Source: an uncultured Brevundimonas sp. (lineage in GTDB: Bacteria; Pseudomonadota; Alphaproteobacteria; Caulobacterales; Caulobacteraceae). From it: a stretch of 64,000 nucleotides of DNA. The notes beneath the pieces were generated by a model that saw only the letters and a list, made by a program, of their open reading frames with translations, was not told the origin of the DNA and did not search any database. A program made the translations under genes and the position numbers. This document shows, piece after piece, positions 1 to 64,000 of this stretch. Location: NCBI RefSeq assembly GCF_937863155.1, contig NZ_CALMFB010000054.1, positions 29,975 through 93,974 on the forward strand, given 5' to 3'. Numbering within the stretch: position 1 is the stretch's first letter; each line of letters opens with the position of its first letter.

Positions 1-34
1 CGGGATTTCCCCCGGCGCACTCAATCCTCAGCTT
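1..34 (-). ncRNA. Probable group I intron (IC3-like), 5' end only
   Basis: After GGACUU the sequence is AAGCUGAGGAUUGAGUGCGCCGGGGGAAAUCCCG rather than the tRNA 3' half. GAGU can pair with exon ACUU with a U.G pair at the splice site (P1), followed by a GAAA-capped P2-like stem. Truncated by the window edge. Confidence 0.65.
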
Positions 35-69
35 AAGTCCGTTGCGTCTACCAGTTTCGCCACGCCCGC
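33..69. repeat. att direct repeat, left copy
   Basis: ttaagtccgttgcgtctaccagtttcgccacgcccgc. Confidence 0.92.
35..69 (-). tRNA. trnL: tRNA-Leu(UAA) 5' exon (35 nt); remainder lies beyond the left window edge
   Basis: Minus strand reads GCGGGCGTGGCGAAACTGGTAGACGCAACGGACTT: acceptor 5' strand, Leu-type D arm, anticodon 5' stem and loop up to the first anticodon base. Confidence 0.85.
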
Positions 70-82
70 CAGCCGAGCGGGC

Positions 83-112
83 TCTATACCTGCGTTCGTG
101 CCCGCGCGCCAA
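83..112 (-). promoter_or_regulatory. Putative sigma70 promoter for tRNA-Leu, located inside the element
   Basis: TTGGCG (112-107), 18 nt, TATAGA (88-83), then a GC-rich discriminator-like stretch before the tRNA start at 69. Confidence 0.5.
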
Positions 113-258
113 GGCGGCGGGCATTCTTCAACCACCGGGACGCGGCGACCCGTCTCCGGGCGCGATTACCCCCAAAGCGCGCGCGGCTCTCGCATAGGCG
201 CAGGCGCTCCCTATATCGGCGATATGCCGACGCTTCGCCGCCGTTCCTAGGTCCACCC

Positions 259-1185
259 TTGAGCTTTCTCGTTCCGCTGTCGCCCGCGCCTCCAGTGCCC
301 CCGCCCGGGTGGATGTTCGTTGAGCAGCGCTTCTCGGCCTTCATGCAGGGGCTGGGGATCACAGAGCAACAGGCGGTCGACGGTACACGTAAGCAGACGG
401 GCGTTCGGGCAGCCCTGAATCGCTGGTACTACGGCCATGGCGAGGCGACGCAGAACAGTCTGTTGATCGGGTCCTGGGCCAAAACGCTGAGAGTGGCCCC
501 GCCGCGCGACATCGACGTCCTGTTCTGCATGCCTGTCGATATCTTCCATCGCTACGAGGCCCGCGTCGGCAACCGCCAGTCCCAACTGCTGCAGGAAGTC
601 CGCTCGGCGCTGTCGCAGACCTACCCTCAAACGGCGATCCGTGGAGATGGCCAGGTCGTGGTCGTGCCCTTCGCGACCATGCCCGTCGAGGTCATCCCGG
701 CCTTCCGCCTCGACACCGGCCAATATCTGATCGCCGATGCGAATGGCGGCGGTTCGTACCGCAAGACCGATCCGTGGGCTGAGCTCTCGGTGCTCGAAGC
801 GTCGGATCGCGCAACCTTCGGCTCCACGCGTCGCCTGATCCGGATGGCCAAGCAGTGGCAGCGTCATGCCCATGCGCCGATCAAGTCGTTCATGCTCGAG
901 CGCCTGGCCGTGGCCTTCCTTGAAACCTGGCAGCACGCGACCGCAGGCTATGAGGACTGGATGGTCCGCGACTTCTTCGAGTTCATGCTCCGGTATGTCG
1001 GCGGCTCGGTCCAGATGCCTGGAACCGGTGAGTGGGTATCGATCGGCGACGCCTGGGCGCCGCGAGCGCGAACGGCCTTGGCCACCGCCCAGCGCGCCTG
1101 CCAATATGAGGCGGTAAACGCCGATCGGCGTGCGGGCGCGGAATGGCGCTCGCTGTTCGGCTCCGCGATTGGACCCATGTCATGA
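259..1185 (+). CDS. SMODS-family nucleotidyltransferase (CD-NTase-like cyclic oligonucleotide synthase)
   Basis: GSWAK...PPRDIDV catalytic motif, QSQLLQEVR, RGDGQVVVVPF, third acidic residue in VEVIPAF. Start may be TTG 259 or ATG 313. Confidence 0.85.
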   Translation: MSFLVPLSPAPPVPPPGWMFVEQRFSAFMQGLGITEQQAVDGTRKQTGVRAALNRWYYGHGEATQNSLLIGSWAKTLRVAPPRDIDVLFCMPVDIFHRYEARVGNRQSQLLQEVRSALSQTYPQTAIRGDGQVVVVPFATMPVEVIPAFRLDTGQYLIADANGGGSYRKTDPWAELSVLEASDRATFGSTRRLIRMAKQWQRHAHAPIKSFMLERLAVAFLETWQHATAGYEDWMVRDFFEFMLRYVGGSVQMPGTGEWVSIGDAWAPRARTALATAQRACQYEAVNADRRAGAEWRSLFGSAIGPMS

Positions 1186-1718
1186 CCGATACTGTCAGCC
1201 CGGCTGAAACCGACTCCCGAGACGCCATTCTGGCGGAGGCCCGCCGGCTGGCTGTGGACGCCCTCTATTCGGAGAAGGGTCATTTCGAGGCTGCCAGCGC
1301 CTGGCGCGGCCGCACCTACTCGCTTGGCATTCCCGCAGCGCTCATCAGCGCTACCGCCGGCGCCACCATTCTGGCGGATATGGACCCTGCCATCGGCGGT
1401 TCGCTCGCGCTTGTCGGCGCTGCCATCACAGCCCTGATGACCTTTCTCAATCCTTCCGAACGGGCGTCGCAACACCACCGCAGCGGCGTCTCCTACGGCG
1501 GCCTCCGGCGCGCTCTGCGCCAGTTCGTCCAGATCGACGTCGGCATTATGGACGTTGCGGCGCTCCGGTCGCGCCTGACCGAGCTGACGGAGAAGATCGG
1601 GGCCTTGCAATCCGAGTCGCTGCCGATCCCGTCCGCGGCTCACAAGAAGGCGTTCAAGTCGATCCAGGGCGGATCGGCGGAATACACCCCACAGGAACTG
1701 GCGCTCGCAGGAGGCTAG
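1182..1718 (+). CDS. SLATT-domain 2TM effector
   Basis: ATGA overlap with the synthase stop; two hydrophobic helices followed by FLNPSERASQHHRSGVSY; HFEAA upstream motif. Confidence 0.75.
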   Translation: MTDTVSPAETDSRDAILAEARRLAVDALYSEKGHFEAASAWRGRTYSLGIPAALISATAGATILADMDPAIGGSLALVGAAITALMTFLNPSERASQHHRSGVSYGGLRRALRQFVQIDVGIMDVAALRSRLTELTEKIGALQSESLPIPSAAHKKAFKSIQGGSAEYTPQELALAGG

Positions 1719-2572
1719 AGCCCGAGCGCATCCACGAAGGCTCGGACCTGCCCATAGGCGTCCGTCTGCCACTGCTCCGGAGTACGGTCGCCCAAGGCCG
1801 CGCTTGTCTCTACGAACTCGCGAACGCAGGCAGGTCCGTGGTCATCGACATCCCTGAACTTGCTGGCGATCTTCTCATAGCCCTGAAGAGCGCTAGCCCG
1901 TTCCAGGAGGGGCCGGCAGGCGTCGGCCAGGGCTTCGGGCCCGCCCGGGTAGTTTCGGACGCAATAATAGATGTCGTAGGCGTCCTTGCGCTTGAAGCGG
2001 CCGACGAGGGCGTGGCCTTTCATGCCGAGAAGCGCCGGGATCGAGGCCACTGCGATCTTTACGCGATTGGTCCCCGACCGTCCCGGCATCCGGTCCTCAA
2101 TCTCGACCAAAGCCTGGAAGTCAATCGCCAGATCGGCCCCGTCCGCCTTCTGGACGGCGAAGTCCTCCACGAGCGGCCGCTCCCGCTTCGGCACCTCCGC
2201 GTCCCGCGGCATCAGGAAGTCGACGACAACCTTGATCGGGGGACCGCCATCTTCGGCAGGAACTTCCCGGGTCAGCTGGAACGCCCGATCCTCGGGGCCG
2301 CGCTCGTAGCCATGGGCCTGAAGCGCGTGAACCAGGTCTGCGTATTCGGTATCCGCGAGCGCGACCGGGTCGAGTGCGAGATCGATGTCGAACGTCCCGA
2401 CGTGAATCATGTCGTCCGGCTCGAGCAACAGCCACGGCACAGCGCCGCCGACCACGGCGAACTTGCCTTCATAACTGCCGAGGATCTGGCCGATCTCGAC
2501 GAGGGTCTGGCGGACGGCGGCGGTGCTGCGCGCGGGATAGTCCGCCGCGCTCTGCGGTTCCGGCTTCACCAC
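1715..2572 (-). CDS. AbiEii-like nucleotidyltransferase toxin (type IV TA)
   Basis: VVGGAV...GTFDIDL N-terminal motif and K...R..RKDAYDIY C-terminal motif; coupled to the upstream AbiEi-like gene. Confidence 0.7.
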   Translation of the reverse strand: MVKPEPQSAADYPARSTAAVRQTLVEIGQILGSYEGKFAVVGGAVPWLLLEPDDMIHVGTFDIDLALDPVALADTEYADLVHALQAHGYERGPEDRAFQLTREVPAEDGGPPIKVVVDFLMPRDAEVPKRERPLVEDFAVQKADGADLAIDFQALVEIEDRMPGRSGTNRVKIAVASIPALLGMKGHALVGRFKRKDAYDIYYCVRNYPGGPEALADACRPLLERASALQGYEKIASKFRDVDDHGPACVREFVETSAALGDRTPEQWQTDAYGQVRAFVDALGL

Positions 2573-3642
2573 TGGGACACGCTGGCGAGCAGATGGTCTG
2601 CCGCCTCCTGCCCGCGTTCGCCGCCGGTCCCGAGATCAAGGAAGGTCTGCAGCGGGCTGGTCGTCCAGAGGTCTGGAGCCGGCTGACGCAGATCGTCGAA
2701 CAGCTCGGCCTCGTCGGGGATCAGGATCTCGACATTGGCCCCGCTTTCGGCGGGCTTGAGCTGCAGATGATCGACCAAGGCCGGCAGGGCGCTGGGTTCG
2801 GCGATGAGGTAGGTCATCGGCACGCGTGCGTAAGGCGCCCACCAATCGGCGGCCGTGAAGGACATCGCCGCGGCCCGGCCTGAGGACTGAGCCTCACGCA
2901 GGGCGTATCGCAGCGCCACATCCAGCCGCTTCCCGTGCAGGGTCGTATAGTAGCGCCGCCGCTCCCCAACGGGTGCCTCGTAGGCCTCTCGCCAGCCGCG
3001 CAGGAGACCTTCGCGATCGGTCAGCTGCAGGCCCTCGGAATCGGCCGAGGCCCATTCACGGTCGATCAGCGCGCGCCGCACGTTGCTGACCTGGCCCAGG
3101 CTCACTTGCGCGGCTTCGGCGAGGTCCGTCACCTTCCAGGCCCGACCGGGCGTCTGAAGGAGACAACGGAGAACGCGCGCTGATTTCGGTGCGAACGGCG
3201 ACTTCAGCTCGCGCGCGACTGCCTTGGGCTTCTCGGCCGTCTGCCGGTCGATATAGAGGCCCGGGCCGACGATGCGGACGTTGCCCGCGAGATCGAGCCA
3301 GCCCACGCCGGCCTCGTCACACAGGCGCCGGGCGGCATCCGCCATATAGGGGGCTCCCACGAGCACGATGGACTTCATTCCGAGGTTCGCGGCAGCTTGA
3401 AGCGCCTGATCGACGGCGCTGCGGATCACCCGCGGTTGTCCGGAACTCTTCACCTCCATCAATATCGTGAAGCTTCTGGAGGCGATCGAGACATCGGCGA
3501 TGATATCGACGCGTGGGGCGTCGCCCGGTCCCTCGATATCGAGAGACCGTACCTCTACGGTCGGGACGACGGCGAGTATGTCCCGCAGCTCCCCGGCGAG
3601 AGCGCGTTCAGTCTCTTTCACTGAAAGTTCCATTTTCATCAT
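2566..3642 (-). CDS. AbiEi-like antitoxin/transcription regulator with N-terminal PD-(D/E)xK-like region and wHTH
   Basis: VDIIAD...MEVKSSGQPR; wHTH WKVTDLAEAAQVSLGQVSNV; C-terminal TSPLQTFLDL...ERGQEAA. Start uncertain (3660, 3642 or 3633). Confidence 0.7.
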   Translation of the reverse strand: MMKMELSVKETERALAGELRDILAVVPTVEVRSLDIEGPGDAPRVDIIADVSIASRSFTILMEVKSSGQPRVIRSAVDQALQAAANLGMKSIVLVGAPYMADAARRLCDEAGVGWLDLAGNVRIVGPGLYIDRQTAEKPKAVARELKSPFAPKSARVLRCLLQTPGRAWKVTDLAEAAQVSLGQVSNVRRALIDREWASADSEGLQLTDREGLLRGWREAYEAPVGERRRYYTTLHGKRLDVALRYALREAQSSGRAAAMSFTAADWWAPYARVPMTYLIAEPSALPALVDHLQLKPAESGANVEILIPDEAELFDDLRQPAPDLWTTSPLQTFLDLGTGGERGQEAADHLLASVSQW

Positions 3643-3656
3643 TACGTTGAAATAGG

Positions 3657-3673
3657 CCATTTCACTGAAATGG
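3657..3673. promoter_or_regulatory. Palindromic operator between -35 and -10 of the TA promoter
   Basis: CCATTTCA-C-TGAAATGG; minus strand TTGACC, 17 nt, TATTTC. Second copy CTTTCA-C-TGAAAG at 3615-3627. Confidence 0.65.
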
Positions 3674-3699
3674 TCAAGTTCGCTGGCTGATCGCCGCGA

Positions 3700-4995
3700 T
3701 CAGGCACCATTCGAATCCACTGTTTGTCGCTTCGCCGGCTTGGGCTTTCGGACATTGATGGCCGAGGCGTCGAGCACGTTCTTGATGTGAGAGGCGTAGT
3801 ATTTCTCGATCATCTCCACGCTGGTCCGGCAGTTCTTGGCGACCTGATAAATGTCGGCGCCCTCCATGAGCCGCATGGAGATGTAGGTGTGCCGCAGGCT
3901 GTAGGCGGTACGAGGCCTTCCATCCCGGTCCTTCTTCAGGCCGAGTTCGTCCAGGATGGCGTTCAACAGTTCGCGCTGCACCAGACCGAAGACGAGATCG
4001 GTTGGCTGGCCGTTCTTGCGCTTGAGCACCCGTTCGAACGGACGGACGGCTCCGGGCATGCTCTTGCAGTACCCTACCCCACGCTTGCCCCGCACCTCGA
4101 TCTCGAGGATGCGTTCGCCGGTCGCGTCATCCTCAACGATCGAGACGTCTCTGAACTCGAGGCGCTGCGCCTCGTCGGGACGCAGCCCGGTGTTGACCAT
4201 GAACAGCACGAAGTCGTGGAACTGCTCGCACTCGTCGCGCCAGCGCTCCTTTTTCGGGTTCTTCGCGCGCTCGCGCGTCGCTTCGTAGAGGCGCTTGTAC
4301 TCTTCAGGTGAGAACCAAGCCCTGTGGCTCACCTTGCCGGATGCCCGGTACGGGTTGCTCATGTCCGGAAGTGCGGAAATCCACCCTTTCCGGTTCGCGG
4401 TTTTCAGGATCTGCCTAAGACAGACCATCTCGTTATGGAGCGTCTGCCGGCTCGGCCGCTTCCAGATCTTCGCCTTTCCGATCCGTTCTTGCCCCTCCGA
4501 GACGAACCGCACGCGCTGCGGCTCGTCAGGTGGCGTGACACGGTGAAGCCGGTAATCCTGGATCCGGCCGGCGGAGACTTCGGTGATCGGCAAATCGCCG
4601 AAGAACGGGTTGAGGTAGAGACGGATCACCCGCCCCTTCCCAGCGACGTAGTGAGCGTTCCGCTCACCCAACGTCATCGCTTCGAACTCCTTTTCGAAGA
4701 CAGCGGCCGCCTCACGGAAGGTCTTCTCCCCCGGCCGCTTCGGCGTCACACGCTCCGGGACGACGACAGGCATCTCCGGCATCGACGGGAGCTTCCCGGA
4801 CTTGCGGAGACGATCTTCAGCGAGCCGATCGAGATACCAATCGCGCGCGAACTCTCGCGCAAAGGCGACGTTCGTCTCCTTCGTCGACTGACGGTAGTTG
4901 CGGCCGCTCAGATAGGTCGCGCACTGCCAGTATGGGCTGTTTTCGCGACGATAGACGTGGAGCTTGCCCTCCATGAGCGAGTGAGACTCCGACAC
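3700..4995 (-). CDS. Tyrosine recombinase / site-specific integrase
   Basis: TGLRPDEA (Arg), GKRG (Lys), YSLRHTY (H-x-x-R position), MIEKYY (Tyr); adjacent to att. Confidence 0.93.
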   Translation of the reverse strand: MSESHSLMEGKLHVYRRENSPYWQCATYLSGRNYRQSTKETNVAFAREFARDWYLDRLAEDRLRKSGKLPSMPEMPVVVPERVTPKRPGEKTFREAAAVFEKEFEAMTLGERNAHYVAGKGRVIRLYLNPFFGDLPITEVSAGRIQDYRLHRVTPPDEPQRVRFVSEGQERIGKAKIWKRPSRQTLHNEMVCLRQILKTANRKGWISALPDMSNPYRASGKVSHRAWFSPEEYKRLYEATRERAKNPKKERWRDECEQFHDFVLFMVNTGLRPDEAQRLEFRDVSIVEDDATGERILEIEVRGKRGVGYCKSMPGAVRPFERVLKRKNGQPTDLVFGLVQRELLNAILDELGLKKDRDGRPRTAYSLRHTYISMRLMEGADIYQVAKNCRTSVEMIEKYYASHIKNVLDASAINVRKPKPAKRQTVDSNGA

Positions 4996-5021
4996 ATGAC
5001 CTCCTTGCCGCTCGCGGCAAA

Positions 5022-5041
5022 TGTGTAAGTCGTGTGTAAGT
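5022..5041. repeat. Tandem TGTGTAAGT repeats, candidate integrase arm-type sites
   Basis: TGTGTAAGT at 5022-5030 and 5033-5041 between the integrase start and att; inverted repeat GATTTA-N6-TAAATC at 5063-5080. Confidence 0.5.
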
Positions 5042-5089
5042 GTCTACCCGCTCTAACCGATTGATTTAGATACGTAAATCTACGGTAGT

Positions 5090-5131
5090 GGATTTTAAGT
5101 CCGTTGCGTCTACCAGTTTCGCCACGCTCGC
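5090..5131 (-). repeat. att direct repeat, right copy (displaced tRNA-Leu 5' half ending GGACTTAAAATCC)
   Basis: ttaagtccgttgcgtctaccagtttcgccacgctcgc at 5095-5131; continues as an intron-less anticodon loop, then non-tRNA sequence. Confidence 0.92.
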
Positions 5132-5137
5132 GGCGGG

Positions 5138-6583
5138 TCAGTGCGCCTGAGTAGCCGCCGGGCGCGTGGCGCGGAAGTCCACGTCGGAATCGGCGATCAG
5201 CATCACCAGGGCGGCCCAGGCGGCGACGTTCTGGGTCATCTGGGCCGGGTCGATCTTATCCAGGGTGTCGTCGGCCGTGTGGTGCAGGTCGAAATAGCGC
5301 GTCCCGTCCTGGCGCAGGCCGAAGACCGGCACGCCCGCCTGGGCCAGCGGCCCGATATCGACGCCGCCATGCAGCTCCGGCTCGCCCGGCAGCACGCCCA
5401 GCGGGCGCAGCACACGCGCGGCGATGCGGCCGAAATCGGTGTCGGCCGATCCGGGCGGCAGGCCCAGGGCGTAGATGCGGTCGGCGCCGAAATCGCTTTC
5501 GCCGGCGATGATGTGCCGTTCCACGCCCTCAGCGCCGATTTCGGCCAGATAGGATGCGCCGCCATAGGCGCGGTCGGTCGGCTGGTTCACCTCTTCGGAG
5601 CCGTACAGGACGACGCGAAGGGTGCGCGCCGGGCGACGGCCGCTGTCCATGATGGCCTTGGCCGCCGCGATGGTGATGGCGCCGCCCGCCGCATCGTCAA
5701 AGGCGCCGGTGCCCAGATCCCAGCTATCCATGTGCGAACCCAGCACGATGATCTCGTTCGGACGCGACCGGCCCGGAACCTCGGCGATCAGATTGTGGGA
5801 CACGGTCTCATAGGTGCGGGCGGTCGAATGCAGGCGCAGCCGCACCGTCTCGCCCAGGGCGACCAGGCGCGACACCTGGTCGGCGTCGGGGGCGCTGAGG
5901 GAGAAGCCGGGAATGGGCACGCGGCCGTCGACATAGCGGGTGGTGCCGGTGTGGGGCATGCGGTGTTCGTCCGTGCCGGCCGAGCGCATGATGAAGGCCA
6001 CCGCCCCCTTGGCCGCCGCCGCCGCCGGACCCGCGCCCCGGATGCGCGACAGCGAGCCATAGCCCGAACCGTCCTGCATCCGCACCATCTGGCCGCCGTC
6101 GACATAGGCGATCTTGCCAGTCAGCGACCCGGCCGGGGCGGCGTTCAGGGCGTCCAGACTGTCGAACCGCACCACCTCGGCCTCGATCCCGCCTTCGGGC
6201 GTGGCGGGCGAATGACCCAGGGCCGCGGCGGCCAGCATCTGGGGGCGGTCGCCGACGATGGCGGCGCTTTCCTGGCCCCGGTCCCAGCCGACCAAGGGAA
6301 ATTCCTGAAGCCGCACATTCTGGAAGCCCAGGCCGCGCAGATAGTCGGCGGCCCAGCGGAAGGCCGCCGTTTCCGCCTCTGACCCCGCCGGGCGGGCGCC
6401 GAAACGGGTGGTGACCTGGGTGACATAGTCCAGCGCCACATTGGCGTTCAGGGCGTCATCGCGCACCTGTTCGGCGGCGCGCACGACGGCGGAGTCCTGG
6501 GCCGCGGCCGGCAGGGCGGTTGCGGCGACGCCGAAGGCCAGGACGACGGACAGGACGGCGGACTGGCGACGAATGCGATTCAC
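5138..6583 (-). CDS. M28 family exported peptidase (carboxypeptidase Q-like)
   Basis: Signal peptide; GSHMDSWD, GAFDDAAG, GSEE and HHTADD zinc motifs; PA-domain insert. Confidence 0.88.
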   Translation of the reverse strand: MNRIRRQSAVLSVVLAFGVAATALPAAAQDSAVVRAAEQVRDDALNANVALDYVTQVTTRFGARPAGSEAETAAFRWAADYLRGLGFQNVRLQEFPLVGWDRGQESAAIVGDRPQMLAAAALGHSPATPEGGIEAEVVRFDSLDALNAAPAGSLTGKIAYVDGGQMVRMQDGSGYGSLSRIRGAGPAAAAAKGAVAFIMRSAGTDEHRMPHTGTTRYVDGRVPIPGFSLSAPDADQVSRLVALGETVRLRLHSTARTYETVSHNLIAEVPGRSRPNEIIVLGSHMDSWDLGTGAFDDAAGGAITIAAAKAIMDSGRRPARTLRVVLYGSEEVNQPTDRAYGGASYLAEIGAEGVERHIIAGESDFGADRIYALGLPPGSADTDFGRIAARVLRPLGVLPGEPELHGGVDIGPLAQAGVPVFGLRQDGTRYFDLHHTADDTLDKIDPAQMTQNVAAWAALVMLIADSDVDFRATRPAATQAH

Positions 6584-6647
6584 GGCTTCAACCCCAAGCA
6601 ATGGAAGGGGCGAAGCCTATCGGGCGGCATGCGCGAAGGTAAGGGCC

Positions 6648-6905
6648 TTATTCGCCCTGGAGATAGGGCTCGACCGGGCCTTGCAGCTTGACGGTCAGGG
6701 CCTTGCCGCGACGATCGACGCGATTGCCCAGCGCCAGGCGCACCCAGCCTTCGGACACGCAGTATTCCTCGACATTGGTCTTGTCCTCGCCCTTGAAGCG
6801 CACGCCCACGCCGCGCGCCAGAAGGTCGGCGTCGTAGTAGGGGCTGGCGGGATCGACCGACAGACGGTCGGGCATGGACGGAGCGGGTTGGGCGGCGTCG
6901 GACAT
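6648..6905 (-). CDS. DUF3297 family protein
   Basis: PDRLSVDPASPYY...VGVRFKGEDKTNVEEYCVSEGWVR. Confidence 0.8.
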   Translation of the reverse strand: MSDAAQPAPSMPDRLSVDPASPYYDADLLARGVGVRFKGEDKTNVEEYCVSEGWVRLALGNRVDRRGKALTVKLQGPVEPYLQGE

Positions 6906-6988
6906 GTCGGATCAGGCTCGGCGGATCGGGAAGCGCGGTTGATAGCGGGCCGATGGCCCGGCGCCAACCACGCGCTGTGGGCCGTGCG

Positions 6989-7915
6989 TTACTGAACCGT
7001 CTGGCGCGGCTGGGCGCCGGGCGCGCGACCGGCGCCGTCCGCGCCGCCCGAATAGGGCTGAGGTCCGGGGGCTTCGGCGGCGGCCTGTTGCGGGGCCGGA
7101 CGGGCGGCGGCGGGCCGGGCGGCCGGGCGGCGCTGGGGCGTGCGGGCGGCGGGGCGCGGACGCGGCGCGGCGGCCTCCCCGCCTTCACCGGCGGTCGGCG
7201 TCGCCGTCGTCTCGGTCGGAGCGGGGGTTGGGGCCGGCGCGGGGGCGGGCGCCTCGGGGTTGGCGGCGGCGGCGACGGCGGCCTGGGCGGCGGCCTGCTG
7301 GCGTTCGAACCGACGAGCCAGTTTTTCGGTCAGGTCGCGCGCGCCGGACGGCTCCATCTGGGCCATGACGGCGGCCAGGGATCGCGGACGCATGGCGGCG
7401 GCGACCGGCAGGCGCACCCGGTCGTCCAGAGTGGCGAAGACCCGCGCGGCCTCTTTCGGACGCATGGCGGAATAGACGGCGACCAGGCGGTCGATCTCGG
7501 CCTGTTCACGCTCGCCCACCTGACCCAGCAGGGCCTGAAGTTCGCCGCGCAGCGTGGTCAGGGCCTGGGTCTTAGCGTCCAGCTTCTGCTCGGCGGCGGC
7601 CATCAGCGGCAGCATGGTGGCGAAGTCGTGATCGCGCACGTCCAGTTCGGCGCGGCGGTCCTTCAGCGACTGGATGACGCGCAGTTCCGCCGGTGACAGG
7701 CCCGCCTGCTGGGCCAGCTGTTCGGGGCTGAGGGCGCAGACCGCCGGGGCCGCGCGCGGGGCGGCGGCGCCTTCGGCCGCAGCGGCGGGAACGGCTTCCT
7801 CGGCCCAGGCGCGGGCGCCCTCGAACAGGCCCGGCGCGACGCCGATGGCGCGCACCACCACCACGCCTCCGATGGCGATGGCGACGAGCGGCAGGATGCG
7901 AGGCAGACGAGCCAT
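6989..7915 (-). CDS. MotE-family flagellar protein
   Basis: N-terminal TM, coiled coil, RLVAVYSAMRPKEAARVF; syntenic downstream of fliM. Confidence 0.75.
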   Translation of the reverse strand: MARLPRILPLVAIAIGGVVVVRAIGVAPGLFEGARAWAEEAVPAAAAEGAAAPRAAPAVCALSPEQLAQQAGLSPAELRVIQSLKDRRAELDVRDHDFATMLPLMAAAEQKLDAKTQALTTLRGELQALLGQVGEREQAEIDRLVAVYSAMRPKEAARVFATLDDRVRLPVAAAMRPRSLAAVMAQMEPSGARDLTEKLARRFERQQAAAQAAVAAAANPEAPAPAPAPTPAPTETTATPTAGEGGEAAAPRPRPAARTPQRRPAARPAAARPAPQQAAAEAPGPQPYSGGADGAGRAPGAQPRQTVQ

Positions 7916-7986
7916 GGTTTACTCACTCGATCTCGCCCCTCAAGTCGTCCGTCGCCGCGCGACGGACATAGGGGCGTCAAAAAGGG

Positions 7987-8478
7987 TCAGGCGGCGAACA
8001 GGTCTTCGTCCAGGCTACGCCGGGCGCGGTTGAGGCTTTGCTTAGCGGCCTGGTTAGCGGCCAGGGCCTGAAGCACGGGTTGGAAGGTCTCCACCTGTTC
8101 GGGGCTCAGCAGACCGCCAGAGCGCGAGGGGGCGGTGGCGGGTTCGGGCCGGACCGTCGGCGCTTCGGCCATCGGAGGGGCGACCATGCGCGGGGCGGCG
8201 ACGACGGGCGCGCGGTCCATCAGGGCCTCCAGCTCGGCCTTCAGGGCGCGGGCCTTGACGATGCGGTCGTGCAGCAGGTCGGTTTCCTGGTTCGAGGCCC
8301 GCAGCGACCCCAGGGCCGCCTCGGCCCGGGCGGCGGCGGTGTTCAGTTCGCTGACCGCACCGGCGAAGGCCAACTGTCCCTCGCGCAGGGTCTTCAGCCG
8401 CCGATCCAGCCGCACCCCATAGGCCAGGGCGGCCGCCAGCAGCATCATCAGCAGGGCGTCCATGATCACGCCGATCAT
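7987..8478 (-). CDS. DUF6468-like flagellar-locus membrane protein
   Basis: N-terminal TM then RLDRRLKTLR coiled coil; overlaps the fliM stop. Confidence 0.6.
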   Translation of the reverse strand: MIGVIMDALLMMLLAAALAYGVRLDRRLKTLREGQLAFAGAVSELNTAAARAEAALGSLRASNQETDLLHDRIVKARALKAELEALMDRAPVVAAPRMVAPPMAEAPTVRPEPATAPSRSGGLLSPEQVETFQPVLQALAANQAAKQSLNRARRSLDEDLFAA

Positions 8479-9536
8479 CCGTGTCTCCCCTTGGCGATGG
8501 AGCCGGCGGCCTCGGGGCTGATCGGCCCTTCGACGCGCACGGCGATGAACTGGCCCTTGCGGCCCATCTTGCCGGTGGTCAGCGGGATGGACCCGGCCCG
8601 GATCGAGATGTCGCTGTCGGGCGTGGCGTTCAGCATGAAGGTGTCGCCGACCTTCAGGTTCAGCACGGTCGACAGGGGCGCCTGCTGTTCGTCCAGCACG
8701 GCGCGGACCTCGGTGTCGGTGGTCCAGAGTTCGGTGGCCAGGTGGCCTTCCCAGATGTTGTCGCGGCCGAATTTCTCGCCCATGAACTGCTGCAGCAGCA
8801 TCTTGCGGATCGGCTCCAGCGTCGCATACGGCAGCAGCAGCTCGATCCGTCCGCCCCGGTCCTCCATGTCGATCCGCAGCTTGACCAGGATGGCGGCGTT
8901 GGCCGGGCGCGCGATGGCGGCGAAGCGGGGGTTGGTCTCCAGCCGGTCCAGGTTGAAATGCACCGGCGTCAGCGGCTCGAACGCCGCCGAGGCGTCCTGA
9001 AGCACCACCTCGACCATCCGCTGGACCAGCACCCGCTCGATGGTGGTGTAGGGCCGGCCTTCGATGCGCAGGGCCGCCGTGCCGCGCCGTCCGCCCAGCA
9101 GCACGTCGACGATGGAATAGATCAGGTTGGAATCGACCGTCAGCAGGCCGTAGTTGTCCAGCTCCTCGGCCCGGAACACCGCCAGGATGGCGGGCAGGGG
9201 GATGGAGTTCAGATAGTCGCCGAAGCGGATGGAGCTGATGTTGTCCAGCGACACCTCGACGTTGTCCGAGGTGAAGTTGCGCAAGCTGGTCGTCATCAGC
9301 CGCACCAGGCGGTCGAACACGATTTCCAGCATCGGCAGGCGTTCATAGGACACCAGGGCCGAGTTGATGATGGCGCGGATGCCGGTGCGTTCGCTGTCGT
9401 CGCCTTCGCCCAGGTCGAAGCCCAGAAGGCTGTCGATCTCATCCTGGTTCAGGACGCGTTCGGACAGGCCCGTGGCGCGAACCTCGTCGTCGTTCAGACC
9501 GGCCAGCGGATCCCTGTCCTGAAGCGTGTCGGCCAT
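8475..9536 (-). CDS. fliM: Flagellar motor switch protein FliM
   Basis: LNQDEIDSLLGF, YERLPMLEIVFDRLVR, C-terminal SpoA domain. Confidence 0.97.
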   Translation of the reverse strand: MADTLQDRDPLAGLNDDEVRATGLSERVLNQDEIDSLLGFDLGEGDDSERTGIRAIINSALVSYERLPMLEIVFDRLVRLMTTSLRNFTSDNVEVSLDNISSIRFGDYLNSIPLPAILAVFRAEELDNYGLLTVDSNLIYSIVDVLLGGRRGTAALRIEGRPYTTIERVLVQRMVEVVLQDASAAFEPLTPVHFNLDRLETNPRFAAIARPANAAILVKLRIDMEDRGGRIELLLPYATLEPIRKMLLQQFMGEKFGRDNIWEGHLATELWTTDTEVRAVLDEQQAPLSTVLNLKVGDTFMLNATPDSDISIRAGSIPLTTGKMGRKGQFIAVRVEGPISPEAAGSIAKGRHG

Positions 9537-9539
9537 GGC

Positions 9540-10193
9540 CTATTGCACCAGCATTTCTTCGATCAGCACGGCGTCGACCTTGCCCGGCGCGGCGATCAGA
9601 TTGATGCGGCGCAAGAGTTCGGCCTTCAGCTGATAGGTGGCGGCCGAGCCCTGCATCTCTTCGGGGCGCAGCTCGCGCAGGAAGCTTTGGAACATGTCCT
9701 GCATGCGCGGGGCCTCGGCCTGGAGGTGTTCGGCCAGGGCCGCGTCCTTCATCTCCAACGTGAGTTTGAGTTTCAGGAAGGTGGGCCGGCCGTCAGCCGA
9801 CTGCACGTTCACGACCATGTCCGGCAGGGTGTAGAAGGTCACGCCGTCCGGGCCTTCGGCGATCTTGCCGGCGGCGGGGTCGGCCTCGCCGCCTTCCTTG
9901 CCATGGCCGCCGCCCTTCTTCTCGGCCTTGCCGTGGCCGCCGCCCTTCTTTTCGCCATGGCCTTCGTCGGCCTTTTCCTCGCCGTGGGCGGCGGCGGGCT
10001 TAGGCTGCATCAGCATGAAGGCGGCCGCGCCGCCCCCGCCCAGCACCACCAGGGCGGCCGGGATGATGATGAACAGAAGGGGCAGCTTCTTCTTGGCGGG
10101 CGCCGCGTCCTCGGCCCCGGCCTCGCCGTCCGCGACGGCCGGCACGGCGGCGTCATCGGCCGGTTTGTCCTTCTTCTTGCCCAGCTTCAGCAT
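9540..10193 (-). CDS. fliL: Flagellar basal body protein FliL
   Basis: Single TM, FYTLPDMVVNV, FLRELRPEEMQGSA; start at MLKLGKKK. Confidence 0.93.
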   Translation of the reverse strand: MLKLGKKKDKPADDAAVPAVADGEAGAEDAAPAKKKLPLLFIIIPAALVVLGGGGAAAFMLMQPKPAAAHGEEKADEGHGEKKGGGHGKAEKKGGGHGKEGGEADPAAGKIAEGPDGVTFYTLPDMVVNVQSADGRPTFLKLKLTLEMKDAALAEHLQAEAPRMQDMFQSFLRELRPEEMQGSAATYQLKAELLRRINLIAAPGKVDAVLIEEMLVQ

Positions 10194-10242
10194 GCGCGCA
10201 CGACGCCCCGGATGATCCCAGGGGTCAGTTGGGGCCGGTTTG

Positions 10243-10258
10243 GTTAACGGGACGTTTA
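10243..10258 (-). promoter_or_regulatory. CtrA-type site of the class II fliLM promoter
   Basis: Minus strand TAAA-N7-TTAAC, close to the TTAA-N7-TTAA consensus. Confidence 0.6.
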
Positions 10259-10262
10259 GAAA

Positions 10263-10277
10263 CGGCAAATCCTGCCG
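10263..10277. promoter_or_regulatory. ftr-like (FlbD) enhancer
   Basis: CGGCA-AATCC-TGCCG inverted repeat about 55 bp upstream of the sigma54 promoter. Confidence 0.55.
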
Positions 10278-10332
10278 GGCGCCGATGGGGTCGGATCGGC
10301 CCAAACCCAGGCGGGGCCTGCGTTAACCCTGT

Positions 10333-10347
10333 TGGCACGAGGGTTGC
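10333..10347 (+). promoter_or_regulatory. sigma54 -24/-12 promoter of flgFGAH
   Basis: TGGCAC-GAGGG-TTGC. Confidence 0.88.
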
Positions 10348-10375
10348 GAGAGCAGGGACGAAGGAGCCATGCCCC

Positions 10376-11113
10376 GTGGAAAACGCCGCCTACATCGGAC
10401 TGTCCCGCCAGATGACGCTGCGTCGCGAACTGGATATCGCGGCCAACAACATCGCCAATGCGGACACCACCGGCTTCAAGGTCGAACAGTTGCTGCTGGG
10501 CACCGAGGTCGGCGAGCGGGCGCGCAACCACGCGGTGCGACCGGGCGTCAGCTTCGTGCTGGATAACGGCGTGGGCCGCGACTACGGCCAGGGCGCCCTG
10601 AGCCAGACGGGCCGGCCGCTGGACTTCGCCATCGAGGGCGAGGGGGTGTTCTTCGAGCTGGAGACGGCGCAAGGCCCCGCCTACACCCGCGACGGCGCCT
10701 TCACGGTCGATCCCGAAGGCCGTCTGGTCACCGAGGCCGGTCACGCGGTCCAGGGCGAGGGCGGCGAGATCATCCTGGACCCCGCGCGCGGCCAGGCCTC
10801 GGTCGCCGCCGACGGCACCATCACCCAGGACGGCCAGCCGGTCGGCCACCTGAAGCTGGTGCGGTTCGACGCCCTGGCGGCCCTGTCCAAGGGCGGCGAC
10901 GGCCTTTACCGCAACGCCTCGAACGCCGCCGCCATGGACGCCGCCGACGCCCGCGTGCGCCAGGGGATGCTGGAAGGCTCGAACGTCAATCCGATCCTGG
11001 AAGTCACCAATCTGATCGAGATCAGCCGCGCCTATGAGCGGATCACGCGGATGATCGAAAACACCAACGACCTGTCCCGGCGCGCCGTCGAGCGCCTGGG
11101 CCGGGCGAACTAA
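10376..11113 (+). CDS. flgF: Flagellar basal-body rod protein FlgF
   Basis: GTG start after AAGGAG; YIGLSRQ...ANNIANADTTGFK; LEGSNVNPI. Confidence 0.95.
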   Translation: MENAAYIGLSRQMTLRRELDIAANNIANADTTGFKVEQLLLGTEVGERARNHAVRPGVSFVLDNGVGRDYGQGALSQTGRPLDFAIEGEGVFFELETAQGPAYTRDGAFTVDPEGRLVTEAGHAVQGEGGEIILDPARGQASVAADGTITQDGQPVGHLKLVRFDALAALSKGGDGLYRNASNAAAMDAADARVRQGMLEGSNVNPILEVTNLIEISRAYERITRMIENTNDLSRRAVERLGRAN

Positions 11114-11125
11114 GGAGGCCCCGAC

Positions 11126-11914
11126 ATGCGCGCTCTCAGAACCGCCGCCTCGGGCATGCTGGCCCAGCAGCTGAACGTGGAGGTCATCTCCAACAACATC
11201 GCCAACATGAACACGGTCGGCTTCAAGCGTCAGCGGGCCGAGTTTCAAGACCTACTGTACCAGAACGTCGAACGCATGGGCGCCCAGTCGTCCAGCCAGG
11301 GCACGGTGGTGCCGACCGGCATCCAGATCGGCGCGGGCGTCAAGGCCGGCAGCGTCTATCGCATCACCGAACAGGGCAGCCCGACCCGCACCGGCAACAC
11401 CTATGACATGGCCATCGACGGCCGGGGCTATTTCCAGGTGACCCTGCCGTCGGGCGAACTGGCCTATACGCGGGCCGGCAATTTCTCGCCCAATGGCGAG
11501 GGCCAGCTGGTGACCGACGACGGCTATCTGGTCGAGCCGGCCATCTCCATCCCGCAGGACGCGGTGGACGTGACCGTGTCCAAGACCGGCCAGGTGCAGG
11601 TCACCACCCAGGGCGCGACCGAACCGCAGATCGTGGGCCAGCTGGAGCTGGCGACCTTCTTCAACGAGGCGGGCCTGGAAGCCATCGGCGACAATCTGCT
11701 GCTGGAGACCGCCGCCTCGGGACCGGCCGTGGTCGGCGCCCCGGGCGAGCCGGGTTTCGGCCAGATCCTGCATCGCTTCACCGAGGCGTCGAATGTCGAT
11801 GCGGTCAGCGAGATCAGCGCCCTGATCGTGGCCCAGCGCGCCTATGAGATGAACTCCAAAGTCATTTCGACCGCCGACAACATGCTGTCCGTCGCCGCCC
11901 AGGTGAAGAGCTGA
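11126..11914 (+). CDS. flgG: Flagellar distal rod protein FlgG
   Basis: MRALRTAASGMLAQQLNVEVISNNIANMNTVGFK; AQRAYEMNSK. Confidence 0.97.
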   Translation: MRALRTAASGMLAQQLNVEVISNNIANMNTVGFKRQRAEFQDLLYQNVERMGAQSSSQGTVVPTGIQIGAGVKAGSVYRITEQGSPTRTGNTYDMAIDGRGYFQVTLPSGELAYTRAGNFSPNGEGQLVTDDGYLVEPAISIPQDAVDVTVSKTGQVQVTTQGATEPQIVGQLELATFFNEAGLEAIGDNLLLETAASGPAVVGAPGEPGFGQILHRFTEASNVDAVSEISALIVAQRAYEMNSKVISTADNMLSVAAQVKS

Positions 11915-12585
11915 TGAGCATCCTGTTTCCCCTGAATCCGCCGCCTCGACCGCCGCTGTTCAGCCGCCGCGCGCGCTGGACGGCCGCCTGGGTCGCCGCC
12001 GTCGCCGCGGTGCTGGCGGCCACGCCTGCGCTCAGCGGGCCGGTCACCCTGAAGGCCCAGCCGGTCGATTCCGACGGGCGGGTGACGCTGGGCGATCTGT
12101 TCGACGGGGCGGGGGCCGCCGCCGATGTGCAGGTGGCGACCCGCGCCGGGCCGTCCGTGGTGCTGGAGGCCGGTCAGCTGCAGATGCTGGCGCGCCAGTC
12201 GGGCCTGGAGTGGAGCAATCCCCAGGGCCTGCGCCGCGTCGTGGTGCGCAACGCCGCCCTGTCGCCGGGCGCCGCCGCCGCCCAGCCGGCCGAGGCGTCG
12301 GCCACGCCCGCCGCCGCCACGATGACGCCGTCGCGCGCCGTCGCCGCCGAACGGGTGATCGCCCGCAACGACGTGGTCTCGGTCGCCTATCAGGTCGGGG
12401 GCGTGACCCTGACCGTCATGGGCCGCGCCCAGAGGAACGCCGCCGTGGGCGAGCCGGTCGCCATTCTGAACCCGACCTCGGGCCGGATGATCGACGCCGT
12501 CGCCATCGGGCCGGGCCAGGCCATGGCCGGACCCGCCGCCCAGGCCGCCCGCACCGCCGCCTTGCAACAGTTCGCCGCCCGCTGA
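11914..12585 (+). CDS. flgA: P-ring formation chaperone FlgA
   Basis: Signal peptide, VTLGDLF, C-terminal RNDVVSV...LNPTSGRMI; position in operon. Confidence 0.85.
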   Translation: MSILFPLNPPPRPPLFSRRARWTAAWVAAVAAVLAATPALSGPVTLKAQPVDSDGRVTLGDLFDGAGAAADVQVATRAGPSVVLEAGQLQMLARQSGLEWSNPQGLRRVVVRNAALSPGAAAAQPAEASATPAAATMTPSRAVAAERVIARNDVVSVAYQVGGVTLTVMGRAQRNAAVGEPVAILNPTSGRMIDAVAIGPGQAMAGPAAQAARTAALQQFAAR

Positions 12586-12597
12586 GGACCGTTCGTC

Positions 12598-13332
12598 ATG
12601 CGTAAGATCCTGATCGTTTCCGCCGCCGCCCTGATCTTGGGAGCCTGCTCGACCGTCGCCGAAACGGTGCGCGGACCCGAACTGGCGCCCATCGGCTATC
12701 CGGCGGCCCTGGTCCCGGTGCAGCAGGCCTATCTGCCGGCGCCTCAGGCCCGGCCCGAAGCCTCGGCCGCCAGCGCCAACAGCTTGTGGCGCGCGGGCGC
12801 CCGCACCTTCTTCGGCGATCAGCGCGCGCGTCAGGTCGGCGACATCCTGACGGTCAACATCAACATCGACGACCGCGCACAGACCCAGAATTCGACCACC
12901 CGCAACCGCTCGAACGAGATTTCCGGCGGGGTCAGCAATTTCTTCGGCCTGGAGAACAGCCTGGGCCGCGCCTTCCCCGGCGGGTTCGATCCGCAGAACA
13001 TGGTCGGGTTGGAAGGCCAGTCCAGCGCCGCCGGCTCCGGCTCGGTCAACCGTGCCGAACGGGTCAATCTCACCATCGCCGCCGTGGTCACCGACGTGCT
13101 GTCGAACGGCAATCTGATCATCCAGGGTCGGCAAGAAGTGCGCACCAACCGCGAGGTGCGCGAACTGACCGTCGCCGGTATCGTGCGGCCCGAGGACATC
13201 TCGGCCGGCAACACCATCAGCCACACCCAGATCGCCGAGGCGCGCATCAGCTATGGCGGGCGCGGCGACATCAGCCGGGTCCAGTCCACCCCGGCGGCCC
13301 AGAGCCTGGTCGAGCGGTTCAGTCCTTTTTAG
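12598..13332 (+). CDS. flgH: Flagellar L-ring protein FlgH
   Basis: Lipobox LGAC; FFGDQRARQVGDILTV; IAEARISYGGRG. Confidence 0.97.
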   Translation: MRKILIVSAAALILGACSTVAETVRGPELAPIGYPAALVPVQQAYLPAPQARPEASAASANSLWRAGARTFFGDQRARQVGDILTVNINIDDRAQTQNSTTRNRSNEISGGVSNFFGLENSLGRAFPGGFDPQNMVGLEGQSSAAGSGSVNRAERVNLTIAAVVTDVLSNGNLIIQGRQEVRTNREVRELTVAGIVRPEDISAGNTISHTQIAEARISYGGRGDISRVQSTPAAQSLVERFSPF

Positions 13333-13500
13333 GCGCCCTAACGCTCCCGACGCGGTCGGTCGCTGCTTGAGGGCGGACGAGGGCGTGGCCGTTGGCTGCT
13401 TGAGCGTGAAACGGCCGTGTCCTGAACATCACGGGTCTGTCAGGCCCAAAGCTTCGCCGTGAACCGTTAACGGACGCCCGCGTTTGCCTGTCAGACGCGA

Positions 13501-13980
13501 GTGTTTGTGATGTTCAAGGTTCTGATTCCCGCCGCCGCCGCCCTGGGCCTGGTCGCCTTCGCCGCCCAGTCGCGCGAAGTTGTGGCCCCCGTCGCCGAGC
13601 ATGCGCCGATGGGCTGGCATCTGAGCCATGAAGGCGCGATGGCCAAGCTGGCCTACGGCGTGGCGAACTCCGACATGGTGGCGCTGATGCTGACCTGCAG
13701 TCCCGGGGACCAGGAGGCGGCGGCCTATGGTCCGGCCCTGCCGGCGGGTGCGCGTTTGGTGCGGGCGTCGCTGTCGGCGCCGGCCGAGATCGACCCCATG
13801 ACCGGCGACCTGATGCGCGAAACCAAGGTGTCCCTGGGTGATCCCGCCCTGGCCGGTCTGGTGCGTCATGGCCGTCTGGCGGTTCAGAGCGAGGGCGACG
13901 CGGGCGTGCTGAAGGCCACCGCCGCCGAGCGGCGAATGATCGGCGACGTCCTGGCCTATTGCGCGGCGCATCGTATCTGA
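13501..13980 (+). CDS. Exported hypothetical protein, paralog 1 of 3
   Basis: Signal peptide; GWHLSHEGAMAKLAYGVANSDMVALMLTC. Confidence 0.7.
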   Translation: MFVMFKVLIPAAAALGLVAFAAQSREVVAPVAEHAPMGWHLSHEGAMAKLAYGVANSDMVALMLTCSPGDQEAAAYGPALPAGARLVRASLSAPAEIDPMTGDLMRETKVSLGDPALAGLVRHGRLAVQSEGDAGVLKATAAERRMIGDVLAYCAAHRI

Positions 13981-14007
13981 CCCAATCTGGGTCGAACGGG
14001 CGGGGGC

Positions 14008-14445
14008 TTGACCGACATGATGATGCTGATGGCGGCCGTCGCCGGCCTGATGATGCAGGCGGGCGAACCGGCCTGGACCTGGAGCCTGTACGAAGGCGAG
14101 GGGCCGGTGGTCCTGGCCAATGACGTGCCGGACACCGCGCGCCTGCGCGCCACTCTGGAATGCGAGACGGGTCAGGGCGCCGCGCGCGTCACCGCCTATG
14201 GCGCCGGTTCGGCCGCTGGGGGCATGGCCACATTGCGGGCGGGCGCGGCGACGGCGGCGGCCGAGGGGCGGGCGGGCCGCGACGGTCGGCTGTCGGCCAT
14301 GGTGCGCACCGAACACCCGGTTTTCGCCGCCTTCGTCGAGACGGGCCGGCTGACCCTGACCGTGGGATCGACCGAGCGGATGGTCGAGGTGCAGGCCGAA
14401 CATCTTGCCAAATTGCGCCGCTTCGCAGAGCTTTGCGGGGGCTGA
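14008..14445 (+). CDS. Exported hypothetical protein, paralog 2 of 3
   Basis: Signal-like N-terminus; WTWSLYEGEGPVVLANDVPDTARLRATLEC. Confidence 0.7.
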   Translation: MTDMMMLMAAVAGLMMQAGEPAWTWSLYEGEGPVVLANDVPDTARLRATLECETGQGAARVTAYGAGSAAGGMATLRAGAATAAAEGRAGRDGRLSAMVRTEHPVFAAFVETGRLTLTVGSTERMVEVQAEHLAKLRRFAELCGG

Positions 14446-14462
14446 GGACAGGAACGGGCACG

Positions 14463-14987
14463 ATGGGGTCGCAAGCGAAGATCAGGGCGGGCGCCGTGGG
14501 CCTGGCGGGCGCGGCCTTTCTGGGCGCCTGTGCGACCGGAACCCCGCATTCGGCCTCGCTGACGGCGGCGGGCGGCGCAGGCGGCGCGCCGGCGCCCCTG
14601 GCCGGTTACGACTGGTTCCTGAACACCGAAGGCCCCGCGGCTCAGCTGGTCTATGGGCTGGAGGAAAGCGACGATGTGAAGCTGAGCCTGGGGTGCGAGC
14701 GCAAGGATGGACGGATCGAGGTTTCGGCCCACGGTCCTGACGGCGGCCCGGCGGAAATCCATCTGGAATCCGGCGGCGAGACCGAGCGCCTGCGGGCCAC
14801 GGCCGAGCCGATGGAGGTCAGCGACGGCGAATGGCTGACCGCCATGGCCCGCACCAGCGACCCGGTGTTCCAGCGCTTCCGCCAGGTCGGCTGGCTGGCC
14901 GTGTGGCAAGGAAATGAGCGTCATGCCTATGCCCCGCATCCGGGATCGCAGGATCGGGTGGAGCAGTTCTTCGGCCGCTGCGGCTGA
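14463..14987 (+). CDS. Lipoprotein, paralog 3 of 3
   Basis: Lipobox LGAC; YDWFLNTEGPAAQLVYGLEESDDVKLSLGC. Confidence 0.72.
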   Translation: MGSQAKIRAGAVGLAGAAFLGACATGTPHSASLTAAGGAGGAPAPLAGYDWFLNTEGPAAQLVYGLEESDDVKLSLGCERKDGRIEVSAHGPDGGPAEIHLESGGETERLRATAEPMEVSDGEWLTAMARTSDPVFQRFRQVGWLAVWQGNERHAYAPHPGSQDRVEQFFGRCG

Positions 14988-15008
14988 GACCGATCCGGGG
15001 GGATTGAG

Positions 15009-16799
15009 ATGAAACGCACGACCGCGGCCCTGGCGGCCCTGATGCTGGCTTGCGCCACGGCGCCCGCCAGCGTGGCGATGGGGCAAACGCCCGCGGTGGC
15101 GGTCCAGACGGCGTCGGCGCGACTGGCGGCGGTGATCGCCGACTATGAGGCCTATCGGATGCGGGTCGATCCGATGACGGCGGCGGCCGAGGGGGACGAC
15201 ACAGCCTTCGCCCGCCTGCCCGATGTCAGCCGCGCGTTCGAGCTGGCCCAGGCGGCGCCCATGCAGACCCTGCTGGACCGGCTGGACGCCATCGCGCCCG
15301 AGGGACTGACGGCGGCCGAACGGATCAATCACGCCTTTCTGGCGGGCATGCTGCGGCGCGAGATCGCGGGGATTGCGCTGGACGCCGGGCGGCTGTCGTT
15401 CGATTCCGAAGGCGGGCCGGGCAATTTCGCCGGCTATATGGCGCGTTCGACCCGCCTGGGTTCGGCGGTCGAGGCCGAACGCTACATCCAGCGGCTGCGG
15501 GCGTTGGGCCGCACCTATGACGACACCATCGCCAACGCCCGGCGCGGCCTTGAGACCGGCCTGGTCCAGCCGCGTTCGGTGGTCGAAAGCGCCATCGCCC
15601 TGGCGCGCAACGACGTGGCCCTGACGGCGGCGGACGATCCGCTGCTGGCGGCGTTCGACACCCTGCCCGCCGCTATGCCCGCCGAAGAACGCGCGGCGCT
15701 GAAACGCCAGGGGCAGGCGGTGATCGAGGCGGTTGCGGCCCCCAGCCGCCGCGCCTGGCTGGCCTTTTTGACCGACGATTATCTGCCCCAGGCGCCCGAG
15801 GCGCCGGGCCTGGCCCACCGGCCGGGCGGACGCGACCTGTACGCCTATCTGGTCGGCGCCTACACCACCACCGACCTGACGCCCGATCAGGTGCATCAAC
15901 TGGGTCAGCAGGAAGTGGCCCGCATCCGTGCGCGCATGCAGACCGAGATGCGCGCCGCCGGCTGGACCGGCGATTTCGCGGGTTTCCTGACCTTCCTGCG
16001 CAGCGATCCGCAATTTTACGCCGCCTCGCGCGAGGGGCTGCTGGAGAAGGCCTCGGAAATGGCCAAGCGCGCCGATGACGGTCTGCCGGCCCTGTTCGGA
16101 ACCCTGCCGCGCCTGACCTATGGCGTGCGGCCCGTCGCGCGCGAGATCGAGGAGAATTACACCACCGGCCGCTACAGCCCCGGCTCGCTGCGCAACGGAG
16201 TGGCGGGCGGCTATCTGGTCAACACTTCGCGCCTGGACCAGCGGCCGCTGTATGAACTGCCGGCCCTGACGCTGCACGAGGCCGTGCCGGGCCATCATCT
16301 GCAGATCGCCCTGCAGCAGGAGGCCGACGCCCAGCCGATGTTCCGCCGCCGCGCCGGGGTCACCGCCTTCACCGAAGGCTGGGGCCTTTACGCCGAATTC
16401 CTGGGCGAGGAGATGGGCTTCTACCGCACGCCGTATGAGCGGTTCGGACGGCTGAGCTATGAGATGTGGCGCGCCTGTCGGCTGGTGGCCGACACCGGCC
16501 TGCACTGGCTGGGCTGGACCACCGAACAGGCGCGGGCCTGTTTCCGCGACAACTCGGCCCTGGCGGCGCACAATATCGAGACCGAACTGCAGCGCTACAT
16601 CGGCTGGCCCGGCCAGGCGACGGCCTACAAGATCGGCGAGATCCGTCTGCGCCAGATCCGCCAGCGCGCCGAGGCGGCGCTGGGCCTGGGGTTCGACATC
16701 CGCGCCTTCCACGACGCCCTGCTGGTCGAAGGCGCTCTGCCGCTGGACCTGCTGGACGTCCGCATGGACGCCTGGATCGCCGAACAGGCGGCGCCCTAA
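15009..16799 (+). CDS. DUF885 family exported protein (zincin-like)
   Basis: LHEAVPGHHLQ, FTEGWGLYAE, PGQATAYKIG. Confidence 0.9.
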   Translation: MKRTTAALAALMLACATAPASVAMGQTPAVAVQTASARLAAVIADYEAYRMRVDPMTAAAEGDDTAFARLPDVSRAFELAQAAPMQTLLDRLDAIAPEGLTAAERINHAFLAGMLRREIAGIALDAGRLSFDSEGGPGNFAGYMARSTRLGSAVEAERYIQRLRALGRTYDDTIANARRGLETGLVQPRSVVESAIALARNDVALTAADDPLLAAFDTLPAAMPAEERAALKRQGQAVIEAVAAPSRRAWLAFLTDDYLPQAPEAPGLAHRPGGRDLYAYLVGAYTTTDLTPDQVHQLGQQEVARIRARMQTEMRAAGWTGDFAGFLTFLRSDPQFYAASREGLLEKASEMAKRADDGLPALFGTLPRLTYGVRPVAREIEENYTTGRYSPGSLRNGVAGGYLVNTSRLDQRPLYELPALTLHEAVPGHHLQIALQQEADAQPMFRRRAGVTAFTEGWGLYAEFLGEEMGFYRTPYERFGRLSYEMWRACRLVADTGLHWLGWTTEQARACFRDNSALAAHNIETELQRYIGWPGQATAYKIGEIRLRQIRQRAEAALGLGFDIRAFHDALLVEGALPLDLLDVRMDAWIAEQAAP

Positions 16800-17140
16800 T
16801 CCAGCGCCAGGGCGTCGCGCATCTTGCGGGTCAGCTTCGCGCCGATCAGGCGGCGCGCGATGGCGAAATGTTCGATCAGTTCATCCTGGGGCCAGGCGGC
16901 GGGGTCGGGCAGGTTCACCCATTTGGCCCGCGCCAGATACGGCGCCGGCAGCGCCCGCCCGTCCTCGGTCAGCACCGCATAGGCGATGTCCGACACCTTG
17001 AACGACACGCCGCCGGTCTCGCCCACGATCACGAACATCTTGCCGCCGATGCGATAGGCGTCGTTGTGAGGGCCGAACGGATGATCCATCGTCACATGCG
17101 GCAGCGCCAGACAGGCTGCGCGGATGGCGTCTCTGTCCAT
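16796..17140 (-). CDS. MmcQ/YjbR family protein
   Basis: YRIGGKMF...SFKV...[11 protein letters not shown]. Confidence 0.85.
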
Positions 17141-17144
17141 GGCG

Positions 17145-17798
17145 TCAGGCCCCGACGCCGACGCCGATGGGGCAGGTGACCCCCGTGCCGGCGATGCCGC
17201 AGTAGCCGCCGGGGTTCTTGGCCAGATACCCCTGGTGATAGCCCTCGGCGAAATAATAGGGGCCGGCCGGGGTGATCTGCGTGGTGATGGGTTCCACGCG
17301 GCCCGCCGTGATCAGGGCCGCCTGATAGGCGTCGCGCGACGCCTCGGCCTCGGCCCGCTGGGCGTCGTCCAGCCAGTACAGGGCCGAGCGATACTGGGTT
17401 CCGCGATCATTGCCCTGGCGCATGCCCTGGGTCGGATCGTGGTTCTCCCAGAAGGCTTTCAGCAGATCGCCATAAGAGGTCTGGGCCGGGTCGAACACCA
17501 CCTGCACCACCTCGGCGTGACCGGTGCGGCCGCTGCACACTTCTTCATAGGTGGGATTGGGCGTCACGCCGCCCGCATAGCCGACCGAAGTCACCCACAC
17601 GCCGGGCAGTTTCCAGAACACCCGCTCCACGCCCCAGAAACAGCCCATGCCGAAGATCGCCGTCTGGAACCCTTCGGGGTGCGGCCCTTTCAGCGGACGG
17701 CCGTTGACCACATGCACTTCGTCGGTCGGCAGGGGTTCGGCGCGGCCGGGCAGGGCGGTTTCACGGGTCGGCAGGTCGGCGGTCGGCGCGTGGGCCAC
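17145..17798 (-). CDS. msrA: Peptide-methionine (S)-S-oxide reductase
   Basis: [45 protein letters not shown]. Confidence 0.97.
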
Positions 17799-17910
17799 GG
17801 GCGGTCTCCCTGAATCTATGTGGACGCCCGCACATATGGGGATGCCGCGAGCGCTTGCCGAGGGGGGGCGTCTGGTCTATCTGCCCCGTCTTCCGCGACT
17901 GCGTGGAAAC

Positions 17911-18000
17911 GGACAGGTGGCCGAGTGGTTGAAGGCGCACGCCTGGAACGCGTGTATAGGGGAAACTCTATCGGGGGTTCGAATCCCCCTCTGTCCGCCA
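17911..18000 (+). tRNA. tRNA-Ser(GGA)
   Basis: GGACAGG...CCTGGAAC anticodon loop, long variable arm, GGTTCGAATCC, ends CTGTCCGCCA; 90 nt. Confidence 0.97.
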
Positions 18001-18148
18001 CGCCAATTTATTGAAATTGTATCAGAAAATATCGCCACCCCCCTTGGGGGCGGCGCGCAATTCCAAGACTGTAGCGGCGGGTCTCCGGGGCTCGCTCAAG
18101 CACGATTTAGCGAAACGTCGCCGTCTGTTGGCAGACCGACAGCGCCCA

Positions 18149-18460
18149 TCACTGATGCGGGCAGCGCGACGAAATCTTCGTTCGGCTTAGCCAGGTGATC
18201 TGATGAAAGGTGCAACAGGCGATCAATCCCTGCCAGATCGGCCCTGCGATGGCGGGCGAAAGACCGGCCGCCGCCGCCGTCGCGTGAACTTTCTCAAACA
18301 CCTGGGCGACGCGAACCGGGTCGTGAACGGCGTCCGGCAGGCCCTTTATGGCCGCCGCCTGCTCCACCAGCCTCTGCCGTTCCGCCAGCAGCCGGACAAG
18401 CCGGCGATCCACGGCGTCGATCTGAACACGCACGTCGGCCAGGGTGACAGGCGGCGTCAT
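18149..18460 (-). CDS. AroQ/PchB-type chorismate mutase
   Basis: LADVRVQIDAVDRRLVRLLAERQRLVEQAAAIK...HDPVRVAQV; overlaps the ubiV stop. Confidence 0.75.
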   Translation of the reverse strand: MTPPVTLADVRVQIDAVDRRLVRLLAERQRLVEQAAAIKGLPDAVHDPVRVAQVFEKVHATAAAAGLSPAIAGPIWQGLIACCTFHQITWLSRTKISSRCPHQ

Positions 18461-19362
18461 GACGGCACAGGTTCGACGCCGGCCTGGCCGCGCAGATAGC
18501 CGCCGATGAAAGGGGCCGGCGGCTTTGCCTGCGCCACGGCTTCATGCAGGCCTGCGGCGTCCATCCGGCCGTCCAGAAAGCCGCGAAACGCCTCCGCGAC
18601 CTGAGCCATGTCCATATGATGCGGCGACAGGCGAAGGGCCGTGACGCCCGCTGTACGCAGATCGTCGGGCGGAAGATCGGCAAGCTGAACTCCATGCGAC
18701 AGGGTCTGGACGCCGTTCACCGCCAGGAAGGCGCGGCCGTCCAGGGTCCGCAGGTCCATGCCGTCCGGGTCCTGGTCGCAGACGAAACGGCAGGCGTCCT
18801 TGTGCAGGCCGTGGCTGCGGGCATGGTAGCAGCGCCCCGACAGGGCCAGGGGCAGGCGGCCGAAGGCGAACAGCTCGATCTCCAGCCCAGGACAGGCGGC
18901 GGCGATGGCGCCGACAGCCGCCAGCGACAGCTCGACATTGGCGCACAGACGCACGCAGCCGCGCGCGATCAGTTCCTGGGCCGCCCCTTCGTTGTAGATG
19001 TTCAGCAGGGGGCCGGCCACGAACGGGCCGACGCGGTCCTTCAGGGCCGAGACGTCGTTGATCTCGATCAGGGCGTCCGTTTCGGCGGACAGGACCTTGA
19101 TCGCTTTGCGGTCACGCAGCGTCGCCGGCAGGGCCAGGCCCGACCAGACCACCGTCTTGCCCGCCTCGGTCAGTCGTTCTGCGGCTTCGGCCAGCGCATG
19201 ATCGACCAGGGGCGCGCGCTTTCCGCACACCACCTCGCCCAGATAGACGCGGTCCACCGCCGCGCAATCGGCCATGCGGGCGTAGAAATCGCGGATGCGA
19301 TCGGCGGGCCAGTGAAACAGCAAAGGGCCCAGGGCGATCTCGATACGGGTCGGATCGGTCAT
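18457..19362 (-). CDS. ubiV: O2-independent ubiquinone biosynthesis protein UbiV (U32 family)
   Basis: IALGPLLFHW...YLGEVVCGKR; LSGRCYHAR...CRFVC Fe-S cysteines; true start 19362. Confidence 0.9.
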   Translation of the reverse strand: MTDPTRIEIALGPLLFHWPADRIRDFYARMADCAAVDRVYLGEVVCGKRAPLVDHALAEAAERLTEAGKTVVWSGLALPATLRDRKAIKVLSAETDALIEINDVSALKDRVGPFVAGPLLNIYNEGAAQELIARGCVRLCANVELSLAAVGAIAAACPGLEIELFAFGRLPLALSGRCYHARSHGLHKDACRFVCDQDPDGMDLRTLDGRAFLAVNGVQTLSHGVQLADLPPDDLRTAGVTALRLSPHHMDMAQVAEAFRGFLDGRMDAAGLHEAVAQAKPPAPFIGGYLRGQAGVEPVPS

Positions 19363-20351
19363 CGCCACCTCTTGCGATAGGCGCCGGTGGTCTCGCGCCC
19401 GCCCTCGGCCAGGTCGGTCAGCAGATGCTCGTAGGCGTCGGGCGATTCCCCCCGGTCGATGGCGTCGATGGCGGCGCGGAAGGCGGCGGCGACGCGGGCG
19501 ACATAGGCCTTGCCGCGCTGGCGCCCCTCGATCTTGACCGCCGTCACGCCGGCGCGTTTCAGCCCGCCCAGCAGGCTCATGGCGTTCAGGCTGACCGGAT
19601 CCTCGAACAGATAGGACAGGACGCCCCGCGCCTCGAACCGGCCCTTGCACAAGGTGGGGTAGCCCGCCGGGTCGCCGGGGGCGTAGCGATCCATGGCGAA
19701 GCCCGCCAGGCGCGACACCAGGGCGTCTTCCTCTTCGCTGTAGGACACGGCTTCGGGCGGCGAGCAGACGCCGCACAGGTTGGGCGAACGGCCCGCCGCA
19801 TAGGAGGACAGGGCGCACCGTCCCTCGGCCATGACGCACAGGCCGCCGAAGACGAAGGCCTCGGTCTCGACCTCGATCTCGCGCATCAGGGCGGCGATCT
19901 CCTCCACGCTCAGCACACGCGGCAGGACCACACGTTTCACACCATAGGCCTGGGCGTAGAAGGCGATGGCTTCGGGCGATCCGGCCGCGGCCTGAACCGA
20001 CAGATGCAGACGAAGATGCGGCCACGCCTCGCGCGCATAGGCCAGGACGCCCAGATCGGCCACGATCACCGCATCGGCGCCCGAAGCGGCGGCGGCGTCC
20101 AGCGACCGTCGCCAGCGATCGCTGCCGCCCGCCTGGGCGAAGGTGTTCACGGCCAACAACACCCTGGCCCCGTGACGGTGCGCCCAGGCCACGCTGTCCG
20201 ACAGCTCCTGGGGTGAGAAATTCAGGCCGGGGAAATTGCGCGCATTGGTGTCGTCGCGCAGGCCGCAATAGACGCTGTCGGCGCCCGCCTCGATCGCCGC
20301 GCGCAGCATGGCGGGCGACCCGGCCGGACAGACCAGTTCGATCGAACCCAC
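19359..20351 (-). CDS. ubiU: O2-independent ubiquinone biosynthesis protein UbiU (U32 family)
   Basis: ELVCPAG...TNARNFPGLNF; GLCVMAEGRCALSSY...CS; TLCKGRF; KIEGRQR. Confidence 0.92.
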   Translation of the reverse strand: MGSIELVCPAGSPAMLRAAIEAGADSVYCGLRDDTNARNFPGLNFSPQELSDSVAWAHRHGARVLLAVNTFAQAGGSDRWRRSLDAAAASGADAVIVADLGVLAYAREAWPHLRLHLSVQAAAGSPEAIAFYAQAYGVKRVVLPRVLSVEEIAALMREIEVETEAFVFGGLCVMAEGRCALSSYAAGRSPNLCGVCSPPEAVSYSEEEDALVSRLAGFAMDRYAPGDPAGYPTLCKGRFEARGVLSYLFEDPVSLNAMSLLGGLKRAGVTAVKIEGRQRGKAYVARVAAAFRAAIDAIDRGESPDAYEHLLTDLAEGGRETTGAYRKRWR

Positions 20352-20355
20352 GCCC

Positions 20356-20889
20356 TTACCCCTCTCTTGCGCGCAGCCGCGCCAATCCCGCCGACAGCAG
20401 GGCGCCGGTCCAGCGCCGCAGCGGATCCGGCAGGGGTAACAGGTCGGCGGTCGTCAGTTCGGCCGCCTCCAGCGTATTGTGCAGGGCGACCACAGCCTGG
20501 GTGTCGCCGGTGATGCGAATGCGCCGGGCGAAGAAGGCGGCGTCGGCGTCACAGGCGCCGTCGAACAAACCGATCAGAGTGGCCAGAGGCCCCGTGATCC
20601 GCGCGGCGGAGGGCCGCGCCGCATCATGACGCTCGACCTCCACCCGGCCCGCGCCGTGACCCGGACGCAGCCGAAAGGCGACGGGAAAGTCGGACGGGGC
20701 GACCACCAGATCGACGTCATTGGCCACGCCCAGTCGCTCGAACACCTCGGGCCGGCGCCGGCCCAGCGCACGCAGGGCGGCGGTCAGCATCCGTTCCGGT
20801 GGGTGGCGCAGGGTCATCAGCACCGTGACAGCCAGGCGTTCGCCGCGACCGCGCCCGTCAGACTTTGATCGACGCCGCCAGCCGCTCAC
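20356..20889 (-). CDS. ubiT: SCP2-domain accessory factor UbiT
   Basis: RRPEVFERLG...DADAAFFARRIRITGDTQAVVALHNTLE; GTGA overlap with the upstream stop; start uncertain. Confidence 0.82.
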   Translation of the reverse strand: MSGWRRRSKSDGRGRGERLAVTVLMTLRHPPERMLTAALRALGRRRPEVFERLGVANDVDLVVAPSDFPVAFRLRPGHGAGRVEVERHDAARPSAARITGPLATLIGLFDGACDADAAFFARRIRITGDTQAVVALHNTLEAAELTTADLLPLPDPLRRWTGALLSAGLARLRAREG

Positions 20890-22655
20890 GCCGCCGCCTC
20901 CAGGCCGGGGGCGATCTGACGCGCAATCAGATCGGCGAACTCCTGGAACAGGGTGTCGCGCGCGGCGGGGGCCGCCCAATAGGGGGTCATGAAGACGCAT
21001 CGGATCAGCACCAGGCCCGAGGCGTCGACTGTCCCGTTCCATCCCGCGACGTGCCGGGCGATGGCCGCCTTGCTGGTCGCGCCCAGGGTGGTCCGGGACA
21101 CCGAAAAGGTCGGCGACCTGTGAATGTCGTCGAACAGGGCCAGGGTCTGCTGATTGACGACCGACAGAGGCTGTCCCTCGGCCGCGATGCAGAAACAGGC
21201 GATGTTGCTGTCGACCGGGGCCAGGAAACGGGCCTGGGGAACCCGCGATCCGATGGCGGCCTGGAAGGCGCGGCGCACGGCGATCGTCTCGGCCAGGACC
21301 GCGCCCAGGCCCTCGGCGCAGAAGCCCAGGGTGCGCCCGGTCAGCCAGGTCGCCGCCGCCCCCGCCGCCGACCGCGATCCCTCCAGCGTCGAGGACCATT
21401 TGCCGTCGCCCAGCTCGGGGCGGTCCAGATAGGGCGCATCGAAGGTCGACACGGCATAGGCGACCGCATCGCGGGTCAGAAAGGCCCCGCAGGCATAGGG
21501 GGTATAGCCCAGCTTGTGCGGGTCGATGGTCAGGGACTCGGCCCGGCCCATGGCCGCCAGGGCCGTGCGGGTGCGGTCGTCGAAGGCCGCGCCGTCCAGG
21601 TCGATGGCCCGAAGGAAGCCGCCATAGGCCGCGTCCACGTGGCTCCAGACATGCAGGCCGTGTTCGCGCCGCAGGTCGTCCAGACGCGCCTGCCACCGGT
21701 CCATGGGGTCGATCTGGCCCGTCTCGGTCGTCCCGGCCACGGCGACCGTCATCAGGATCGGCCGGGCCTCGTCGCGGGCGCGCTGGATCAGCCGGTCCAG
21801 ATCGTCCAGGTCCATGCGGCCTTGGTCGTCCAGGGCGACGCTCCACAGCGAATCCTCGCCCAGCCCGAAGATGTTGACCGCCTTGCGCCACGAATAATGC
21901 GCCGCGCCGGGCGCCAGCAGCACCGGCCCGCGCCACGGCTGGGGCGTCAGACGGTCGATCCGTCGCCAGATGTCCATGGGGTTGCCCGCCGCCGCGCGTT
22001 CCGGGCGCAGGATGTCCTCGCTCAGGTCGTGCGCGGCCCACAGGCGGCGGAACGCGCCCCATCCCATGTGGGCGTCGGCGAACACGTCCAGCGGGCGGCC
22101 CTTCGTCTCGGCCAGGTGAAGCGCCAGTCCCAGCCACAGGTCCATGCGGTGCCGCGCGCGCCAGACGGCCTCCAGATTGGCGACCGTGCCGCCCGAGGTG
22201 AAATGCCCCTGGGCCGCGTCGGGATCGTAGCCCAGCATGCGCGCCAGCATGGCGATGGCCTCGGTCTCGATCACCGTGCCGACGCGGCTGGCCTCGCGCG
22301 AGGTGTTGTTGGGATTGTGCAGCATGGCCGCCAGCCAGCCCATCAGGGCCGGGGTCGAGATGTCGGCCTTCATGTGGCTGATGTACCGGGGGGTGCAGGT
22401 GGGCGTCTCGCTGGTCATCGCCCGGCACAGGGCGTCCAGTTCCACCGCCAGCTTGTCGCGCTGGGCGCCGGCGGCCGGGGAAACCGTCGTGGTGATGGCC
22501 GCGTCCTGGGGGAACAGGCTGCGCCGCCAGTTGAACCAGGCGTCCAGGACATGCCCCAGCGACGTCCGCATCCAGGCTTCGTTCTCGCCGTGCGGGCCTG
22601 GAAAATAGGCGCCGGCCAGATCCAGCGGCGAAGGGGCGGCGGGCGATGCGGTCAT
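20886..22655 (-). CDS. Group II PLP-dependent amino-acid decarboxylase
   Basis: RYISHM...NPNN..REAS, GHFTSGGTVAN, HYSWRK, AGTTETGQID, HVDAAYGG, SLTIDPHKLGY (PLP lysine). Confidence 0.88.
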   Translation of the reverse strand: MTASPAAPSPLDLAGAYFPGPHGENEAWMRTSLGHVLDAWFNWRRSLFPQDAAITTTVSPAAGAQRDKLAVELDALCRAMTSETPTCTPRYISHMKADISTPALMGWLAAMLHNPNNTSREASRVGTVIETEAIAMLARMLGYDPDAAQGHFTSGGTVANLEAVWRARHRMDLWLGLALHLAETKGRPLDVFADAHMGWGAFRRLWAAHDLSEDILRPERAAAGNPMDIWRRIDRLTPQPWRGPVLLAPGAAHYSWRKAVNIFGLGEDSLWSVALDDQGRMDLDDLDRLIQRARDEARPILMTVAVAGTTETGQIDPMDRWQARLDDLRREHGLHVWSHVDAAYGGFLRAIDLDGAAFDDRTRTALAAMGRAESLTIDPHKLGYTPYACGAFLTRDAVAYAVSTFDAPYLDRPELGDGKWSSTLEGSRSAAGAAATWLTGRTLGFCAEGLGAVLAETIAVRRAFQAAIGSRVPQARFLAPVDSNIACFCIAAEGQPLSVVNQQTLALFDDIHRSPTFSVSRTTLGATSKAAIARHVAGWNGTVDASGLVLIRCVFMTPYWAAPAARDTLFQEFADLIARQIAPGLEAAA

Positions 22656-22687
22656 GGGCGGTGCGTTCTCTGGCGTCGGTTGGGGGA

Positions 22688-23131
22688 TCACTGGGGCCGG
22701 GTGACGATCCAGGCGCCGACGCCGGTCAGGATCGGCGCAACACCGGCCAGGACCAGGACGGGCAGGCCCAGCCCCGCCATCGTCAGCCAGCTGCACGCCA
22801 GGCTGGCGACCGCGATCTGTTTGGCGCGGCGCGGAATGGCGCGACGGGCGCGCCAGTCGGCGATCAGCGGCCCCAGCCAGCGGTGGCCGCGCAGCCAGGC
22901 CTCCAGGCGGGGCGAAGACCGGGCGAAGGCCCAGACGGCGACCAGGGCGAACGGCGTCGCCGGCAACAGCGGCAGCATCACCCCCAGGATCGCCAGGGCG
23001 GCGGCGATCCAGCCCAGCAGCAACAGCATCACCCGGCCGCTGTGCGCCTGGCGCGCGCCGGGCCGACAATGACACTCGCTAAAGCCGCACAGGTCGTAGG
23101 GCGCGTCGCGTTCAACGGAGTCGTGGCTCAT
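22688..23131 (-). CDS. YbaN/DUF454 inner membrane protein
   Basis: GVMLPLLPATPFALVA.WAFARSSPRLEAWL..HRWLGPLIADW; start 23131 or 23029. Confidence 0.85.
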   Translation of the reverse strand: MSHDSVERDAPYDLCGFSECHCRPGARQAHSGRVMLLLLGWIAAALAILGVMLPLLPATPFALVAVWAFARSSPRLEAWLRGHRWLGPLIADWRARRAIPRRAKQIAVASLACSWLTMAGLGLPVLVLAGVAPILTGVGAWIVTRPQ

Positions 23132-23168
23132 CACCGCCAAAGGATCAGGCCGCGCGCGCCGGAACGCT

Positions 23169-23182
23169 TTGCGACGCATCAA
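23169..23182. promoter_or_regulatory. FNR/FixK-type box upstream of the ybaN-ubi operon
   Basis: TTGCG-ACGC-ATCAA (one perfect half site). Confidence 0.6.
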
Positions 23183-23304
23183 TTGCGACTGCGTGAAAGG
23201 GTCGCAGGACGGCTGGCGAAAGGCCGCGCCGTCTCGTACGATTCCCGACGGAGGCCGTTTTGCAGATCACCGCTCTAACAGGCGTCCGGCATGAGTGGAT
23301 ACGC

Positions 23305-24777
23305 ATGCTGGATCGAAGGCGGCCCTATGCGGCTCTGGCCGTGGCGGGCGTCGGCGCGCTTCTGGGCCTGCTCGTGCGGCTGGCGATGTCGGGCTATCTG
23401 GCCGACCGGGTCGCCTTTCTGTTCTTCATTCCGGGGATGCTGGCGGCGGCGGCGCTGGGCGGCGTCTTTCCGGGATTCGCCGCCACGATCCTGGGCGCCG
23501 CCGGGGCCGCCTTCATCACCTGGCGGATGGGATCGCATGGGGCGGGCGACGCGGCGGCGGTGCTGGTCTTCGTCATGCTGGGCATGGGCATCAGCGCGGC
23601 CGGCGAGGTGTTCCAGAGACTGCGCGACCAGGGGCTGGCGGCCCGGCGCGATCTGCACGCGAGAGAGGCGCACCTGCGTTCGATCCTGGACACGGTGCCG
23701 GACGCCATGGTCGTGATCGACGAGCGCGGCCTGATGCAGTCCTTCAGCCCCGCCGCCGAACGGATGTTCGGCTGGACCGCGGCGGAAATGATCGGCCGCA
23801 ACGTCAAGGTGCTGATGCCAGACCCGTACCGCACGGCGCACGACGGTTTCCTGACGCGTTATCTGACCACGGGCGAGCGCCGCATCATCGGCATCGGGCG
23901 CGTGGTGGTGGGCGAACGCAAGGACGGCTCGACCTTCCCGCTGGAGCTGGCGGTCGGCGAAATGGTGTCCGAGGGCCAGCGCTTCTTCACCGGCTTCATC
24001 CGCGACCTGACCGAACGGCAGAAGACCGAGACGCGGCTGCAGGAACTGCAGACCGAGCTGATCCATATCTCGCGCCTGACGGCCATGGGGGAAATGGCCT
24101 CGGCCCTGGCGCACGAACTGAACCAGCCCCTGTCGGCCACGGCCAACTATCTGAAGGGGTCCGTCAGGTTGCTGGACCAGGCCGACCTGCCCCGCGACCG
24201 GCTGGAGGACGCCCTGACCAAGGCCGGCGAACAGGTGCTGCGCGCCGGCGACATCATCCGGCGGCTGCGCGATTTCGTCTCGCGCGGCGAAACCGAACGG
24301 CGTCAGGAGAGCCTGGGCAAGCTGATCGAGGAAGCCGCCGCCCTGGCTCTTGTCGGGGCCAAGGATCATGGCGTGCACGTGCGGTTCGCGCTGGACCCCT
24401 CGGTGGATCGGGCGCTGGTCGATCGCGTGCAGATCCAGCAGGTGATGCTGAACCTGATCCGCAACGCCATCGAGGCCATGGACGAGGTGCAGGGGCCACG
24501 GTCCCTGTCGATCCATCTGGAACCCGGACCGCCCGGAATGGCGCAGGTCATGGTAGCCGATACCGGCCCCGGCGTCAGCGAGGCCGTGACCGCCCAGCTG
24601 TTCCAGCCCTTCATCACCAGCAAGCCGACCGGCATGGGCGTCGGGCTGTCGATCAGCCGCACCATAATCGAGGCCCACGGTGGGCGAATCTGGGTCGAGA
24701 CGCCTAGTGAAGGCGGGGCGCGTTTCTGCTTCACCCTGCCGATGAGCCGAGAGGAGGATTTGGGCGATGACCGATAG
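23305..24777 (+). CDS. fixL: Heme-PAS oxygen sensor kinase FixL
   Basis: N-terminal TMs; PAS ...[37 protein letters not shown]; H-box LAHELNQPL; [18 protein letters not shown]. Confidence 0.93.
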
Positions 24778-25381
24778 GCCGGTGATCCATGTCGTCGACG
24801 ACGATCCGGCCATGCGCGACTCGCTGGCCTTCCTGCTGGAAGCCGCCGGACTGCAACCCCGGCTTTATGAATCCGGTCTGGCGCTGTTGGGGTCCGTGGC
24901 CGAAGGCGAGCTTGAGGACGGGTGCATCCTGACCGACGTCCGCATGCCGGGCATGGACGGGCTGGATCTGGTGCGACGCCTGATCCAGCGCGGCGTCCCC
25001 CAGCCGATCATCGTCATGACGGGCCATGCCGACGTGCCCCTGGCGGTCGAGGCGATGCGGGCGGGGGTGGCGGATTTCATCGAGAAGCCGTTCGACGACG
25101 TGACGCTGATGGCCGCCATCGAGCGAGCCATGAACGGTGTCGGCGCGCCGCCTCCCACCCGCGTCGATCAGGACGTGCGCGCGCGCCTGGACGCCCTGTC
25201 GTCGCGCGAACGTCAGGTGCTGGACGGACTGGTGGCCGGTCAGGCGAACAAGGCCATCGCCTTCGACCTGGGCATCAGCGCACGCACGGTCGAAGTCTAT
25301 CGCGCCAATGTCATGACCAAGATGCAGGCCCGCAGCCTGCCCGAGCTGATCCGCATGGCCTTGCTGGGCCGCCGGTCATAG
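24767..25381 (+). CDS. fixJ: Response regulator FixJ
   Basis: REC plus LuxR HTH; [11 protein letters not shown]; [19 protein letters not shown]. Confidence 0.93.
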
Positions 25382-25765
25382 GCGCGGCTGCAGCGCCCGC
25401 CGCACCGCCGTCAGCAGGGCGTCGCTGAGCAGGGGCTTTTCGACGATCGGCGTCCCGCAGGCCGCCGCCCGCGCGCGCAGGGCCGGACCGGGATTGCTGG
25501 TCACCAATATGGCCGGAAGACGCACCGCCGCCGCGCGAAGACGGCCCAGCAGGCTGAGCCCGTCCATGCCGGGCAGGTGATGGTCCAGCACCAGACAGCC
25601 GTGTTCGGGAAGCGCCCCCGCCGCCAGCAGCGTCTCGGCGTCGCCATAGGCGCGGACATCCAGACCCTCCAGCCCGAACGAAAACGCCAGCGCGTGCGCC
25701 AGGGCTTCGTCGTCATCCACCAGGATGACGATGGGACGCACGGGCACGGGCGCGGGCGCGCTCAT
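25376..25765 (-). CDS. Single-domain receiver protein (FixT-like)
   Basis: LVDDDE...CLVLDHHLPGMDG...IVEKP; ATGA-coupled to fixK. Confidence 0.8.
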   Translation of the reverse strand: MSAPAPVPVRPIVILVDDDEALAHALAFSFGLEGLDVRAYGDAETLLAAGALPEHGCLVLDHHLPGMDGLSLLGRLRAAAVRLPAILVTSNPGPALRARAAACGTPIVEKPLLSDALLTAVRRALQPRL

Positions 25766-26457
25766 TCCCGCAGCGCTTCGAGACGGTCGCGACGCAGCAG
25801 GCGCACATGCCGGCTGGACCGCGCCGCGATCAGCCCCTCGGCCTGCAACTGCGACAGGGTGCGCGAGACGGTGTGAATGGTCAGGCCCAGATGGTCGGCG
25901 ATGTCCTGGCGGCTCATGGGCAGGTCGATCACATCGGCCGCCTCGACCCGGTCGGCATAGTCCAGCAGGAAGGTGGCGACCCGCTCGGTCGCGCCCTGGC
26001 GCGCCAGGATCATGGCGTGGTCCTCGCTGCGCTGGAAGGCGCGCAGCGACATCCGCCACAGCGCGCGCGTCAGCCCGCCATCGATCGCCGCCAGGGCCGA
26101 CAGCCGGGCGCGACGCAGCACCGAGGCCGTCACCGGCCCCAGCGCCTGGGCATGGGTGCGATAGTCGACGCTGGCCTCCAGCCCCAGGAAATCACCCGGC
26201 AGATAGAAGCCCGTCACCTGCCGGCGCCCATCGGCGTACAGCCGATAGGTGATCACCGCGCCCTCGCTGATGCGATAGACGAAGGACGCCGGCTCGCCGG
26301 GGCTGAAGATATCCTCGCCGGCGGCGAAATGCGCGTGGGCGGCCGAACGATCCATGAAGGCCGCCGCCAGCTCGCACGGCTTGTGCGCAGCATTGATGCT
26401 GGGCGCGGCGGGTGGCGCATAGGTCGGACGGTAAGCGACGGATTGAACGCCAGCCAT
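25762..26457 (-). CDS. fixK: Crp/Fnr regulator, FixK-like (no N-terminal Cys cluster)
   Basis: DGRRQVTGFYLPGDFLG; LPMSRQDIADHLGLTIHTVSR; adjacent to fixLJ. Confidence 0.8.
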   Translation of the reverse strand: MAGVQSVAYRPTYAPPAAPSINAAHKPCELAAAFMDRSAAHAHFAAGEDIFSPGEPASFVYRISEGAVITYRLYADGRRQVTGFYLPGDFLGLEASVDYRTHAQALGPVTASVLRRARLSALAAIDGGLTRALWRMSLRAFQRSEDHAMILARQGATERVATFLLDYADRVEAADVIDLPMSRQDIADHLGLTIHTVSRTLSQLQAEGLIAARSSRHVRLLRRDRLEALRE

Positions 26458-26532
26458 GGGTTTTCTCCAGCGGCGGAAACGATGCCGCTGACCCTAGGGC
26501 TGCGCGCCCGGCAGACCATTCGGGAATGGCGC

Positions 26533-26546
26533 CTAAGGGATTTCCC
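26533..26546. promoter_or_regulatory. Possible FixJ-binding site upstream of fixK
   Basis: CTAAGGGATTTCCC resembles the rhizobial fixK-promoter FixJ site as recalled; not verified. Confidence 0.35.
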
Positions 26547-26559
26547 GGAGGCGGCCGGC

Positions 26560-27024
26560 CTAGCCCAACTGATCCAGCAGGGCGTTGAACCGCCGACGCG
26601 CCAGGACCGGCGTCCGGGCGACCGCGGCGCGCATGGCCGCCAGATTGGGCCACGACCGTCCCACCGCGATCACCGCCACCATGCCCATGCCGTAGTGGGG
26701 CGCGCATTTGATCCCATAGACGCCCGGCCGGTCGACCCTCAGCTCGAACACGGCGTTGATGGCGCCGCGCCCGCCGGTGGCGCCGTCGGGCAGCATGGTC
26801 GCCAGGGTCTCGGCGTTGTGGCTGGGATCGGTCGGTACGAAACGGATCACGTCGCCCGGCTGGGCGCGGATCAGGGCCGGCTCGAACACCATGGCGCCGG
26901 CCGCCCCGCGGCTCAGCATCCTGACCTCGCGCACGGCGGCGCGCGCGGCGGATGCCACGCCCAGGGCGGGCGCAAGCATAAGGCCGCCCAGCGAAAGCAG
27001 GGCGTGACGACGATGCCAGGACAT
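26560..27024 (-). CDS. paz: Pseudoazurin (type 1 copper protein)
   Basis: MVFEPA...PGD..RFVPTDPSHN; KCAPHYGMGM (His/Cys/His/Met ligands); RR signal peptide. Confidence 0.88.
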   Translation of the reverse strand: MSWHRRHALLSLGGLMLAPALGVASAARAAVREVRMLSRGAAGAMVFEPALIRAQPGDVIRFVPTDPSHNAETLATMLPDGATGGRGAINAVFELRVDRPGVYGIKCAPHYGMGMVAVIAVGRSWPNLAAMRAAVARTPVLARRRFNALLDQLG

Positions 27025-27105
27025 GGTGATTTCTCCGGGAAGGAACAGCGCCAGACAGTCTGGCCGTCCGTGCGTCCCATGGCTTTGAGACGCCGCAAGA
27101 CCGGC

Positions 27106-27735
27106 TCAGCCGCTCGGAATTATTTCGACGACCGACCGCGCCAGGCGGTCCACCTCGTTGCGATCATGGCTGACGTAGAGAATGGGCAAGCCCAACTGGT
27201 CGCGCAGCCTTTCGATCAGCGCCAGCACGCCTTCGCGGCGGGCCGGATCGACCCCCGACAGAGGCTCGTCCATCAGCAGGGCGCGAGGGTGGCGCAACAG
27301 GGCGCGCCCGATGGCCACGCGACGCGCCTCGCCGCCCGACAGGCCCTGGGGCCGCCGCGCCAGAAGAGGGCCGACACCCAGGATGTCGACGATCTCGTCG
27401 AACGCCACGGGGCCGGCGACGTCGCCGAGCCGGCGGCCGTACAGCAGGTTGTCGCGCACGGTCAGGTGCGGGAACAGGCGGCCGTCCTGAAACACATAGC
27501 CCAGGCGGCGGTGTTCGGGCGCCAGGTCGATCCCGGCGTCGGCGTCGAACAGAACCTGGCCGGCCACGACGATGCGTCCCCGGTCGGGTTTCAGCAGGCC
27601 GGCGATCATGTTCAGCACACTGGACTTGCCCACGCCGGACGGTCCGTAAAGCGCGGTCAGACCGGCCGAGGCCGAGAAGCGGACCTCAACACGGACGTCG
27701 CCCAGCCGGCGCTGCACATCGACGTCAAACGACAT
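27106..27735 (-). CDS. modC: Molybdate ABC transporter ATPase
   Basis: GPSGVGKS, GYVFQDGRLFPHL, LSGGE, LLMDEP. Confidence 0.9.
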   Translation of the reverse strand: MSFDVDVQRRLGDVRVEVRFSASAGLTALYGPSGVGKSSVLNMIAGLLKPDRGRIVVAGQVLFDADAGIDLAPEHRRLGYVFQDGRLFPHLTVRDNLLYGRRLGDVAGPVAFDEIVDILGVGPLLARRPQGLSGGEARRVAIGRALLRHPRALLMDEPLSGVDPARREGVLALIERLRDQLGLPILYVSHDRNEVDRLARSVVEIIPSG

Positions 27736-28420
27736 CGCGCGCCTCCTGACGGTGAGAACGCCGCGTCAGATATTCGGACACGGCCAGGGCCACCAGCGAC
27801 AATCCGACCGAGAACAGCGCCAGCCGCATGGCCGCGCCGTCGCCGCCCGGCGTCTGCAAGGCCGTGTAGATGGCCAGGGACAGGGTCCGCGTCTCGCCGG
27901 GGATGTTCGACACGAAGGCGATGGTGGCCCCGAACTCGCCGATGGATCGGGCGAAGCCCAGCACCACGCCCGCCAACACGCCCGGCAGGGCCAGCGGCAG
28001 GCTGATGGTCCAGAAGGTTCGCGTCCGCGAGGCGCCCAGGGTGCGCGCCGCATTCTCCAACCGCCGATCCACCGCCTCGATCGACAGGCGCATGGCCCGC
28101 ACCATCAGCGGCAGGGCCATGACCCCGGCGGCCACAGCGGCGCCGGTCCAACGGAACATCAGGCTGACGCCGAACAGGTCAGCCAGCAGCCGGCCGATCG
28201 GTCCCGCGGGGCCGAAGGCGCTCAACAGCAGCCAGCCGATCACCACCGGCGGCGCCACCAGCGGCAGATGGATCACGCCGTCCAGCAGGAACCGCCCCGG
28301 AAACCGCCAGCGCGCCAGCGCCCAGGCCAGGGCGAAGGCGATGGGCAGGCCCAGGCCCGTCGCCACCAGGCTGACCTTCAGCGACAGACCGATCACGGCC
28401 CATTCGGCGGGCGTCAGCAT
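27725..28420 (-). CDS. modB: Molybdate ABC transporter permease
   Basis: IHLPLVAPPVVIG, FARSIGEFGATI; start overlaps the modA stop. Confidence 0.92.
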   Translation of the reverse strand: MLTPAEWAVIGLSLKVSLVATGLGLPIAFALAWALARWRFPGRFLLDGVIHLPLVAPPVVIGWLLLSAFGPAGPIGRLLADLFGVSLMFRWTGAAVAAGVMALPLMVRAMRLSIEAVDRRLENAARTLGASRTRTFWTISLPLALPGVLAGVVLGFARSIGEFGATIAFVSNIPGETRTLSLAIYTALQTPGGDGAAMRLALFSVGLSLVALAVSEYLTRRSHRQEARDVV

Positions 28421-29214
28421 CAGGGCGCCGCCGCGGGACTGAAGCCGTGGCGCGCCAGAACGTCCTGGGCCGGCACGGATAAAAGGAACTGGCGCAGCGG
28501 CTCGGCCTGGTCCTGTTTCGACGCCGCGACCACGGCGATCGGATAGACGATGGGCGGATGGCTGTTCTCGGGAAAGACGCCGACCACGCGCACGCCCGAC
28601 GACGCCCGCGCATCGGTCGCATAGACGACGCCCAGGGGCGCGGCCCCACGCTCGACCAACGCCAGGGCCGCCCGCACGTTCTCGGCCGGAGCGACGCGGT
28701 TCGCGACCGCCGTCCAGGCGCCCAGCGCCGTCAGGGCCGCCTTGCCGTAGCGTCCGGCGGGCACCGCCTCCGGGTCGGCCATGGCCAGCCGACCGTCGTC
28801 CAGCAGGGCCGCCACATCCATGCCGGGCCTGATGTCCAGTTGCGCCGTCGAAGCCGCCGGGGCGATCAGGACCAGCCGATTGCCCACCAGGGCCGCGCGG
28901 CTGTCCGGGCGGATCAGCTGCTTCCGCGCCAGCGCATCCATCCAGGCCTCGTCGGCCGAGATGAACAGATCGGTCGGAGCGCCCGCCTCGACCTGGCGCG
29001 CCAGGGCCGAAGACCCGGCATAGGAGACGACCGGCGCGGGATGCCCCTGGGCCGCCCACAGGGCCAGCGCCTCGTCCAGCGGGCCTTGCAGGCTGGCGGC
29101 GGCCAGGATGACCGGCGGCGTCTCGGGCGCCGGACGCGAACAACCGGCCAGCGCCGCCAGACCCAGCGCCAGGCCCGCGAGACCGGCGATCAGGCGGCGA
29201 CGATCAGTGGGCAT
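28420..29214 (-). CDS. modA: Molybdate-binding periplasmic lipoprotein
   Basis: AAASL, AGSSALARQ..GAP.DLFISAD, VPAGRYG, ENVRAAL, VYATDA. Confidence 0.93.
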   Translation of the reverse strand: MPTDRRRLIAGLAGLALGLAALAGCSRPAPETPPVILAAASLQGPLDEALALWAAQGHPAPVVSYAGSSALARQVEAGAPTDLFISADEAWMDALARKQLIRPDSRAALVGNRLVLIAPAASTAQLDIRPGMDVAALLDDGRLAMADPEAVPAGRYGKAALTALGAWTAVANRVAPAENVRAALALVERGAAPLGVVYATDARASSGVRVVGVFPENSHPPIVYPIAVVAASKQDQAEPLRQFLLSVPAQDVLARHGFSPAAAP

Positions 29215-29731
29215 GGCCGCCCTTGCGCTGAACCGTCGCGTCGGCCAGGTCGATCAGCTCGATCCGCACCACCTGACGGGTGGAGCGCGCCGGGCGGATA
29301 TCGTCTTCGATGATGACGCGGAACGGCCCGGTCCCGTCGTTCAGCGGCGCGCCGTCGGCGGCGTCGGCCAGGATGATGCGATTGGGCCGGATGCCGGGAT
29401 CGGCCTCGCCCAGGCCGATGACCACCTGATAGCCGTCCTCGGCGACGATCCGCACCACCTTGGCCAGCTCCAGCCCGTGCATGGCGTCGGTGGCGGGCGC
29501 GCCAACGCGGTTCAGCACCTCGAACAGCAACGGGCCTTCGTAGGTGTGGGTTTCCCCATGGATCTCCATGGTGATCTGTTCGCGCGCCAAGGTCGAAAGA
29601 TCGGCGGCGGTGACGACCTGTTCGCGGCCATCCACACCCTTCAGGGTCACGGACTGGGCGAAGGCGGGCGCGGCGATCAGCAGCGCGGCGGCGGTCAGGC
29701 AGGTGGAGGCGAGGCGGGCCAGGGGGCGCAT
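29204..29731 (-). CDS. Exported protein with molybdopterin-oxidoreductase-like fold (uncharacterised)
   Basis: Signal peptide; HTYEGPLLFEVL, IVAEDGYQV, GPFRVII, RSTRQVVRIE resemble the MsrP/sulfite-oxidase Moco-binding domain; no Cys in the mature part. Confidence 0.55.
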   Translation of the reverse strand: MRPLARLASTCLTAAALLIAAPAFAQSVTLKGVDGREQVVTAADLSTLAREQITMEIHGETHTYEGPLLFEVLNRVGAPATDAMHGLELAKVVRIVAEDGYQVVIGLGEADPGIRPNRIILADAADGAPLNDGTGPFRVIIEDDIRPARSTRQVVRIELIDLADATVQRKGGHAH

Positions 29732-29742
29732 GGGGCGTGTTC

Positions 29743-30537
29743 CTATTCGACGGCCAGGATGACGTGGGGCGCCTTGACCAGGGCGGTGACGGCGTCGCCG
29801 ACGGCCAGCTCCAGGGTGTTGGCGCTTTCGATGGTGATGGTGGCGGTCAGGGTCTTGCCGCCGCCGATGTCGACGGCGATCTCGCTGTTGACGGCGCCGT
29901 CCTCGCGCCCGGCGACGGTTCCGGCGATCTGGTTGCGGGCCGAGGTGCGCAGGTTTTCGCCCTTGGCCAGGACGACGAAGCTGGACTTGATCAGGGCGAT
30001 GGCCGGGCGGCCGACGTCCAGTTGCAAATCCTCGATGCTGCGCCGGGTCAGGATGGCGACGATCTCGACCCCGTCGGCGAGGCTCAGAACCACCTCGCTG
30101 TTGACGGCGCCGGGGACGACGCGGGTGACGACGCCGCGCAGGGCGTTGCGTGCGCTGGTTCTCATGCCCAGGCTCCAGAAAAGGTCGCGGGAGAATTCCC
30201 CCGCGAGCGTGGCGTCCATCTTGGACAGGGCGGCGTCCAGTTCGGACTGGATACGGCGAAAGGCGACGATGGCGGCGCGGCCGCGCGGGGTGACCTGGGC
30301 CGCCCCCCCGCCCTTGCCGCCGGGCGCCGCCTCGACCAGGGGGGTGTCGAACAGATTGTTCAACGCCTGGATGACGTCCCAGGCCCCCTTGTAGCTGAGG
30401 CCCTGGGTCTTGGCCGCCGCGCTGATGGAGCCCAGCTCGCCGACCGCCTCGATCAGGGCGATGCGGTCCAGCCGCAGCCGCCCGCCGTCGCCCCGCGTGA
30501 CCGTCAGAAGGGCGCCCAGGTCCGCCTCGTCGCTCAT
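29743..30537 (-). CDS. modE: Molybdate-responsive regulator ModE (HTH + 2 TOBE)
   Basis: LIEAVGELGSISAAAK..GLSYKGAWD; TSARNALRG and TSARNQIAG mop repeats. Confidence 0.93.
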   Translation of the reverse strand: MSDEADLGALLTVTRGDGGRLRLDRIALIEAVGELGSISAAAKTQGLSYKGAWDVIQALNNLFDTPLVEAAPGGKGGGAAQVTPRGRAAIVAFRRIQSELDAALSKMDATLAGEFSRDLFWSLGMRTSARNALRGVVTRVVPGAVNSEVVLSLADGVEIVAILTRRSIEDLQLDVGRPAIALIKSSFVVLAKGENLRTSARNQIAGTVAGREDGAVNSEIAVDIGGGKTLTATITIESANTLELAVGDAVTALVKAPHVILAVE

Positions 30538-30553
30538 CCGCCTGTCCCCATGC

Positions 30554-32617
30554 CTAGAACCGCATCCGCAGGTCGAGCCGGAAGTTTCGGCCTTCCTCCG
30601 GGAAGCCATCGGTCAGGACATAGGTCTCGTCCAGCAGATTCCGAACGCCGCCGATCAGGTCGATGCGCGGCGTCAGGGCGAACTGTCCCGACAGATGCGC
30701 CAGGATGACCGAGTCCGCCTTGTAATAGCCGACGGGCGCGACCGACCGGTAAGTCCAGCGGTCCGAGGTCGCCTCGAGACTGGGGGTGACGGTCAGGCGC
30801 GGCGTGACGTCCCAGTCGGCCCAGGCGAACAGTTTGTGCTCAGGCGCGCCGGTCGCGCGATAGGCCGGATCGCCAGGCACGTCGAAATCACGCCTCAGCC
30901 AGGTATAGTTGGCGCCCAGCCGCAGGGTCGGCGACGCCTGGCCCGTGATCGCGGCCTCGAAACCATAGTTGGCGCCCGAACCGGCGTTGCGCGTCTGGTT
31001 GGTCACGCCGAAGGGCGGGCCCAGATCCACCGGAATCTGGATCAAGGCGTCCTGAATGTCGGCATAGAAGATCGCGCCTTCGACCTGGAGACCCGAGGCG
31101 ATCCGGCGTCGGCCGCCGATCTCGAAATTCAGCGCCCGTTCGGCGGTGATGTCGGGGTTGGGAATGGCCGTTCCGAAGCGCGAGCTGAAACGCTCGAACA
31201 GGGTCGGGAACCGCGTGCGGGACGAGACGCTGGCATAGACTTGGCTATCGACGTCCGGCCGCCAGACCAGCATGGCCTGAGCGTTCAGGGCGCTGTCGTC
31301 GGTCAGGGGGTGATAGACGAATTTGTTGTCGTTGAAGTCCTCGGCCCGCTGCAGGTCGCGGTAGTCCCAGGACACGCCCACGATCAGATCGACCGCCTCG
31401 CCGAACGCATGGGTGTTCTCGACGGCGATGGACCATGTGTCTTCGGTCGTGGTGTGTGGCGGCTCGATGAACGGCGTCGGGGCGAAGCTCTGCTGCCACT
31501 CCACATGCTCGTCGCGGCGATAGAAGACGGCGGCGCGCAGGGTGTCGTTCGGGCTGATCCGCAGGCCCAGTTCGATGTTCCCGCCATAGGCCTCGTCCTC
31601 ATAGTAGGAGTTGAAGGCCCGGCGCTGGGTCTGGCTGGTCTGGGCGGCGTTGTCGAACGAGGACAGCAGGTTCTCGAAGGTGTTGCGATACAGCCGCGTC
31701 TTCAGCCAGGCGTCCTGGCCCAGTTGCGTCCGCGACAGGAAGGCCAGGCTGTCGATGTTCCAGTAGGGCCAGCTCCAGTAGCGGGTGCTGGCCGTGTCGG
31801 TGACGTGATAGGGCGCGTTCTTGGACCCTTCCTGGCGGGTATAGGTCAGAGAGTATTCGTCGGTCGCGTTTGGGGTGAAGCCGGCCTTCAGATTGATGCG
31901 CCAGTCCTCGGTCGCCGACAGCTCGCGTTCGTCGCCGTCTTCCAGCGTCGTCGGTTTGAAGTCGTCGGGCAGGGACCAGTGGTCGCGGTCGCTCAGCGCC
32001 CCGCTGATCTGGGCGTAGAAACGGTCCGTGGCGCCGCCGATGCGGCCCGAGACCGTGTGGCTGTTGATCCCGCCATCGGCGTCGAAACCGGCGCCGACCC
32101 GCAGTTCGCCCTCGAACGGCCGACTGGGCCGCCGGGTCACCAGATTGATGGCCCCGCCCATGCCGCCGGGACCATCCAGCACCGAGACATAGCCCTTGGA
32201 CACCTGCACCTGCGACAGGTCGGCGGTCAGGAAGCGAGCGAAGTCGATGCGATTGTCCGCCGGCAGGAACACCCGCACCCCGTCGATCGACAGGGTGGTC
32301 TGGAACCGGTCGAAGCCGCGGATGAACACCAGACGCTCGTTGCGCGAGCCGCCCGACGACCCAGCCGCCGCGCCGGGGATCAGGTCCAGCGCCTGATCGA
32401 CGCTGGCCTTGTCGAAGCGGCGCATGTCGTCGCTACGGATCACGGCGCCGCCGACGATCTGACCGTCGCGGTCGCGCGCCGTCACCACCAGTTCGCCCAG
32501 ATCATAGGCGTCGTCGGGACGGTCGGCCGGCGCCGATTGCGCCAGGGCAACGCCTGCCGACGCCAGGGCTGCGAAACCGGCGGCGCCGGCCAGAAGGAGA
32601 GCACGGAAGGTCATCAT
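30554..32617 (-). CDS. TonB-dependent outer-membrane receptor
   Basis: Signal peptide, TonB-box-like ELVVTAR, plug IRGF...IDGV...GGAINLVTR, C-terminal VRNLLDETY...EGRNFRLDLRMRF. Confidence 0.92.
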   Translation of the reverse strand: MMTFRALLLAGAAGFAALASAGVALAQSAPADRPDDAYDLGELVVTARDRDGQIVGGAVIRSDDMRRFDKASVDQALDLIPGAAAGSSGGSRNERLVFIRGFDRFQTTLSIDGVRVFLPADNRIDFARFLTADLSQVQVSKGYVSVLDGPGGMGGAINLVTRRPSRPFEGELRVGAGFDADGGINSHTVSGRIGGATDRFYAQISGALSDRDHWSLPDDFKPTTLEDGDERELSATEDWRINLKAGFTPNATDEYSLTYTRQEGSKNAPYHVTDTASTRYWSWPYWNIDSLAFLSRTQLGQDAWLKTRLYRNTFENLLSSFDNAAQTSQTQRRAFNSYYEDEAYGGNIELGLRISPNDTLRAAVFYRRDEHVEWQQSFAPTPFIEPPHTTTEDTWSIAVENTHAFGEAVDLIVGVSWDYRDLQRAEDFNDNKFVYHPLTDDSALNAQAMLVWRPDVDSQVYASVSSRTRFPTLFERFSSRFGTAIPNPDITAERALNFEIGGRRRIASGLQVEGAIFYADIQDALIQIPVDLGPPFGVTNQTRNAGSGANYGFEAAITGQASPTLRLGANYTWLRRDFDVPGDPAYRATGAPEHKLFAWADWDVTPRLTVTPSLEATSDRWTYRSVAPVGYYKADSVILAHLSGQFALTPRIDLIGGVRNLLDETYVLTDGFPEEGRNFRLDLRMRF

Positions 32618-32621
32618 CCAC

Positions 32622-32650
32622 CTCGTTATGTAGTAGAACTACATAACGAG
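32622..32650. promoter_or_regulatory. ModE box
   Basis: Perfect inverted repeat CTCGTTATGTAG-TAGAA-CTACATAACGAG, similar to the CGnTATATA-Nx-TATATAnCG consensus, 5 bp from the receptor start codon. Confidence 0.85.
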
Positions 32651-32673
32651 AACCCGGTCCATGTGGCGAGGCG

Positions 32674-33270
32674 TCATCCTGTCGCAGTCGGGGCCATCAG
32701 GCGTTCCGCCAGATCCAGATCCGCGGACGAATTGATGTTGGCGAACGGGTCGCGATGCGTAACCGGCCAGTCGACCACCACCGGACCGGCGCGTTCGACC
32801 AGGGCCGTCAGGGACAGGCGCCCCTGCCCCACCACCTCGTCCAGCAATGGCCGCACCGAGGTGCGCCACACGGCGCAGACGGGATGCAGCCGTCCCGCGC
32901 TGGCGGCGACCGCGACGCCGTCGTCCGGTCCCAGATTGGCCGCCAGCCGCCCGGCCAGGTCGTCGGGCAGGAAGGGCATGTCGCACGGCACGACCAGCAC
33001 GCGGTCGCCGCCCTGCTGGACCGCCCAGTCCAGAGCCGCGGCCAGCCCGGCCAGCGGCCCTTCTATTTCAGGGGTGTCGATCAGCAGCCGCAAGCCGTCG
33101 ATCCCGGCCTGTTCGGGCGACCGAACGCCCACGGCGATACAGGCCGACCAACCCCGTGCCCTGATCAGCGCATGGTCCAGAAGGGTCCGCCCGCCCAGGC
33201 GGCGCCGGGGCTTGTCGCCGCCGATGCGCCGCCCCTGCCCGCCGGCCAGAATGACCACCGGCAAAGTCAT
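32674..33270 (-). CDS. mobA: Molybdenum cofactor guanylyltransferase
   Basis: VILAGGQGRRIGGDK, GPLAGL, VPCDMPFLP, NIN. Confidence 0.9.
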   Translation of the reverse strand: MTLPVVILAGGQGRRIGGDKPRRRLGGRTLLDHALIRARGWSACIAVGVRSPEQAGIDGLRLLIDTPEIEGPLAGLAAALDWAVQQGGDRVLVVPCDMPFLPDDLAGRLAANLGPDDGVAVAASAGRLHPVCAVWRTSVRPLLDEVVGQGRLSLTALVERAGPVVVDWPVTHRDPFANINSSADLDLAERLMAPTATG

Positions 33271-33887
33271 GGAGTCTTTCGGGCGCGGCGGCCCGGCGGG
33301 CCGGACACGCTGACTTCCAGATCGCGCACCAGGCCGTCCTGGATCGAATAGATCCAGCCGTGGACGGTCAGCGACTGCCCCCGGCTCCAGGCGTCGCGGA
33401 TGAAGGGATTGGCGGCCAGAAGCTCGACCTGGCGCACCACATTGCATTCGCACAGGCGGTTCACCCGCGCATCGGCGTCGATGATGCGGTTCAGTTCGCC
33501 GCGCCTTTCGTCGGCCAGGCGCCGCACCGGCTGCAGCCAGTGGTCGATCAGCCCGTGCCGGTCCTCCGACAGGGCGGTGCGGACCCCGCCGCAACCATAG
33601 TGGCCGCAGACGATCACATGGCGGACGCGCAGAACCTCGGCCGCATACTGCAGCACCGACAGGAAGTTGATGTCCTGGGACGGGGTCAGATTGGCGACGT
33701 TGCGGTGCACGAACAGTTCGCCCGGATCCAGGCCGACGATCTCATTGGCCGGGACGCGGCTGTCGGAACAGCCGACCCACAGGTATTCGGGGTCCTGCTG
33801 GACCGCCAGGCGGCGAAAGAACTCCGGGTCGATGCGCGCCTTGGCCGCCGCCCAGTGCAGGTTCGCGTCCAGCAGCGGGCCGATCAT
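33267..33887 (-). CDS. beta-class carbonic anhydrase
   Basis: WVGCSDSRV, ELFVHRNVAN, VCGHYGCGG. Confidence 0.93.
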   Translation of the reverse strand: MIGPLLDANLHWAAAKARIDPEFFRRLAVQQDPEYLWVGCSDSRVPANEIVGLDPGELFVHRNVANLTPSQDINFLSVLQYAAEVLRVRHVIVCGHYGCGGVRTALSEDRHGLIDHWLQPVRRLADERRGELNRIIDADARVNRLCECNVVRQVELLAANPFIRDAWSRGQSLTVHGWIYSIQDGLVRDLEVSVSGPPGRRARKTP

Positions 33888-34465
33888 GACGCGGCCGGCA
33901 CCGCGGGCGACGGCCCATTGGCGGCCAGAGGCGGCAGGACGACCCCGCGCCGCGCCGCCAGTCTGAGCGCCAGATTGCGCAGGTCTTCGGGCCGCAGCCT
34001 CAGCCGCGCGATCGGCAGGATGACGGCGTTCTCAAGCGCGATATGGCGCCGTTCGCCGCTGGCGAAGGCGGTCATCAGGCGCCGGTTGTCCGGCTGCCCG
34101 CCGGGCGGCACGCCCGTCTGCTGGGCGGTCTCCAGCAGGGCGCGCAATTGGGCGGCGTTGACCATATCGGCCTTGTGGTCGGCCGACAGCACGCCCAGGA
34201 TCTTGTCCAGCTCGTCCTCGGGCAGGGCGCGACGGCGCAGCAGGGGGAACAGGTCCTCCTCTTCGTCGATGACATGCAGCGGCAGCTCGAACCGCAGAAA
34301 GTCCAGGATCTCGGCGATCTCGTCGCGCAACGGCACGGTGGCGGTCGCGACCCGTTCGATCAGGGCGCACAGCTGGCGGTGGCGATAGTGTTCGGCGAAC
34401 AGCCACTCCAGCGGCTCGTGCATCAGCGTCACGGGCATGGGTTCGATATGCCGTTCGCGGGTCAT
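33884..34465 (-). CDS. Hemerythrin-like (HHE) protein
   Basis: EHYRHRQLC, LHVIDEEEDLFPLL, DH, HIALEN. Confidence 0.82.
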   Translation of the reverse strand: MTRERHIEPMPVTLMHEPLEWLFAEHYRHRQLCALIERVATATVPLRDEIAEILDFLRFELPLHVIDEEEDLFPLLRRRALPEDELDKILGVLSADHKADMVNAAQLRALLETAQQTGVPPGGQPDNRRLMTAFASGERRHIALENAVILPIARLRLRPEDLRNLALRLAARRGVVLPPLAANGPSPAVPAAS

Positions 34466-34508
34466 ACGCCGGGTCCTTTCAGCCGCTGCGAATGAGCCGG
34501 GCGTCTCA

Positions 34509-35744
34509 TCAGAAGCTGTGCTCCAGCGAGACCCAGACCTTGGTGCGGTCGGCGAAGGCCGGTCGGGCGCCGTCGAAACGGGCGACCTTGGCCTCGACCG
34601 CCCAGCGCGCATCGACAACCAGCCGGGCCGAGGCGTCGAACTCGCGGCCATAGCGGATGTCGCCGTCGGCGTCATGGAACTCGCGCGCCGACAGGCTCAG
34701 AACCGCCGACCGGCCCACGGGCGGTTGACGCACCGTCCAGGCCGCGGTGGCCGAGCGATCACGCAGACCCGCCGCCGGCGTGGTCAGGAAGACATCGGCC
34801 CAGCCCTGGAAGACATGCAGGGTGGCCAGAGGCGTCTGGAACGCCTGCCCCTTGTCCGTACCCAGACGTTCATGGGCCAGGGTGGCGGTGAAGGGGCCAT
34901 GCGACACGCCGCCGGAGATCAGGGTGTAGTCCACATCGAACCGCACCGGATTGCGGCCATGGTCCGACTGGCGCGCCTGTTCCAGGGTCCAGTGCGCCGT
35001 GAGGGCGGGTGAAACGGGCCGCGATCCGGCCAGGCGCACGCCAACCGTCGCCGACGACTGGGCCGGCGCATTGTCGAAATCCAGCCAGTAGCCATAGCCC
35101 GTCAGCTTGCCGATCGGCGTGGGGACCGACAGGTTCAGCAGATGGCTGTCCGATCGCCATTCGCCCACCGGACTGTCGTCGCCGAACACGCGATGCACGC
35201 GGTCGATATAGGCATAGGTCGCCTCTACCGGCTTGAAGGCGCGGGTGCGCACGGTGACGGCGTCAAAAGTCTGTTCGTTCTGGCGGAAGCCGACGTTGCC
35301 GACGAACCGGGCGTTGTCCAGCACCAGACGCTGGCGGCCCAGGATCACTTCGGTGTCCGGCAGGCCGGTCCAGGATAGCTGCAGCCGGTTCAGTTCGACC
35401 GTCTCGGGATCGGCCACCACCGGATAGCGGGCCGGGCCGTGGATGGTGTCGTTATAGTCGTCGACCAGGGCGCCGATCGCCTCGCCCTCGATCAGGAACT
35501 GCAGGTTCGCGCGCCGTTCGCTGCGCCAGCCCAGCCGCGCCCGGACGGTCAGGGCGGAGGCGCGGTCCAGGCCGTCCTGATCGACGCTCTCGTACCGCAC
35601 GCGGCTGTCGAAGATGACCTTGGCGCTGTCGGCGGCGGTCTGGGCGGTCTGGGCGGTCTGGGTGGTCTGGGCGGCGGCGCCTGTCGCGACGGCCGTGGTC
35701 ACAAGGAAGGTCGCCAGGGCGGCGGGCGAAGTGATGCGACGCAT
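34509..35744 (-). CDS. Alginate-export-family (AlgE-like) outer-membrane beta-barrel
   Basis: Signal peptide; RVRYESV, LGRQRLVLDNARFVGNVGFRQNEQTFDA, TPLATLH.FQGWAD.F; terminal Phe. Confidence 0.8.
   Translation of the reverse strand: MRRITSPAALATFLVTTAVATGAAAQTTQTAQTAQTAADSAKVIFDSRVRYESVDQDGLDRASALTVRARLGWRSERRANLQFLIEGEAIGALVDDYNDTIHGPARYPVVADPETVELNRLQLSWTGLPDTEVILGRQRLVLDNARFVGNVGFRQNEQTFDAVTVRTRAFKPVEATYAYIDRVHRVFGDDSPVGEWRSDSHLLNLSVPTPIGKLTGYGYWLDFDNAPAQSSATVGVRLAGSRPVSPALTAHWTLEQARQSDHGRNPVRFDVDYTLISGGVSHGPFTATLAHERLGTDKGQAFQTPLATLHVFQGWADVFLTTPAAGLRDRSATAAWTVRQPPVGRSAVLSLSAREFHDADGDIRYGREFDASARLVVDARWAVEAKVARFDGARPAFADRTKVWVSLEHSF
35635..35670. repeat. 4 x 9-bp tandem repeat (Q-T-A) after the signal peptide
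   Basis: gcggtctgg x3 plus gtggtctgg. Confidence 0.8.
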
Positions 35745-35746
35745 CG

Positions 35747-36868
35747 TCAACGTCTCCGTATCAGGGTGAAGGTCTTGGCCGGCGGGGCCAGGGTCTGGCG
35801 CAGGATCGACTGGGCGCAGGCCAGCGCCGGGTCGTCGGCGCCCTGGGCGACCGAGATCAGGCGGGTCCAGACCTCGTCGTCGGCCTGGGCCAGGAAGGCG
35901 GCCAGGGTCTCGCGCACGAAGGCGGCCATGGGCTGTGATCGACGCTCGGCCTCGGACCGCGCCAGCTCGGCCAGTTCCGGGTCCGCCGACGCCAGCCAGC
36001 GTTCGGACCGCAGGGCCAGAGCTTCGCCGTCGCCCATCAGATCGCCGAACGACAGGGCGCCGGGCGCGACCTGTCCGGCCTCGTCCAGCGTCAGGGCCAC
36101 GCCGGTCTCGCGCGCATCGTCGGCCAGGGCGGCGACATAGCGGGCGGCCGCGCCGGCCCAGGCGCGATGGCGAAGACGCTCGGCGATATCGGCCTGGACG
36201 TGCTCGAACGGCAGGCGTCGGCCGGGCTGGCGCCGGTCCAGCCGCAGGACGTGCCAGCCGAAACGCGAACGCACCGGCCGGTCGCCGATCTGGCCGGGCG
36301 CAAGGTCGGTCAGGGCGCGTTCGACCTCGGGCGTCAGGTCGCCAGGGAACAGCTGGCCCAGGGCGCCGCCGACGTCGCGTGACGAACACTGAGACAGTTC
36401 TCGCGCCAGGTCGGCGAACAGGCCCGGCTGCGCGGACAGGCGTTCGATCAGAACGTTCGCCTGGGCCTCGGTTTCGCTCCAGTCGGCGTCGTCTTCTCCG
36501 GGCGGCTGCAACAGGATGTGCGACGCCTCGATCATGGTCGGGGTCATGAAGCGGTCGGGCGCGGCGTCATAGACGCGCCGCCGTTCGTCTTGCGTCGGTT
36601 CGTCCACCTGGACTTCCTGGTCCAGCAGAACGCGGATCAGGGCCTCGTCACGGGTTTCCTCACGGCCGTCGTCATCGACCTGAGGGTTGGCGTCCAGGTC
36701 CAGGCCCCGCGCCCGGTTCAGCAGCAGGGCGCGGATGGCCAGGGCGCGGGCCGCCTCGATGCGGGCCTCGGCCAGGCTGGCGGCGGGATGGTGGCTGATC
36801 TCCTGGGCGATCAGCTTTTCGGGCACCGCGACGCCGTCGATGACCACGGATGGACCGGCGGCGGTCAT
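35747..36868 (-). CDS. PpiC/parvulin-type peptidyl-prolyl isomerase (NifM-like, nar-associated)
   Basis: ASHILL, FADLARELSQCSS...GGALG, PVRSRFGWHV; about 90-aa C-terminal extension. Confidence 0.85.
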   Translation of the reverse strand: MTAAGPSVVIDGVAVPEKLIAQEISHHPAASLAEARIEAARALAIRALLLNRARGLDLDANPQVDDDGREETRDEALIRVLLDQEVQVDEPTQDERRRVYDAAPDRFMTPTMIEASHILLQPPGEDDADWSETEAQANVLIERLSAQPGLFADLARELSQCSSRDVGGALGQLFPGDLTPEVERALTDLAPGQIGDRPVRSRFGWHVLRLDRRQPGRRLPFEHVQADIAERLRHRAWAGAAARYVAALADDARETGVALTLDEAGQVAPGALSFGDLMGDGEALALRSERWLASADPELAELARSEAERRSQPMAAFVRETLAAFLAQADDEVWTRLISVAQGADDPALACAQSILRQTLAPPAKTFTLIRRR

Positions 36869-37605
36869 CAGGGACGCCCCCGCAGGTGCGGCGGGGCCTT
36901 GGACTTGCGGTCCAGCGGCAGGATGCGCTTGCTGCGCACCAGCTGCCAGCCGCGCCGGTTCAGATACCAGACCGGCGCCGACAGCATGTGCACCAGCCGG
37001 GTGAAGGGGAAGACCAGGAAGATGGTCAGGCCCAGCACGATGTGCGCCTTGAAGATCCAGTGCACGTCCGCAATGTGGTTGGCCACGCCGGGCTGGAAGG
37101 TGAAAACCCCCTGGGCCCAGCTCATGAATTTCACCATCTCGTGGCCGTCCATATGCTCCATGGACACGAAGATGCTGGACAGGCCCAGGCACAGCTGGAG
37201 CATCAGCACGATCAGGATCGCCGTGTCGCCAAAGCTGGAGTTGCGCCGGATGCGCGCGTCGAACAGGCGACGGTGCAGCAGCAGCAGGCCGCCGATCAGG
37301 CACAGGGTTCCGGCGAAACCGCCCGCCACCATGGCGATCAACTGTTTGACGCTGTGCGGAACGCCCAGGGTGTCCCACACGATCACCGGCGTCAGCAGGC
37401 CGACGAAATGGCCGCCGAAGATCATCAGCACGCCGACGTGGAACAGGATCGATCCCATCACCAGCTGCTTGCGCCGCAGAAGCTGGGACGAGCCGGTGCG
37501 CCAGGAATAGGGTTCGCGGTCGAAACGCACGATCGAGCCGATCGCCAGCACCGCCAGGGCGATGTAGGGATAGACGCCGAAAAGGATCTGGTTGAGGTCA
37601 AGCAT
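36868..37605 (-). CDS. narI: Respiratory nitrate reductase gamma subunit
   Basis: YPYIAL...RFDREPYSWRTGSSQLL, FHVG...GH, HIVLG...FPFTRLVH. Confidence 0.96.
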   Translation of the reverse strand: MLDLNQILFGVYPYIALAVLAIGSIVRFDREPYSWRTGSSQLLRRKQLVMGSILFHVGVLMIFGGHFVGLLTPVIVWDTLGVPHSVKQLIAMVAGGFAGTLCLIGGLLLLHRRLFDARIRRNSSFGDTAILIVLMLQLCLGLSSIFVSMEHMDGHEMVKFMSWAQGVFTFQPGVANHIADVHWIFKAHIVLGLTIFLVFPFTRLVHMLSAPVWYLNRRGWQLVRSKRILPLDRKSKAPPHLRGRP

Positions 37606-37616
37606 CTCTCGTCTCC

Positions 37617-38321
37617 TCAGGCGCGCCGTTTCAGGGTTTCAGCGGCCGGGTCAGGCCCGGCCCTCATGGCCGCGACCAGGGCCTCGGCCTTGGGACAGCC
37701 GGCGTCGCCAGGGCCGAAGGTGACGGCCGTCTCCTCCCAGGCCTTGTCGATGGCTTCCAGGTCGTCGGGATTGTCGTCCGGCTCGCTGAGCAGGGCGGCC
37801 ACCGCCTCGCGGTCGGCGCCGCCGGCCAGGGCGCACAGGGCGCCGAAGACCCCGCGATAGGGGCTGTCGCGCTTCTTCAGCCGCTCGCCCATGGCGTCCA
37901 GCACATGCGCCGCCTCGCCCAACAGGGACGCCGCCTCGGCGTCCGGGCGGGTGGACAGATAGTCCAGGAACACCGGCAGGAAGTCCGGCAGTTCGTTGGC
38001 GTCCAGCTCCAGCCCGTTCTGCTGATACAGCTCGACCAGATCGGCCATGGCCTGACCCCGGTCGCGGCTTTCGCCGTGCACATGTTCGTACAGGTTCAGC
38101 GACAGCGAGCGGGTGCGGTCGAACAGCTGAACGTAGTTTTCCTGAAGCGCATAAATGTCTTCGCGCGCCAGTTCGTCCGCCAGCTTCGACAGGGCGCGCA
38201 CCAGCGGATCGGACACCAGGCCCTCGGCGCGGATGGCGGCCAGATAGTCATGGGCGCCGGTCTTCAGCCCCTCGGTCGGATAGGTCAGGAACAGGGCCAG
38301 GGCCCGATAGGTGACGGCCAT
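37617..38321 (-). CDS. narJ: Nitrate reductase chaperone
   Basis: YVQLFDRTRSLSLNLYEHVHGESRDRGQAM, ELPDFLP. Confidence 0.96.
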   Translation of the reverse strand: MAVTYRALALFLTYPTEGLKTGAHDYLAAIRAEGLVSDPLVRALSKLADELAREDIYALQENYVQLFDRTRSLSLNLYEHVHGESRDRGQAMADLVELYQQNGLELDANELPDFLPVFLDYLSTRPDAEAASLLGEAAHVLDAMGERLKKRDSPYRGVFGALCALAGGADREAVAALLSEPDDNPDDLEAIDKAWEETAVTFGPGDAGCPKAEALVAAMRAGPDPAAETLKRRA

Positions 38322-38334
38322 TATTCGACCTCCC

Positions 38335-39858
38335 TCATTTCACTTCCATGGGGGTGCGGGGCCGCGAACGGTCCTTGCGGCCGAACAGGCCGACCTCGGT
38401 CGTGCCTCCCGAACAGCCGTTGCCGAAGGTGAAGCCGCACGAGCCGCGCAGGTCATAGGCGTCCTCGACCGTCTCGCGGTGGGTCGTCGGGATGACGAAC
38501 CGGTCCTCGAAATCGGCGATGGCCATGATCTTGTACATGTCGTCGATCTGGGCGGCGGTCAGGCCCACGCGCTCGGCCAGCGGATGGTCGATGCGTCCGT
38601 CGATGGTCTTGGTCCGCATGTAGCCGCGCATGGCCAGCATCCGCTCCAGGGCGGTGACGACCGGGGCCTCGACCCCCGCCGTCAGCAGGTTGGCCAGATA
38701 TTTTACCGGGATGCGCAGCGAGCGGACGTCGGGCATGTCGCCGTCGGTCCCGATGGCGCCGACCGAGGCCGCCGACTGGATCGGCGACAGCGGCGGCACA
38801 TACCAGACCATCGGCAGGGTGCGGTATTCGGGATGCAGCGGGAAGGCGACCTTCCAGTCCATCGCCATCTTCCACACCGGGCTGCGTTTCGCCGCCTCCA
38901 GCCAGGCCTCCGGCACGCCATCGGCGCGGGCCTGGGCGATCACCGCCGGGTCGTTGGGGTCCAGGAAGACGTCGAGCTGGGCCTGATACAGGTCTTCCTC
39001 GGCCACGCTGGCCGCCGCCTCGATGCGGTCGGCGTCATACAGCATGACCCCCAGGTAGCGGATGCGACCGACGCAGGTTTCCGAACACACGGTCGGCAAC
39101 CCGGATTCGATGCGCGGATAGCAGAAGGTGCATTTCTCCGACTTCCCGGATTCCCAGTTGTAGTAGATCTTCTTGTAGGGGCAGGCCGAGACGCACATGC
39201 GCCAGCCGCGGCATTTCTCCTGGTCGATCAGGACGACGCCGTCTTCTTCGCGTTTGTAGATGGCGCCCGACGGACAGGCGGCGACGCAGGTCGGGTTCAG
39301 GCAGTGTTCGCACAGCCTGGGCAGGTACATCATGAAGGTGTTTTCGAAGGCTCCGTAGATCTCCTTCTCGACGCCCTCGAAATTATAGTCCTGCGACCGC
39401 TTGGCGAATTCGCCGCCCAGGATCTCCTCCCAGTTCGGCCCCCATTCGATCTTCTCCATCCGCTGGCCGCTGACCTTCGAGCGGGGGCGGGCGGTGGGGA
39501 AATGCTTCATCTCCGGCGCTTCCTGGAGATGGGCGTAGTCGAAGTCGAACGGCTCGTAATAGTCGTCGATCTCGGGCAGGTCGGGGTTGGCGAAGATCTT
39601 GGCCAGGATGCGCCACTTCGGCCCCATCTTTGGCTGGATGCGGCCGTTGGCCTTGCGCTCCCATCCGCCGTTCCAGCGTTTCTGGTTTTCCCAGTCCTTG
39701 GGATAGCCGACGCCGGGCTTGGTCTCGACGTTGTTGAACCAGGCGTATTCGACGCCTTCGCGGTTGGTCCACACGTTCTTGCAGGTGACGGAGCAGGTGT
39801 GACACCCGATGCATTTATCGAGGTTCAGCACCATGCCGATCTGGGCGCGGACCTTCAT
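38335..39858 (-). CDS. narH: Respiratory nitrate reductase beta subunit
   Basis: MKVRAQIGMVLNLDKCIGCHTCSVTCK and further Fe-S motifs. Confidence 0.98.
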   Translation of the reverse strand: MKVRAQIGMVLNLDKCIGCHTCSVTCKNVWTNREGVEYAWFNNVETKPGVGYPKDWENQKRWNGGWERKANGRIQPKMGPKWRILAKIFANPDLPEIDDYYEPFDFDYAHLQEAPEMKHFPTARPRSKVSGQRMEKIEWGPNWEEILGGEFAKRSQDYNFEGVEKEIYGAFENTFMMYLPRLCEHCLNPTCVAACPSGAIYKREEDGVVLIDQEKCRGWRMCVSACPYKKIYYNWESGKSEKCTFCYPRIESGLPTVCSETCVGRIRYLGVMLYDADRIEAAASVAEEDLYQAQLDVFLDPNDPAVIAQARADGVPEAWLEAAKRSPVWKMAMDWKVAFPLHPEYRTLPMVWYVPPLSPIQSAASVGAIGTDGDMPDVRSLRIPVKYLANLLTAGVEAPVVTALERMLAMRGYMRTKTIDGRIDHPLAERVGLTAAQIDDMYKIMAIADFEDRFVIPTTHRETVEDAYDLRGSCGFTFGNGCSGGTTEVGLFGRKDRSRPRTPMEVK

Positions 39859-42800
39859 CGGGCGGTCTCCTTGGCGTTGAGGGGTTCGTCCAGCCAGTCG
39901 ACCTTGTTCATCTTGCGCACGACCACGAATTCATCGCGGTTCGAGCCGACCGTGCCGTAGTAGTTGAAGCCGTAGGCCAGCTGGACGTAGCCGCCGATCA
40001 TGTGCGTCGGCTTGGGCACGATGCGGGTGACCGAGTTGTGGATGCCGCCGCGCCGGCCGGTGATCTGCGACCCCGGCGTGTTCACGATCTTCTCCTGGGC
40101 GTGGTACATGAAGGTCGTCCCCTCACGCATCCGCTGCGACACCACCGCCCGCGCCGAGATGGCGCCGTTGGCGTTGAACAGCTCGACCCAGTCGTTGTCG
40201 ATGATGCCGGCCTTCTGGGCGTCCGTCTCCGAGATCCAGATGACCGGCCCGCCACGGTTCAGCGTCAGCATCATCAGATTGTCGGAATAGGTGGAGTGGA
40301 TGCCCCACTTCTGGTGCGGGGTGATGAAGTTCAGGACGATCTCGGTCTCGCCATTGGGCTTCATGCCCTTGACCCAGGTGGTCTTGAGATCCAGCGGCGG
40401 GCGATAGACGCACAGCGCCTCGCCGAAGGCGCGCATCCACAGGTGGTCCTGATACAGCTGCTGGCGGCCCGTCAGGGTGCGCCACGGGATCAGCTCGTGC
40501 ACGTTGGTATAGTTGGCCGTGTAGCAGACATGCTCGGACTCCAGCCCCGACCAGATCGGCGACGAGATGATCTTGCGCGGCTGGGCCACGATGTCGCGGA
40601 AGCGGATCTTCTCCTCTTCCTTGGGCAGGGCCAGGTGGGTGTGATCGCGCCCCGTGACCCGCGACAGCGACGCCCACGACTTGACCGCCACCTCGCCGTT
40701 GGTTTCCGGCGCCATCATCAGCACCGCCTCGCAGGCGTCGATGGCGCTCTCCATCTTGGGCAGGCCCTTGGACACGCCTTCGTCCAGCACTTCGCCGTTC
40801 AGGGCGCGCAGCAGGTCGATCTCGTGCTCGGTGTTCCAGGCCAGGCCCTTGCCGCCGTTGCCGATCTTGGTCATCAGCGGGCCGATAGAGGTGAACTGCT
40901 TGTAGAGGTTGGGATAATCCCGCTCGACCACCGTGATCTGGGGCATGGTGCGGTTGGGGATGGGATCGCATTCCCCGTGCCACCAGTCCTTCACGTCGAA
41001 CGGCTGGGCCAGTTCGCCGGGGCTGTCGTGCTGGATCGGGGTCAGCACCACGTCCTTCTCGACGCCCAGAACCTCGGGACAGATGTCCGAGAAGGTCTTG
41101 GCCAGGCCGCGGAAGATGTCCCAGTCGGACCGCGACTCCCACGCCGGGTCCACGGCCGCCGTCAGCGGGTGGATGAAGGGGTGCATGTCCGAGGTGTTGA
41201 GGTCGTTCTTCTCGTACCAGGTGGCGGTCGGCAGAACGATGTCCGAATAGACGGCGGTGGTGGACATGCGGAAGTCCAGCGTCACCAGGAGGTCCAGCTT
41301 CCCTTCGGGGGCGTCGTCATGCCACGCCACCTCATTGGGCTTGGCCTTGCCGGCTTCGCCCAGATCCTGACCCTGCACCCCGTGGGCGGCGCCCAGAAGG
41401 TGCTTCAGGAAATACTCGTGGCCCTTGCCCGAGGACCCCAGCAGGTTCGAGCGCCAGACGAACATGTTGCGCGGCCAGTTGGCCGGATCGTCCGGGTCCA
41501 TGCAGGACATTTCCAGCGACCGGTCCTTCAGCCGCTGGACGGCGTAATCCTTGGGATCGACGCCCGCTTCGACGGCCTGACGCGCCACCTCCAGCGGATT
41601 GGTCTTCAGCGCCGGGGCCGAGGGCAGCCAGCCCAGGCGTTCCGCCTTGGCGTTGAAGTCGATCAGCGAGCCGGACCAGTCTCCGTCCGGCGCCGTGGGC
41701 GACAGGATTTCGTCCGCCGAGACGGTCTCGTACCGCCACTGGTCGGTGTGGGCGTAGAAGAAGGAGGTCGAGTTCTGCTGACGCGGCGGACGCAGCCAGT
41801 CCAGCGCAAAGGCCACCGGCGCCCAGCCCGACTGGGGCCGCAGCTTCTCCTGACCGACATAGTGGGCCCAGCCCCCGCCCGACTGACCCACGCAGCCGCA
41901 CATCACCAGCATGTTGATGACGGCGCGATAGTTCATGTCCATGTGGAACCAGTGGTTCATCGCCGCGCCGATGATGACCATGGACTTGCCGTTGGTCTTT
42001 TCGGCGTTGGTCGCGAACCCGCGCGCCGTGGCGATGATCTGGTCGCGCGGCACCGAGGTGATGGCCTCGGCCCAGGCGGGCGAATAGGGCTGGGCGTCGT
42101 CGTAGTCGGTCGGCATGGCCTCGCCGCCGAAGCCTTGATCGACGCCGTAGTTGGCCAGGAACAGATCATAGACGCTGGCCACCAGGGCCTCGCCCTCGAC
42201 CAGTTTCATCCGCTTGACCGGCACATTGCGCACCAGGACGTCGGGGTGGTCGGTTGAGGCGAAGCCGTTGGAGGCGGTGTTGGCGAAATAGGGGAAACGG
42301 ACGCCCGCCACCTCGTCATGCACGCCCTTCAGGCCCAGGCGCAGTTTCGTCTCGCGTCCGTCGGCGGCTTTCTCCTCCAGGTTCCAGCGGCCCTGCTCGC
42401 CCCAGCGGAAGCCGACCGAGCCGTTCGGCACGACCACCTCGCCTGTGGTCTCGTCGAGGGCGACGGTCTTCCATTCGGGATTGTTGGCCTGGTCCAGTGA
42501 GCCGTCGAAGTCCGACGCGCGCAGCAGGCGTTCGGGAACCAGTCCGCCGTCCTGCGGCACCAGCCGCACCAGCATGGGCAGGTCCGAATACTGGCGCACA
42601 TAGTCGCGGAAGTAGGGCACTTCCCGGTCGACGTGGAATTCCTTCAGGATCACGTGGCCGAACGCCATGCCCAGGGCCGCGTCCGTGCCCTGTTTCACCG
42701 CCAGCCACAGGTCGCCGAATTTCGAGGCTTCGGAATAGTCGGGGCAGATGACCACCGACTTGGCCCCGCGATAGCGCGCCTCGGTATAGAAGTGGGCGTC

Positions 42801-43586
42801 CGGCGTGCGGGTCTGGGGCACGTTCGAGCCCCAGAGCAGCATGAAGCCCGAGTTGTACCAGTCGGCCGATTCCGGCACGTCGGTCTGCTCGCCCCAGGTC
42901 TGGGGCGAGGCGGGCGGCAGGTCGCAATACCAGTCGTAGAATGAGCCGCAGACCCCGCCCAGCAGCTGCAGGTAACGGGCGCCGGCCGCATAGGACAGCA
43001 TCGACATGGCCGGGATGGGCGAGAAGCCGAACACCCGGTCCGGGCCCCAGCGCTGGATCGTGTGGGCGTTGGCGGCCGCGATCAGCTCGTTCACCTCGTC
43101 CCAGGTGGCGCGCACGAAGCCGCCCGAGCCGCGCATCTGCACATAGTCGGCGCGCGCGGCCGGATCGTCCTGGATCGAGGCCCAGGCCGCGACCGGCGTC
43201 AGGGTCGCCCGCGCCGCGCGCCAGCGCTTCAGCAGACGGCCGCGGATGAGCGGGTATTTCACCCGGTTGGCGGAATACAGATACCAGCTGTAGCTGGCGC
43301 CGCGCGCGCAACCGCGCGGCTCATGGTTCGGCAGTTCGGGCCGGGTGCGCGGATAGTCGGTCTGCTGCGTCTCCCAGGTGACGATGCCGCCCTTGACGTA
43401 GATCTTCCACGAGCACGAGCCGGTGCAGTTCACCCCGTGGGTCGAGCGCACGATCTTGTCGTGGCGCCAGCGGTTTCGATAGGACTCTTCCCAGCTGCGG
43501 TCGTCGTCGTTCATGACGCCGTGGCGGTCGGAGAAGAGTTCGGTCTTGCGCTTGAAGAAGGCCAGACGGTCCAGGGTGTTGCTCAT
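39855..43586 (-). CDS. narG: Respiratory nitrate reductase alpha subunit
   Basis: HDKIVRSTHGVNCTGSC, SFYDWYCDLP, TPHQKWGIHSTY. Confidence 0.98.
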   Translation of the reverse strand: MSNTLDRLAFFKRKTELFSDRHGVMNDDDRSWEESYRNRWRHDKIVRSTHGVNCTGSCSWKIYVKGGIVTWETQQTDYPRTRPELPNHEPRGCARGASYSWYLYSANRVKYPLIRGRLLKRWRAARATLTPVAAWASIQDDPAARADYVQMRGSGGFVRATWDEVNELIAAANAHTIQRWGPDRVFGFSPIPAMSMLSYAAGARYLQLLGGVCGSFYDWYCDLPPASPQTWGEQTDVPESADWYNSGFMLLWGSNVPQTRTPDAHFYTEARYRGAKSVVICPDYSEASKFGDLWLAVKQGTDAALGMAFGHVILKEFHVDREVPYFRDYVRQYSDLPMLVRLVPQDGGLVPERLLRASDFDGSLDQANNPEWKTVALDETTGEVVVPNGSVGFRWGEQGRWNLEEKAADGRETKLRLGLKGVHDEVAGVRFPYFANTASNGFASTDHPDVLVRNVPVKRMKLVEGEALVASVYDLFLANYGVDQGFGGEAMPTDYDDAQPYSPAWAEAITSVPRDQIIATARGFATNAEKTNGKSMVIIGAAMNHWFHMDMNYRAVINMLVMCGCVGQSGGGWAHYVGQEKLRPQSGWAPVAFALDWLRPPRQQNSTSFFYAHTDQWRYETVSADEILSPTAPDGDWSGSLIDFNAKAERLGWLPSAPALKTNPLEVARQAVEAGVDPKDYAVQRLKDRSLEMSCMDPDDPANWPRNMFVWRSNLLGSSGKGHEYFLKHLLGAAHGVQGQDLGEAGKAKPNEVAWHDDAPEGKLDLLVTLDFRMSTTAVYSDIVLPTATWYEKNDLNTSDMHPFIHPLTAAVDPAWESRSDWDIFRGLAKTFSDICPEVLGVEKDVVLTPIQHDSPGELAQPFDVKDWWHGECDPIPNRTMPQITVVERDYPNLYKQFTSIGPLMTKIGNGGKGLAWNTEHEIDLLRALNGEVLDEGVSKGLPKMESAIDACEAVLMMAPETNGEVAVKSWASLSRVTGRDHTHLALPKEEEKIRFRDIVAQPRKIISSPIWSGLESEHVCYTANYTNVHELIPWRTLTGRQQLYQDHLWMRAFGEALCVYRPPLDLKTTWVKGMKPNGETEIVLNFITPHQKWGIHSTYSDNLMMLTLNRGGPVIWISETDAQKAGIIDNDWVELFNANGAISARAVVSQRMREGTTFMYHAQEKIVNTPGSQITGRRGGIHNSVTRIVPKPTHMIGGYVQLAYGFNYYGTVGSNRDEFVVVRKMNKVDWLDEPLNAKETAR

Positions 43587-43589
43587 GGG

Positions 43590-44984
43590 TCAGGCCGCCG
43601 TGCTGTGGGAAACATTCAGGAGCGAGCCGCGCCGGGCGTAGTACAGCCAGTTGATCACCGCGCAGCTCAGGTAGAAGCCGAGGAAGATGTAGAGGGCCAG
43701 GGCGGGGTCGCCGGTCGCCTTCATCGAGTTGGCGAAGGCCAGGGGAATGAAGAAGCCGCCATAGGCGCCGATGGCCGACGAGAAGCCGACGATGGCCGCC
43801 GATTCCCGCTCTGACGCCTTCAACCGCTCTTCCGACGTGGCGCCGGGCATCAGGCGCGGCATGTCCGCCCGCACCAGGGCCGGGATCATCTGGAAGGTCG
43901 AGGCGTTGCCCACGCCGGTCCAGAAGAACAGCCAGAGGAAGCTGGCGAAGAACAGGCCGAAGGTCGCCTCTGCGCCAAACACGCCGATGCTGTAAAGCAC
44001 GCCCAAGACGCCGATCAGCAGGGCGCCGAAGACGATCTGGGTGACATTGTGCCCGCCCCACCGGTCCGAGACCCAGCCCGTCAGCGCCCGCGACGCGGCG
44101 CCGACCAGCGGCCCCAGGAAGGCGATCTGCAGGATGTTCACGTCCGGGAACAGGGTCTTGCCCAGCAGGGGAAAGGCCGCCGAGAAGCCGATGAACGAGC
44201 CGAAGGTGCCGATGTAGAGGTAGCACATCAGCCAGTTGTGCTTGCGCTTGAACACCACGGCCTGCTCGCGGAACGAGGACTTGGCCGAGGCCACGTCGTT
44301 CATGCCGAACCAGGCGGCGACGGCGGCGATCAGGATGAAGGGAACCCAGAAGAAGCCCGCGTTCTGCAACCAGACCTGGGTCTCGACGCCGTTGGCGACA
44401 GCGGTCTGGGGCGCGCCGGCGATCGATCCGAACACGGCCAGGCCGGTGACCAGAGGCGCGGCGAACTGCAGGGCGCTGACCCCCAGATTGCCGAAGCCGG
44501 CGTTCAGGGCCAGGGCGTTGCCCTTCTCGCTCTTGGGAAAGAAGAAGCCGATGTTGGCCATGGACGAGGCGAAGGCCCCGCCGCCCAGGCCGCAAAGCAG
44601 CGCCAGGACGATGAACACCGAATAGGGCGTCGTCACATCCTGCACCGCCATGCCGATGCCGATGGCCGGGATCAGCAGCGACAGGGTCGACAGCGTCGTC
44701 CACAGCCGCCCGCCGACGATCGGCGGCATGAAGCCGTAGAAGATGCGCAAGGTGGCGCCCGACAGGGCCGGCAGGGCCGTCAGCCAGAACAGTTCGGACG
44801 TCGAGAACTGGAAGCCGATGCTGTTCAGCCGCGTGGCCGCCGTGGACCACAGCATCCAGACCGAAAAGGCCAAGAGCAGGTTGGGGATCGAGATCCACAG
44901 GTTGCGCCGGGCGATCCGGCGGCCGGTGGCGCGCCAGAAGTCGGGGTCTTCGGGGCGCCAGTCATGAAGCACGTGTCGGGACAT
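43590..44984 (-). CDS. narK: Nitrate/nitrite antiporter, NarK2-type
   Basis: WRPEDP.FW...ARRNLWIS, GGAFASSM, GNASTFQMI. Confidence 0.93.
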   Translation of the reverse strand: MSRHVLHDWRPEDPDFWRATGRRIARRNLWISIPNLLLAFSVWMLWSTAATRLNSIGFQFSTSELFWLTALPALSGATLRIFYGFMPPIVGGRLWTTLSTLSLLIPAIGIGMAVQDVTTPYSVFIVLALLCGLGGGAFASSMANIGFFFPKSEKGNALALNAGFGNLGVSALQFAAPLVTGLAVFGSIAGAPQTAVANGVETQVWLQNAGFFWVPFILIAAVAAWFGMNDVASAKSSFREQAVVFKRKHNWLMCYLYIGTFGSFIGFSAAFPLLGKTLFPDVNILQIAFLGPLVGAASRALTGWVSDRWGGHNVTQIVFGALLIGVLGVLYSIGVFGAEATFGLFFASFLWLFFWTGVGNASTFQMIPALVRADMPRLMPGATSEERLKASERESAAIVGFSSAIGAYGGFFIPLAFANSMKATGDPALALYIFLGFYLSCAVINWLYYARRGSLLNVSHSTAA

Positions 44985-45003
44985 GGGCAGAAGCGTCCTT
45001 GCG

Positions 45004-46362
45004 CTAGCGAGCGTCGCGTCCTGCCGTCGGCAGGCCGTGCAGTTCGGGGAATTCAGGCAGTTGCGAGAGAGCCGGGACGTGGGCGCGCTCCATCCGGCCG
45101 ATGGCCAGGTGCATCCACAGCAGCGCCGCGCCGACCAGGACGAACAGCAGCATGAAGCAGCTGGTGGCGACACCGGTCAGGTCGTTCAGCATCCCGAAGG
45201 TGATCGGCAGCACGAACCCGCCCAGGCCGCCGATCATGCCGACCAGGCCGCCGACCGAACCGATATGGCCGGGATAATAGACGGGGATGTGCTTGTAGAC
45301 CGCCGCCTTGCCCAGGCTCATGGCGAAGCCCAGCACGAACACCAGCACCACGAACAGCGGCAGGCCGATGGCCATGTGGAAGGCGATGGGGCCCTTGGTT
45401 CCCTCGACCACATAGCTGGTGGCCGGATAGGACAGGATGAAGGTGCAGAGCACGCTGACGACAAAGGTCAGATACATGACCTTGCGCGCGCCGATGCGGT
45501 CGGACAGCCAGCCGCCGAAGATGCGGAACACCGAGCCGGGCACCGAATAGGCGGCGGCCAGCATGCCGGCGGTCTTGATGTCCAGATCATAGACGCCGGT
45601 CAGATAGCGCGGCAGCCACAGCGCCAGGGCGACAAAGCCGCCGAAGACGAAGAAGTAATAGAGCGAGAACCGCCACACCCGCAGATCCTTCAGCGGGGTC
45701 AGCTGCAGCCAGGCCGCCTGGGGCTTCTGGCCCGTGGCCCGGCGCGCGACCAGATCGGGATCGTCGCGCGTCAGCAGGAAGACCAGCACGCCGATGACCA
45801 GCAGGGCCGCCGCCCAGATCTGGGCCACCGCTTCCCAGCCCATGGCGATCATGACGAAGGGGGCGGCGAATTTGGTCACGGCCGAGCCGACGTTGCCCGC
45901 CCCGAACACGCCCAGGGCCGTGCCCTGTTTTTCCTTGGGGAAGAATTTCGACACATAGGTCACGCCGACCGAAAAGGCCCCGCCGGCGATGCCGACGCCC
46001 AGGGCGGCGATCAGAAACTGCGGATAGGTTTCGGCATAGGTCAGCAGGAAGGTGGCCCCGGCCGCCAGGATCATGACGATCAGATTGACCACCCGTCCGC
46101 CGTACTGTTCGGCCCAGACGCCCAGGATCACCCGGATCAGCGACCCGGTCAGAATGGGGGTGCCGACCAGCAGTCCGAACTGGGTTTCGTTCAGCCCCAG
46201 CTCGGCCTTGATCTGGACGCCGATGATCGAAAAGATCGTCCAGACCGCAAAACAGGCGGTGAAGGCGAAGGTGCTGAGCCACAGGGCCGTCTGCGCGCCC
46301 TTGTGTTGAAGCGGGGCCCCGCCTGCATTCGCCCCGACACCGCCGTTCGCGCCCGTCGCCAT
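45004..46362 (-). CDS. narK: Nitrate transporter, NarK1-type
   Basis: AFTACFAVWTIFSIIG, GTALGVFGAGNVG, GKAAVYKHIP. Confidence 0.92.
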   Translation of the reverse strand: MATGANGGVGANAGGAPLQHKGAQTALWLSTFAFTACFAVWTIFSIIGVQIKAELGLNETQFGLLVGTPILTGSLIRVILGVWAEQYGGRVVNLIVMILAAGATFLLTYAETYPQFLIAALGVGIAGGAFSVGVTYVSKFFPKEKQGTALGVFGAGNVGSAVTKFAAPFVMIAMGWEAVAQIWAAALLVIGVLVFLLTRDDPDLVARRATGQKPQAAWLQLTPLKDLRVWRFSLYYFFVFGGFVALALWLPRYLTGVYDLDIKTAGMLAAAYSVPGSVFRIFGGWLSDRIGARKVMYLTFVVSVLCTFILSYPATSYVVEGTKGPIAFHMAIGLPLFVVLVFVLGFAMSLGKAAVYKHIPVYYPGHIGSVGGLVGMIGGLGGFVLPITFGMLNDLTGVATSCFMLLFVLVGAALLWMHLAIGRMERAHVPALSQLPEFPELHGLPTAGRDAR

Positions 46363-46432
46363 CTCGCGACCTCCCGAAACCTGGAGATTGTCTCCGTCGG
46401 GAAGGATGTGCGCCGTGCGTGATCAGTACGGC

Positions 46433-46446
46433 TTGCTGTTTATCAA
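46433..46446. promoter_or_regulatory. FNR-type box upstream of narK1
   Basis: TTGCT-GTTT-ATCAA. Confidence 0.65.
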
Positions 46447-46589
46447 GCGCACCCTAGACGCCGGTCCAGAATTCAAAACCAGTTGCGCGATGACAGGGAT
46501 TTTATTGAGAGCGAAAATCAATAGCTAAACTAGACGGCGATGAGTTGTCTTGACGCAAAGCGCTGTCGCGCCGGGGCGGACACACTGGC

Positions 46590-46603
46590 TTGATGAAAGT
46601 TAA
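46590..46603. promoter_or_regulatory. FNR-type box upstream of the divergent Crp/Fnr gene
   Basis: TTGAT-GAAA-GTTAA. Confidence 0.5.
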
Positions 46604-46630
46604 CCGCCAGAATCGGCCGGAGGGCGTCCG

Positions 46631-47416
46631 ATGACCATGCGAACGTCTGATCTGAACCGGATCAAGGCGCTGCCGTTGTTCGCCAGCCTGCCCGACGAGA
46701 CGTTCCGCGACGCGACCGCCGGATCGTTTCTGCAGCGTTTCCCCGCCGGCACCACCTTGCTGATGGAAGGGGATCCGGTCGACTTCCTGTATGTGCTGCT
46801 GGACGGCATCGTCGAACTTCAGGGGTCTTGGAAGGACAAGGAAACCACCCTGGCCGTGCTGCGGCCCGTGTCGACCTTCATCCTGGCGGCGGTCATGCTG
46901 GACGCCCCGGCCTTGATGTCGGCGCGGACGCTGGAGCGGTCCGAGATTCTGATGCTGTCGGGCGAGGCCCTGCGACGCACGGCGCGGATGGACGCCGGCT
47001 TCGGCTATGCCGTCGCGCGCGAACTGGCGGGTTGCTATCGGGGTCTGGTGCGGTCGGTGAAGAACCAGAAGCTGCGCGGCGGGACCGAGCGGCTGGCCAA
47101 CTATCTGCTGACCCAGCGGGTGCGCCAGAACGGTCGCGCGACCATCGTCCTACCGCACGAAAAGCGGGTGCTGGCCTCTTTGCTGGGCATGACGCCCGAG
47201 AACCTGTCGCGGGCCTTTGCGGGGCTGGCCGGGCACGGCGTGTCGGTCAATGGTCCCGAAGTGACCATCGCCAAGCCCCAGTTGCTGGAGCGACTGGCCC
47301 GTCCCTCGCCGCTGATCGACAATCATATGCCGCCGCCCAAGCAACCGCTGGGCAAGGCCGAAATCGAAAGCTGGCCGCCGGACCCCAAACAGCCGGTCGC
47401 GCCCTTCGGCGGATAA
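46631..47416 (+). CDS. Crp/Fnr regulator (FtrB/NarR/DNR-like)
   Basis: cNMP-like domain; ERLANYLL; HEKRVLASLLGMTPENLSRAF; divergent from the nar operon. Confidence 0.85.
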   Translation: MTMRTSDLNRIKALPLFASLPDETFRDATAGSFLQRFPAGTTLLMEGDPVDFLYVLLDGIVELQGSWKDKETTLAVLRPVSTFILAAVMLDAPALMSARTLERSEILMLSGEALRRTARMDAGFGYAVARELAGCYRGLVRSVKNQKLRGGTERLANYLLTQRVRQNGRATIVLPHEKRVLASLLGMTPENLSRAFAGLAGHGVSVNGPEVTIAKPQLLERLARPSPLIDNHMPPPKQPLGKAEIESWPPDPKQPVAPFGG

Positions 47417-47431
47417 GGCGAGCGCCGCGGA

Positions 47432-48424
47432 TCAGCCGCCGAACTGCGCCAGGTTGCGGGTGTCGCCCGGTCGGGCCAGATGCAGGTCGTGGCCCGACGC
47501 CTTGCCGGTCAGGGCCGAACGCACCGCCGCCTGCAGGGCCTCGCGCTGGTCGTCGTCTGACAGGAAGGGGCGCAGATCCACGCCGCCCTGGCCGAACAGG
47601 CACAGACGCAACCGTCCCCGCGCCGTGACCCGCAGCCGGTTGCAGCTGTCGCAGAAGCCCGGCGCATAGGGCGCGATCAGGCCGATGGCGCCGCGATGGT
47701 CGGGATGCCGGTACTCGATCGCCGGCCCGGCGTCGCCCGAACGCGGCGCCGGCGTCCATCCCCGCTGGTCCAGCCAGTCGCGCAGGACGCCGCCGCCGAC
47801 ATGATGGTCCGCGAAATAGTCGGCGTTGTCGCCGGTCCGCATCAGTTCGATGAACCGCGCCGACACCGGCCGGTCGCGCACGAAATCGGCCCAGGCCTGG
47901 AAGCCCGCCTCGGCGGTCTCCTTCAGCAGAACGGCGTTGACCTTCACTGCCTGATACCCGGCGTCCAGCGCCGCCTCGATCCCGTCCAGAACCATCGGCA
48001 GGCGGTCGTGACCGGTGATCCGGGCGAAGGTTTCCCGCTCCAGGCTGTCGATGCTGACGTTCAGATGCGACAGGCCCGCCGCGCGCCAGCGATCGACGTG
48101 CCGCACCAGATTCCAGCCGTTGGTCGTGACCGCCACCTTGCCGACGCCCGGCTGGGCCGCGACGCGGGCGACGATGTCGGTGAAGTCCCTGCGCACCGTC
48201 GGCTCGCCGCCGGTCAGCCGCACCTTGCCCAGGCCCAGATCGGCGAAGGCGCCGACCAGGCGGCCGATCTCGTCCACGTCCAGATAGGACATCGGCCCGG
48301 TCTTCTTGAAGCCATCGGGCAGGCAGTAGGTGCAGCGGAAATTGCACACCTCCGTCACCGACAGGCGCAGATAGCGGAAACGCCGGCCGAAGCCGTCGAC
48401 GGCGGCGTGGCCTTCAAAGGCCAT
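47432..48424 (-). CDS. moaA: GTP 3',8-cyclase MoaA
   Basis: YLRLSVTEVCNFRCTYC, KVRLTGGEP, FCDSCNRLR...LRLCLF, C-terminal GG. Confidence 0.97.
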   Translation of the reverse strand: MAFEGHAAVDGFGRRFRYLRLSVTEVCNFRCTYCLPDGFKKTGPMSYLDVDEIGRLVGAFADLGLGKVRLTGGEPTVRRDFTDIVARVAAQPGVGKVAVTTNGWNLVRHVDRWRAAGLSHLNVSIDSLERETFARITGHDRLPMVLDGIEAALDAGYQAVKVNAVLLKETAEAGFQAWADFVRDRPVSARFIELMRTGDNADYFADHHVGGGVLRDWLDQRGWTPAPRSGDAGPAIEYRHPDHRGAIGLIAPYAPGFCDSCNRLRVTARGRLRLCLFGQGGVDLRPFLSDDDQREALQAAVRSALTGKASGHDLHLARPGDTRNLAQFGG

Positions 48425-48430
48425 TTGGAA

Positions 48431-48546
48431 GCTCCTTTCCAAACACGGGAGGCGAAGCGGTTTCCCGCCGCGCCCTCGGCCCCTTTCGGAGCCCGGCCGG
48501 CCGACCCTGGCGCATGGCGTTAGGTCGGACGGCTCGGAGCGAACTC
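48431..48546 (-). ncRNA. Moco RNA motif (molybdenum cofactor riboswitch)
   Basis: CUCCGAGC...ACCUAA...GGGAAACC...GCCUCCCGUGUUUGGAAAGGAG immediately 5' of moaA, covering its SD. Confidence 0.85.
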
Positions 48547-48602
48547 AGCGACAGTCTAGGGCGTGGCGCGCCGGACGCTGTTGACCCCGGCCGCCACAGG
48601 GC

Positions 48603-48616
48603 TTGATGAAGATCAA
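48603..48616. promoter_or_regulatory. Perfect FNR box upstream of the Moco riboswitch/moaA
   Basis: (GC)TTGAT-GAAG-ATCAA(GC); overlaps the nnrS stop. Confidence 0.85.
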
Positions 48617-49806
48617 GCCGGGCGCAGATCGGGCCGGGGTTTCAGCAGCATGGGGCCATAGATCAGGGCGAACCCGCCAAAGGCCGCGCTCCACAGCACG
48701 GTCGAGACGATCAGGCCGGGGACGTGCAGATCGGGAACCAGGCCGGCCGTCACGCGCGCCATCGCCGCCAGATTGACCGCGACATAAAGCAGGCTGGTGC
48801 CCCAACCTGCGGCCAGGGGGCGCCCCGTATGCCCGCGGCTGGCGCGGGTGGTCATGGCCAGGATCATCACCCCCATGGCGCCGGCGGTCAGGGCGTGTAT
48901 CCCGGCCGAAATGGGAACGCTTGCCCCCACCGCCGACAGGCCCATCAGGATCAACGCCACCGGCAGCCACAGATATCCCATGTGCAGGATCAGCACGAGC
49001 GGCTCGGCCCCCGTGCGCCACCCGCGCCAGCGCGCCAGCCGCACCAGATGCAGCGCACCGACCCCCGCCAGCAGGGCGCCGACCGCCCCCGCTTCGGGCG
49101 ACATGACCCAGGCCCCCAGGGTCACGACCGTGGCGATCAGCACGGCCTGGTCGAACCGACCGGCCGGCGGCGCGGGCAGAGGACCGCCCCTGCGCACCAG
49201 CCAGTTGCGCGTGAAACTGGGCGTCACCCGCCCGCCGATCAGCGCCAGCAGCATGGCCACCGCCGCCAGGGCCAGGCGCAGGAACAGGTCCAGACCGGCC
49301 GGCTCGACGCGCAGATGAACCCCGACATCGGCCAGGGCGAACAGGCTGGCCAGGACGGCGACCGGCAGGTTGCGCCAGTTGCGCCCGGCCAGAACCTCGC
49401 GCCAGATCACGCCCGCGAAGACGACCAGGAAGACCGCGTCGATGCTGGCGACCCAGGCGGGCAGGCCCAGCATCGGCGCCGCCAGCATGGCCGCCCGTCC
49501 CGCCAGCCACAGCAGAAACAGCCCCGCCAGCGGCGCCCCGACCACCGGCAGACGCCCGGTCCAGTTCGGCACGGCAGTCAGCAAGAAACCCGCCACGATG
49601 GCCCCGACGAAGCCGAACAGCATCTCGTGAATGTGCCAGTCCAGCCCGATCCCCGCCTGGGCCAGGGCGCCGCCATGGGCATAGGCGGTCAGCCAGATCG
49701 GCGTGGCCACGGCGGCCCAGACGGCGCCGAACAGGAAGAAGGGCCGGAAGCCGAAACAGAACAAGGCGGGGCCGCGATAGGCCCGCATGGCGGCGGCGGT
49801 GGACAT
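48613..49806 (-). CDS. nnrS: NnrS family membrane protein
   Basis: GFRPFFL, WHIHEMLFG...GFLLTAVPNWTG, GGRVTPSFTRNWL, HALTAG, RASRGHTGRPL. Confidence 0.93.
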   Translation of the reverse strand: MSTAAAMRAYRGPALFCFGFRPFFLFGAVWAAVATPIWLTAYAHGGALAQAGIGLDWHIHEMLFGFVGAIVAGFLLTAVPNWTGRLPVVGAPLAGLFLLWLAGRAAMLAAPMLGLPAWVASIDAVFLVVFAGVIWREVLAGRNWRNLPVAVLASLFALADVGVHLRVEPAGLDLFLRLALAAVAMLLALIGGRVTPSFTRNWLVRRGGPLPAPPAGRFDQAVLIATVVTLGAWVMSPEAGAVGALLAGVGALHLVRLARWRGWRTGAEPLVLILHMGYLWLPVALILMGLSAVGASVPISAGIHALTAGAMGVMILAMTTRASRGHTGRPLAAGWGTSLLYVAVNLAAMARVTAGLVPDLHVPGLIVSTVLWSAAFGGFALIYGPMLLKPRPDLRPA

Positions 49807-49885
49807 CGACCGTCCTTCCTTTGATCAACTGTCTGTCTAGCGCCGCGCCGCGCCGGACAGGTTGCGGCCGCGCAAACGGGCGGCG

Positions 49886-50533
49886 TCAGACGGTCGCAGG
49901 CCGGCGCAGACGGTCCAGCGCCGCCAGGGCGTCGGGCGTGCAGCCCTGGGGCCGGAACGCCTGATGCGTCCAGCCGACGACGCCCATCTGGTCCAACTCG
50001 GCCTGCATCCGCGCCAGGGCCGCCGCGTCCAGCAGGCCGGGATGAACCGTGGTGCGGACCTGATAGGCCACGCCGCTGGCCAGCAGCAGACGCAGGCTGT
50101 CGCGCGCCCGGCGGCCGCTGCCGGGAACAGCGGTGGTGTCGGCATAGGCGTCGAACGGCGCCTTCACGTCGAAGCCGACCCAGTCGACCAGAGGCAGCAC
50201 CGCCGCCAGGCGCGCGGGATAGGGGCCGCCGGTATGCAGGCCGATGCGAAAGCCCATCTCGCGCACCTGGCGCATGGCGACGGGCAAGGCGGTCTGAAGC
50301 GTCGGCTCGCCGCCCGAAAACACCACCGCGTCCAGCAGGCCGCGCCGCCCCGACAGAAAGGCCAGCGCCGCCTGCCAGTCCAGACCCGTTTCCGCGCGTG
50401 GCGGGATCAGGTGCGGGTTGTGGCAATAGCCGCAGCTCCAGGGACAGCCCTGAAGAAACAGGGTCGCCACCAGTTCGCCGGGCCAGTCGCACAGCGACAG
50501 CCGCTCCAGCCCGCCGATGCGGATCTCAGCCAA
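49886..50533 (-). CDS. nrdG: Class III RNR activating radical SAM enzyme
   Basis: DWPGELVATLFLQGCPWSCGYCHNP, AVVFSGGEPTLQ. Confidence 0.92.
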   Translation of the reverse strand: MAEIRIGGLERLSLCDWPGELVATLFLQGCPWSCGYCHNPHLIPPRAETGLDWQAALAFLSGRRGLLDAVVFSGGEPTLQTALPVAMRQVREMGFRIGLHTGGPYPARLAAVLPLVDWVGFDVKAPFDAYADTTAVPGSGRRARDSLRLLLASGVAYQVRTTVHPGLLDAAALARMQAELDQMGVVGWTHQAFRPQGCTPDALAALDRLRRPATV

Positions 50534-50717
50534 GCCCGGCCTGCCGCTCGTCGAAACAGGTGCGTTCGGCGAACTCGCCCTTCTTGCCGCGGTTGAAGGA
50601 CGAGACGGGCCGGTGATAGCCCATCACCCGGGTCCAGATTTCGCACGGCTGACGCTCGTCGTCGGTCAGGGTCAGGGCGGCGGGGGCGGCGCCCCCGGCG
50701 GGCGTGGCGTCGAACAT
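50526..50717 (-). CDS. Stand-alone glycyl-radical domain of class III RNR (NrdD C-terminus, 63 aa)
   Basis: QPCEIWTRVMGYHRPVSSFNRGKKGEFAER; own SD (GAAAGGA). Confidence 0.85.
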   Translation of the reverse strand: MFDATPAGGAAPAALTLTDDERQPCEIWTRVMGYHRPVSSFNRGKKGEFAERTCFDERQAGLG

Positions 50718-50731
50718 GGTGGTTCCTTTCG

Positions 50732-52507
50732 TCAGGCTTGGGCGGCGGCCAGCCGCTTTTGGGACAGGCGTTCCTCGTCGCAGCGCGGACAGAAGGCGTG
50801 CTCGCCCTCCAGGTATCCGTGCGTCGGGCAGACCGAGAAGGTCGGGGTGATGGTGATGTAGGGCAGGCCGAACCGGGTCAGCGCCCGCTGGACCAGACGG
50901 CGACACGCCTCGGTCGAGGACAGTCGCGTGCCCATGTACAGATGCAGCACCGTGCCGCCGGTGTATTTCCGCTGCAGCACCTCTTGCCGCTCCAGCGCCT
51001 CGAACGGATCGTCGGTGAAGGCCACCGGCAGCTGGCTGGAGTTGGTGTAATAGGGCTGGTCGTCGGTCCCGGCCTGCAGGATGTCGGGGAAGCGTTTGCG
51101 GTCTTCCTTGGCGAAGCGATAGGTCGTGCCCTCGGCCGGCGTGGCTTCCAGATTGTACATGTGGCCGGTCGCGGCCTGGTATTCGACGATGCGCGCGCGC
51201 ACGTGATCCAGCAGACGCACCGCGAAGGCGTGGCCCCAGTCGGTGGTGATGTCGTGGGCGTCGTCGGTGAAGTTGCGGATCATCTCGTTGACCCCGTTCA
51301 CCCCCAGGGTCGAGAAGTGGTTTCTCAGCGTGCCCAGATAGCGTTTCGTATAGGGGAACAGGCCGTCGTCCATCAGCCGCTGGATCACGCCCCGCTTGAT
51401 CTCCAGACTGTCGCGGCCCAGGTCCATCAGCGCATCCAGCCGCGCCAGCAGCCCCGCCTCGTCCCCTTTGTAAAGGTACCCCAGGCGCGCGCAGTTCAGG
51501 GTGACCACGCCCAGGGATCCGGTCTGCTCGGCGCTGCCGAACAAGCCGTTGCCGCGTTTCAGCAGCTCGGTCAGGTCCAGCTGCAGCCGACAGCACATGG
51601 ACCGCACCATGTTGGGCTTCAGGTCCGAGTTCACGAAATTCTGGAAATAGGGCAGGCCGTATTTGGCCGTCATCTCGAACAGTCGTTCGGCGTTCTCGCT
51701 CTCCCAGGGGAAGTCGGGCGTGATGTTGTAGGTGGGGATGGGAAAGGTGAAGACCCGGCCCTTTTCGTCGCCCTTGCACATCACCTCGATGTAGGCGCGG
51801 TTGATCATGTCCATCTCGGCCTGAAGATCGCCGTAGGTGAAGTCGGCGGCCTCTCCGCCGATGATCGGGATCTCGTCGCGCAGATCTTCGGGACAAACCC
51901 AGTCGAAGGTCAGGTTGGTGAAGGGCGTCTGGGTGCCCCAGCGCGAGGGGACGTTCAGGTTGAAGATCAGCTCCTGAATATACTGGCGCACCTCGGCATA
52001 GGTCAGTCCGCCCTTGCGGATGAACGGCGCCATATAGGTGTCGAACGAGCTGAAGGCCTGGGCGCCGGCCCATTCGTTCTGAAGCGTGCCCAGGAAGTTG
52101 ACGATCTGGCCGATGGCGCTGGACATGTGGCGCGGCGGGCCGGATTCGACCTTGCCCGGCACGCCGTTGAACCCCTCGGTCAGCAGGGTGCGCAGCGACC
52201 AGCCGGCGCAATAACCCGCCAGCATGTCCAGGTCGTGGATATGCAGGTCGCCCTCGCGGTGCGCCCGCCCGACCGCCGCCGGATAGACCTGGGACAGCCA
52301 GTAGTTGGCGATGACCTTGCCCGAGACGTTCAGGATCAGCCCGCCCAGCGAATAGCCCTGGTTGGCGTTGGCGTTCACCCGCCAGTCGGCCCGCATCAGA
52401 TATTCGTTGATCGAGGACGTCACATCGACGGTGACGTCCCGTTCCGGCCCGGCCAGGGCGAAGCCCAGGTCGGGAGCCGCGGGAGCAAGAACGGTATGTT
52501 TCGTCAT
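50732..52507 (-). CDS. nrdD: Class III ribonucleoside-triphosphate reductase catalytic subunit (no ATP cone, no glycyl-radical loop)
   Basis: HIHDL...GYCAGWS, FTFPIPT, RSMCCRL, EATPAEG, YYTNS, CPTHG...CPRC followed by a stop. Confidence 0.92.
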   Translation of the reverse strand: MTKHTVLAPAAPDLGFALAGPERDVTVDVTSSINEYLMRADWRVNANANQGYSLGGLILNVSGKVIANYWLSQVYPAAVGRAHREGDLHIHDLDMLAGYCAGWSLRTLLTEGFNGVPGKVESGPPRHMSSAIGQIVNFLGTLQNEWAGAQAFSSFDTYMAPFIRKGGLTYAEVRQYIQELIFNLNVPSRWGTQTPFTNLTFDWVCPEDLRDEIPIIGGEAADFTYGDLQAEMDMINRAYIEVMCKGDEKGRVFTFPIPTYNITPDFPWESENAERLFEMTAKYGLPYFQNFVNSDLKPNMVRSMCCRLQLDLTELLKRGNGLFGSAEQTGSLGVVTLNCARLGYLYKGDEAGLLARLDALMDLGRDSLEIKRGVIQRLMDDGLFPYTKRYLGTLRNHFSTLGVNGVNEMIRNFTDDAHDITTDWGHAFAVRLLDHVRARIVEYQAATGHMYNLEATPAEGTTYRFAKEDRKRFPDILQAGTDDQPYYTNSSQLPVAFTDDPFEALERQEVLQRKYTGGTVLHLYMGTRLSSTEACRRLVQRALTRFGLPYITITPTFSVCPTHGYLEGEHAFCPRCDEERLSQKRLAAAQA

Positions 52508-52650
52508 GACGCGCATCCTGGCGATGGGACGGGCCGTCTGGCGGCCGGAACGAAACGCTAGGTGATTCGGTGCGGCGCCCCGGCCTGCGCGTCGCCGCGC
52601 CCTCTGCCGACGAAGGTTTGTCGCCTGAAGACGGACCATCAAGGTTCGCC

Positions 52651-52664
52651 TTGACCGCCATCAA
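52651..52664. promoter_or_regulatory. FNR-type box between divergent nrdD and ric
   Basis: TTGAC-CGCC-ATCAA. Confidence 0.75.
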
Positions 52665-52718
52665 GCCGGCCGGCGCGCGTCGGGCCTAAGGAAAGGGTCG
52701 CCCAACAGGAGCGCGGCC

Positions 52719-53222
52719 ATGACCCTGGAAGCCACAGCGCCGGACCGACCGGACACGATGTCCGAAGCGTCGATGCCGACGCCGGCGCTGATCGCGCACA
52801 TCCTGGAACGCTATCATCAGACCCATAGGCGCGAGCTGCCCGAACTGATCGAACTGGCGCGCAAGGTCGAACGCGTCCACCGCCGGCATCCGCAGGCGCC
52901 GCTGGGGATGGGCGACCTGCTGGCCCTGATCGCGGACGATCTGGAAATGCACCAGCAGAAGGAGGAGCAGATTCTGTTCCCGATGATGCTGAACGCGGCC
53001 GGTCCGATGGTGCATCACCCCATCGCCCGCATGATGATCGAGCACGAGGACGTCGAGGCCCAGCTGGCGGTGCTGGACGAGATGAGCGACGGCCTGACCC
53101 CGCCCGCCAACGCCTGCGGTTCGTGGCGCAGGCTGTACGAAGGATGTCGGAAATTCCGCGAAGACCTGCGCGCTCACATCCGCATCGAGGACACGGTTCT
53201 GTTCCCGCGTTTCCTCGATTGA
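52719..53222 (+). CDS. Ric/YtfE-like di-iron hemerythrin protein (no N-terminal ScdA domain)
   Basis: LIAHILERYHQTHRRELP, HQQKEEQILFP, MMIEHE, HIRIED.VLFP. Confidence 0.85.
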   Translation: MTLEATAPDRPDTMSEASMPTPALIAHILERYHQTHRRELPELIELARKVERVHRRHPQAPLGMGDLLALIADDLEMHQQKEEQILFPMMLNAAGPMVHHPIARMMIEHEDVEAQLAVLDEMSDGLTPPANACGSWRRLYEGCRKFREDLRAHIRIEDTVLFPRFLD

Positions 53223-53307
53223 GCCTGCAGGGTTCGCCGGCGGCCCTTTCCCAGACCAGCGTTCCCGACGAACGCGAAGGGGCCGGGCGAAGGCGAAGGA
53301 GCCGGGG

Positions 53308-54504
53308 TTAAAGGGCGAGCACTTCGACCCTCTCGCCCGCCCCGGCTCCGGAGTCTCCGGCGCGGCGGCGGATCAGGACATCGCTGTCGGCCAGTGTCTT
53401 CTGGGCGCCCGAATCCTGATTGCTCGCCGGCATGACCCGGCCATCGGCCAGGCGCCGTCCACGCAGGAATGTCTCGCGCTCGCCGGTCGCCGGGACATCG
53501 CCCGCCAGTTCGGCCCAGGCCCAGGCCAGGGCGGTGCGCGGCTCGCCGCCCGCCAGGCCGTGCAAAAGCGGGGCCAGAAACAGCCGCGCCGTCACCAGGG
53601 CCGAGGTCGGATTGCCCGGCAGGCCGACCACCAGCCGCCCCCCTGCCCGGCCGATCCACACCGGCTTGCCCGGCTTGATGGCGACCTTGGAGAAGACCAG
53701 GTCCAGACCGGACGGCCCGAACATGGCCCGCGCGTGATCGCGTTCCCCCACCGAGGCGCCGCCGGTCACCACCACCACATCGGCCAGCGACAGGGCCTGG
53801 GCCGCGACGGCTTCCAGGGCGGCGGGATCGTCGGGCGCGCGGCGACGGCCCACGACCTCGGCGCCCCATTGGCGAGCCAGGGCCATGACCCCGAACGACA
53901 CGCTTTCGGGAATGGCGCCCAGCGTCTGGCGGGCCCTGCCCGGTTCGGCCAGTTCGTCGCCGGTGCCCACGACCATCAGACGGGGGCGGCGCACCACATT
54001 CACCCGATCTTGGTCGGCCGAGGCGGCGGCGACCATTGCCTGGGGCGTCAGCGTCGCGCCGGCTTTCAACAGCACATCCCCAGCCCGGAAGTCCGAACCG
54101 CGCTCGCGCACATGGCGGCCCTTGCCCGGCGCGGTCGAAAAGACCGCGTGACCGTCATCCTGGGTCACCTGTTCCTGCACCACGACCCGGTCGGCCCCCT
54201 CGGGCGTCGGGGCGCCGGTGAAGATGCGTGCGCAGGTTCCCGGAAGAAGAGGCGCAGGATCGGCGCGCCCGGCGTAGATCGTATCGACGATCGGCAGCCG
54301 CGCCGGCAGGACCGCCAGATCGGCGTCCCGGACCGCATAGCCGTCCATGGCCGAAACCGCGCGCCACGGTGCATCCGCGAACGCCGTCACGGGGGCGGCC
54401 AGCACCCGGCCGCAGGCGTCGGCCAGAAGCGCATCTTCGGCCTCCAGCGGTTGCGCCAGCCCCAGCACCAGAGCGGCGGCGTCATCGAAATCGATCATGG
54501 CCAA
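53308..54504 (-). CDS. moeA: Molybdopterin molybdotransferase
   Basis: [43 protein letters not shown]. Confidence 0.95.
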
Positions 54505-54986
54505 ACCTCATCCGGCGCCCGCCATTCGCCCGACCGGCCGCCGGACTTCAGCACCAGCCGCACCTGATCCAGACGCATGGCGCGGTCCACGGCTTTCAGC
54601 ATGTCGTACAGGGTCAGGCCCGCGACCGAGGCGGCCGTCAGGGCCTCCATCTCGACCCCCGTGACGCCCACGGTGACCGTCTCCGCCTCGATGCGGAAAC
54701 CGGGCAGGTCGCGGTCGGGCGTGATCGTGACCGCCGCCTTGGACAACGGCAGGGGATGACACAGGGGGATCAGGTCGGCGGTGCGCTTGGCCGCCATAAC
54801 GCCCGCCAGCTCGGCGGTCTGTATCACCGCCCCCTTGGGCGCGCGGCCTTCCAGAACCAGGGCCAGGGTCTCGGGGCGGCAATGCAGATCGGCGCGGGCG
54901 ACGGCGCGGCGCGCGCTGGGCGCCTTGGCCGAGACATCGACCATCCGCGCCCGCCCCTCGGTGTCCAGATGCGTCAGGCCGCTCAT
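54495..54986 (-). CDS. moaC: cPMP synthase
   Basis: [47 protein letters not shown]. Confidence 0.96.
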
Positions 54987-55519
54987 GGGCAGATGCCCCG
55001 ACAGCGCGGGATCTGGCCAACCAGCGAACAGGGGCGGAAGCGGCTGTCCAGTTCGGCGTCCAGCACCAGATCCCAGGCGTCGCGACAGGCGCCGGTCGAA
55101 CCGGGCACGCAGAAGATGAAGGTCTCGCCCGCCTGGCCGGCCAGGGCCCGTGATTGCAGGGTGGCGACGCCGACGGTGGTCTGGCTGGCCTGATGGAACA
55201 CCACCGAAAAGCCGTCCATCACCCGGTCCAGCAGCGGGCGCACCGCCTCGGGCGTCACATCACGCGGGGCGAACCCCGTGCCGCCGGTGGTCAGGATCAC
55301 ATCCACGCCCGGATCGGCGATCCAGTCGCGCAGCCGGGCCTGGATGGCCGGAACCTCGTCCTTGACGATGGCGCGGTCGGCCAGGGCATGGCCCGCCCCC
55401 GTCAGCCGGTCGATCAGCAGACCGCCCGAGGTGTCGGTGCTTTCGTCCCGCGTGTCCGAAATCGTCATCACCGCGATGTTCAGCGGCAGGAAGTCAAAGC
55501 GGTCGTCGATGCCGGCCAT
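54983..55519 (-). CDS. moaB: Molybdenum cofactor biosynthesis protein B
   Basis: [44 protein letters not shown]. Confidence 0.93.
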
Positions 55520-55520
55520 G

Positions 55521-55991
55521 TCAGTCGCTCCAGCGGGCCAGCGCGGCCCCATCTTGCTCAGTGGGTTCGATCCAGCGGCCGCCATCGGGGCCGCTTTCGT
55601 GTTTCCAGAACACCGCCTCGCTCTTGAGCCGGTCCATCAGGTAATCGGCCGCCTGGAAGGCCTCGCGCCGGTGCGGCGATGCGGCGGCGGCGAAGACGAT
55701 GGTGTCGCCCGGCGCCATGCAGCCACAGCGATGCACCACATAGACCGCCGTGACGGGGAACCGGTCCAGCGCATCCTGGGCGATCCGCTGCAAAGACTGT
55801 TCGGTCAGGCGCGGATGCCAGTCCAGCCGCAGTTCATCGACGCGCGCGCCATCCTTGGCCCGGTCACGCGCCAGTCCGGTGAAGGCGACGATGGCCCCAT
55901 CGACCCCGCGCGCGGCGCAGGTCTGGGTGAAGTCGTTCAGTTCGTCGCCCGCATCCAGAAAGCGGTGCTCCAGCCTGGAAACCGCCGCCAT
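55521..55991 (-). CDS. moaE: Molybdopterin synthase catalytic subunit
   Basis: GAIVAFTG.AR, VVHRCG, HRREAFQAADYLMDRLKSEAVFWKHE. Confidence 0.93.
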   Translation of the reverse strand: MAAVSRLEHRFLDAGDELNDFTQTCAARGVDGAIVAFTGLARDRAKDGARVDELRLDWHPRLTEQSLQRIAQDALDRFPVTAVYVVHRCGCMAPGDTIVFAAAASPHRREAFQAADYLMDRLKSEAVFWKHESGPDGGRWIEPTEQDGAALARWSD

Positions 55992-55992
55992 C

Positions 55993-56277
55993 TCAGCCCC
56001 CCGAAAAGGTCGAGAAAAACAGGACGGTCTGGCCCGGCTTCACCGTGGCGCTGTCGGCAAACACCTGGTCGTCGACGCCGCCGCGTACGGAGGGGTCCAG
56101 CAGGATTTCACCGCCTTCGCCGGCCAGGCTCTGCGCTAGCCGCTGCCGCAGGGCGCCCAGGGTCAGCCCCTGGGCGGGCGCCGCGCAAAGCTGTTCGGCG
56201 CCGAAGACATCGGACGGGCGACCAAAGAACTGGACCCGGATGCCCGGCCCCGCCTGTTCCGTTTCCGACTTGCGCAT
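55993..56277 (-). CDS. moaD: Molybdopterin synthase sulfur carrier
   Basis: Ubiquitin-like; VQFFG; C-terminal FSGG. Confidence 0.88.
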   Translation of the reverse strand: MRKSETEQAGPGIRVQFFGRPSDVFGAEQLCAAPAQGLTLGALRQRLAQSLAGEGGEILLDPSVRGGVDDQVFADSATVKPGQTVLFFSTFSGG

Positions 56278-56340
56278 AGCGACGCCCCTGATCTGGTCGA
56301 TCCTTGCTGGACCGGCTTGTATCGGGTTTGCCGCACGGCC

Positions 56341-56358
56341 TTTTGCGCCACCGCAAAA
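56341..56358. promoter_or_regulatory. Crp/Fnr-spaced palindrome upstream of moaDEBC-moeA
   Basis: TTTTGCG-CCAC-CGCAAAA. Confidence 0.55.
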
Positions 56359-56471
56359 TCAGGTGCGCTAAATTGGCGCCGCCCCTGTGGGCGGGCCCAG
56401 CGTCGCCAGGGTGCATTTGGGCTGGATTGGCGATTATGGGGGGCAGCGCTGTCAGGTCAGACGCTCATTCT

Positions 56472-57536
56472 TCAAGCGCCCTGACCCTGAAAAATTTTGA
56501 TGTTCGAAGGCAACTCGGCCGGCACTGTGAACGCGGCGTCCCGGACGCCTTGGGTGCGGCAAGCCGTCAATGCGCGGGACCGGCACTGCGAGGGCGTCAC
56601 GCCGTAGGCCGCACGAAAGGCGCGTCCCGCTGCGGTGTGGCTTTCAAGGCCCCACCGACCGAGAACACTGGCGATCTTTTCGTGCGCCAGCGTCGGATCG
56701 GAGAGATCCCGGTACGCGCCCGTCAGCCGCCGCGTAAGGATGTATTTCCCGATCCCGCCATGAGATTCGAACATCCGGTACAGGGTCGGCCGCGTGATGA
56801 AGAACTGGTCCACCAGCGCGGCCGGGGCAAGGCGAGGGTCGCCCAGGTCGCGTTCGATCCGACGACAGATGGCGCGGAACTGGCTCTTGCGCATTTCGGC
56901 CCGGCTGGCGGCGCGGTGCTGGCTGCCCGCCTTGACCACGGCGGCCAGGAGGGCGGCCGTCGATCGGCTCCATTCCAGCCCCTCTGCGACGGTCAGGTCT
57001 GGGCCCTGGCTCCACATGTCTTCGATATGTTCGCGCACGGTGACGCCGTCTTCCGTATCCCGGCGCAGGATCAGCCCGTGCAGGTCGCTGACGTCGGCCA
57101 GCAGCGGCTCCAGCAGACCGCGCTCGACGATGACCGACAGGTTGTCGATTCCCTCGGTGCGGATGGCGACGGGCCGGGCCAGATCCAGCATGCAGACATC
57201 GCCGGGGGCCACCGAATGCTCGGCGCCGTCAAGGGTCATGACGAAGCCGTGGTTTAGATAGAACTGGACATGGAAGTGATCGACCCCGGTCCGCGCGATG
57301 GTCTGGGGGCTGCGGGTCATGATCGAGGCGGACGACCGGGATTGGCCCAGCTTGATCGGGCCATAATCATAGACGGCGAAGTCCATGACGTAGTTCGCGC
57401 GCACCTCGGGCGTCGGGGCCTCCAGGTCGAACATCGCCGCCATCACCTCGCGACAGGCAGCGAAACTGTCGGCGTAATCGGCGCCGATATAGGCCGTCAG
57501 ATACGGCAGCCGGTCAGTTCTGGAGCCTGTCGTCAT
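56472..57536 (-). CDS. AraC family transcription regulator
   Basis: AraC-binding-like N-terminus; C-terminal double HTH (FITRPTLYRMFE; GRAFRAAYGVTPSQ). Confidence 0.9.
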   Translation of the reverse strand: MTTGSRTDRLPYLTAYIGADYADSFAACREVMAAMFDLEAPTPEVRANYVMDFAVYDYGPIKLGQSRSSASIMTRSPQTIARTGVDHFHVQFYLNHGFVMTLDGAEHSVAPGDVCMLDLARPVAIRTEGIDNLSVIVERGLLEPLLADVSDLHGLILRRDTEDGVTVREHIEDMWSQGPDLTVAEGLEWSRSTAALLAAVVKAGSQHRAASRAEMRKSQFRAICRRIERDLGDPRLAPAALVDQFFITRPTLYRMFESHGGIGKYILTRRLTGAYRDLSDPTLAHEKIASVLGRWGLESHTAAGRAFRAAYGVTPSQCRSRALTACRTQGVRDAAFTVPAELPSNIKIFQGQGA

Positions 57537-57736
57537 GGGCCGGTTCCGATGGTCTGAAGGATGATCTGTAGGCGTTCGAGAAACGGCTAAGGCGAGAATC
57601 TTTCCACCCAGCGTCTCAAAATGATGCGTTCGCGACCTGGGCGCCTTGCGGCCGATCTCGAAGACGAGACTAAGCGGTTTCGAGCGGGGCGGGGAGCCGC
57701 CGCGAAGAGCGTGCGCGTCACGTGGGGGGATTGGCC

Positions 57737-60700
57737 ATGGCGGGTCGGGAATGTGAAACGGTGCGCGCGCGCCGCAATGCCTGTCGGGCGGCCCGTTGGC
57801 TGGGGGCTGTGCTCGCCAGGAGCTCGCGCGCCACGTGCGGGGCGATCTTCAATGGGCTTGTGGCGCTGGCGCTTGTCGCGGGTGTCTTGATGGCCGGTTC
57901 TCCCGCCCAGGCTCAGACCGAGACGTTCGACCAGGATGGACGGACCATCGAATACTCCACCGGGCACTATGGCTCCGTGGGCATGGGGCATTATCTGATT
58001 CAGGACGGTTCCGGCGAATACGTCATGATGTTCTACAAGCCGGTGAATGTTCCCGCCGGCAGAACATACACGTCGGCCAGCGTCAGCTATCGCTATGACG
58101 TCGGCCATGGCGCCGGAAACGCCGTGAACATCACATTGATGAGCACTGAGGCGACGTACGATGCGGCGGGGTTCAGTCTGATCAGAACCAGCCCCTCTGT
58201 CGGCGGGTTCATATTGCAGTCGGGCAGCGGCGTGGCGACGACCAGCCTGTCCAACACCGTGGTCAACGAGATGAACCGCCTGTCCGCCGACGGCGGCGGG
58301 TGGCTGTATCTGGGCGTCTCCATGGCCAGCCCGAGCGCCAGCGTGTCCGCTTCGGCCTATCCGTTCGACGTGGTCGCCGAATTCGCCGTTCCACAGCCGA
58401 CGATCTCGTCCATCTCGCCCAACAGCGGCCCCACCTCCGGCGGCGCGACCGTCACCATCACGGGGACCAACCTCGCCGACGCCAGCGCCGTGACCTTCGG
58501 CGGCAATGCGGCGACCCATTTCACGGCGACCGCCACCAGCATCAGCGCCGAGGTTCCCGCCCGCGCCGCCGGGGCTGTGGCCGTGGTCGTCACCACGCCG
58601 GGAGGGACCGCGACAGGCGCCTATACCTATGTCGGTGCGCCCACGATCTCGACGATCTCTCCGAACAGCGGTCCCGCCACCGGCTTGCAGACGGTCGTCA
58701 TCACGGGAACGAACCTGGCGACCACGACGGCCGTGGCCTTCAACGGCGCTGCGGCGGCGATAATCAGCCGCAGCGATACGGAACTGCGGGTCACCAGTCC
58801 GGCCCAGGCGGCAGGCGCGGTGACCGTGACCGTCACGACGCCCGGCGGCAGCGCGACCGGCGGCTACACCTATGTCGCGGCGCCCACGATCACGACCATT
58901 TCGCCCGATGTCGGCCCCACAAGCGGGGTCTATACGGTCACCGTAACCGGAACGAACCTGGAGGGCGCGACGAGCATCACCTTCGGCGGCGTGACGGGGG
59001 CCATCATGGGGCGCAGCGCCACCCAGCTCCAGGTCGCGGGACCGGCGCTCTATACGCCCAGAACCGTGGACGTGGTCGTCACCACGCCCGGCGGAACCGC
59101 CACGGCTGTCAACGGCTTCACAGCGGCGGACAAGCCGGTGGCCGGGGACGTCACCTATGGCCCGCTGATCCCCTACAACACCGGCACGGCGACGCCGACG
59201 ATCTTCAGCCTGGCCGCGAATGTGACCAACAATCCGACGCGCTATGCGGTCGGATCGACGACGACGGCGCAAGGCGGGACGGTGGGCATCGATGACGCCG
59301 GACAGGTCAGCTACACGCCTCCGGTCGGCTATCGCGACGCGACCGACACCTTCACCTACACGGCCTCCAATGCCATCGGTGCGTCCGATCCGGCGACCGT
59401 GACGGTGCGGATCGGCAACCCGGCCTTCACCATCGCCCTGCCTGCGGCCAGCGGGAGGGTAGGCGAGCCCTACAACAGCGCGGGCGCACCGCTGACGGTC
59501 ACAGGCGGCCGGGCGCCCTACGTCGACTTCTCGGCGACCGGCTTGCCGGACGGGCTGAGCATGAACAGCGCGGGCGTGATCTCCGGCACGCCGACGGGCC
59601 TTGCCAATGCGAGCATCCTGATCACCCTCAACGACAGTTCGACAGGCAGTGGGCCGGCGACCGCGTTTTCGCTGCGTTACCTGACCATCGACCCGCCGAA
59701 CCTGACCCTGTCTCCGGCCGCGGGCGCCTTGCCCGGCGCTCTGCAGCACGCCGCCTACAGCCAGACCTTCTCCGCCGCCGGCGGCACGCCGGACTACAGC
59801 TATACGCTGCGTGGCGGAGCTTTGCCGGCCGGCCTGACCCTGTCGGCCGGTGGAGTCCTGTCGGGGACGCCGACCCAGCGGGGTACGTTCACTTTCACGA
59901 TCCGGGCGACGGACTCATCGAGAGGCGGCGTATTCCACATCGACAACGCCTACAGCCTGGAGGTGGTCCTGCCTGCGCCGCCGACGGCGGGGGCGGTGGC
60001 CACGACCGTCGCAGCGAACAGCAGCGGCAATAGACTAACGCCGGTCCTTGGCGGACCGCAGGCCGACAGCATCGCGGTGGCTCAAGGGCCGGCACATGGT
60101 GTGGTCACCGTGTCCGGCCTGACCTTCCTCTATACGCCGACGGCGGGTTACTCGGGCGACGACAGCTTCACCTATGTCGCGACCAATGCGGGCGGCGATT
60201 CCGTCTCCGCGACGGTCACGGTGACGGTGACGCCGCCGGTTCTGGCCCTGGGCGATCTGTCGCCTGCAACCGCCGAGGCGACGACGCCGTATGGGGCGAT
60301 CCTGACCGCCTCGCTCGGGACGGGGCCCTACAGTTTCGCGGTTTCGAACGGCGCCTTGCCGCGAGACGTGACTCTGTCGCCCGACGGCGTCCTGTCAGGC
60401 GCGCCGACCGTGGCGGGCGCCTTCAGCTTCGAGGTGCGGGCGACGGACGTTCATGGCGCGACCGGAACCCGCGCCTACACCTTGCAGGTCGACGCGCCGA
60501 GCGTGAGGCCCGCGCCCGCCGAGGGGGCCCTGCCGGGTGGCCTTCTGACCATGGCCTACAGCCAGACATTAACCGCCACGGGCGGCGTCGGACCCTATAG
60601 CTGGGCGGTGACCGGCGGCCAGCTTCCGGCCGGTCTGACGCTGGCCACGGGTGGCGGCCTGACCGGCACGCCGACCCTGGCGGGAAGCCACAGCTTCACC

Positions 60701-62548
60701 GTGACGGCGACCGACGTCTTCGGTTTCACCGGGACGGCCGTCTATGCGCTGGAGATCGGCGTCCCGGTCCCGACGGTTCAGCCGCAGACGGCCACGGCCG
60801 TGGGCGGCCAGAGCGTGACCCTGGACGTCACCCATGGCGTGGTAGGGGTGGATATCACCTCGGTGTCGGTGGTCTCGCCGCCGGCGCATGGGACCGCCGT
60901 CGTCCAGGGAATGAGCATCGTCTATACGGCTCGCGGCGACTTCTCCGGGACCGACAGTTTCACCTACACGGTCAACAATGCGGGCGGGGCCTCGGCGCCC
61001 GGCACGGTGACCATCACCGTCCGTCCCGCCGTGGCGACCGGTCCTGAAAAGACGGTCACCATCCTGGCCGGTCGGACCGCGACGGTGGAGCTGACCGCAG
61101 GCGCCGGCGGCGCGCCCTTCACTGGCGCCGCAGTGGTTTCGGTGGGGCCGGGTCAGGCGGGAACGGCGCGGATCGTATCGCGCACCGGCCAAGGCGGGAT
61201 TCAACTCTATGATCTGGTCTTTACCCCGGCGGACGGCTTCACCGGTGAGGCGACTGTACTTTACACCTTGAGCAACGCCTTCGCGGTCAGCGCTCCAGGC
61301 ACGGTGACCATCACGGTGGAACGCCGTCCAGACGCGGGCGTCGATCCCGAGGTGCGGGGCGTGGCGACCAGCCAGGTGACCGCGGCCGGCCGTTTCGCCG
61401 GCGCCCAGATCAGCAATTTCCAGCGCCGTATGCAGGCCCTGCGCGATGGGACCAATGGCTCGTCCAACGGCCTGAGCCTGAACCTTGTCGGCTCCAGCCG
61501 CGACCGCGACCCACGCATGGCCCTGCGCCGTGAACTGGGACAGCCGGTGACCTCTCTGGATCGAGATGCCCTGAACGACGACCGGGATCGGGAGATGCTG
61601 GTGCTGAATCGGTGGGCCGACCGCCGATCGACCGGTACGACCGGTCCGTCCAGATTCGGCGATCGTCTGAACGCCGCGCCGACGACGACAGATCAGACGC
61701 GCGGCCATTCCATCGGCTTCTGGACGGCCGGTTCGGTCGACTGGGGTCGGGAGGCCGCGGATGGTCAGGACGACAGTCGCTTCACCACTCAAGGGGTGAG
61801 CGCAGGTCTGGATGTTCGGGTCAGCGACCGGCTTATCCTGGGCGGCGGCCTAGGCTACGGCGAGGACCGGACCAGGATCGGGGATCAGGGCGCCCTCAGC
61901 GAAGGCTCGGCCGTCACCGGCGCCCTATACGCCAGCTGGCGTCCGGCCGAGGCCTTTTATATCGACGGCGTGATAGGCTACGCCGACCTGGCCTTCTCTT
62001 CTCGGCGCTGGGTCCAGGGTCTGGGCGGCGATCCTTCAGGCTATGCCTATGGGGACCGTTCGGGCGACATCCTGTTCGCCTCGGCCGCCTTCGGGCGGGT
62101 CATCCGGCGCGCCGCCCTGACCAGCGAAATCTATGCTGGGGTCGATGCGCGCGAGATGACGCTGGATGCTTTCACCGAGACGGGCGCCGGGCTGTCGGCC
62201 CTGGCCTGGGACGCGCTGAAGCAGAGCGGTCTGTCGGCCAATCTGGGCGCGACCCTGCGCTGGAGCCTCGATACCCGGCGCCACGGTCAGATCTGGCCCA
62301 GCGCGCGGGTGGAATGGTCGCATGAACTGGAGCGCATGGGCGACCAGGGGGTCCGCTACGCCGATTGGGCGGGCAGCCCCAGGTATCTGATTCCGCTGGA
62401 TGAATGGTCGCGCAATGCGGTCAATCTGGATCTGGGGCTGGAGTGGTCGCTGAATGAACGGCTGATGCTCAACTTCGGCTACCGGGCGATGTACGGCGAC
62501 GCCAGTTCCAGCCACGGCGGCCAGTTCGGGCTGAAGTACGGATGGTGA
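57737..62548 (+). CDS. Large autotransporter adhesin with IPT/TIG, putative-Ig and Big/cadherin-like repeats
   Basis: Extended signal peptide; PTIS.ISP..GP..G repeats (x3), G.LP.GL.L..G.LSG.PT repeats, G.DSFTY repeats, C-terminal beta-barrel ending in W. Confidence 0.9.
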   Translation: MAGRECETVRARRNACRAARWLGAVLARSSRATCGAIFNGLVALALVAGVLMAGSPAQAQTETFDQDGRTIEYSTGHYGSVGMGHYLIQDGSGEYVMMFYKPVNVPAGRTYTSASVSYRYDVGHGAGNAVNITLMSTEATYDAAGFSLIRTSPSVGGFILQSGSGVATTSLSNTVVNEMNRLSADGGGWLYLGVSMASPSASVSASAYPFDVVAEFAVPQPTISSISPNSGPTSGGATVTITGTNLADASAVTFGGNAATHFTATATSISAEVPARAAGAVAVVVTTPGGTATGAYTYVGAPTISTISPNSGPATGLQTVVITGTNLATTTAVAFNGAAAAIISRSDTELRVTSPAQAAGAVTVTVTTPGGSATGGYTYVAAPTITTISPDVGPTSGVYTVTVTGTNLEGATSITFGGVTGAIMGRSATQLQVAGPALYTPRTVDVVVTTPGGTATAVNGFTAADKPVAGDVTYGPLIPYNTGTATPTIFSLAANVTNNPTRYAVGSTTTAQGGTVGIDDAGQVSYTPPVGYRDATDTFTYTASNAIGASDPATVTVRIGNPAFTIALPAASGRVGEPYNSAGAPLTVTGGRAPYVDFSATGLPDGLSMNSAGVISGTPTGLANASILITLNDSSTGSGPATAFSLRYLTIDPPNLTLSPAAGALPGALQHAAYSQTFSAAGGTPDYSYTLRGGALPAGLTLSAGGVLSGTPTQRGTFTFTIRATDSSRGGVFHIDNAYSLEVVLPAPPTAGAVATTVAANSSGNRLTPVLGGPQADSIAVAQGPAHGVVTVSGLTFLYTPTAGYSGDDSFTYVATNAGGDSVSATVTVTVTPPVLALGDLSPATAEATTPYGAILTASLGTGPYSFAVSNGALPRDVTLSPDGVLSGAPTVAGAFSFEVRATDVHGATGTRAYTLQVDAPSVRPAPAEGALPGGLLTMAYSQTLTATGGVGPYSWAVTGGQLPAGLTLATGGGLTGTPTLAGSHSFTVTATDVFGFTGTAVYALEIGVPVPTVQPQTATAVGGQSVTLDVTHGVVGVDITSVSVVSPPAHGTAVVQGMSIVYTARGDFSGTDSFTYTVNNAGGASAPGTVTITVRPAVATGPEKTVTILAGRTATVELTAGAGGAPFTGAAVVSVGPGQAGTARIVSRTGQGGIQLYDLVFTPADGFTGEATVLYTLSNAFAVSAPGTVTITVERRPDAGVDPEVRGVATSQVTAAGRFAGAQISNFQRRMQALRDGTNGSSNGLSLNLVGSSRDRDPRMALRRELGQPVTSLDRDALNDDRDREMLVLNRWADRRSTGTTGPSRFGDRLNAAPTTTDQTRGHSIGFWTAGSVDWGREAADGQDDSRFTTQGVSAGLDVRVSDRLILGGGLGYGEDRTRIGDQGALSEGSAVTGALYASWRPAEAFYIDGVIGYADLAFSSRRWVQGLGGDPSGYAYGDRSGDILFASAAFGRVIRRAALTSEIYAGVDAREMTLDAFTETGAGLSALAWDALKQSGLSANLGATLRWSLDTRRHGQIWPSARVEWSHELERMGDQGVRYADWAGSPRYLIPLDEWSRNAVNLDLGLEWSLNERLMLNFGYRAMYGDASSSHGGQFGLKYGW

Positions 62549-62757
62549 TGGCGCCGGCGCGTGGATTCGGCGTCTTGTCAGCCCGAGGCGACCGGAAAAC
62601 CGATCGTCAGCACGACAATCGCGTCGACAACTCAGACCTGTCTCCCGACGATCCGCGTGGCCTGAGATCGGAACGGAAATAGAGCCGATCCGCCTGTCCG
62701 GTATGCGGCCCGAACCGCGTTTTCGTGTTCGGGGCTGTATCTTGAGAGGATCGGAAC

Positions 62758-63597
62758 ATGAAACGATGGATTGCGGGGCTGTCGGCCTTGGTGGTGCTGG
62801 CGGGCGGCGCGACGGGGGCTGCGATGGCCCTGGCGCAGGGGGGACCGTCCCTGACCCTGTATGAGGGCGAGGGCTATGGCGGTCAGTCCAAACGGATCGA
62901 CCGCGCCGTGCGCGACCTGAACAGCGTGCGGTTCAACGACATGGCGCGCAGCCTGGTCGCCGAAGGTCGGTGGGAAGTCTGTCTGGACGCCGCCTTCCGG
63001 GGCCAGTGCCGGATCGTCCAGGGCCAGGTCAGCGACATGGGCGACTGGAACGGCTCCATCTCGTCCGTCCGCTATCTGGGACCGGCCGACTGGGGCGCGG
63101 CGGGCGGATCGGCCGTCGGCGGCGGATCGACTGTGGCTGCGACGCAAGGGCAACAGGTTCCCGCCGCACAGCCTCAGGAGGAGTGGCGGCCCATGCAGCG
63201 GACCGATCTTTTCGGCAGCGACTATCATGAGTTCGACCTGAACTCGGGCCAGGACTGGCGCGCCTGCAAGTCGGCCTGCGACGCCGATGGCCGGTGCCAG
63301 TCGTGGACCATGACCATCCCCGGCTCGACCCTCTATGGTCGGTGCTATCTGAAGAACACGGTGCCGACCCCGACCGAGGCCGAATGCTGCATTTCGGGCA
63401 TCAAGGGCGCGCCCAGCGCCGGCGGCCCCGGTGCGGGCGGTCAGGCGGCCAGCGGCGGCTATGCTGGCGCTCAAGGGTCATCGCGCGGGCCCAATGCGGC
63501 CGAAACCGCGGCCCAGCGCGCGGCCCGTGTGGCGGCCGAGGAAGCCGAACGTCGGACGCACGACCGCATCCGCGAAGGCATCGGCCGGATCTTCTGA
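62758..63597 (+). CDS. Exported beta/gamma-crystallin + PAN/apple domain protein
   Basis: LYEGEGYGG..., NDMARS, NGSISSVR; DLFGSDY...CKSACDADGRCQSWT...CYLK...CCISG. Confidence 0.85.
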   Translation: MKRWIAGLSALVVLAGGATGAAMALAQGGPSLTLYEGEGYGGQSKRIDRAVRDLNSVRFNDMARSLVAEGRWEVCLDAAFRGQCRIVQGQVSDMGDWNGSISSVRYLGPADWGAAGGSAVGGGSTVAATQGQQVPAAQPQEEWRPMQRTDLFGSDYHEFDLNSGQDWRACKSACDADGRCQSWTMTIPGSTLYGRCYLKNTVPTPTEAECCISGIKGAPSAGGPGAGGQAASGGYAGAQGSSRGPNAAETAAQRAARVAAEEAERRTHDRIREGIGRIF

Positions 63598-63612
63598 TCG
63601 GATGAAGCCTTG

Positions 63613-63645
63613 TCGGCCGGTCGGTCTGCGCGACCGGCCGGCCGA
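63613..63645. terminator. GC-rich hairpin after the crystallin-PAN gene (no clear U tract)
   Basis: tcggccggtcggtc-tgcgc-gaccggccggccga. Confidence 0.3.
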
Positions 63646-63670
63646 TCCTGCGTAAATGGGAGACAGACCG

Positions 63671-64000
63671 ATGCGAGCACTGTTGAAATTGGCGTTGGCG
63701 GCGACCCTGGTCATGGCCGGTCCCGCGTGCAGCCAGACCCCGCCCTCCGCCGCTCCCGCTGACGGCGGCGAGGATGCAGGCGCGCTCAGCGCGGCGGGCG
63801 CGTTTCAGGGGAACTGGCGCGTCACGCGCCTGGACGACCCGGACGATGCGGCCCTGATGGCGCTGCAACTGCGCCACGACGGGGATCTGCTGGAGGGTGA
63901 ATATGTGCTGCACCAGCCGTTCTGCGATGTGGACCAGCCTCTGCCTCTGCCGTCGAACCTGGATTGCGAATTCACGGGCCTTTCCGCGTCGTTCGACGAT
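63671..64000 (+). CDS. Exported hypothetical protein, truncated by the window edge
   Basis: MRALLKLALAATLVMAGPACSQ signal; open to the end of the window. Confidence 0.65.
   Translation, partial: MRALLKLALAATLVMAGPACSQTPPSAAPADGGEDAGALSAAGAFQGNWRVTRLDDPDDAALMALQLRHDGDLLEGEYVLHQPFCDVDQPLPLPSNLDCEFTGLSASFDD

What the first reader, a model, noticed from the sequence alone, without database searches (positions are those of the whole stretch)
18149..20889. Chorismate mutase translationally coupled to ubiT-ubiU-ubiV: a dedicated prephenate supply for O2-independent hydroxylation?
Seen: ubiU, ubiV and an AroQ/PchB-type gene overlap at their stop/start codons, with ubiT 4 bp upstream of ubiU. Established: U32-family hydroxylases (RlhA, TrhP, UbiUV) require prephenate, which has been reported as the oxygen donor for UbiUV in E. 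coli; chorismate mutase makes prephenate. Inference: the operon encodes its own feedback-free co-substrate generator, which would be genomic-context support for that chemistry. PchB-type proteins can instead be isochorismate pyruvate-lyases.
Basis: partly seen in the sequence, partly recalled or inferred. Interest (0 to 1): 0.78.

Follow-up and report, generated by a model that had tools for sequence, protein, structure and literature searches.

The report
Chorismate mutase in anaerobic ubiquinone operon
A Brevundimonas genome carries an extra small chorismate mutase gene welded to the end of its oxygen-free ubiquinone operon (ubiT-ubiU-ubiV), and other bacteria fuse the same enzyme domain to UbiT, which independently supports the 2024 claim that prephenate donates the oxygen atoms in this pathway.

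Summary
On the minus strand lie ubiT (20356-20889), ubiU (19359-20351), ubiV (18457-19362) and a 103-aa AroQ gene (18149-18460). The ubiU/ubiV and ubiV/AroQ junctions are ATGA overlaps, ubiT ends 4 nt before ubiU, and a strong terminator follows the AroQ gene.

The genus is Brevundimonas. All ubiU-positive species examined carry this AroQ gene directly after ubiV. The 4-nt overlap is kept in 12 of 13 loci although the protein is only 37-49% identical between species. The closest pairs give dN/dS of 0.11-0.21. ubiU-positive genomes have three CM_2 genes and ubiU-negative ones have two.

Outside the genus, tight linkage is rare. However, Xanthomonadales encode a CM_2-UbiT fusion protein, and two or three Rhodospirillaceae and related alphaproteobacterial MAGs have an AroQ gene beside ubiTUV.

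The catalytic residues are conserved, the predicted fold is AroQ, and no isochorismate synthase is present, so the PchB-type lyase reading is unlikely.

Most likely this is a dedicated, oxygen-regulated prephenate supply for UbiU-UbiV within a nitrate-respiration island. No paper I could search reports this link. It is a new variant of a known system. Enzyme activity is untested.

The parts
18149..18460 (-). AroQ-class (CM_2) chorismate mutase paralogue, 103 aa. It is the last gene of the operon and its ATG overlaps the ubiV stop (ATGA).
   Evidence: Pfam CM_2 scores 59.4 bits against a cut-off of 27. It falls below every NCBIfam equivalog cut-off. R11, R28, K39, D47, R50 and Q87 are conserved. 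The AF2 model is a three-helix fold with pLDDT 82.6 and TM 0.73-0.83 to PchB and E. coli CM.
18457..19362 (-). ubiV (U32 family, 301 aa)
   Evidence: NF047965 scores 338.1 bits against a cut-off of 275. The Cys pattern C...C-x12-C-x3-C is visible in the translation.
19359..20351 (-). ubiU (U32 family, 330 aa)
   Evidence: NF047963 scores 504.9 bits against a cut-off of 440. The motif C-x6-C...C-x2-C is present.
20356..20889 (-). ubiT (SCP2 domain, 177 aa from the GTG at 20889; an alternative ATG lies at 20816)
   Evidence: NF047962 scores 54.6 bits against a cut-off of 46.9. Similarity to orthologues starts at residues 2-4, which favours the long form.
20886..22655 (-). Group II PLP-dependent decarboxylase, 589 aa, whose stop overlaps the ubiT GTG. 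It belongs to the same island, but it is not next to ubiT in every species.
   Evidence: Pfam Pyridoxal_deC scores 95.7 bits. It is present in 8 of 9 ubiU-positive and 1 of 21 ubiU-negative Brevundimonas genomes. In other species it sits beside moaDEBC-moeA.
22688..23029 (-). DUF454/YbaN-family membrane protein, the first gene of the co-directional run
   Evidence: Pfam DUF454 scores 114.4 bits.
23169..23182 (-). Weak FNR/FixK-like box TTGATGCGTCGCAA (2 mismatches), about 146 nt upstream of the DUF454 start, in the region divergent from fixL
   Evidence: Pattern scan and the sequence itself. Better boxes lie 84-177 nt upstream of ubiT in relatives. This site is weak and its function is not shown.
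18033..18055 (-). Intrinsic terminator (10-bp stem with 9 GC pairs, then a T-rich tail) closing the operon after the AroQ gene
17911..18000 (+). tRNA-Ser(GGA), the boundary of the anaerobic-respiration island
   Evidence: ARAGORN. In a related strain the spacer between the tRNA and the AroQ stop is replaced.

Best explanation
The 103-aa gene encodes a cytoplasmic AroQ chorismate mutase that is made together with UbiT, UbiU and UbiV. It is the last cistron of one oxygen-regulated transcription unit and is translationally coupled to ubiV. It converts chorismate to prephenate, and UbiU-UbiV use prephenate as the oxygen-atom donor for the three O2-independent ring hydroxylations of ubiquinone. Brevundimonas has only ubiquinone, so this supports nitrate respiration, which is encoded by the surrounding island (fixLJ, fixK, narK-narGHJI, mod and moa genes). 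The gene is a third, accessory chorismate mutase, added to a housekeeping enzyme that sits beside prephenate dehydratase. It raises prephenate supply exactly when the U32 hydroxylases are expressed. What is shown: the gene identities, the overlaps, the terminator, the co-occurrence, purifying selection, conserved catalytic residues, and the independent CM-UbiT fusion. What is taken from the literature: UbiUV need prephenate as O donor. What is inferred: mutase activity of this protein, translational coupling, lack of feedback control, and regulation by FixK/FNR.
For: 1. Anatomy.
2. Across 13 Brevundimonas loci the AroQ gene always follows ubiV, with a 4-nt start/stop overlap in 12 of 13.
3. 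The protein is only 37-49% identical between species, against 75-85% for UbiU. dN/dS is nevertheless 0.11-0.21 for the closest pairs.
4. Phyletic pattern: ubiU-positive Brevundimonas have 3 CM_2 genes; 21 ubiU-negative genomes have 2, and one of them has 1. G015 has nar and the decarboxylase but no ubiTUV, and it has only 2. G588 and G021 have ubiTUV but no narI, and they have 3.
5. Xanthomonadales (Pseudoxanthomonas, Luteimonas, Thermomonas, Lysobacter) encode a CM_2-UbiT fusion of about 280 aa, about 3 kb from ubiD-ubiU-ubiV. The UbiT model scores 116-118 bits against a cut-off of 46.9, and CM_2 scores 47 against 27. All 120 listed protein clusters have both domains.
6. Rhodospirillaceae MAGs have an AroQ gene 185 nt upstream of ubiT (L099) or 1.2 kb after ubiV (L057).
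7. R11, R28, K39, D48, R51 and Q/E88 (E. coli numbering) are invariant in all ubiTUV-associated copies.
8. The predicted fold is AroQ.
9. No isochorismate synthase is present in 9 of 9 ubiU-positive genomes.
10. In E. coli, a pheA tyrA mutant lacks anaerobic UQ. The PheA mutase domain or added prephenate rescues it, and prephenate is the O donor (PMC10990095).
Against: No enzyme assay exists. The protein falls below every curated NCBIfam chorismate-mutase cut-off, and its nearest solved relative is PchB, an isochorismate-pyruvate lyase with only weak mutase activity. At the position of E. coli Glu52 it has Val, as PchB does, although orthologues in three species have Glu. The closest ubiTUV relatives (Caulobacter, Phenylobacterium, Asticcacaulis, G719) and about 130 other ubiU-positive Pseudomonadota lack a linked mutase, so the gene is not required for the pathway in general. 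The FNR/FixK box upstream of this particular operon is weak.
Confidence: 0.7

Rival explanations
1. The protein is a chorismate pyruvate-lyase analogue on an AroQ/PchB scaffold. It would make 4-hydroxybenzoate, the ring precursor of ubiquinone, for the anaerobic pathway.
For: Brevundimonas has no UbiC homologue: PF04345 was found in 0 of 12 genomes. The protein resembles PchB, which eliminates pyruvate from a chorismate isomer. The Val/Ile at the Glu52 position is PchB-like.
Against: ubiTUV-negative Brevundimonas lack this gene and must still make ubiquinone, so a ring-precursor source already exists. The orthologues in G014, G021 and G746, and all Xanthomonadales fusion domains, have the canonical Arg-Glu pair of true mutases. 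The published genetics show a prephenate requirement specific to UbiUV. No AroQ-fold chorismate lyase is known to me (from my own knowledge).
Confidence: 0.08
2. The protein is a PchB-type isochorismate-pyruvate lyase that makes salicylate.
For: The best NCBIfam and PDB similarities are to the PchB/CM-like subgroup. JGI names its paralogues 'isochorismate pyruvate lyase'.
Against: It scores 43.6 bits against a cut-off of 126 for the isochorismate-lyase model. No isochorismate synthase is found above cut-off in any of 9 ubiU-positive Brevundimonas genomes; only the TrpE- and PabB-like enzymes are present. No siderophore genes are nearby.
Confidence: 0.03
3. The protein is mainly a prephenate- or chorismate-binding accessory subunit (a carrier or scaffold of the UbiT-U-V complex) rather than a bulk supplier of prephenate.
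For: The fusion of the domain to UbiT in Xanthomonadales implies physical proximity to the complex. Sequence divergence between species is fast while the ligand-binding residues are kept.
Against: Every catalytic residue, not only the binding residues, is retained. The simplest reading of an intact AroQ active site is catalysis. No interaction data exist.
Confidence: 0.12
4. The gene is a passenger with no functional tie to ubiTUV. Its position is historical accident inside a mobile anaerobic island.
For: The linkage is confined to one genus. The island is patchy and lies next to a tRNA gene.
Against: Position and overlap are kept in 12 of 13 loci while both flanks vary: upstream is the decarboxylase or nrdJ, and downstream is tRNA-Ser or DUF454. 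The gene is under purifying selection. Independent fusions and adjacencies occur in other orders.
Confidence: 0.05

Closest known systems
UbiT-UbiU-UbiV O2-independent ubiquinone hydroxylation pathway of E. coli and P. aeruginosa, with prephenate as O donor (PMC6747719; PMC10990095)
   Same: The three proteins pass their curated equivalog cut-offs and the Fe-S cysteine motifs are present. The genes are adjacent and in an anaerobic regulatory context.
   Different: In E. coli, prephenate comes from the housekeeping bifunctional PheA and TyrA, and no mutase is encoded with ubiTUV. Here a fourth cistron, an AroQ mutase, is coupled to ubiV. The operon also continues from a PLP decarboxylase, or from nrdJ in a sister species.
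E. coli chorismate mutase domain (EcCM, PheA residues 1-109; AroQ class)
   Same: It has the same three-helix fold (TM 0.73-0.78).
   Different: It is a stand-alone 103-aa protein. It has Val at the Glu52 position and Cys at the Ser84 position, and no fused dehydratase or regulatory domain.
PchB isochorismate-pyruvate lyase of Pseudomonas aeruginosa (PDB 2H9C, 2H9D, 3REM)
   Same: It is the closest solved structure and sequence (E 1e-4; TM 0.78-0.83; 26-29% identity). It also has a hydrophobic residue at the Glu52 position.
   Different: There is no isochorismate synthase partner and no pyochelin or salicylate genes. The protein falls far below the isochorismate-lyase model cut-off. Orthologues switch between Glu and Ile/Val at that position.
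CM_2-UbiT fusion proteins of Xanthomonadales (annotated 'UbiT', 'SCP2 sterol-binding domain-containing protein' or 'YhbT/chorismate mutase')
   Same: They show the same functional pairing of an AroQ mutase with the UbiTUV system.
   Different: They are a domain fusion to UbiT rather than a separate cistron after ubiV. The mutase domain is of the canonical Arg-Glu type and forms its own clade.

Membership tests
AroQ-class chorismate mutase (Pfam CM_2, PF01817) | Match to the family profile above the gathering score | tested here: met
   59.4 bits against a cut-off of 27, residues 10-85
AroQ-class chorismate mutase (Pfam CM_2, PF01817) | Active-site residues Arg11', Arg28, Lys39, Asp48, Arg51 and Gln/Glu88 (E. 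coli numbering) | tested here: met
   All are present in the window protein and in all 13 Brevundimonas orthologues. Glu52 is replaced by Val here, and is Ile or Glu in orthologues.
AroQ-class chorismate mutase (Pfam CM_2, PF01817) | Three-helix fold of the AroQ monomer | tested here: met
   AF2 predicts helices 7-39, 48-64 and 69-98 with pLDDT 82.6. Foldseek gives TM 0.73-0.83 to PchB, EcCM and Bartonella CM. The dimer was not modelled.
AroQ-class chorismate mutase (Pfam CM_2, PF01817) | Membership of a curated equivalog (named chorismate mutase subfamily) | tested here: not met
   The best hit is TIGR01803 'CM-like' at 49.6 bits against 73.35. All 20 NCBIfam hits are below cut-off, so the subfamily is unassigned.
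AroQ-class chorismate mutase (Pfam CM_2, PF01817) | Catalysis of chorismate to prephenate | not testable with these tools
   Needs an enzyme assay or complementation.
PchB-type isochorismate-pyruvate lyase | Match to the isochorismate lyase equivalog model NF005475 | tested here: not met
   43.6 bits against a cut-off of 126
PchB-type isochorismate-pyruvate lyase | Isochorismate synthase (PchA/EntC/MenF type) present in the genome to supply substrate | tested here: not met
   TIGR00543 gives only two sub-threshold hits (TrpE- and PabB-like) in each of 9 ubiU-positive Brevundimonas genomes. Two ubiU-negative genus-mates do have one.
UbiT/UbiU/UbiV O2-independent ubiquinone hydroxylation system | UbiU, UbiV and UbiT each above the curated equivalog cut-off | tested here: met
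   504.9 against 440, 338.1 against 275, and 54.6 against 46.9
UbiT/UbiU/UbiV O2-independent ubiquinone hydroxylation system | Four-cysteine 4Fe-4S motifs in UbiU and UbiV | tested here: met
   UbiU has C-x6-C-x13-C-x2-C plus a later Cys. UbiV has an early Cys plus C-x12-C-x3-C. Both are seen in the translations. The E. coli residue numbering is recalled from Pelosi 2019.
UbiT/UbiU/UbiV O2-independent ubiquinone hydroxylation system | Anaerobic ubiquinone synthesis dependent on these genes and on prephenate | not testable with these tools
   Shown only in E. coli and P. aeruginosa.

The most novel reading that the evidence does not exclude
An AroQ chorismate mutase is a lineage-variable fourth component of the UbiT-UbiU-UbiV machinery. 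It would dock on the complex, most likely through UbiT as the Xanthomonadales CM-UbiT fusions suggest, and make prephenate in situ. The oxygen donor would then be channelled to the U32 active site rather than drawn from the cytoplasmic pool. UbiT would have a role in organising co-substrate delivery as well as lipid handling.
Probability: 0.3. Interest if true: 0.75.

Novelty: new variant of a known kind. Interest (0 to 1): 0.58.

Why it matters
That prephenate donates the oxygen atoms in U32-type hydroxylases rests on E. coli genetics and isotope labelling from 2024. The enzymology has not been reconstituted. Evolution has attached a prephenate-making enzyme to the UbiTUV system at least three times: as a coupled cistron, as a fused domain, and as a neighbour. 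This is independent support from comparative genomics for that chemistry. It implies that prephenate supply can limit anaerobic ubiquinone synthesis. It also supplies natural constructs, namely CM-UbiT fusions and four-gene operons, for in-vitro reconstitution and for asking what UbiT does. None of the papers I could search mentions the linkage or the fusion. The fusion proteins are currently annotated simply as UbiT or SCP2 proteins.

Tried and rejected
- The search for related loci with the single AroQ protein found no relatives. An alignment of eight orthologues was too divergent to seed a scan. I therefore used UbiU as bait and scanned the flanks with a home-built CM HMM.
- A maximum-likelihood tree of 42 AroQ sequences was too poorly resolved to say whether the ubiV-linked genes are monophyletic or arose by duplication of the resident fpr-linked paralogue. 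Only the fusion-domain clade and the Rhodospirillaceae pair are well supported.
- A metatranscriptome assembly contains a 17.7-kb contig that spans the AroQ gene through the decarboxylase. A contig of that length and flat depth cannot be told from DNA carry-over, so it is not evidence for co-transcription.
- A strict FNR/FixK box search found none near the operon. Only a 2-mismatch site lies upstream of DUF454. No sigma-70 consensus promoter was found.
- CM_2 genes 6-8.5 kb from ubiU in G474 (a bifunctional TyrA) and in G181/G398 were judged not informative.
- I first suspected the PLP decarboxylase was a specific partner of the mutase. It tracks the island instead: it sits beside the moa genes in other species and is present in the ubiTUV-negative G015.
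Full report
**Observation**

The window has about 70% G+C. On the minus strand a co-directional run reads as follows:
- DUF454/YbaN, 22688-23029
- a 589-aa group II PLP decarboxylase, 20886-22655
- ubiT, 20356-20889
- ubiU, 19359-20351
- ubiV, 18457-19362
- a 103-aa AroQ gene, 18149-18460
- a 10-bp-stem intrinsic terminator, 18055-18033
- tRNA-Ser(GGA) on the opposite strand, 17911-18000

UbiU, UbiV and UbiT all exceed NCBI's equivalog cut-offs (504.9 against 440; 338.1 against 275; 54.6 against 46.9). The last gene matches Pfam CM_2 at 59.4 bits against 27.
- decarboxylase stop and ubiT GTG overlap as GTGA
- ubiT TAA, then 4 nt, then ubiU GTG
- ubiU/ubiV overlap as ATGA
- ubiV/AroQ overlap as ATGA

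**Organism and setting**

Record titles of the nearest UbiU loci name the genus as Brevundimonas. The assembly is 2.79 Mb in 77 contigs. Near-identical sequence is found in activated-sludge, wastewater and bioreactor metagenomes.

The operon sits at the tRNA-Ser edge of an anaerobic-respiration island. The island carries FixL, FixJ, a FixK-like regulator, a cupredoxin, modABC/modE, narK-narK-narGHJI, a second Crp/Fnr regulator, moaA and NnrS. FNR-type boxes lie further along at 46433, 48603 and 52651.

**Is the linkage recurrent?**

Within Brevundimonas, ubiU is patchy: 7 of 25 genomes in the first sample carry it. Every ubiU-positive species has a CM_2 gene about 0.9 kb downstream of ubiU on the same strand.
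- In 13 loci from different species the AroQ start overlaps the ubiV stop by 4 nt in 12 cases.
- This holds although the AroQ proteins are only 37-49% identical, against 75-85% for UbiU and 58-74% for UbiV.
- NG86 dN/dS for the closest pairs is 0.11-0.21.
- The flanks vary. Upstream is the decarboxylase, or in G351 a FixK-boxed class II ribonucleotide reductase. Downstream is tRNA-Ser, or DUF454 plus the decarboxylase.
- The invariant block is therefore ubiT-ubiU-ubiV-AroQ.

**Phyletic pattern**

ubiU-positive Brevundimonas genomes have three CM_2 genes. Of 21 ubiU-negative ones, 20 have two and one has one.

The two resident paralogues in this genome are:
- a PRK06034-like mutase beside prephenate dehydratase (contig C67, canonical Arg-Glu)
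- a 114-aa AroQ beside ferredoxin-NADP reductase (contig C61, 51% identical to the ubiV-linked one)

The third copy follows ubiTUV and not the rest of the island:
- G015 has narI and the decarboxylase but no ubiTUV, and has two CM_2 genes.
- G588 and G021 have ubiTUV without narI, and have three.
- G022 lacks the decarboxylase and has three.

**Outside the genus**

In evenly drawn samples, 56 other ubiU-positive Alphaproteobacteria and 78 further ubiU-positive Pseudomonadota show no tight operonic linkage. The closest ubiTUV relatives (Caulobacter, Phenylobacterium, Asticcacaulis, G719) also lack it.

Two independent associations did emerge.

First, in two Xanthomonadales-type genomes (G553, G471) the CM_2 hit about 3 kb from ubiD-ubiU-ubiV is the N-terminal domain of a 280-292-aa protein. 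Its C-terminal domain is UbiT.
- NF047962 scores 116-118 bits against a cut-off of 46.9; CM_2 scores 47 against 27.
- A database search returned 1574 related clusters, and all 120 listed carry both Pfam domains.
- Sources name Pseudoxanthomonas, Luteimonas, Thermomonas and Lysobacter, with annotations such as 'UbiT' or 'YhbT/chorismate mutase'.

Second, among the 80 best UbiU loci, a home-built CM HMM found an AroQ gene in three non-Brevundimonas cases:
- 185 nt upstream of ubiT in a Rhodospirillaceae MAG (L099)
- convergent, 1.2 kb after ubiV, in another (L057)
- 3.5 kb downstream in a third (L058)

A prephenate-making domain has therefore been joined to this pathway in at least three architectures.

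**What the protein is**

The AF2 model has three helices (7-39, 48-64, 69-98) and pLDDT 82.6. It superposes on PchB, E. coli CM and Bartonella CM at TM 0.73-0.83.

Against E. coli numbering, R11, R28, K39, D48 and R51 are invariant, and position 88 is Gln or Glu, in all 13 Brevundimonas orthologues, both Rhodospirillaceae copies and 11 fusion domains.

Position 52 is Val here, as in PchB. It is Ile in most orthologues, but Glu in G014, G021 and G746 and in every fusion domain. This position therefore does not mark a different reaction.

The protein is below all NCBIfam equivalog cut-offs. Its best hits are 'CM-like' and isochorismate lyase, and its best PDB sequence hit is PchB.

The lyase reading is nonetheless unlikely. 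None of 9 ubiU-positive Brevundimonas genomes has an isochorismate synthase above cut-off; only TrpE- and PabB-like enzymes are present.

Brevundimonas also lacks UbiC (0 of 12 genomes). An AroQ-fold chorismate lyase making 4-hydroxybenzoate is therefore a minor rival that I cannot exclude from sequence.

**Mechanism proposed**

Established (PMC10990095): anaerobic UQ synthesis in E. coli fails in delta-pheA delta-tyrA. It is restored by the PheA mutase domain or by prephenate. Prephenate is the O donor for UbiU-UbiV, and phenylpyruvate is proposed as the by-product.

Inferred here: under low O2 the island's regulators switch on the operon, and the mutase is translated in step with UbiV. The extra prephenate feeds three hydroxylations per quinone. 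The phenylpyruvate by-product can re-enter phenylalanine synthesis, so the carbon is not wasted.

The absence of any regulatory domain suggests no feedback control, but this is not shown. The FNR/FixK box upstream of this operon is weak (TTGATGCGTCGCAA at 23169-23182). Relatives have better boxes 84-177 nt before ubiT.

**Comparison and novelty**

The system is a UbiTUV pathway member by every testable criterion. The fourth gene is an AroQ-family member by profile, residues and fold, but is not assignable to a curated subfamily.

Full-text searches found no paper that mentions a mutase beside ubiTUV or a CM-UbiT fusion. Pelosi 2019 notes only a ubiT-ubiU fusion in Zymomonas.

Earlier notes of this scan report similar mutase-U32 pairings in other genomes and in phages. 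I treated them as leads only.

I rate it a new variant of a known kind. It is confirmatory rather than startling, but useful for a mechanism that is still unresolved.

Noticed in passing
L017:5813-6655 (+) and L018:5929-6807 (+): Xanthomonadales encode a single protein with an N-terminal AroQ chorismate mutase domain and a C-terminal UbiT domain. It lies near ubiD-ubiU-ubiV with nadA-nadB in between. Public annotation calls it UbiT or an SCP2 protein and ignores the mutase domain.
   Followed up: partly
window 20886-22655 (-): A 589-aa tyrosine-decarboxylase-like PLP enzyme has its stop overlapping the ubiT start. It is found in 8 of 9 ubiU-positive but only 1 of 21 ubiU-negative Brevundimonas genomes. 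In other species it sits directly before moaD-moaE-moaB-moaC-moeA. Its substrate and its role in the anaerobic island are unknown.
   Followed up: partly
L022:8700-10082 (+): In another Caulobacteraceae genus (G719), ubiTUV has no mutase. Instead the ubiV stop is overlapped (ATGA) by the start of a 460-aa GlcD-like FAD-linked oxidase (FAD_binding_4 plus FAD-oxidase_C). This is a conceivable candidate for the unidentified electron acceptor of the U32 reaction.
   Followed up: no
L014:5616-10792 (+): In Brevundimonas G351 the operon reads: FixK-type box, class II (B12) ribonucleotide reductase, ubiT, ubiU, ubiV, AroQ. O2-independent dNTP synthesis and O2-independent quinone synthesis are joined in one unit.
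   Followed up: partly
G000:C61:23439-23672 (L001:1471-1815, -): A second PchB-like 114-aa AroQ lies beside ferredoxin-NADP reductase and is conserved across Brevundimonas. JGI names it isochorismate pyruvate lyase, although most genomes have no isochorismate synthase and none has UbiC. Its real substrate is open; a source of 4-hydroxybenzoate is one possibility.
   Followed up: no
L012:8945-9929 (+) (G021:C14:120944-121928): ubiU of this MAG is split into two frames (residues 1-86 and 87-331). This is either a frameshift or an assembly error.
   Followed up: no
window 18001-18149: In a related strain assembled from a wastewater metatranscriptome run, the 147 nt between tRNA-Ser and the AroQ stop are replaced by 301 other letters. 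The island boundary at the tRNA is therefore variable.
   Followed up: no
window 23260-49806: The stretch carries FixL-FixJ, a FixK-like regulator, a cupredoxin, modABC/modE with a TonB receptor, a hemerythrin protein, narK-narK-narGHJI, a second Crp/Fnr regulator, moaA and NnrS. This is a compact nitrate-respiration island. narI is present in 6 of 9 ubiU-positive and 1 of 21 ubiU-negative Brevundimonas genomes.
   Followed up: partly

What the first reader, a model, noticed from the sequence alone, without database searches (positions are those of the whole stretch)
20886..23182. PLP-dependent decarboxylase and YbaN embedded at the head of the anaerobic ubiquinone operon
Seen: FNR-type box, ybaN, a 589-aa group II decarboxylase, then ubiT with GTGA coupling to the decarboxylase stop. 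No amino-acid/amine antiporter is adjacent. Established: group II enzymes act on amino acids (Tyr, Glu, Asp and others) and are not part of the known ubiquinone pathway, whose decarboxylation uses UbiD/UbiX. Inference: it could feed the ring precursor from an aromatic amino acid, act on an amino-substituted intermediate, or serve proton consumption or CO2 supply. The role is unknown.
Basis: partly seen in the sequence, partly recalled or inferred. Interest (0 to 1): 0.65.

Follow-up and report, generated by a model that had tools for sequence, protein, structure and literature searches.

The report
Low-oxygen decarboxylase fused to ubiquinone operon
A tyrosine-decarboxylase-like enzyme really does sit at the head of this Brevundimonas operon for oxygen-free ubiquinone synthesis, but relatives show it is an independent, unstudied gene of the low-oxygen and nitric-oxide response, so it is probably not a step of ubiquinone synthesis.

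Summary
On the minus strand lie a Crp/FNR-type box (23169-23182), ybaN/DUF454, a 589-aa group II PLP decarboxylase (20886-22655), ubiT, ubiU, ubiV, a chorismate mutase and a terminator.

The enzyme has the long tyrosine-decarboxylase architecture (TM 0.85 to Enterococcus TyrDC). All catalytic residues are present, and it scores far below the TyrDC equivalog cut-off.

The linkage to ubiTUV is not unique. It recurs in at least five arrangements in Brevundimonas-like Caulobacterales (41 of 73 loci within 10 kb).

The gene is nevertheless separable from ubiTUV:
- Nine distinct genomes, three of them isolates, have it without any ubiU.
- 20 of 34 ubiU-positive relatives lack it.
- Near-identical copies are followed either by ubiTUV-CM or directly by nirK.
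- A sister clade fuses it to moaD-moaE.
- More distant members sit beside nirK, nnrS or hemN.

Members down to about 49% identity carry their own FNR/FixK/NnrR-type box. This genome has UbiD and UbiX, so no substitute ring decarboxylase is needed. It lacks a Pfam-type UbiC.

Best reading: a decarboxylase of the low-O2/NO regulon, co-transcribed here with ubiTUV through shared regulation. Its substrate and physiological role remain unknown.

The parts
23169..23182 (.). Crp/FNR-family box TTGATGCGTCGCAA (minus-strand reading). One half is FNR/FixK-type (TTGAT) and the other NnrR-type (CGCAA). It lies in the fixL-ybaN divergent region, about 140-150 nt upstream of the ybaN core.
   Evidence: Clade-A relatives carry TTGCGCCCGCGCAA-type boxes at the equivalent position, -124 to -166. 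Consensus sequences come from PMC6710368 and PMC1274295.
22688..23032 (-). ybaN, a DUF454 small inner-membrane protein. This is the Pfam-supported core; the longest ORF runs to 23182.
   Evidence: PF04304 114.5 bits. Gene call in L081.
20886..22655 (-). Group II PLP-dependent decarboxylase of the long TyrDC-type architecture, 589 aa (P0001). Key residues: K381 (Schiff base), H253, D341, Y344, Y387, and the loop residue Y409.
20356..20889 (-). ubiT (SCP2 accessory factor). The start is either the GTG overlapping the decarboxylase stop, or GTG 20823, or ATG 20817.
   Evidence: NF047962 54.6 bits against a cut-off of 46.9. Sequence.
19359..20351 (-). ubiU (U32 Fe-S hydroxylase subunit).
   Evidence: NF047963 504.9 bits against a cut-off of 440.
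18457..19362 (-). ubiV (U32 Fe-S hydroxylase subunit). It overlaps ubiU and the chorismate mutase gene by 4 nt each.
   Evidence: NF047965 338.1 bits against a cut-off of 275.
18149..18460 (-). AroQ-type chorismate mutase (CM_2), the last gene of the operon.
   Evidence: PF01817 59.4 bits.
18033..18055 (-). Intrinsic-terminator-like hairpin (10 pairs, 9 of them G-C) followed by a T-run, placed after the chorismate mutase gene.
23260..25381 (+). fixL-fixJ oxygen-sensing two-component system, divergent from ybaN.
   Evidence: Pfam domains in the L081 gene calls. 66-69% identity to the FixL found next to the same island in relatives.
25762..26457 (-). Crp/FNR-family regulator (FixK-like), the candidate reader of the box.
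   Evidence: cNMP_binding + HTH_Crp_2.

Best explanation
The gene encodes a cytoplasmic, amine-forming L-amino-acid decarboxylase of the tyrosine-decarboxylase type. Its most likely substrate is an aromatic amino acid such as Tyr or Phe.

It belongs to the low-oxygen/nitric-oxide regulon (FixLJ-FixK/NnrR type) of Brevundimonas-like Caulobacterales. In this genome a single Crp/FNR-type box upstream of ybaN probably drives one transcript: ybaN, decarboxylase, ubiT, ubiU, ubiV, chorismate mutase.

The junction with ubiTUV is an operon fusion between two modules that share a regulator. It is not a biochemical pathway. The decarboxylase works independently of O2-independent ubiquinone synthesis.

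Shown:
- the enzyme class and intact catalytic residues;
- operon anatomy;
- conserved regulatory boxes;
- separability from ubiUV.

Inferred:
- the activating regulator;
- co-transcription;
- the aromatic substrate.

Guess (about 0.2 on its own): the physiological role is to consume a cytoplasmic proton and make a membrane-permeant amine during anoxic nitrate/nitrite respiration. In that state nitrite, free nitrous acid and NO stress the cell. This genome has nar but no detectable nirK or norB. YbaN may act as a membrane helper.
For: Enzyme class:
- PF00282 hit and a best NCBIfam match to TyrDC.
- Best PDB sequence hits are PcncAAAD, L. brevis TDC and E. faecalis TyrDC.
- AF2 model pLDDT 92. 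Full-length Foldseek TM is 0.84-0.86 to those three, against about 0.6 for other group II enzymes.
- K381, H253, D341, G308, T310, E311, Y387 and Y409 are invariant in 107 homologues; Y344 is invariant among the 12 closest.
- Pocket loops mapped in LbTDC are nearly the same: VAGSTE/VAGTTE and HKMGYVPY/HKLGYTPY.

Regulon:
- 69 of 168 loci have a TTG[AC]N6[TG]CAA box within 350 nt upstream, against about 0.02 expected per locus.
- These fall into at least 8 different sequence/position classes, including perfect NnrR-type and perfect FNR-type boxes.
- 69 of 73 close loci lie within 10 kb of nnrS, norB, nirK, hemN, nrdJ, moa, ytfE, fixL or ubiU.

Independence from ubiquinone synthesis:
- UbiD and UbiX are present.
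- In 301 family genomes there are 17 DC+ and 34 UbiU+, with an overlap of 14. The overlap with NnrS is also 14 of 17.
- 8 of 12 further DC+ genomes have no ubiU, including B. denitrificans, B. aveniformis and Peiella sedimenti.
- Within one 100%-supported clade, DC is followed either by ubiTUV-CM-nirK or directly by nirK.
- Clade B fuses DC to moaD-moaE-mog-moaC-moeA.

Operon:
- Gene gaps run from -4 to +32 nt.
- There is no other box upstream of ubiT.
- A terminator is found only after the chorismate mutase gene.
Against: - Co-transcription and regulation rest on sequence alone.
- The repeated, differently arranged adjacency to ubiTUV-CM (directly upstream, downstream, convergent, divergent, or 6 kb away) is more than one would expect from a random island neighbour. 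It could reflect a real functional tie.
- Notes from other windows of this scan report other group II decarboxylases beside ubiTUV/CM in unrelated genomes (untested here).
- The substrate is not determined. The score against the TyrDC equivalog is 193, with a cut-off of 905.
- The proton-consumption role lacks the usual antiporter.
- The box could also serve the divergent fixL promoter.
Confidence: 0.45

Rival explanations
1. Ubiquinone helper. The decarboxylase manages the aromatic pool around UbiUV. It would remove Phe/Tyr to relieve feedback inhibition of the shikimate pathway, so that chorismate, prephenate (the O donor) and 4-hydroxybenzoate stay available under anoxia. Alternatively it would dispose of Phe formed from the phenylpyruvate by-product.
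For: - It is adjacent to ubiTUV-CM in at least five arrangements.
- 14 of 17 DC+ genomes have ubiU.
- Prephenate is the O donor, and phenylpyruvate is the proposed by-product (PMC10990095).
- The fold and pocket are aromatic-type.
- Scan notes report CM-decarboxylase coupling next to ubiT in another genome (untested).
Against: - Nine distinct DC+ genomes lack ubiU.
- 20 of 34 UbiU+ genomes lack DC.
- UQ flux is tiny relative to aromatic amino-acid pools (inference).
- Distant members with FNR boxes sit by nirK, nnrS or hemN without ubiTUV.
Confidence: 0.15
2. Signal amine. The enzyme makes phenethylamine, tyramine or a similar amine as an intracellular or extracellular cue. The cue would switch behaviour (motility, attachment) when oxygen runs out. 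Proteus mirabilis DisA is the analogy, and that comparison rests on my own recollection only.
For: - It is a stand-alone enzyme with its own O2/NO-responsive box and no fixed metabolic partner.
- The fold is aromatic-type.
Against: - No receptor or regulator gene co-varies with it.
- It is fused to cofactor operons rather than to regulatory genes.
Confidence: 0.1
3. Cofactor-linked PLP chemistry. The protein would serve maturation of anaerobic respiratory enzymes (Moco, Fe-S or heme-copper). It might supply a small molecule or act other than as a simple decarboxylase.
For: - In clade B it sits 2-5 nt upstream of moaD in 31 of 38 loci.
- Neighbours include hemN, nrdJ and a PTPS-like gene.
- Scan notes report two further Moco-linked cases (untested).
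Against: - No step of Moco, heme or Fe-S synthesis needs an amino-acid decarboxylase (established pathways).
- All decarboxylase catalytic residues are intact, including the loop Tyr.
- In this genome the moa genes lie 30 kb away.
Confidence: 0.08
4. First step of an O2-independent route from tyrosine to 4-hydroxybenzoate (the UQ ring) in UbiC-less Caulobacterales. It would act together with a TPP enzyme, a DAO-type flavoenzyme, an FAD-linked oxidase and an MdlD-like aldehyde dehydrogenase.
For: - There is no PF04345 UbiC in this genome or in the Caulobacter control.
- L092 carries DC-TPP-DAO-FADox-ubiT-U-V on one strand.
- L087 and L105 have ubiVUT-TPP(-DAO) divergent from DC.
- L086 and L145 have GlcD-like, PRK07586 TPP and MdlD-like genes upstream of DC.
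Against: - This genome has none of those extra enzymes.
- 94% of family genomes make UQ without DC.
- DC occurs without ubiU.
- No known route leads from tyramine to 4-hydroxybenzoate.
Confidence: 0.05
5. Substitute for UbiD/UbiX: it would decarboxylate the prenylated ring, or an amino-substituted intermediate, under anoxia.
For: - It lies next to ubiT.
- The alternative UbiB-dependent decarboxylation is O2-dependent, and few UbiDX-less genomes have UbiUVT (bioRxiv 10.64898/2026.03.05.709815).
Against: - UbiD and UbiX are both present.
- Group II enzymes need an alpha-amino acid (established).
- The pocket is TyrDC-like.
Confidence: 0.02

Closest known systems
Bacterial tyrosine decarboxylase TyrDC/TDC of Enterococcus faecalis and Lactobacillus brevis (PDB 7CWX-7CX1, 5HSI/5HSJ)
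   Same: - Same long three-domain architecture over the whole length (TM 0.84-0.85).
- Same PLP residues (Lys, His, Asp).
- Nearly identical pocket loops.
   Different: - Only 24-26% identity.
- Scores 193 bits against the 905-bit equivalog cut-off.
- No tyrP antiporter, tyrS or nhaC.
- Placed under a Crp/FNR-type box within respiratory and cofactor operons rather than an acid-stress operon.
Psilocybe cubensis non-canonical aromatic amino-acid decarboxylase PcncAAAD (PDB 6EBN)
   Same: It is the best sequence hit in the PDB (1e-61) and has TM 0.86. The N-terminal domain and the catalytic-loop Tyr are shared.
   Different: The fungal enzyme is 1013 aa and has an extra C-terminal domain that is absent here.
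O2-independent ubiquinone hydroxylation system UbiT-UbiU-UbiV, with prephenate as O donor (PMC10990095)
   Same: The decarboxylase shares an operon and a putative promoter with bona fide ubiT, ubiU, ubiV and a chorismate mutase.
   Different: The described system has no decarboxylase component. Phyletic data show the two are separable.
NnrR/FixK2 regulons of denitrifying Alphaproteobacteria (nirK, nor, nnrS, hemN; PMC1274295, PMC6710368)
   Same: The same box types lie upstream (TTGCG-N4-CGCAA and TTGA/C-N6-T/GCAA). The same neighbours are present: nnrS, norB, nirK, hemN and pseudoazurin.
   Different: No PLP decarboxylase is listed in those regulon papers. Regulation here is predicted only.
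UbiD/UbiX ring decarboxylase of ubiquinone synthesis
   Same: Both release CO2, and both can be found clustered with ubiTUV in some bacteria.
   Different: The fold, cofactor (prFMN against PLP) and substrate class are unrelated. Both UbiD and UbiX are present elsewhere in this genome.

Membership tests
Group II PLP-dependent amino-acid decarboxylases (PF00282) | Profile match above the curated cut-off. | tested here: met
   95.7 bits against a cut-off of 27.
Group II PLP-dependent amino-acid decarboxylases (PF00282) | The PLP-binding Lys in the D-x-H-K motif, the His that stacks on the ring, and the Asp that binds the pyridine N. | tested here: met
   K381 in TIDPHK, H253 and D341 align to K392, H241 and D328 of LbTDC. 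They are invariant in 107 sequences.
Group II PLP-dependent amino-acid decarboxylases (PF00282) | A Tyr on the mobile catalytic loop. Amine-forming decarboxylases have Tyr there, whereas aldehyde synthases have Phe. | tested here: met
   Y409 is invariant in 107 sequences and sits in the only low-confidence loop of the model, residues 401-425. The Tyr/Phe rule is established knowledge and was not tested here.
Long TyrDC-type subfamily (Enterococcus/Lactobacillus TDC, PcncAAAD) | Full-length structural match including the N- and C-terminal domains. | tested here: met
   TM 0.84-0.86, against about 0.6 for other group II enzymes.
Tyrosine decarboxylase equivalog TIGR03811 (same function as enterococcal TyrDC) | Score above the equivalog cut-off. 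| tested here: not met
   193 bits against a cut-off of 905.
Tyrosine decarboxylase equivalog TIGR03811 (same function as enterococcal TyrDC) | Activity on L-tyrosine. | not testable with these tools
   This needs an enzyme assay. Pocket-loop similarity is suggestive only.
Amino-acid-dependent acid-resistance / proton-motive decarboxylation system | An adjacent substrate/product antiporter. | tested here: not met
   No APC-type or other amino-acid transporter appears in the gene calls around the locus or its relatives.
O2-independent ubiquinone pathway (UbiTUV module) | Co-inheritance with ubiU/ubiV. | tested here: not met
   Nine distinct DC+ genomes have no ubiU, and 20 of 34 UbiU+ genomes have no DC.
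O2-independent ubiquinone pathway (UbiTUV module) | A pathway step that is otherwise unfilled in the genome. | tested here: not met
   UbiD (271.8 bits) and UbiX (221.4 bits) are present. UbiC is absent, but UbiC is a lyase and catalyses no decarboxylation.
FixK/NnrR (Crp/FNR-family) low-O2/NO regulon | A consensus binding site in the promoter region, conserved in orthologous loci. | tested here: met
   The box lies at 23169-23182. 69 of 168 loci carry a box, in at least 8 distinct classes.
FixK/NnrR (Crp/FNR-family) low-O2/NO regulon | Induction by low O2 or NO that depends on the regulator. | not testable with these tools
Reporter fusions or RNA-seq are needed.

The most novel reading that the evidence does not exclude
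In UbiC-less Caulobacterales the decarboxylase opens an oxygen-independent route from tyrosine to 4-hydroxybenzoate, the ubiquinone ring precursor. The proposed order is decarboxylation, benzylic hydroxylation with water by an FAD-linked oxidase, amine oxidation, TPP-dependent C-C cleavage, and aldehyde oxidation. The full gene set would be seen in loci such as L092, L087 and L086, and this genome would keep only the first enzyme.
Probability: 0.05. Interest if true: 0.8.

Novelty: new variant of a known kind. Interest (0 to 1): 0.42.

Why it matters
Tyrosine-decarboxylase-type enzymes are known from lactic acid bacteria as acid-stress and biogenic-amine systems paired with an antiporter. Here the same enzyme type has no antiporter. 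It carries oxygen/NO-responsive promoter boxes and is fused to operons for anaerobic ubiquinone or molybdenum-cofactor synthesis in many Brevundimonas-like bacteria. These include denitrifiers common in wastewater and soil.

No paper found in the searches made here (full-text library; 9 of the 10 allowed) describes such a gene in FixK, NnrR or FNR regulons. If it does protect or tune cells during nitrate/nitrite respiration, it would be a new accessory function of denitrification, and a source of aromatic amines in anoxic habitats.

For ubiquinone research the main value is negative. This gene is unlikely to be the missing anaerobic pathway component. The ubiTUV-chorismate mutase block behaves as a movable cassette.

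Tried and rejected
1. Substitute for UbiD/UbiX: rejected, because both are present.
2. YbaN as an obligate partner: rejected. DUF454 is in 98 of 301 family genomes. Clade-B DC+ genomes of the same genus lack it, and nnrS-ybaN pairs exist without DC.
3. Classical acid-resistance cassette: no antiporter in any context.
4. De novo clustering of neighbour ORFs. It was swamped by high-GC shadow ORFs. For distant members it yielded only Crp/FNR regulators, hemN, a TonB receptor, an SDR, DUF1697 and an AlgE-like porin, with no fixed metabolic partner.
5. The TPP/DAO/FAD-oxidase module seen with DC in other genera is absent from this genome.
6. Exact look-up of the L055 protein failed because of the start-codon choice.
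8. Literature searches for a PLP decarboxylase in NnrR, FixK or FNR regulons, or beside ubiTUV, found nothing.
9. The Acidobacteriota/Gemmatimonadota relatives (about 30% identity) and the 37-43% identity class have no anaerobic context and no box. I treat them as different subfamilies.
10. Rhodoquinone (RquA) was not tested.
Full report
**Anatomy**

The window is about 70% G+C. It lies in contig C54 of a 2.79-Mb, 99.6%-complete genome.

The minus strand reads, in order:
- a Crp/FNR-type box at 23169-23182;
- ybaN/DUF454 (core 22688-23032);
- a 32-nt gap;
- the 589-aa decarboxylase (20886-22655);
- ubiT, opening at a GTG that overlaps the decarboxylase stop (in-frame GTG 20823 and ATG 20817 are alternatives);
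- ubiU, 4 nt later;
- ubiV and an AroQ chorismate mutase, each overlapping the previous gene by 4 nt;
- a strong terminator-like hairpin at 18033-18055.

fixL-fixJ diverge from ybaN, and a FixK-like regulator follows. UbiT, UbiU and UbiV pass their NCBIfam equivalog cut-offs. Between the terminator and fixL, the only FNR-like sites are the one upstream of ybaN and one inside ubiV. ubiTUV therefore has no box of its own here.

**What the enzyme is**

- Pfam places it in PF00282. The best NCBIfam model is enterococcal tyrosine decarboxylase, but at 193 bits against a 905-bit cut-off.
- The best solved relatives by sequence are the Psilocybe non-canonical aromatic amino-acid decarboxylase (1e-61), L. 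brevis TDC and E. faecalis TyrDC.
- An AlphaFold model built on 107 homologues has pLDDT 92 and pTM 0.91.
- The model matches those three over its full length (TM 0.84-0.86). All other group II decarboxylases reach only about 0.6.
- K381 (Schiff base), H253, D341, Y387 and Y409 are invariant across the 107 sequences; Y344 is invariant among the 12 closest. Y409 sits on the one flexible loop.
- The loops that mutagenesis showed to line the LbTDC pocket are almost unchanged: HMNSET/HMKADI, VAGSTE/VAGTTE and HKMGYVPY/HKLGYTPY.

It is therefore an intact, amine-forming decarboxylase of the TyrDC type, probably acting on an aromatic amino acid. It is not an equivalog of TyrDC.

**Is the link to ubiTUV real?**

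It is not strain-specific. In 80 genome loci and 80 metagenome loci I mapped neighbours by tblastn and by gene calls with Pfam. The arrangements found are:
1. ybaN-DC-ubiT-U-V-CM (this window and at least 12 loci);
2. ubiTUV-CM-ybaN-DC;
3. DC convergent with CM-ubiVUT;
4. DC-moaD-moaE-mog-moaC-moeA, ytfE, nrdJ, ubiTUV-CM, nnrS (a sister clade at 57-60% identity);
5. ubiVUT divergent from DC;
6. DC-TPP enzyme-DAO-FAD oxidase-ubiTUV (L092);
7. fixJL | AOX-hemN-norB-nnrS-ybaN-DC-nirK with no ubiTUV;
8. no anaerobic context at all (L082).

Among loci with at least 8 kb of flank, ubiU lies within 10 kb in the following numbers:

| Identity class | Loci with ubiU within 10 kb |
|---|---|
| At least 60.5% | 18 of 35 |
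| 56.5-60.5% | 23 of 38 |
| 48-56% | 1 of 23 |
| Below 48% | 0 of 27 |

**Is the link functional?**

Several results say the decarboxylase is separable from ubiTUV.

- In 301 genomes of the family, 17 carry DC, 34 carry UbiU and 55 carry NnrS. DC overlaps UbiU in 14 of 17, and NnrS in 14 of 17 as well. 20 UbiU-positive genomes lack DC.
- Of 12 further DC-positive genomes in which ubiTUV is not adjacent, 8 have no ubiU anywhere.
- After removing duplicates, nine distinct genomes have DC without ubiU. Three are isolates: B. denitrificans NBRC 110107, B. aveniformis DSM 17977 and Peiella sedimenti XZ-24.
- On the protein tree, one 100%-supported clade of six near-identical sequences contains both DC-ubiTUV-CM-nirK and DC-nirK loci. 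In clade B the same cassette is present or absent between nrdJ and nnrS. ubiTUV-CM thus behaves as a movable cassette next to a stable DC.
- The window's own sequence pairs with L098, where the cassette is convergent rather than downstream.
- This genome has UbiD and UbiX, so it needs no alternative ring decarboxylase.
- It has no PF04345 UbiC, and neither does the Caulobacter control. The source of 4-hydroxybenzoate in this order is therefore open. However, 94% of family genomes make do without DC.

**What is common to the family**

The neighbours are hypoxia and denitrification genes: nnrS, norB, nirK, hemN, nrdJ, ytfE, moa, pseudoazurin, fixLJ and fixK. At least one of the nine markers scored for this tally lies within 10 kb in 69 of the 73 close loci. 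More distant members (49-56% identity) sit next to nirK, nnrS, hemN, ccoN or Crp/FNR regulators.

The gene, or ybaN-DC, also carries its own Crp/FNR-type box in 69 of 168 loci, where about 0.02 per locus is expected by chance.
- Clade A has TTGCGCCCGCGCAA at -124 to -166. This is the NnrR consensus ctTTGcgnnnncgCAAag (PMC1274295). It resembles the boxes of NnrR-dependent norE, hemN2 and nnrR in Bradyrhizobium (PMC6710368).
- This window has a hybrid, TTGATGCGTCGCAA, at the equivalent position.
- Clade B has TTGACAGTTGGCAA at -77.
- Other lineages have perfect FNR boxes, such as TTGATGTTTATCAA at -45.
- The 37-43% identity class and the Acidobacteriota relatives have none.

The different sequences and positions make these at least eight independent observations.

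**Partner proteins**

DUF454 is frequent in the family (98 of 301 genomes) and is not tied to DC. Clade-B DC-positive genomes of the same genus lack it, and nnrS-ybaN pairs occur without DC. No transporter is adjacent in any context examined.

**Interpretation**

The best-supported reading is that the decarboxylase is a self-standing member of the low-O2/NO regulon. It has repeatedly been fused to other regulon operons: ubiTUV-CM here, moa in the sister clade, and nnrS or nirK elsewhere.

What it does for the cell is not shown. I commit, with low confidence, to cytoplasmic proton consumption and amine formation during nitrate/nitrite respiration. This genome has nar and nnrS, but tblastn finds no nirK or norB, so nitrite and free nitrous acid would accumulate.

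The main rival is a helper role around the prephenate and aromatic pool of UbiUV. The repeated re-creation of adjacency keeps that rival alive, as do notes from other windows describing other group II decarboxylases beside ubiTUV/CM and Moco operons (I tested only the Moco-linked type, in clade B).

A bolder reading is a tyrosine-to-4-hydroxybenzoate route, with the TPP, DAO, FAD-oxidase and MdlD-like genes seen in L092, L087, L086 and L145. It is not excluded. It is unlikely for this genome, which lacks those genes.

**Literature**

Prephenate as the O donor, with phenylpyruvate as the proposed by-product, explains the chorismate mutase but not a PLP enzyme. The 2026 preprint on UbiB-dependent, O2-dependent decarboxylation shows why an anaerobic decarboxylase would be interesting in UbiDX-less genomes. 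This genome is not one of them. No paper found describes this decarboxylase family.

**Limits**

- No expression data could be obtained.
- Many loci are MAG or metagenome contigs.
- Related loci are not independent samples.
- The substrate is inferred from loop similarity only.

Noticed in passing
L001/L007/L013 versus L002/L003/L015; L107 versus L031/L113: The ubiT-ubiU-ubiV-chorismate mutase block is present or absent as one cassette between otherwise collinear genes: DC and nirK in one clade, nrdJ and nnrS in the other. This holds even among near-identical decarboxylases, so the block behaves as a movable module.
   Followed up: partly
L092:4578-13903; L087:5527-9734; L105; L086:1797-8080; L145: In other Caulobacteraceae genera, several further genes are packed with DC and ubiTUV. 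They are an uncharacterised TPP enzyme, a DAO-type flavoenzyme and an FAD-linked (GlcD-like) oxidase. In some loci an MdlD-like aldehyde dehydrogenase and a PRK07586 TPP enzyme are added. The set looks like a small aromatic side-chain-shortening pathway.
   Followed up: partly
whole genome G000: There is no Pfam-type chorismate lyase UbiC in this genome or in the Caulobacter vibrioides control. The origin of 4-hydroxybenzoate for ubiquinone in this order is not explained by the canonical enzyme.
   Followed up: partly
G000 C61:23415-23684, with a fixK-like gene at C61:37303-37944 and hemN at C61:44310-45623: A second CM_2 chorismate mutase paralogue, 51% identical to the operon copy, lies on another contig near a second Crp/FNR regulator and hemN.
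   Followed up: no
L086:9247-9777; L098:~6194; L101:~14670; L109; L145: A 176-aa gene of the 6-pyruvoyl-tetrahydropterin synthase family (PF01242) recurs in the island. It sits either just upstream of the clade-B decarboxylase or next to ubiT. In L053 a GTP cyclohydrolase I gene lies about 0.7 kb upstream of DC on the opposite strand.
   Followed up: no
window 19058-19071: An FNR-like site, TTGATCTCGATCAG (9 of 10 consensus positions), lies inside ubiV, about 600 nt upstream of the chorismate mutase start. It may be chance or an internal promoter.
   Followed up: no
window 52651-52664 and 48603-48616: Two perfect TTGA-N6-TCAA boxes. One lies about 55 nt upstream of the ytfE/RIC-like gene (52719-53222, plus strand). 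The other lies just beyond the nnrS stop.
   Followed up: no
L121/L123/L124:8623-10008; L096:4179-5618; L002, L004, L013: A signal-peptide-bearing protein of about 400 aa ends in an aromatic residue and has no Pfam hit. It looks like an outer-membrane beta-barrel and recurs near the decarboxylase. In L121-L124 it is divergently adjacent.
   Followed up: partly
Literature: PMC6710368, table of NnrR-dependent genes: The Bradyrhizobium diazoefficiens NnrR/FixK2-dependent gene list contains bll7628-bll7627, with bll7628 annotated 'sterol-binding protein', behind a FixK-type box. This looks like ubiT, followed by its downstream operon partner bll7627 whose annotation I did not see. If so, anaerobic ubiquinone genes are in that regulon too.
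   Followed up: no
window 53320-56240 (-): This genome's moaD-moaE-mog-moaC-moeA cluster lies 30 kb from the decarboxylase. In the sister clade the decarboxylase is the first gene of that same cluster.
   Followed up: partly

Follow-up and report, generated by a model that had tools for sequence, protein, structure and literature searches.

Six genes on the minus strand, a TonB-dependent receptor (TBDR), modE, p175, modA, modB, and a short modC, follow one another in the 64-kb window (the whole stretch of DNA analyzed here, 64,000 nucleotides, from a wastewater Caulobacterales bacterium). Their junctions are overlaps or gaps of 11 bp at most, which matches the tight, same-direction run described in an earlier reading of the letters alone (here, the sequence-only reading). 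The features of the locus and its surroundings are as follows.

27106 to 27735, minus strand: modC, ATPase of 209 aa (TIGR02142, 259.5 bits against a cutoff of 285)
27725 to 28429, minus strand: modB, permease (NF006939, 331 against 262 bits; TIGR02141, 220 against 183 bits)
28420 to 29214, minus strand: modA, periplasmic molybdate-binding protein (TIGR01256, 180 bits against a cutoff of 62.5)
29204 to 29731, minus strand: p175, exported 175-aa protein with a predicted Sec signal and a SUOX-like fold
29743 to 30609, minus strand: modE, full length, with a LysR-type HTH/ModE_repress domain and two Mop/TOBE domains
30554 to 32617, minus strand: TBDR, first gene (Pfam plug and barrel)
32622 to 32650, minus strand: candidate ModE-type operator, a perfect 13+3+13 palindrome (CTCGTTATGTAGT-tct-ACTACATAACGAG)
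32674 to 33270, minus strand: mobA, Moco guanylyltransferase (TIGR02665, E 3e-39)
36868 to 46362, minus strand: narK-narK-narG-narH-narJ-narI, respiratory nitrate reductase, part of the operon's context

ModA and ModB score above their equivalog cutoffs, whereas ModC matches only the ATPase half of TIGR02142 (profile positions 3 to 203 of 353) and stays below the cutoff because the C-terminal TOBE/Mop domain is missing. The only modE in the genome encodes the full-length domain set, a ModE-type HTH plus two Mop/TOBE domains (PF00126 and two matches to PF03459; TIGR00637 at 86.8 bits, slightly under the cutoff of 98.5; TIGR00638 twice, at 140 bits; PRK10676). Its open reading frame from 30609 overlaps the 3′ end of the receptor gene, and translation probably begins at the ATG at 30537; the modA start overlaps the p175 stop. 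A terminator-like hairpin lies past modC at 27064 to 27050. At the other end, mobA stops only 56 bp before the receptor start on the same strand, so read-through into the receptor gene is possible. The lone "RNA" sequencing run gives flat depth over a 17.7-kb contig and is therefore effectively DNA.

The two arms of the palindrome (32622 to 32634 and 32638 to 32650) are 13 nt each, 100% complementary, and 3 nt apart. The sequence-only reading had described a perfect repeat with 12-bp arms that overlaps the Shine-Dalgarno sequence; the perfection and the overlap stand, and the arm length becomes 13 nt on recount. On the minus strand, the order CTCGTTATGTAGT-tct-ACTACATAACGAG-gtgg-ATGATG places the end of the palindrome 4 nt from the receptor ATG and carries its 3′ arm into the ribosome-binding site GAGG. 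The core is CGTTATGTAG-N5-CTACATAACG, and the half-sites agree with the Escherichia coli ModE operator consensus, ATCGNTATATA-N6-TATATANCGAT (PMC545781). A Mo-box is expected to be an inverted repeat of CGNTATAT-type half-sites spaced as TATAT-N7-TAYAT, the E. coli arrangement (PMC545781). The half-sites here score 14/14 against CGNTATRT...AYATANCG, but their spacing, TATGT-N8-TACAT, is 1 bp wider; receptors of this family from other clades carry the E. coli spacing. In a chance test using the degenerate box CGNTATRT-N9-AYATANCG with at most one mismatch, the window contains one match and 0 of 100 shuffles contain any. Across the whole 2.79-Mb genome the palindrome is the sole 14/14 match, there is no 13/14 match, and it is the only strong ModE-type box; among the approximately 23 TBDR genes of this genome, only this receptor has such a box ahead of it.

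To follow the box across 76 species genomes, we counted it as conserved if it scored at least 12/14 and fell in the interval from −150 to +40 relative to the receptor start codon. It precedes the receptor ortholog in 59 of the 76, with 64 matches in 14.25 kb of receptor-start windows against 29 in 1.14 Mb elsewhere, an enrichment of approximately 177-fold. The remaining 17 loci lack it in that interval, and several of these are boxed 190 to 290 bp upstream. In the family tree, the box accompanies 52 of the 59 receptors of the starred clade, at identities down to approximately 50%. Linkage of the receptor family to mod genes, which the sequence-only reading had put forward as a check, was also found: modE immediately follows the receptor at 19/76 loci, p175 lies within 2.5 kb at 19/76, and in 12 loci a ModA of at least 40% identity is no more than 4.5 kb away. 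Several further loci have a more divergent ModA-like gene divergently upstream of the receptor.

Boxed receptor orthologs include those of Caulobacter, where the receptor stands alone. Seven Caulobacter-group genomes have a receptor unlinked to mod genes (at L011, the single Caulobacter-group locus examined for flanks, it is flanked by GST and cytochrome c peroxidase genes), and in those seven the same N9-type palindrome recurs in the divergent modE/modA-like intergenic region. A third genomic copy lies directly ahead of a stand-alone p175 homolog in G007, and G006 likewise has one; apart from the receptor's own box, copies in those Caulobacter genomes are confined to the modE-modA interval or the front of a stand-alone p175 homolog. 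Because these genomes repeat the palindrome at modE/modA and at the p175 homolog, away from the receptor, we read the box as a ModE site, as had been suggested at first sight. It occupies the positions expected of a ModE operator, namely the operon head, the orthologous loci, and the modE/modA intergenic regions. Judged by sequence conservation, the palindrome behaves as a ModE operator with predicted binding, and the receptor, as a conserved member, and p175 would both belong to the predicted ModE regulon.

The receptor itself (687 aa) has the parts of a TonB-dependent transporter (TBDT): a signal peptide (..ALA-QS) and a TonB-box-like DLGELVVTA, both read from the sequence, a plug (PF07715, 56 bits), and a 22-strand beta-barrel (PF00593, 105 bits; barrel in the AF2 model). 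Foldseek returned TBDTs without exception as top matches. The model is mediocre (pLDDT 70, plug below 50), and no oxyanion site is recognizable in the receptor. None of the substrate-specific NCBIfam models reaches its cutoff. The best models are generic siderophore and heme receptor models, led by TIGR01783 (147.7 bits against 223.5), and the scores against the TonB-copper model (44 bits, cutoff 472) and BtuB (62 bits, cutoff 600) are far lower. Likeness to solved TBDTs, siderophore and copper transporters included, is generic, at no more than 17% identity; the best structural neighbors include the catecholate receptors PirA, PfeA, and FepA.

p175 matches nothing in Pfam or NCBIfam, and its homologs carry a weak PF00174 match. 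Its AF2 model (pLDDT 87) and Foldseek identify a truncated sulfite-oxidase (SUOX) domain, which backs the earlier description of an exported Moco-fold-like protein. PruR structures (7kom, 7kos, and 7kp2) rank first (TM 0.67 to 0.79, normalized by target length) and sulfite oxidases next (2a9b, 1ogp, 1sox, and 1xdq; Foldseek E 1e-6 to 1e-4), with a profile match to 1ogp at E 1.5e-5. Mature p175 has no Cys and the homolog alignment has no invariant one, so that the Mo-coordinating cysteine of SUOX-family Moco enzymes is absent. The signal peptide (MRPLARLAS...) lacks a twin-arginine motif and is of the Sec type, which implies export without cofactor. PruR, which binds pterins in the periplasm of Agrobacterium and Vibrio, is likewise a small, Sec-exported, truncated SUOX domain without the Moco cysteine, and its pterin-binding set comprises a PW motif (W70) and an N102/Y104/W160 sandwich, encoded in a pruR-dcpA operon (PMC11194511). 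In p175, only the Tyr position is kept, as the invariant Y101 aligned to the SUOX pterin-stacking Tyr; the protein contains no Trp, and the PW motif and W160 sandwich are therefore missing. Identity to PruR is 18 to 21% (profile E 0.29), and where PruR is partnered with a DcpA-type c-di-GMP enzyme, p175 neighbors modE, modABC, and the TBDR, with no DcpA-type protein. Four of six p175 homologs sampled independently of the receptor adjoin modE, modABC, or moaADEBC-moeA, that of B. goettingensis sitting directly after moaADEBC-moeA, and p175 also accompanies modABC at loci with no adjacent receptor.

The genome makes Moco de novo (moaA, at 47432 to 48442, and mobA), and its main Mo consumer is the nitrate reductase NarGHJI, NarG being one of two PF00384 matches in the whole genome. 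Searches of the genome for an NRPS condensation domain or an IucA/IucC synthetase found neither. The sequence turns up again in activated-sludge and wastewater runs, and the operon adjoins narGHJI; neither observation supports the oligotrophic-water setting first imagined for it.

Gene content, layout, operator uniqueness and conservation, the regulon membership of receptor and p175, and the p175 fold were computed here; from them we infer repression and transport, what the cargo is, and what p175 does. On balance, we think it probable that ModE controls all six genes as a single operon, which would acquire Mo (or W) with high affinity across both membranes. When Mo is replete, expression would be blocked by molybdate-loaded ModE bound to the palindrome, which lies at the transcription unit's 5′ end, a step modeled on E. 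coli modA; when Mo is scarce, the operon would be derepressed. The receptor would then capture an external Mo species and deliver it to the periplasm with TonB-ExbBD energy, ModA would bind periplasmic molybdate, and ModBC would pump it inward to feed Moco synthesis, for which moaA and mobA lie nearby, and NarGHI. We favor as cargo the molybdate oxyanion itself or a weakly bound form that would yield free molybdate in the periplasm, because the sole inner-membrane importer of the operon is the oxyanion-specific ModABC and canonical metallophore synthetases are lacking. These points, together with the genome's own moaA and mobA, weigh against the earlier suggestion of molybdophore (a term already used in print) or Moco import. 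Since p175 is also found with modABC lacking an adjacent receptor, it would assist ModABC in the periplasm and not serve the receptor alone, perhaps by holding Mo or by releasing it to ModA.

The closest regulatory relative is ModE/modABC of E. coli, which shares the full-length ModE, half-sites of the form CGNTAT(A/G)T, an operator at the 5′ end of the mod unit, and modABC as target (PMC545781). The operon described here differs in its wider spacer, in the TBDR at its head, and in the inclusion of modE and p175; the E. coli K-12 mod operon has no outer-membrane component. Metal-specific TBDTs under their own metal sensor include ZnuD (Zn/Zur), OprC/NosA (Cu), and the nickel TBDTs under NikR. 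The logic is alike, with an energized outer-membrane step, repression by a metal sensor, and a paired ABC importer, and the receptor shares the fold of OprC structures (TM approximately 0.65 to 0.69). It differs from these transporters in sequence (at most 17% identity) and in having no evident His/Met/Cys metal cluster, and the cargo envisaged for it is an oxyanion or a Mo complex. We know of no TBDT shown to carry either, and the searchable literature yielded no characterized Mo-specific TonB receptor, in agreement with the sequence-only reading. [quoted passage not shown] Like the receptor studied here, they are tied genetically or transcriptionally to Mo status and placed beside mod genes; unlike it, they involve VnfA1 and a type II ABC system, and they are likened by context, as candidate Mo transporters only. 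The idea of a Mo-TonB receptor is thus not wholly unprecedented, the precedent found in print being at annotation level only. In Pseudomonas aeruginosa, the outer-membrane protein IcmP is the docking partner of a T6SS-secreted ModA (cited in PMC11734730). This is the only published dedicated molybdate route to or across the outer membrane that we found, and it uses a T6SS effector and IcmP machinery with no TonB receptor.

One alternative is that the receptor imports Mo or W on a foreign organic chelator, for instance natural organic matter or a catecholate xeno-molybdophore, and that p175 strips or releases molybdate for ModA in the periplasm. With no synthetases encoded in the genome, such a chelator could come only from elsewhere. 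Chelates are classic TBDT cargo, Azotobacter takes up Mo with catecholates, and both the additional periplasmic protein and the neighborhood of PirA, PfeA, and FepA would fit. We nevertheless regard this as unlikely, given that the operon has no chelate-type ABC importer, reductase, or esterase, that p175 also accompanies modABC without a neighboring receptor, and that the likeness to catecholate receptors is generic.

It is less likely still that the locus serves salvage or sensing of Moco, molybdopterin, or another pterin, in which the receptor would import a pterin-type Mo compound that p175 binds in PruR-like fashion before Mo passes to ModA. The PruR-like structure of p175, its retained stacking Tyr (PMC11194511), its cofactor-free export, and the moaADEBC-moeA neighbor in B. 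goettingensis all point this way. They are offset by the missing Trp residues and Moco cysteine, by de novo Moco synthesis, and by the absence of an inner-membrane pterin importer. Free Moco is, moreover, very labile.

An equally improbable reading is that the cargo is not Mo at all but iron, copper, sulfate-like anions, or another nutrient, with indirect ModE control that supports, for example, Fe-S-dependent Moco synthesis or nitrate respiration. ModE regulons do contain non-transport genes, and the top NCBIfam models are generic siderophore and heme receptors. Azotobacter TBDRs annotated as siderophore receptors also respond to Mo/V status via VnfA1 (PMC9542535). Against this, substrate-specific models all fall far under their cutoffs, the receptor shares a predicted transcript with modABC, many genera retain both the box and linkage to modE, p175, and modA, and the ModE box fills the 56-bp upstream region, with no room for another regulator's site.

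That the palindrome is no ModE operator but a chance repeat, a mobA terminator, or a translational hairpin is very improbable: it does lie past the mobA stop and ahead of the receptor gene, could form a 13-bp RNA hairpin (predicted −21.9 kcal/mol), and is 1 bp off the E. coli spacing, but no T-run follows it, no shuffle reproduces it, the same sequence class precedes orthologs whatever the upstream gene and recurs at modE/modA intergenic regions, and the half-site bases are conserved while the center varies freely, which argues for protein recognition rather than a stem requirement.

Some points count against the favored reading, a ModE-controlled operon that acquires Mo across both membranes. 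Molybdate is small and generally taken to cross via porins, so an energized step is not obviously needed. Regulon membership is no proof of Mo cargo, because ModE also controls genes for the use of Mo, not only for its import, and free molybdate is no better a fit to a pterin-fold protein such as p175 than a more complex cargo would be. Retention of the box with the receptor in approximately 60 other species points to a candidate active route for Mo across the outer membrane.

Profile searches with Pfam and NCBIfam confirmed the six-gene order receptor-modE-p175-modA-modB-modC, in which every junction is either an overlap or an 11-bp gap and which is followed by a terminator-like hairpin 3' of modC. 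The claim made from sequence alone, that a TonB-dependent receptor preceded by a palindrome matching a ModE box heads a molybdate operon, was confirmed, and the palindrome is a perfect inverted repeat.

Features of the locus and its surroundings
36868-48442, minus strand: narK-narK-narGHJI, a PpiC/NifM-like gene, ftrB (FNR-type activator), and moaA, just upstream of mobA
32622-32634 and 32638-32650, minus-strand locus: inverted repeat of two 13-nt arms, 100% complementary and 3 nt apart
30554-32617, minus strand: TonB-dependent receptor, Plug plus barrel, 687 aa (Pfam, NCBIfam)
29743-30609, minus strand: modE, full length, with HTH and two Mop/TOBE domains
29204-29731, minus strand: p175, exported protein of 175 aa with no Pfam or NCBIfam family match
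28420-29214, minus strand: modA, score above the NCBIfam cut-off
27725-28429, minus strand: modB, score above the NCBIfam cut-off
27106-27735, minus strand: modC, 209 aa, without a C-terminal TOBE domain
26560-27024: pseudoazurin, after modC

Upstream of the receptor lies mobA, whose stop codon is only 56 bp from the receptor ATG. Because narK-narK-narGHJI, ftrB, and moaA follow further upstream on the same strand, the mod locus is the part of a nitrate-respiration island that supplies Mo; PF00384 has only two matches genome-wide, NarG among them. Activated sludge and wastewater are the sources of the public runs containing the locus sequence. The sole run among them labelled metatranscriptomic (X4) carries the locus on a 17.7-kb contig of flat, DNA-like depth and is therefore uninformative on transcription. 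The closely related strain in this run has deletions of 1 nt and 6 nt within the receptor gene (window positions 32320 and 32477), and the 1-nt deletion would frameshift the gene unless it is an assembly error. In other ModC proteins, a C-terminal TOBE/Mop domain mediates trans-inhibition by molybdate; the window ModC has no such domain, and modC of Brevundimonas goettingensis likewise encodes 209 aa.

On the coding strand, the palindrome reads CTCGTTATGTAGT-tct-ACTACATAACGAG-gtgg-ATGATG and therefore ends 4 nt from the receptor start, covering part of the GAGG ribosome-binding site. A search with the 14-position pattern CGNTATRT-N9-AYATANCG, allowing at most one mismatch, returned one match in the window and none in 100 shuffles. 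Across the whole 2.79-Mb genome (68.6% G+C, 99.6% complete), the palindrome is the sole 14/14 match, with no matches at 13/14, and among some 23 Plug-domain genes only this receptor has the box. Its half-sites agree with the Escherichia coli ModE consensus, ATCGNTATATA-N6-TATATANCGAT (PMC545781), at a spacing 1 bp wider. Both in the window and in Caulobacter, the operator lies at about -31 to -7 relative to the ATG, which implies a very short leader. At E. coli modA the operator spans the transcription start site; a start site within the box or immediately 5' of it would fit that arrangement. A scan for sigma-70 promoters upstream of the receptor found none, using a consensus that may not suit an alphaproteobacterium of 69% G+C. 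If transcribed, the palindrome would pair as RNA into a hairpin of 13 bp (-21.9 kcal/mol, z -2.6; region 32605-32665, minus strand) sequestering the first Shine-Dalgarno bases, and this predicted hairpin could add a translational effect to operator function.

Linkage of the receptor family to ModE boxes and mod genes, which the sequence-only reading had proposed to score, was followed across 76 loci encoding receptor relatives, one per species. In 59 of them, the stretch from -150 to +40 around the receptor start contains a box of 12/14 or better. The receptor is directly followed by modE at 19 loci, has p175 within 2.5 kb at 19, and has ModA (at least 40% identity) within 4.5 kb at 12 of the 76; at several further loci, a less similar ModA-like gene lies upstream in divergent orientation, and the box sits between it and the receptor. 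Box matches were enriched about 177-fold at receptor starts (64 in 14.25 kb versus 29 in the other 1.14 Mb), and several of the outside matches precede p175 or sit 190-290 bp 5' of a receptor. In a maximum-likelihood tree, 59 receptors form the core clade (support 96, identities down to approximately 50%), and 52 of them are boxed. Two versions of the box were found, CGTTATGTAG-N5-CTACATAACG in Caulobacter, Phenylobacterium, and the window and an E. coli-like CGCTATATA-N6-TATATAGCG in Hyphomonadaceae/Terricaulis clades. This clade-specific difference of 1 bp in spacing suggests that ModE has been co-evolving with the geometry of its operator.

The decisive line of evidence comes from genomes in which the receptor is unlinked. 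In Caulobacter species the receptor does not adjoin any mod gene, and at one locus (L011) a boxed receptor sits between genes for GST and cytochrome c peroxidase. Genome-wide searches of seven genomes with an unlinked receptor returned one to three box sites apiece. Each has a single modE, divergent from a modA-like gene, and the intergenic region between the two carries the same N9-type palindrome (12-13/14). The third site in one Caulobacter-group genome (G007) precedes, by approximately 10 bp, a stand-alone p175 homologue (52% identity), a PF00174-like gene of 167 aa, and a boxed stand-alone p175 homologue likewise occurs in a second genome of this group (G006). Taken together, the sequence itself, its conservation, and the unlinked genomes strongly suggest that the palindrome is a ModE operator. 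Because the box recurs at unlinked receptors, modE/modA regions, and stand-alone p175 genes, the predicted regulon of the clade comprises modE, modA(BC), p175, and the receptor, linked or not, and these comparisons strongly support ModE regulation of the receptor.

A chance repeat or a terminator was rejected on the conservation of the palindrome at orthologues and in modE/modA intergenic regions. G006 also contains a box-like palindrome with one mismatch and a different interior, CCTTATGTTATGTTGTAACATAACG (L080, 1501-1525), flanked by a MerC-like gene on one side and by the 3' end of a further TonB receptor gene on the other. A second ModE box was seen just after modE in L029 (6733), L036 (10928), L037 (10914), L039 (10930), and L042 (10911), directly before p175 in L037 and L042, where p175 was detected; the window has no internal second box after modE.

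We found 136 homologues of p175, many with a sub-threshold PF00174 match and some annotated "molybdopterin-binding oxidoreductase." The best Foldseek matches to its AF2 model (pLDDT 87, 33-sequence alignment) were PruR structures (7kom, 7kos, and 7kp2; TM 0.67-0.79 on target length, 18-21% identity), followed by sulfite-oxidase and YedY Moco domains, and by sequence profile plant sulfite oxidase (E 1.5e-5) was nearer than PruR (E 0.29). Mature p175 contains no Cys and no Trp. It thus shares the fold of SUOX enzymes but lacks their Mo-ligand cysteine, and resembles the pterin-binding periplasmic protein PruR but lacks the PW motif/W160 that forms its pterin sandwich (PMC11194511). The Tyr common to both (Y101) is retained, as are two invariant arginines (R146 and R149). 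The signal peptide lacks a twin-arginine motif; p175 is therefore predicted to be exported unfolded and cofactor-free. A role as a Moco enzyme was rejected (no Cys, Sec signal), as was orthology to PruR (no Trp, different operon). Many homologues end in a short HxH C-terminal tail (HAH, HSH, HQH, or SHH; window 29204-29225, alignment A2 of p175 homologues), which may be a metal-binding tag.

Six p175 homologues were sampled independently of the receptor, and four lie in Mo contexts. In B. goettingensis (CP062222; L112, 980-7630), p175 stands in a tightly spaced moaA-moaD-moaE-mog-moaC-moeA-p175-modA-modB-modC run without a receptor, and this 10.5-kb locus has no ModE box of at least 11/14. In two cases, modBA or modCBA is divergent from modE-p175. 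At L117 (6240-10600), an OprO/P-type anion-selective porin gene (PF07396) directly adjoins modCBA, a few kilobases from a p175 homologue; this porin may give molybdate a different dedicated way across the outer membrane. The remaining two homologues lie in unrelated contexts with no box, and distant Caulobacter paralogues (37-43% identity) are also unboxed. p175 thus represents a distinct, Mo-linked mini-SUOX family, whose partner appears to be ModABC and not the receptor alone.

The receptor itself does not reach the cut-off of any substrate-specific NCBIfam model, and its profile gave only generic matches in the PDB (CirA, E 8e-19). Because its AF2 model is of middling quality (pLDDT 70, plug below 50) and Foldseek gives only generic matches to TonB-dependent transporters (PirA, OprC, and FptA, at most 17% identity), no ligand site could be read. 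A genome screen for an NRPS condensation domain and an IucA/IucC synthetase found neither, making a self-made metallophore or molybdophore by canonical routes unlikely.

Predicted co-transcription with modABC and regulon membership make it probable that the receptor cargo contains Mo or W in one form or another, and we somewhat favor a mechanism in which the receptor performs a Mo/W uptake step. The Mo importer proposed in the sequence-only reading is partly supported, by regulon membership (comparative evidence) and by the SUOX-like fold of p175 (AF2 model); the chelated Mo/W or molybdopterin proposed there is a candidate cargo. Free oxyanion is our preferred reading, because ModABC is the only inner-membrane importer in the operon, which has no chelate-processing genes, and because no metallophore synthesis genes were found. 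The modeled SUOX/PruR-like fold of p175 keeps open a chelate or pterin-type cargo. We consider it rather unlikely that receptor and p175 together take up Mo-pterin or another organic Mo species (for example, products of Moco breakdown or a molybdophore of foreign origin). In that reading, p175 would belong to a new class of proteins handling Mo or pterin in the periplasm and would release molybdate for ModA, and bacteria would scavenge Mo from the cofactors or chelates of others in a TonB-dependent manner.

Searchable full-text literature, where collision of "ModE" with "mode" lowered precision, yielded neither a characterised TonB-dependent transporter of Mo nor any publication on this receptor family. 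Among the nearest in print, three Azotobacter vinelandii TonB receptors are activated by VnfA1 only without Mo and V (PMC9542535), and the Pseudomonas aeruginosa T6SS-ModA-IcmP route (PMC11734730) is unrelated. TonB-dependent metal uptake under a metal sensor is a known kind of system; new here are Mo as candidate cargo and the accessory protein family p175.

In textbook accounts, molybdate uptake begins in the periplasm with ModA, and molybdate is assumed to cross the outer membrane passively. A ModE operator kept at this receptor family over dozens of genera, often inside the mod operon, allows that assumption to be tested directly in Caulobacter and Phenylobacterium strains that can be cultured. 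Such carriers of the boxed receptor include Caulobacter sp. AP07, Caulobacter radicis, C. zeae, and Phenylobacterium sp. LjRoot97. The Mo-linked mini-SUOX protein p175 is a second component, expressible and testable by itself, and would, if the prediction is true, carry the PruR-type fold, described recently, into metal homeostasis. Mo would then join iron, B12, nickel, zinc, copper, and lanthanides as TonB-dependent cargo, which would be relevant to how Mo limits denitrification and nitrogen fixation, in this case in a nitrate respirer from wastewater.
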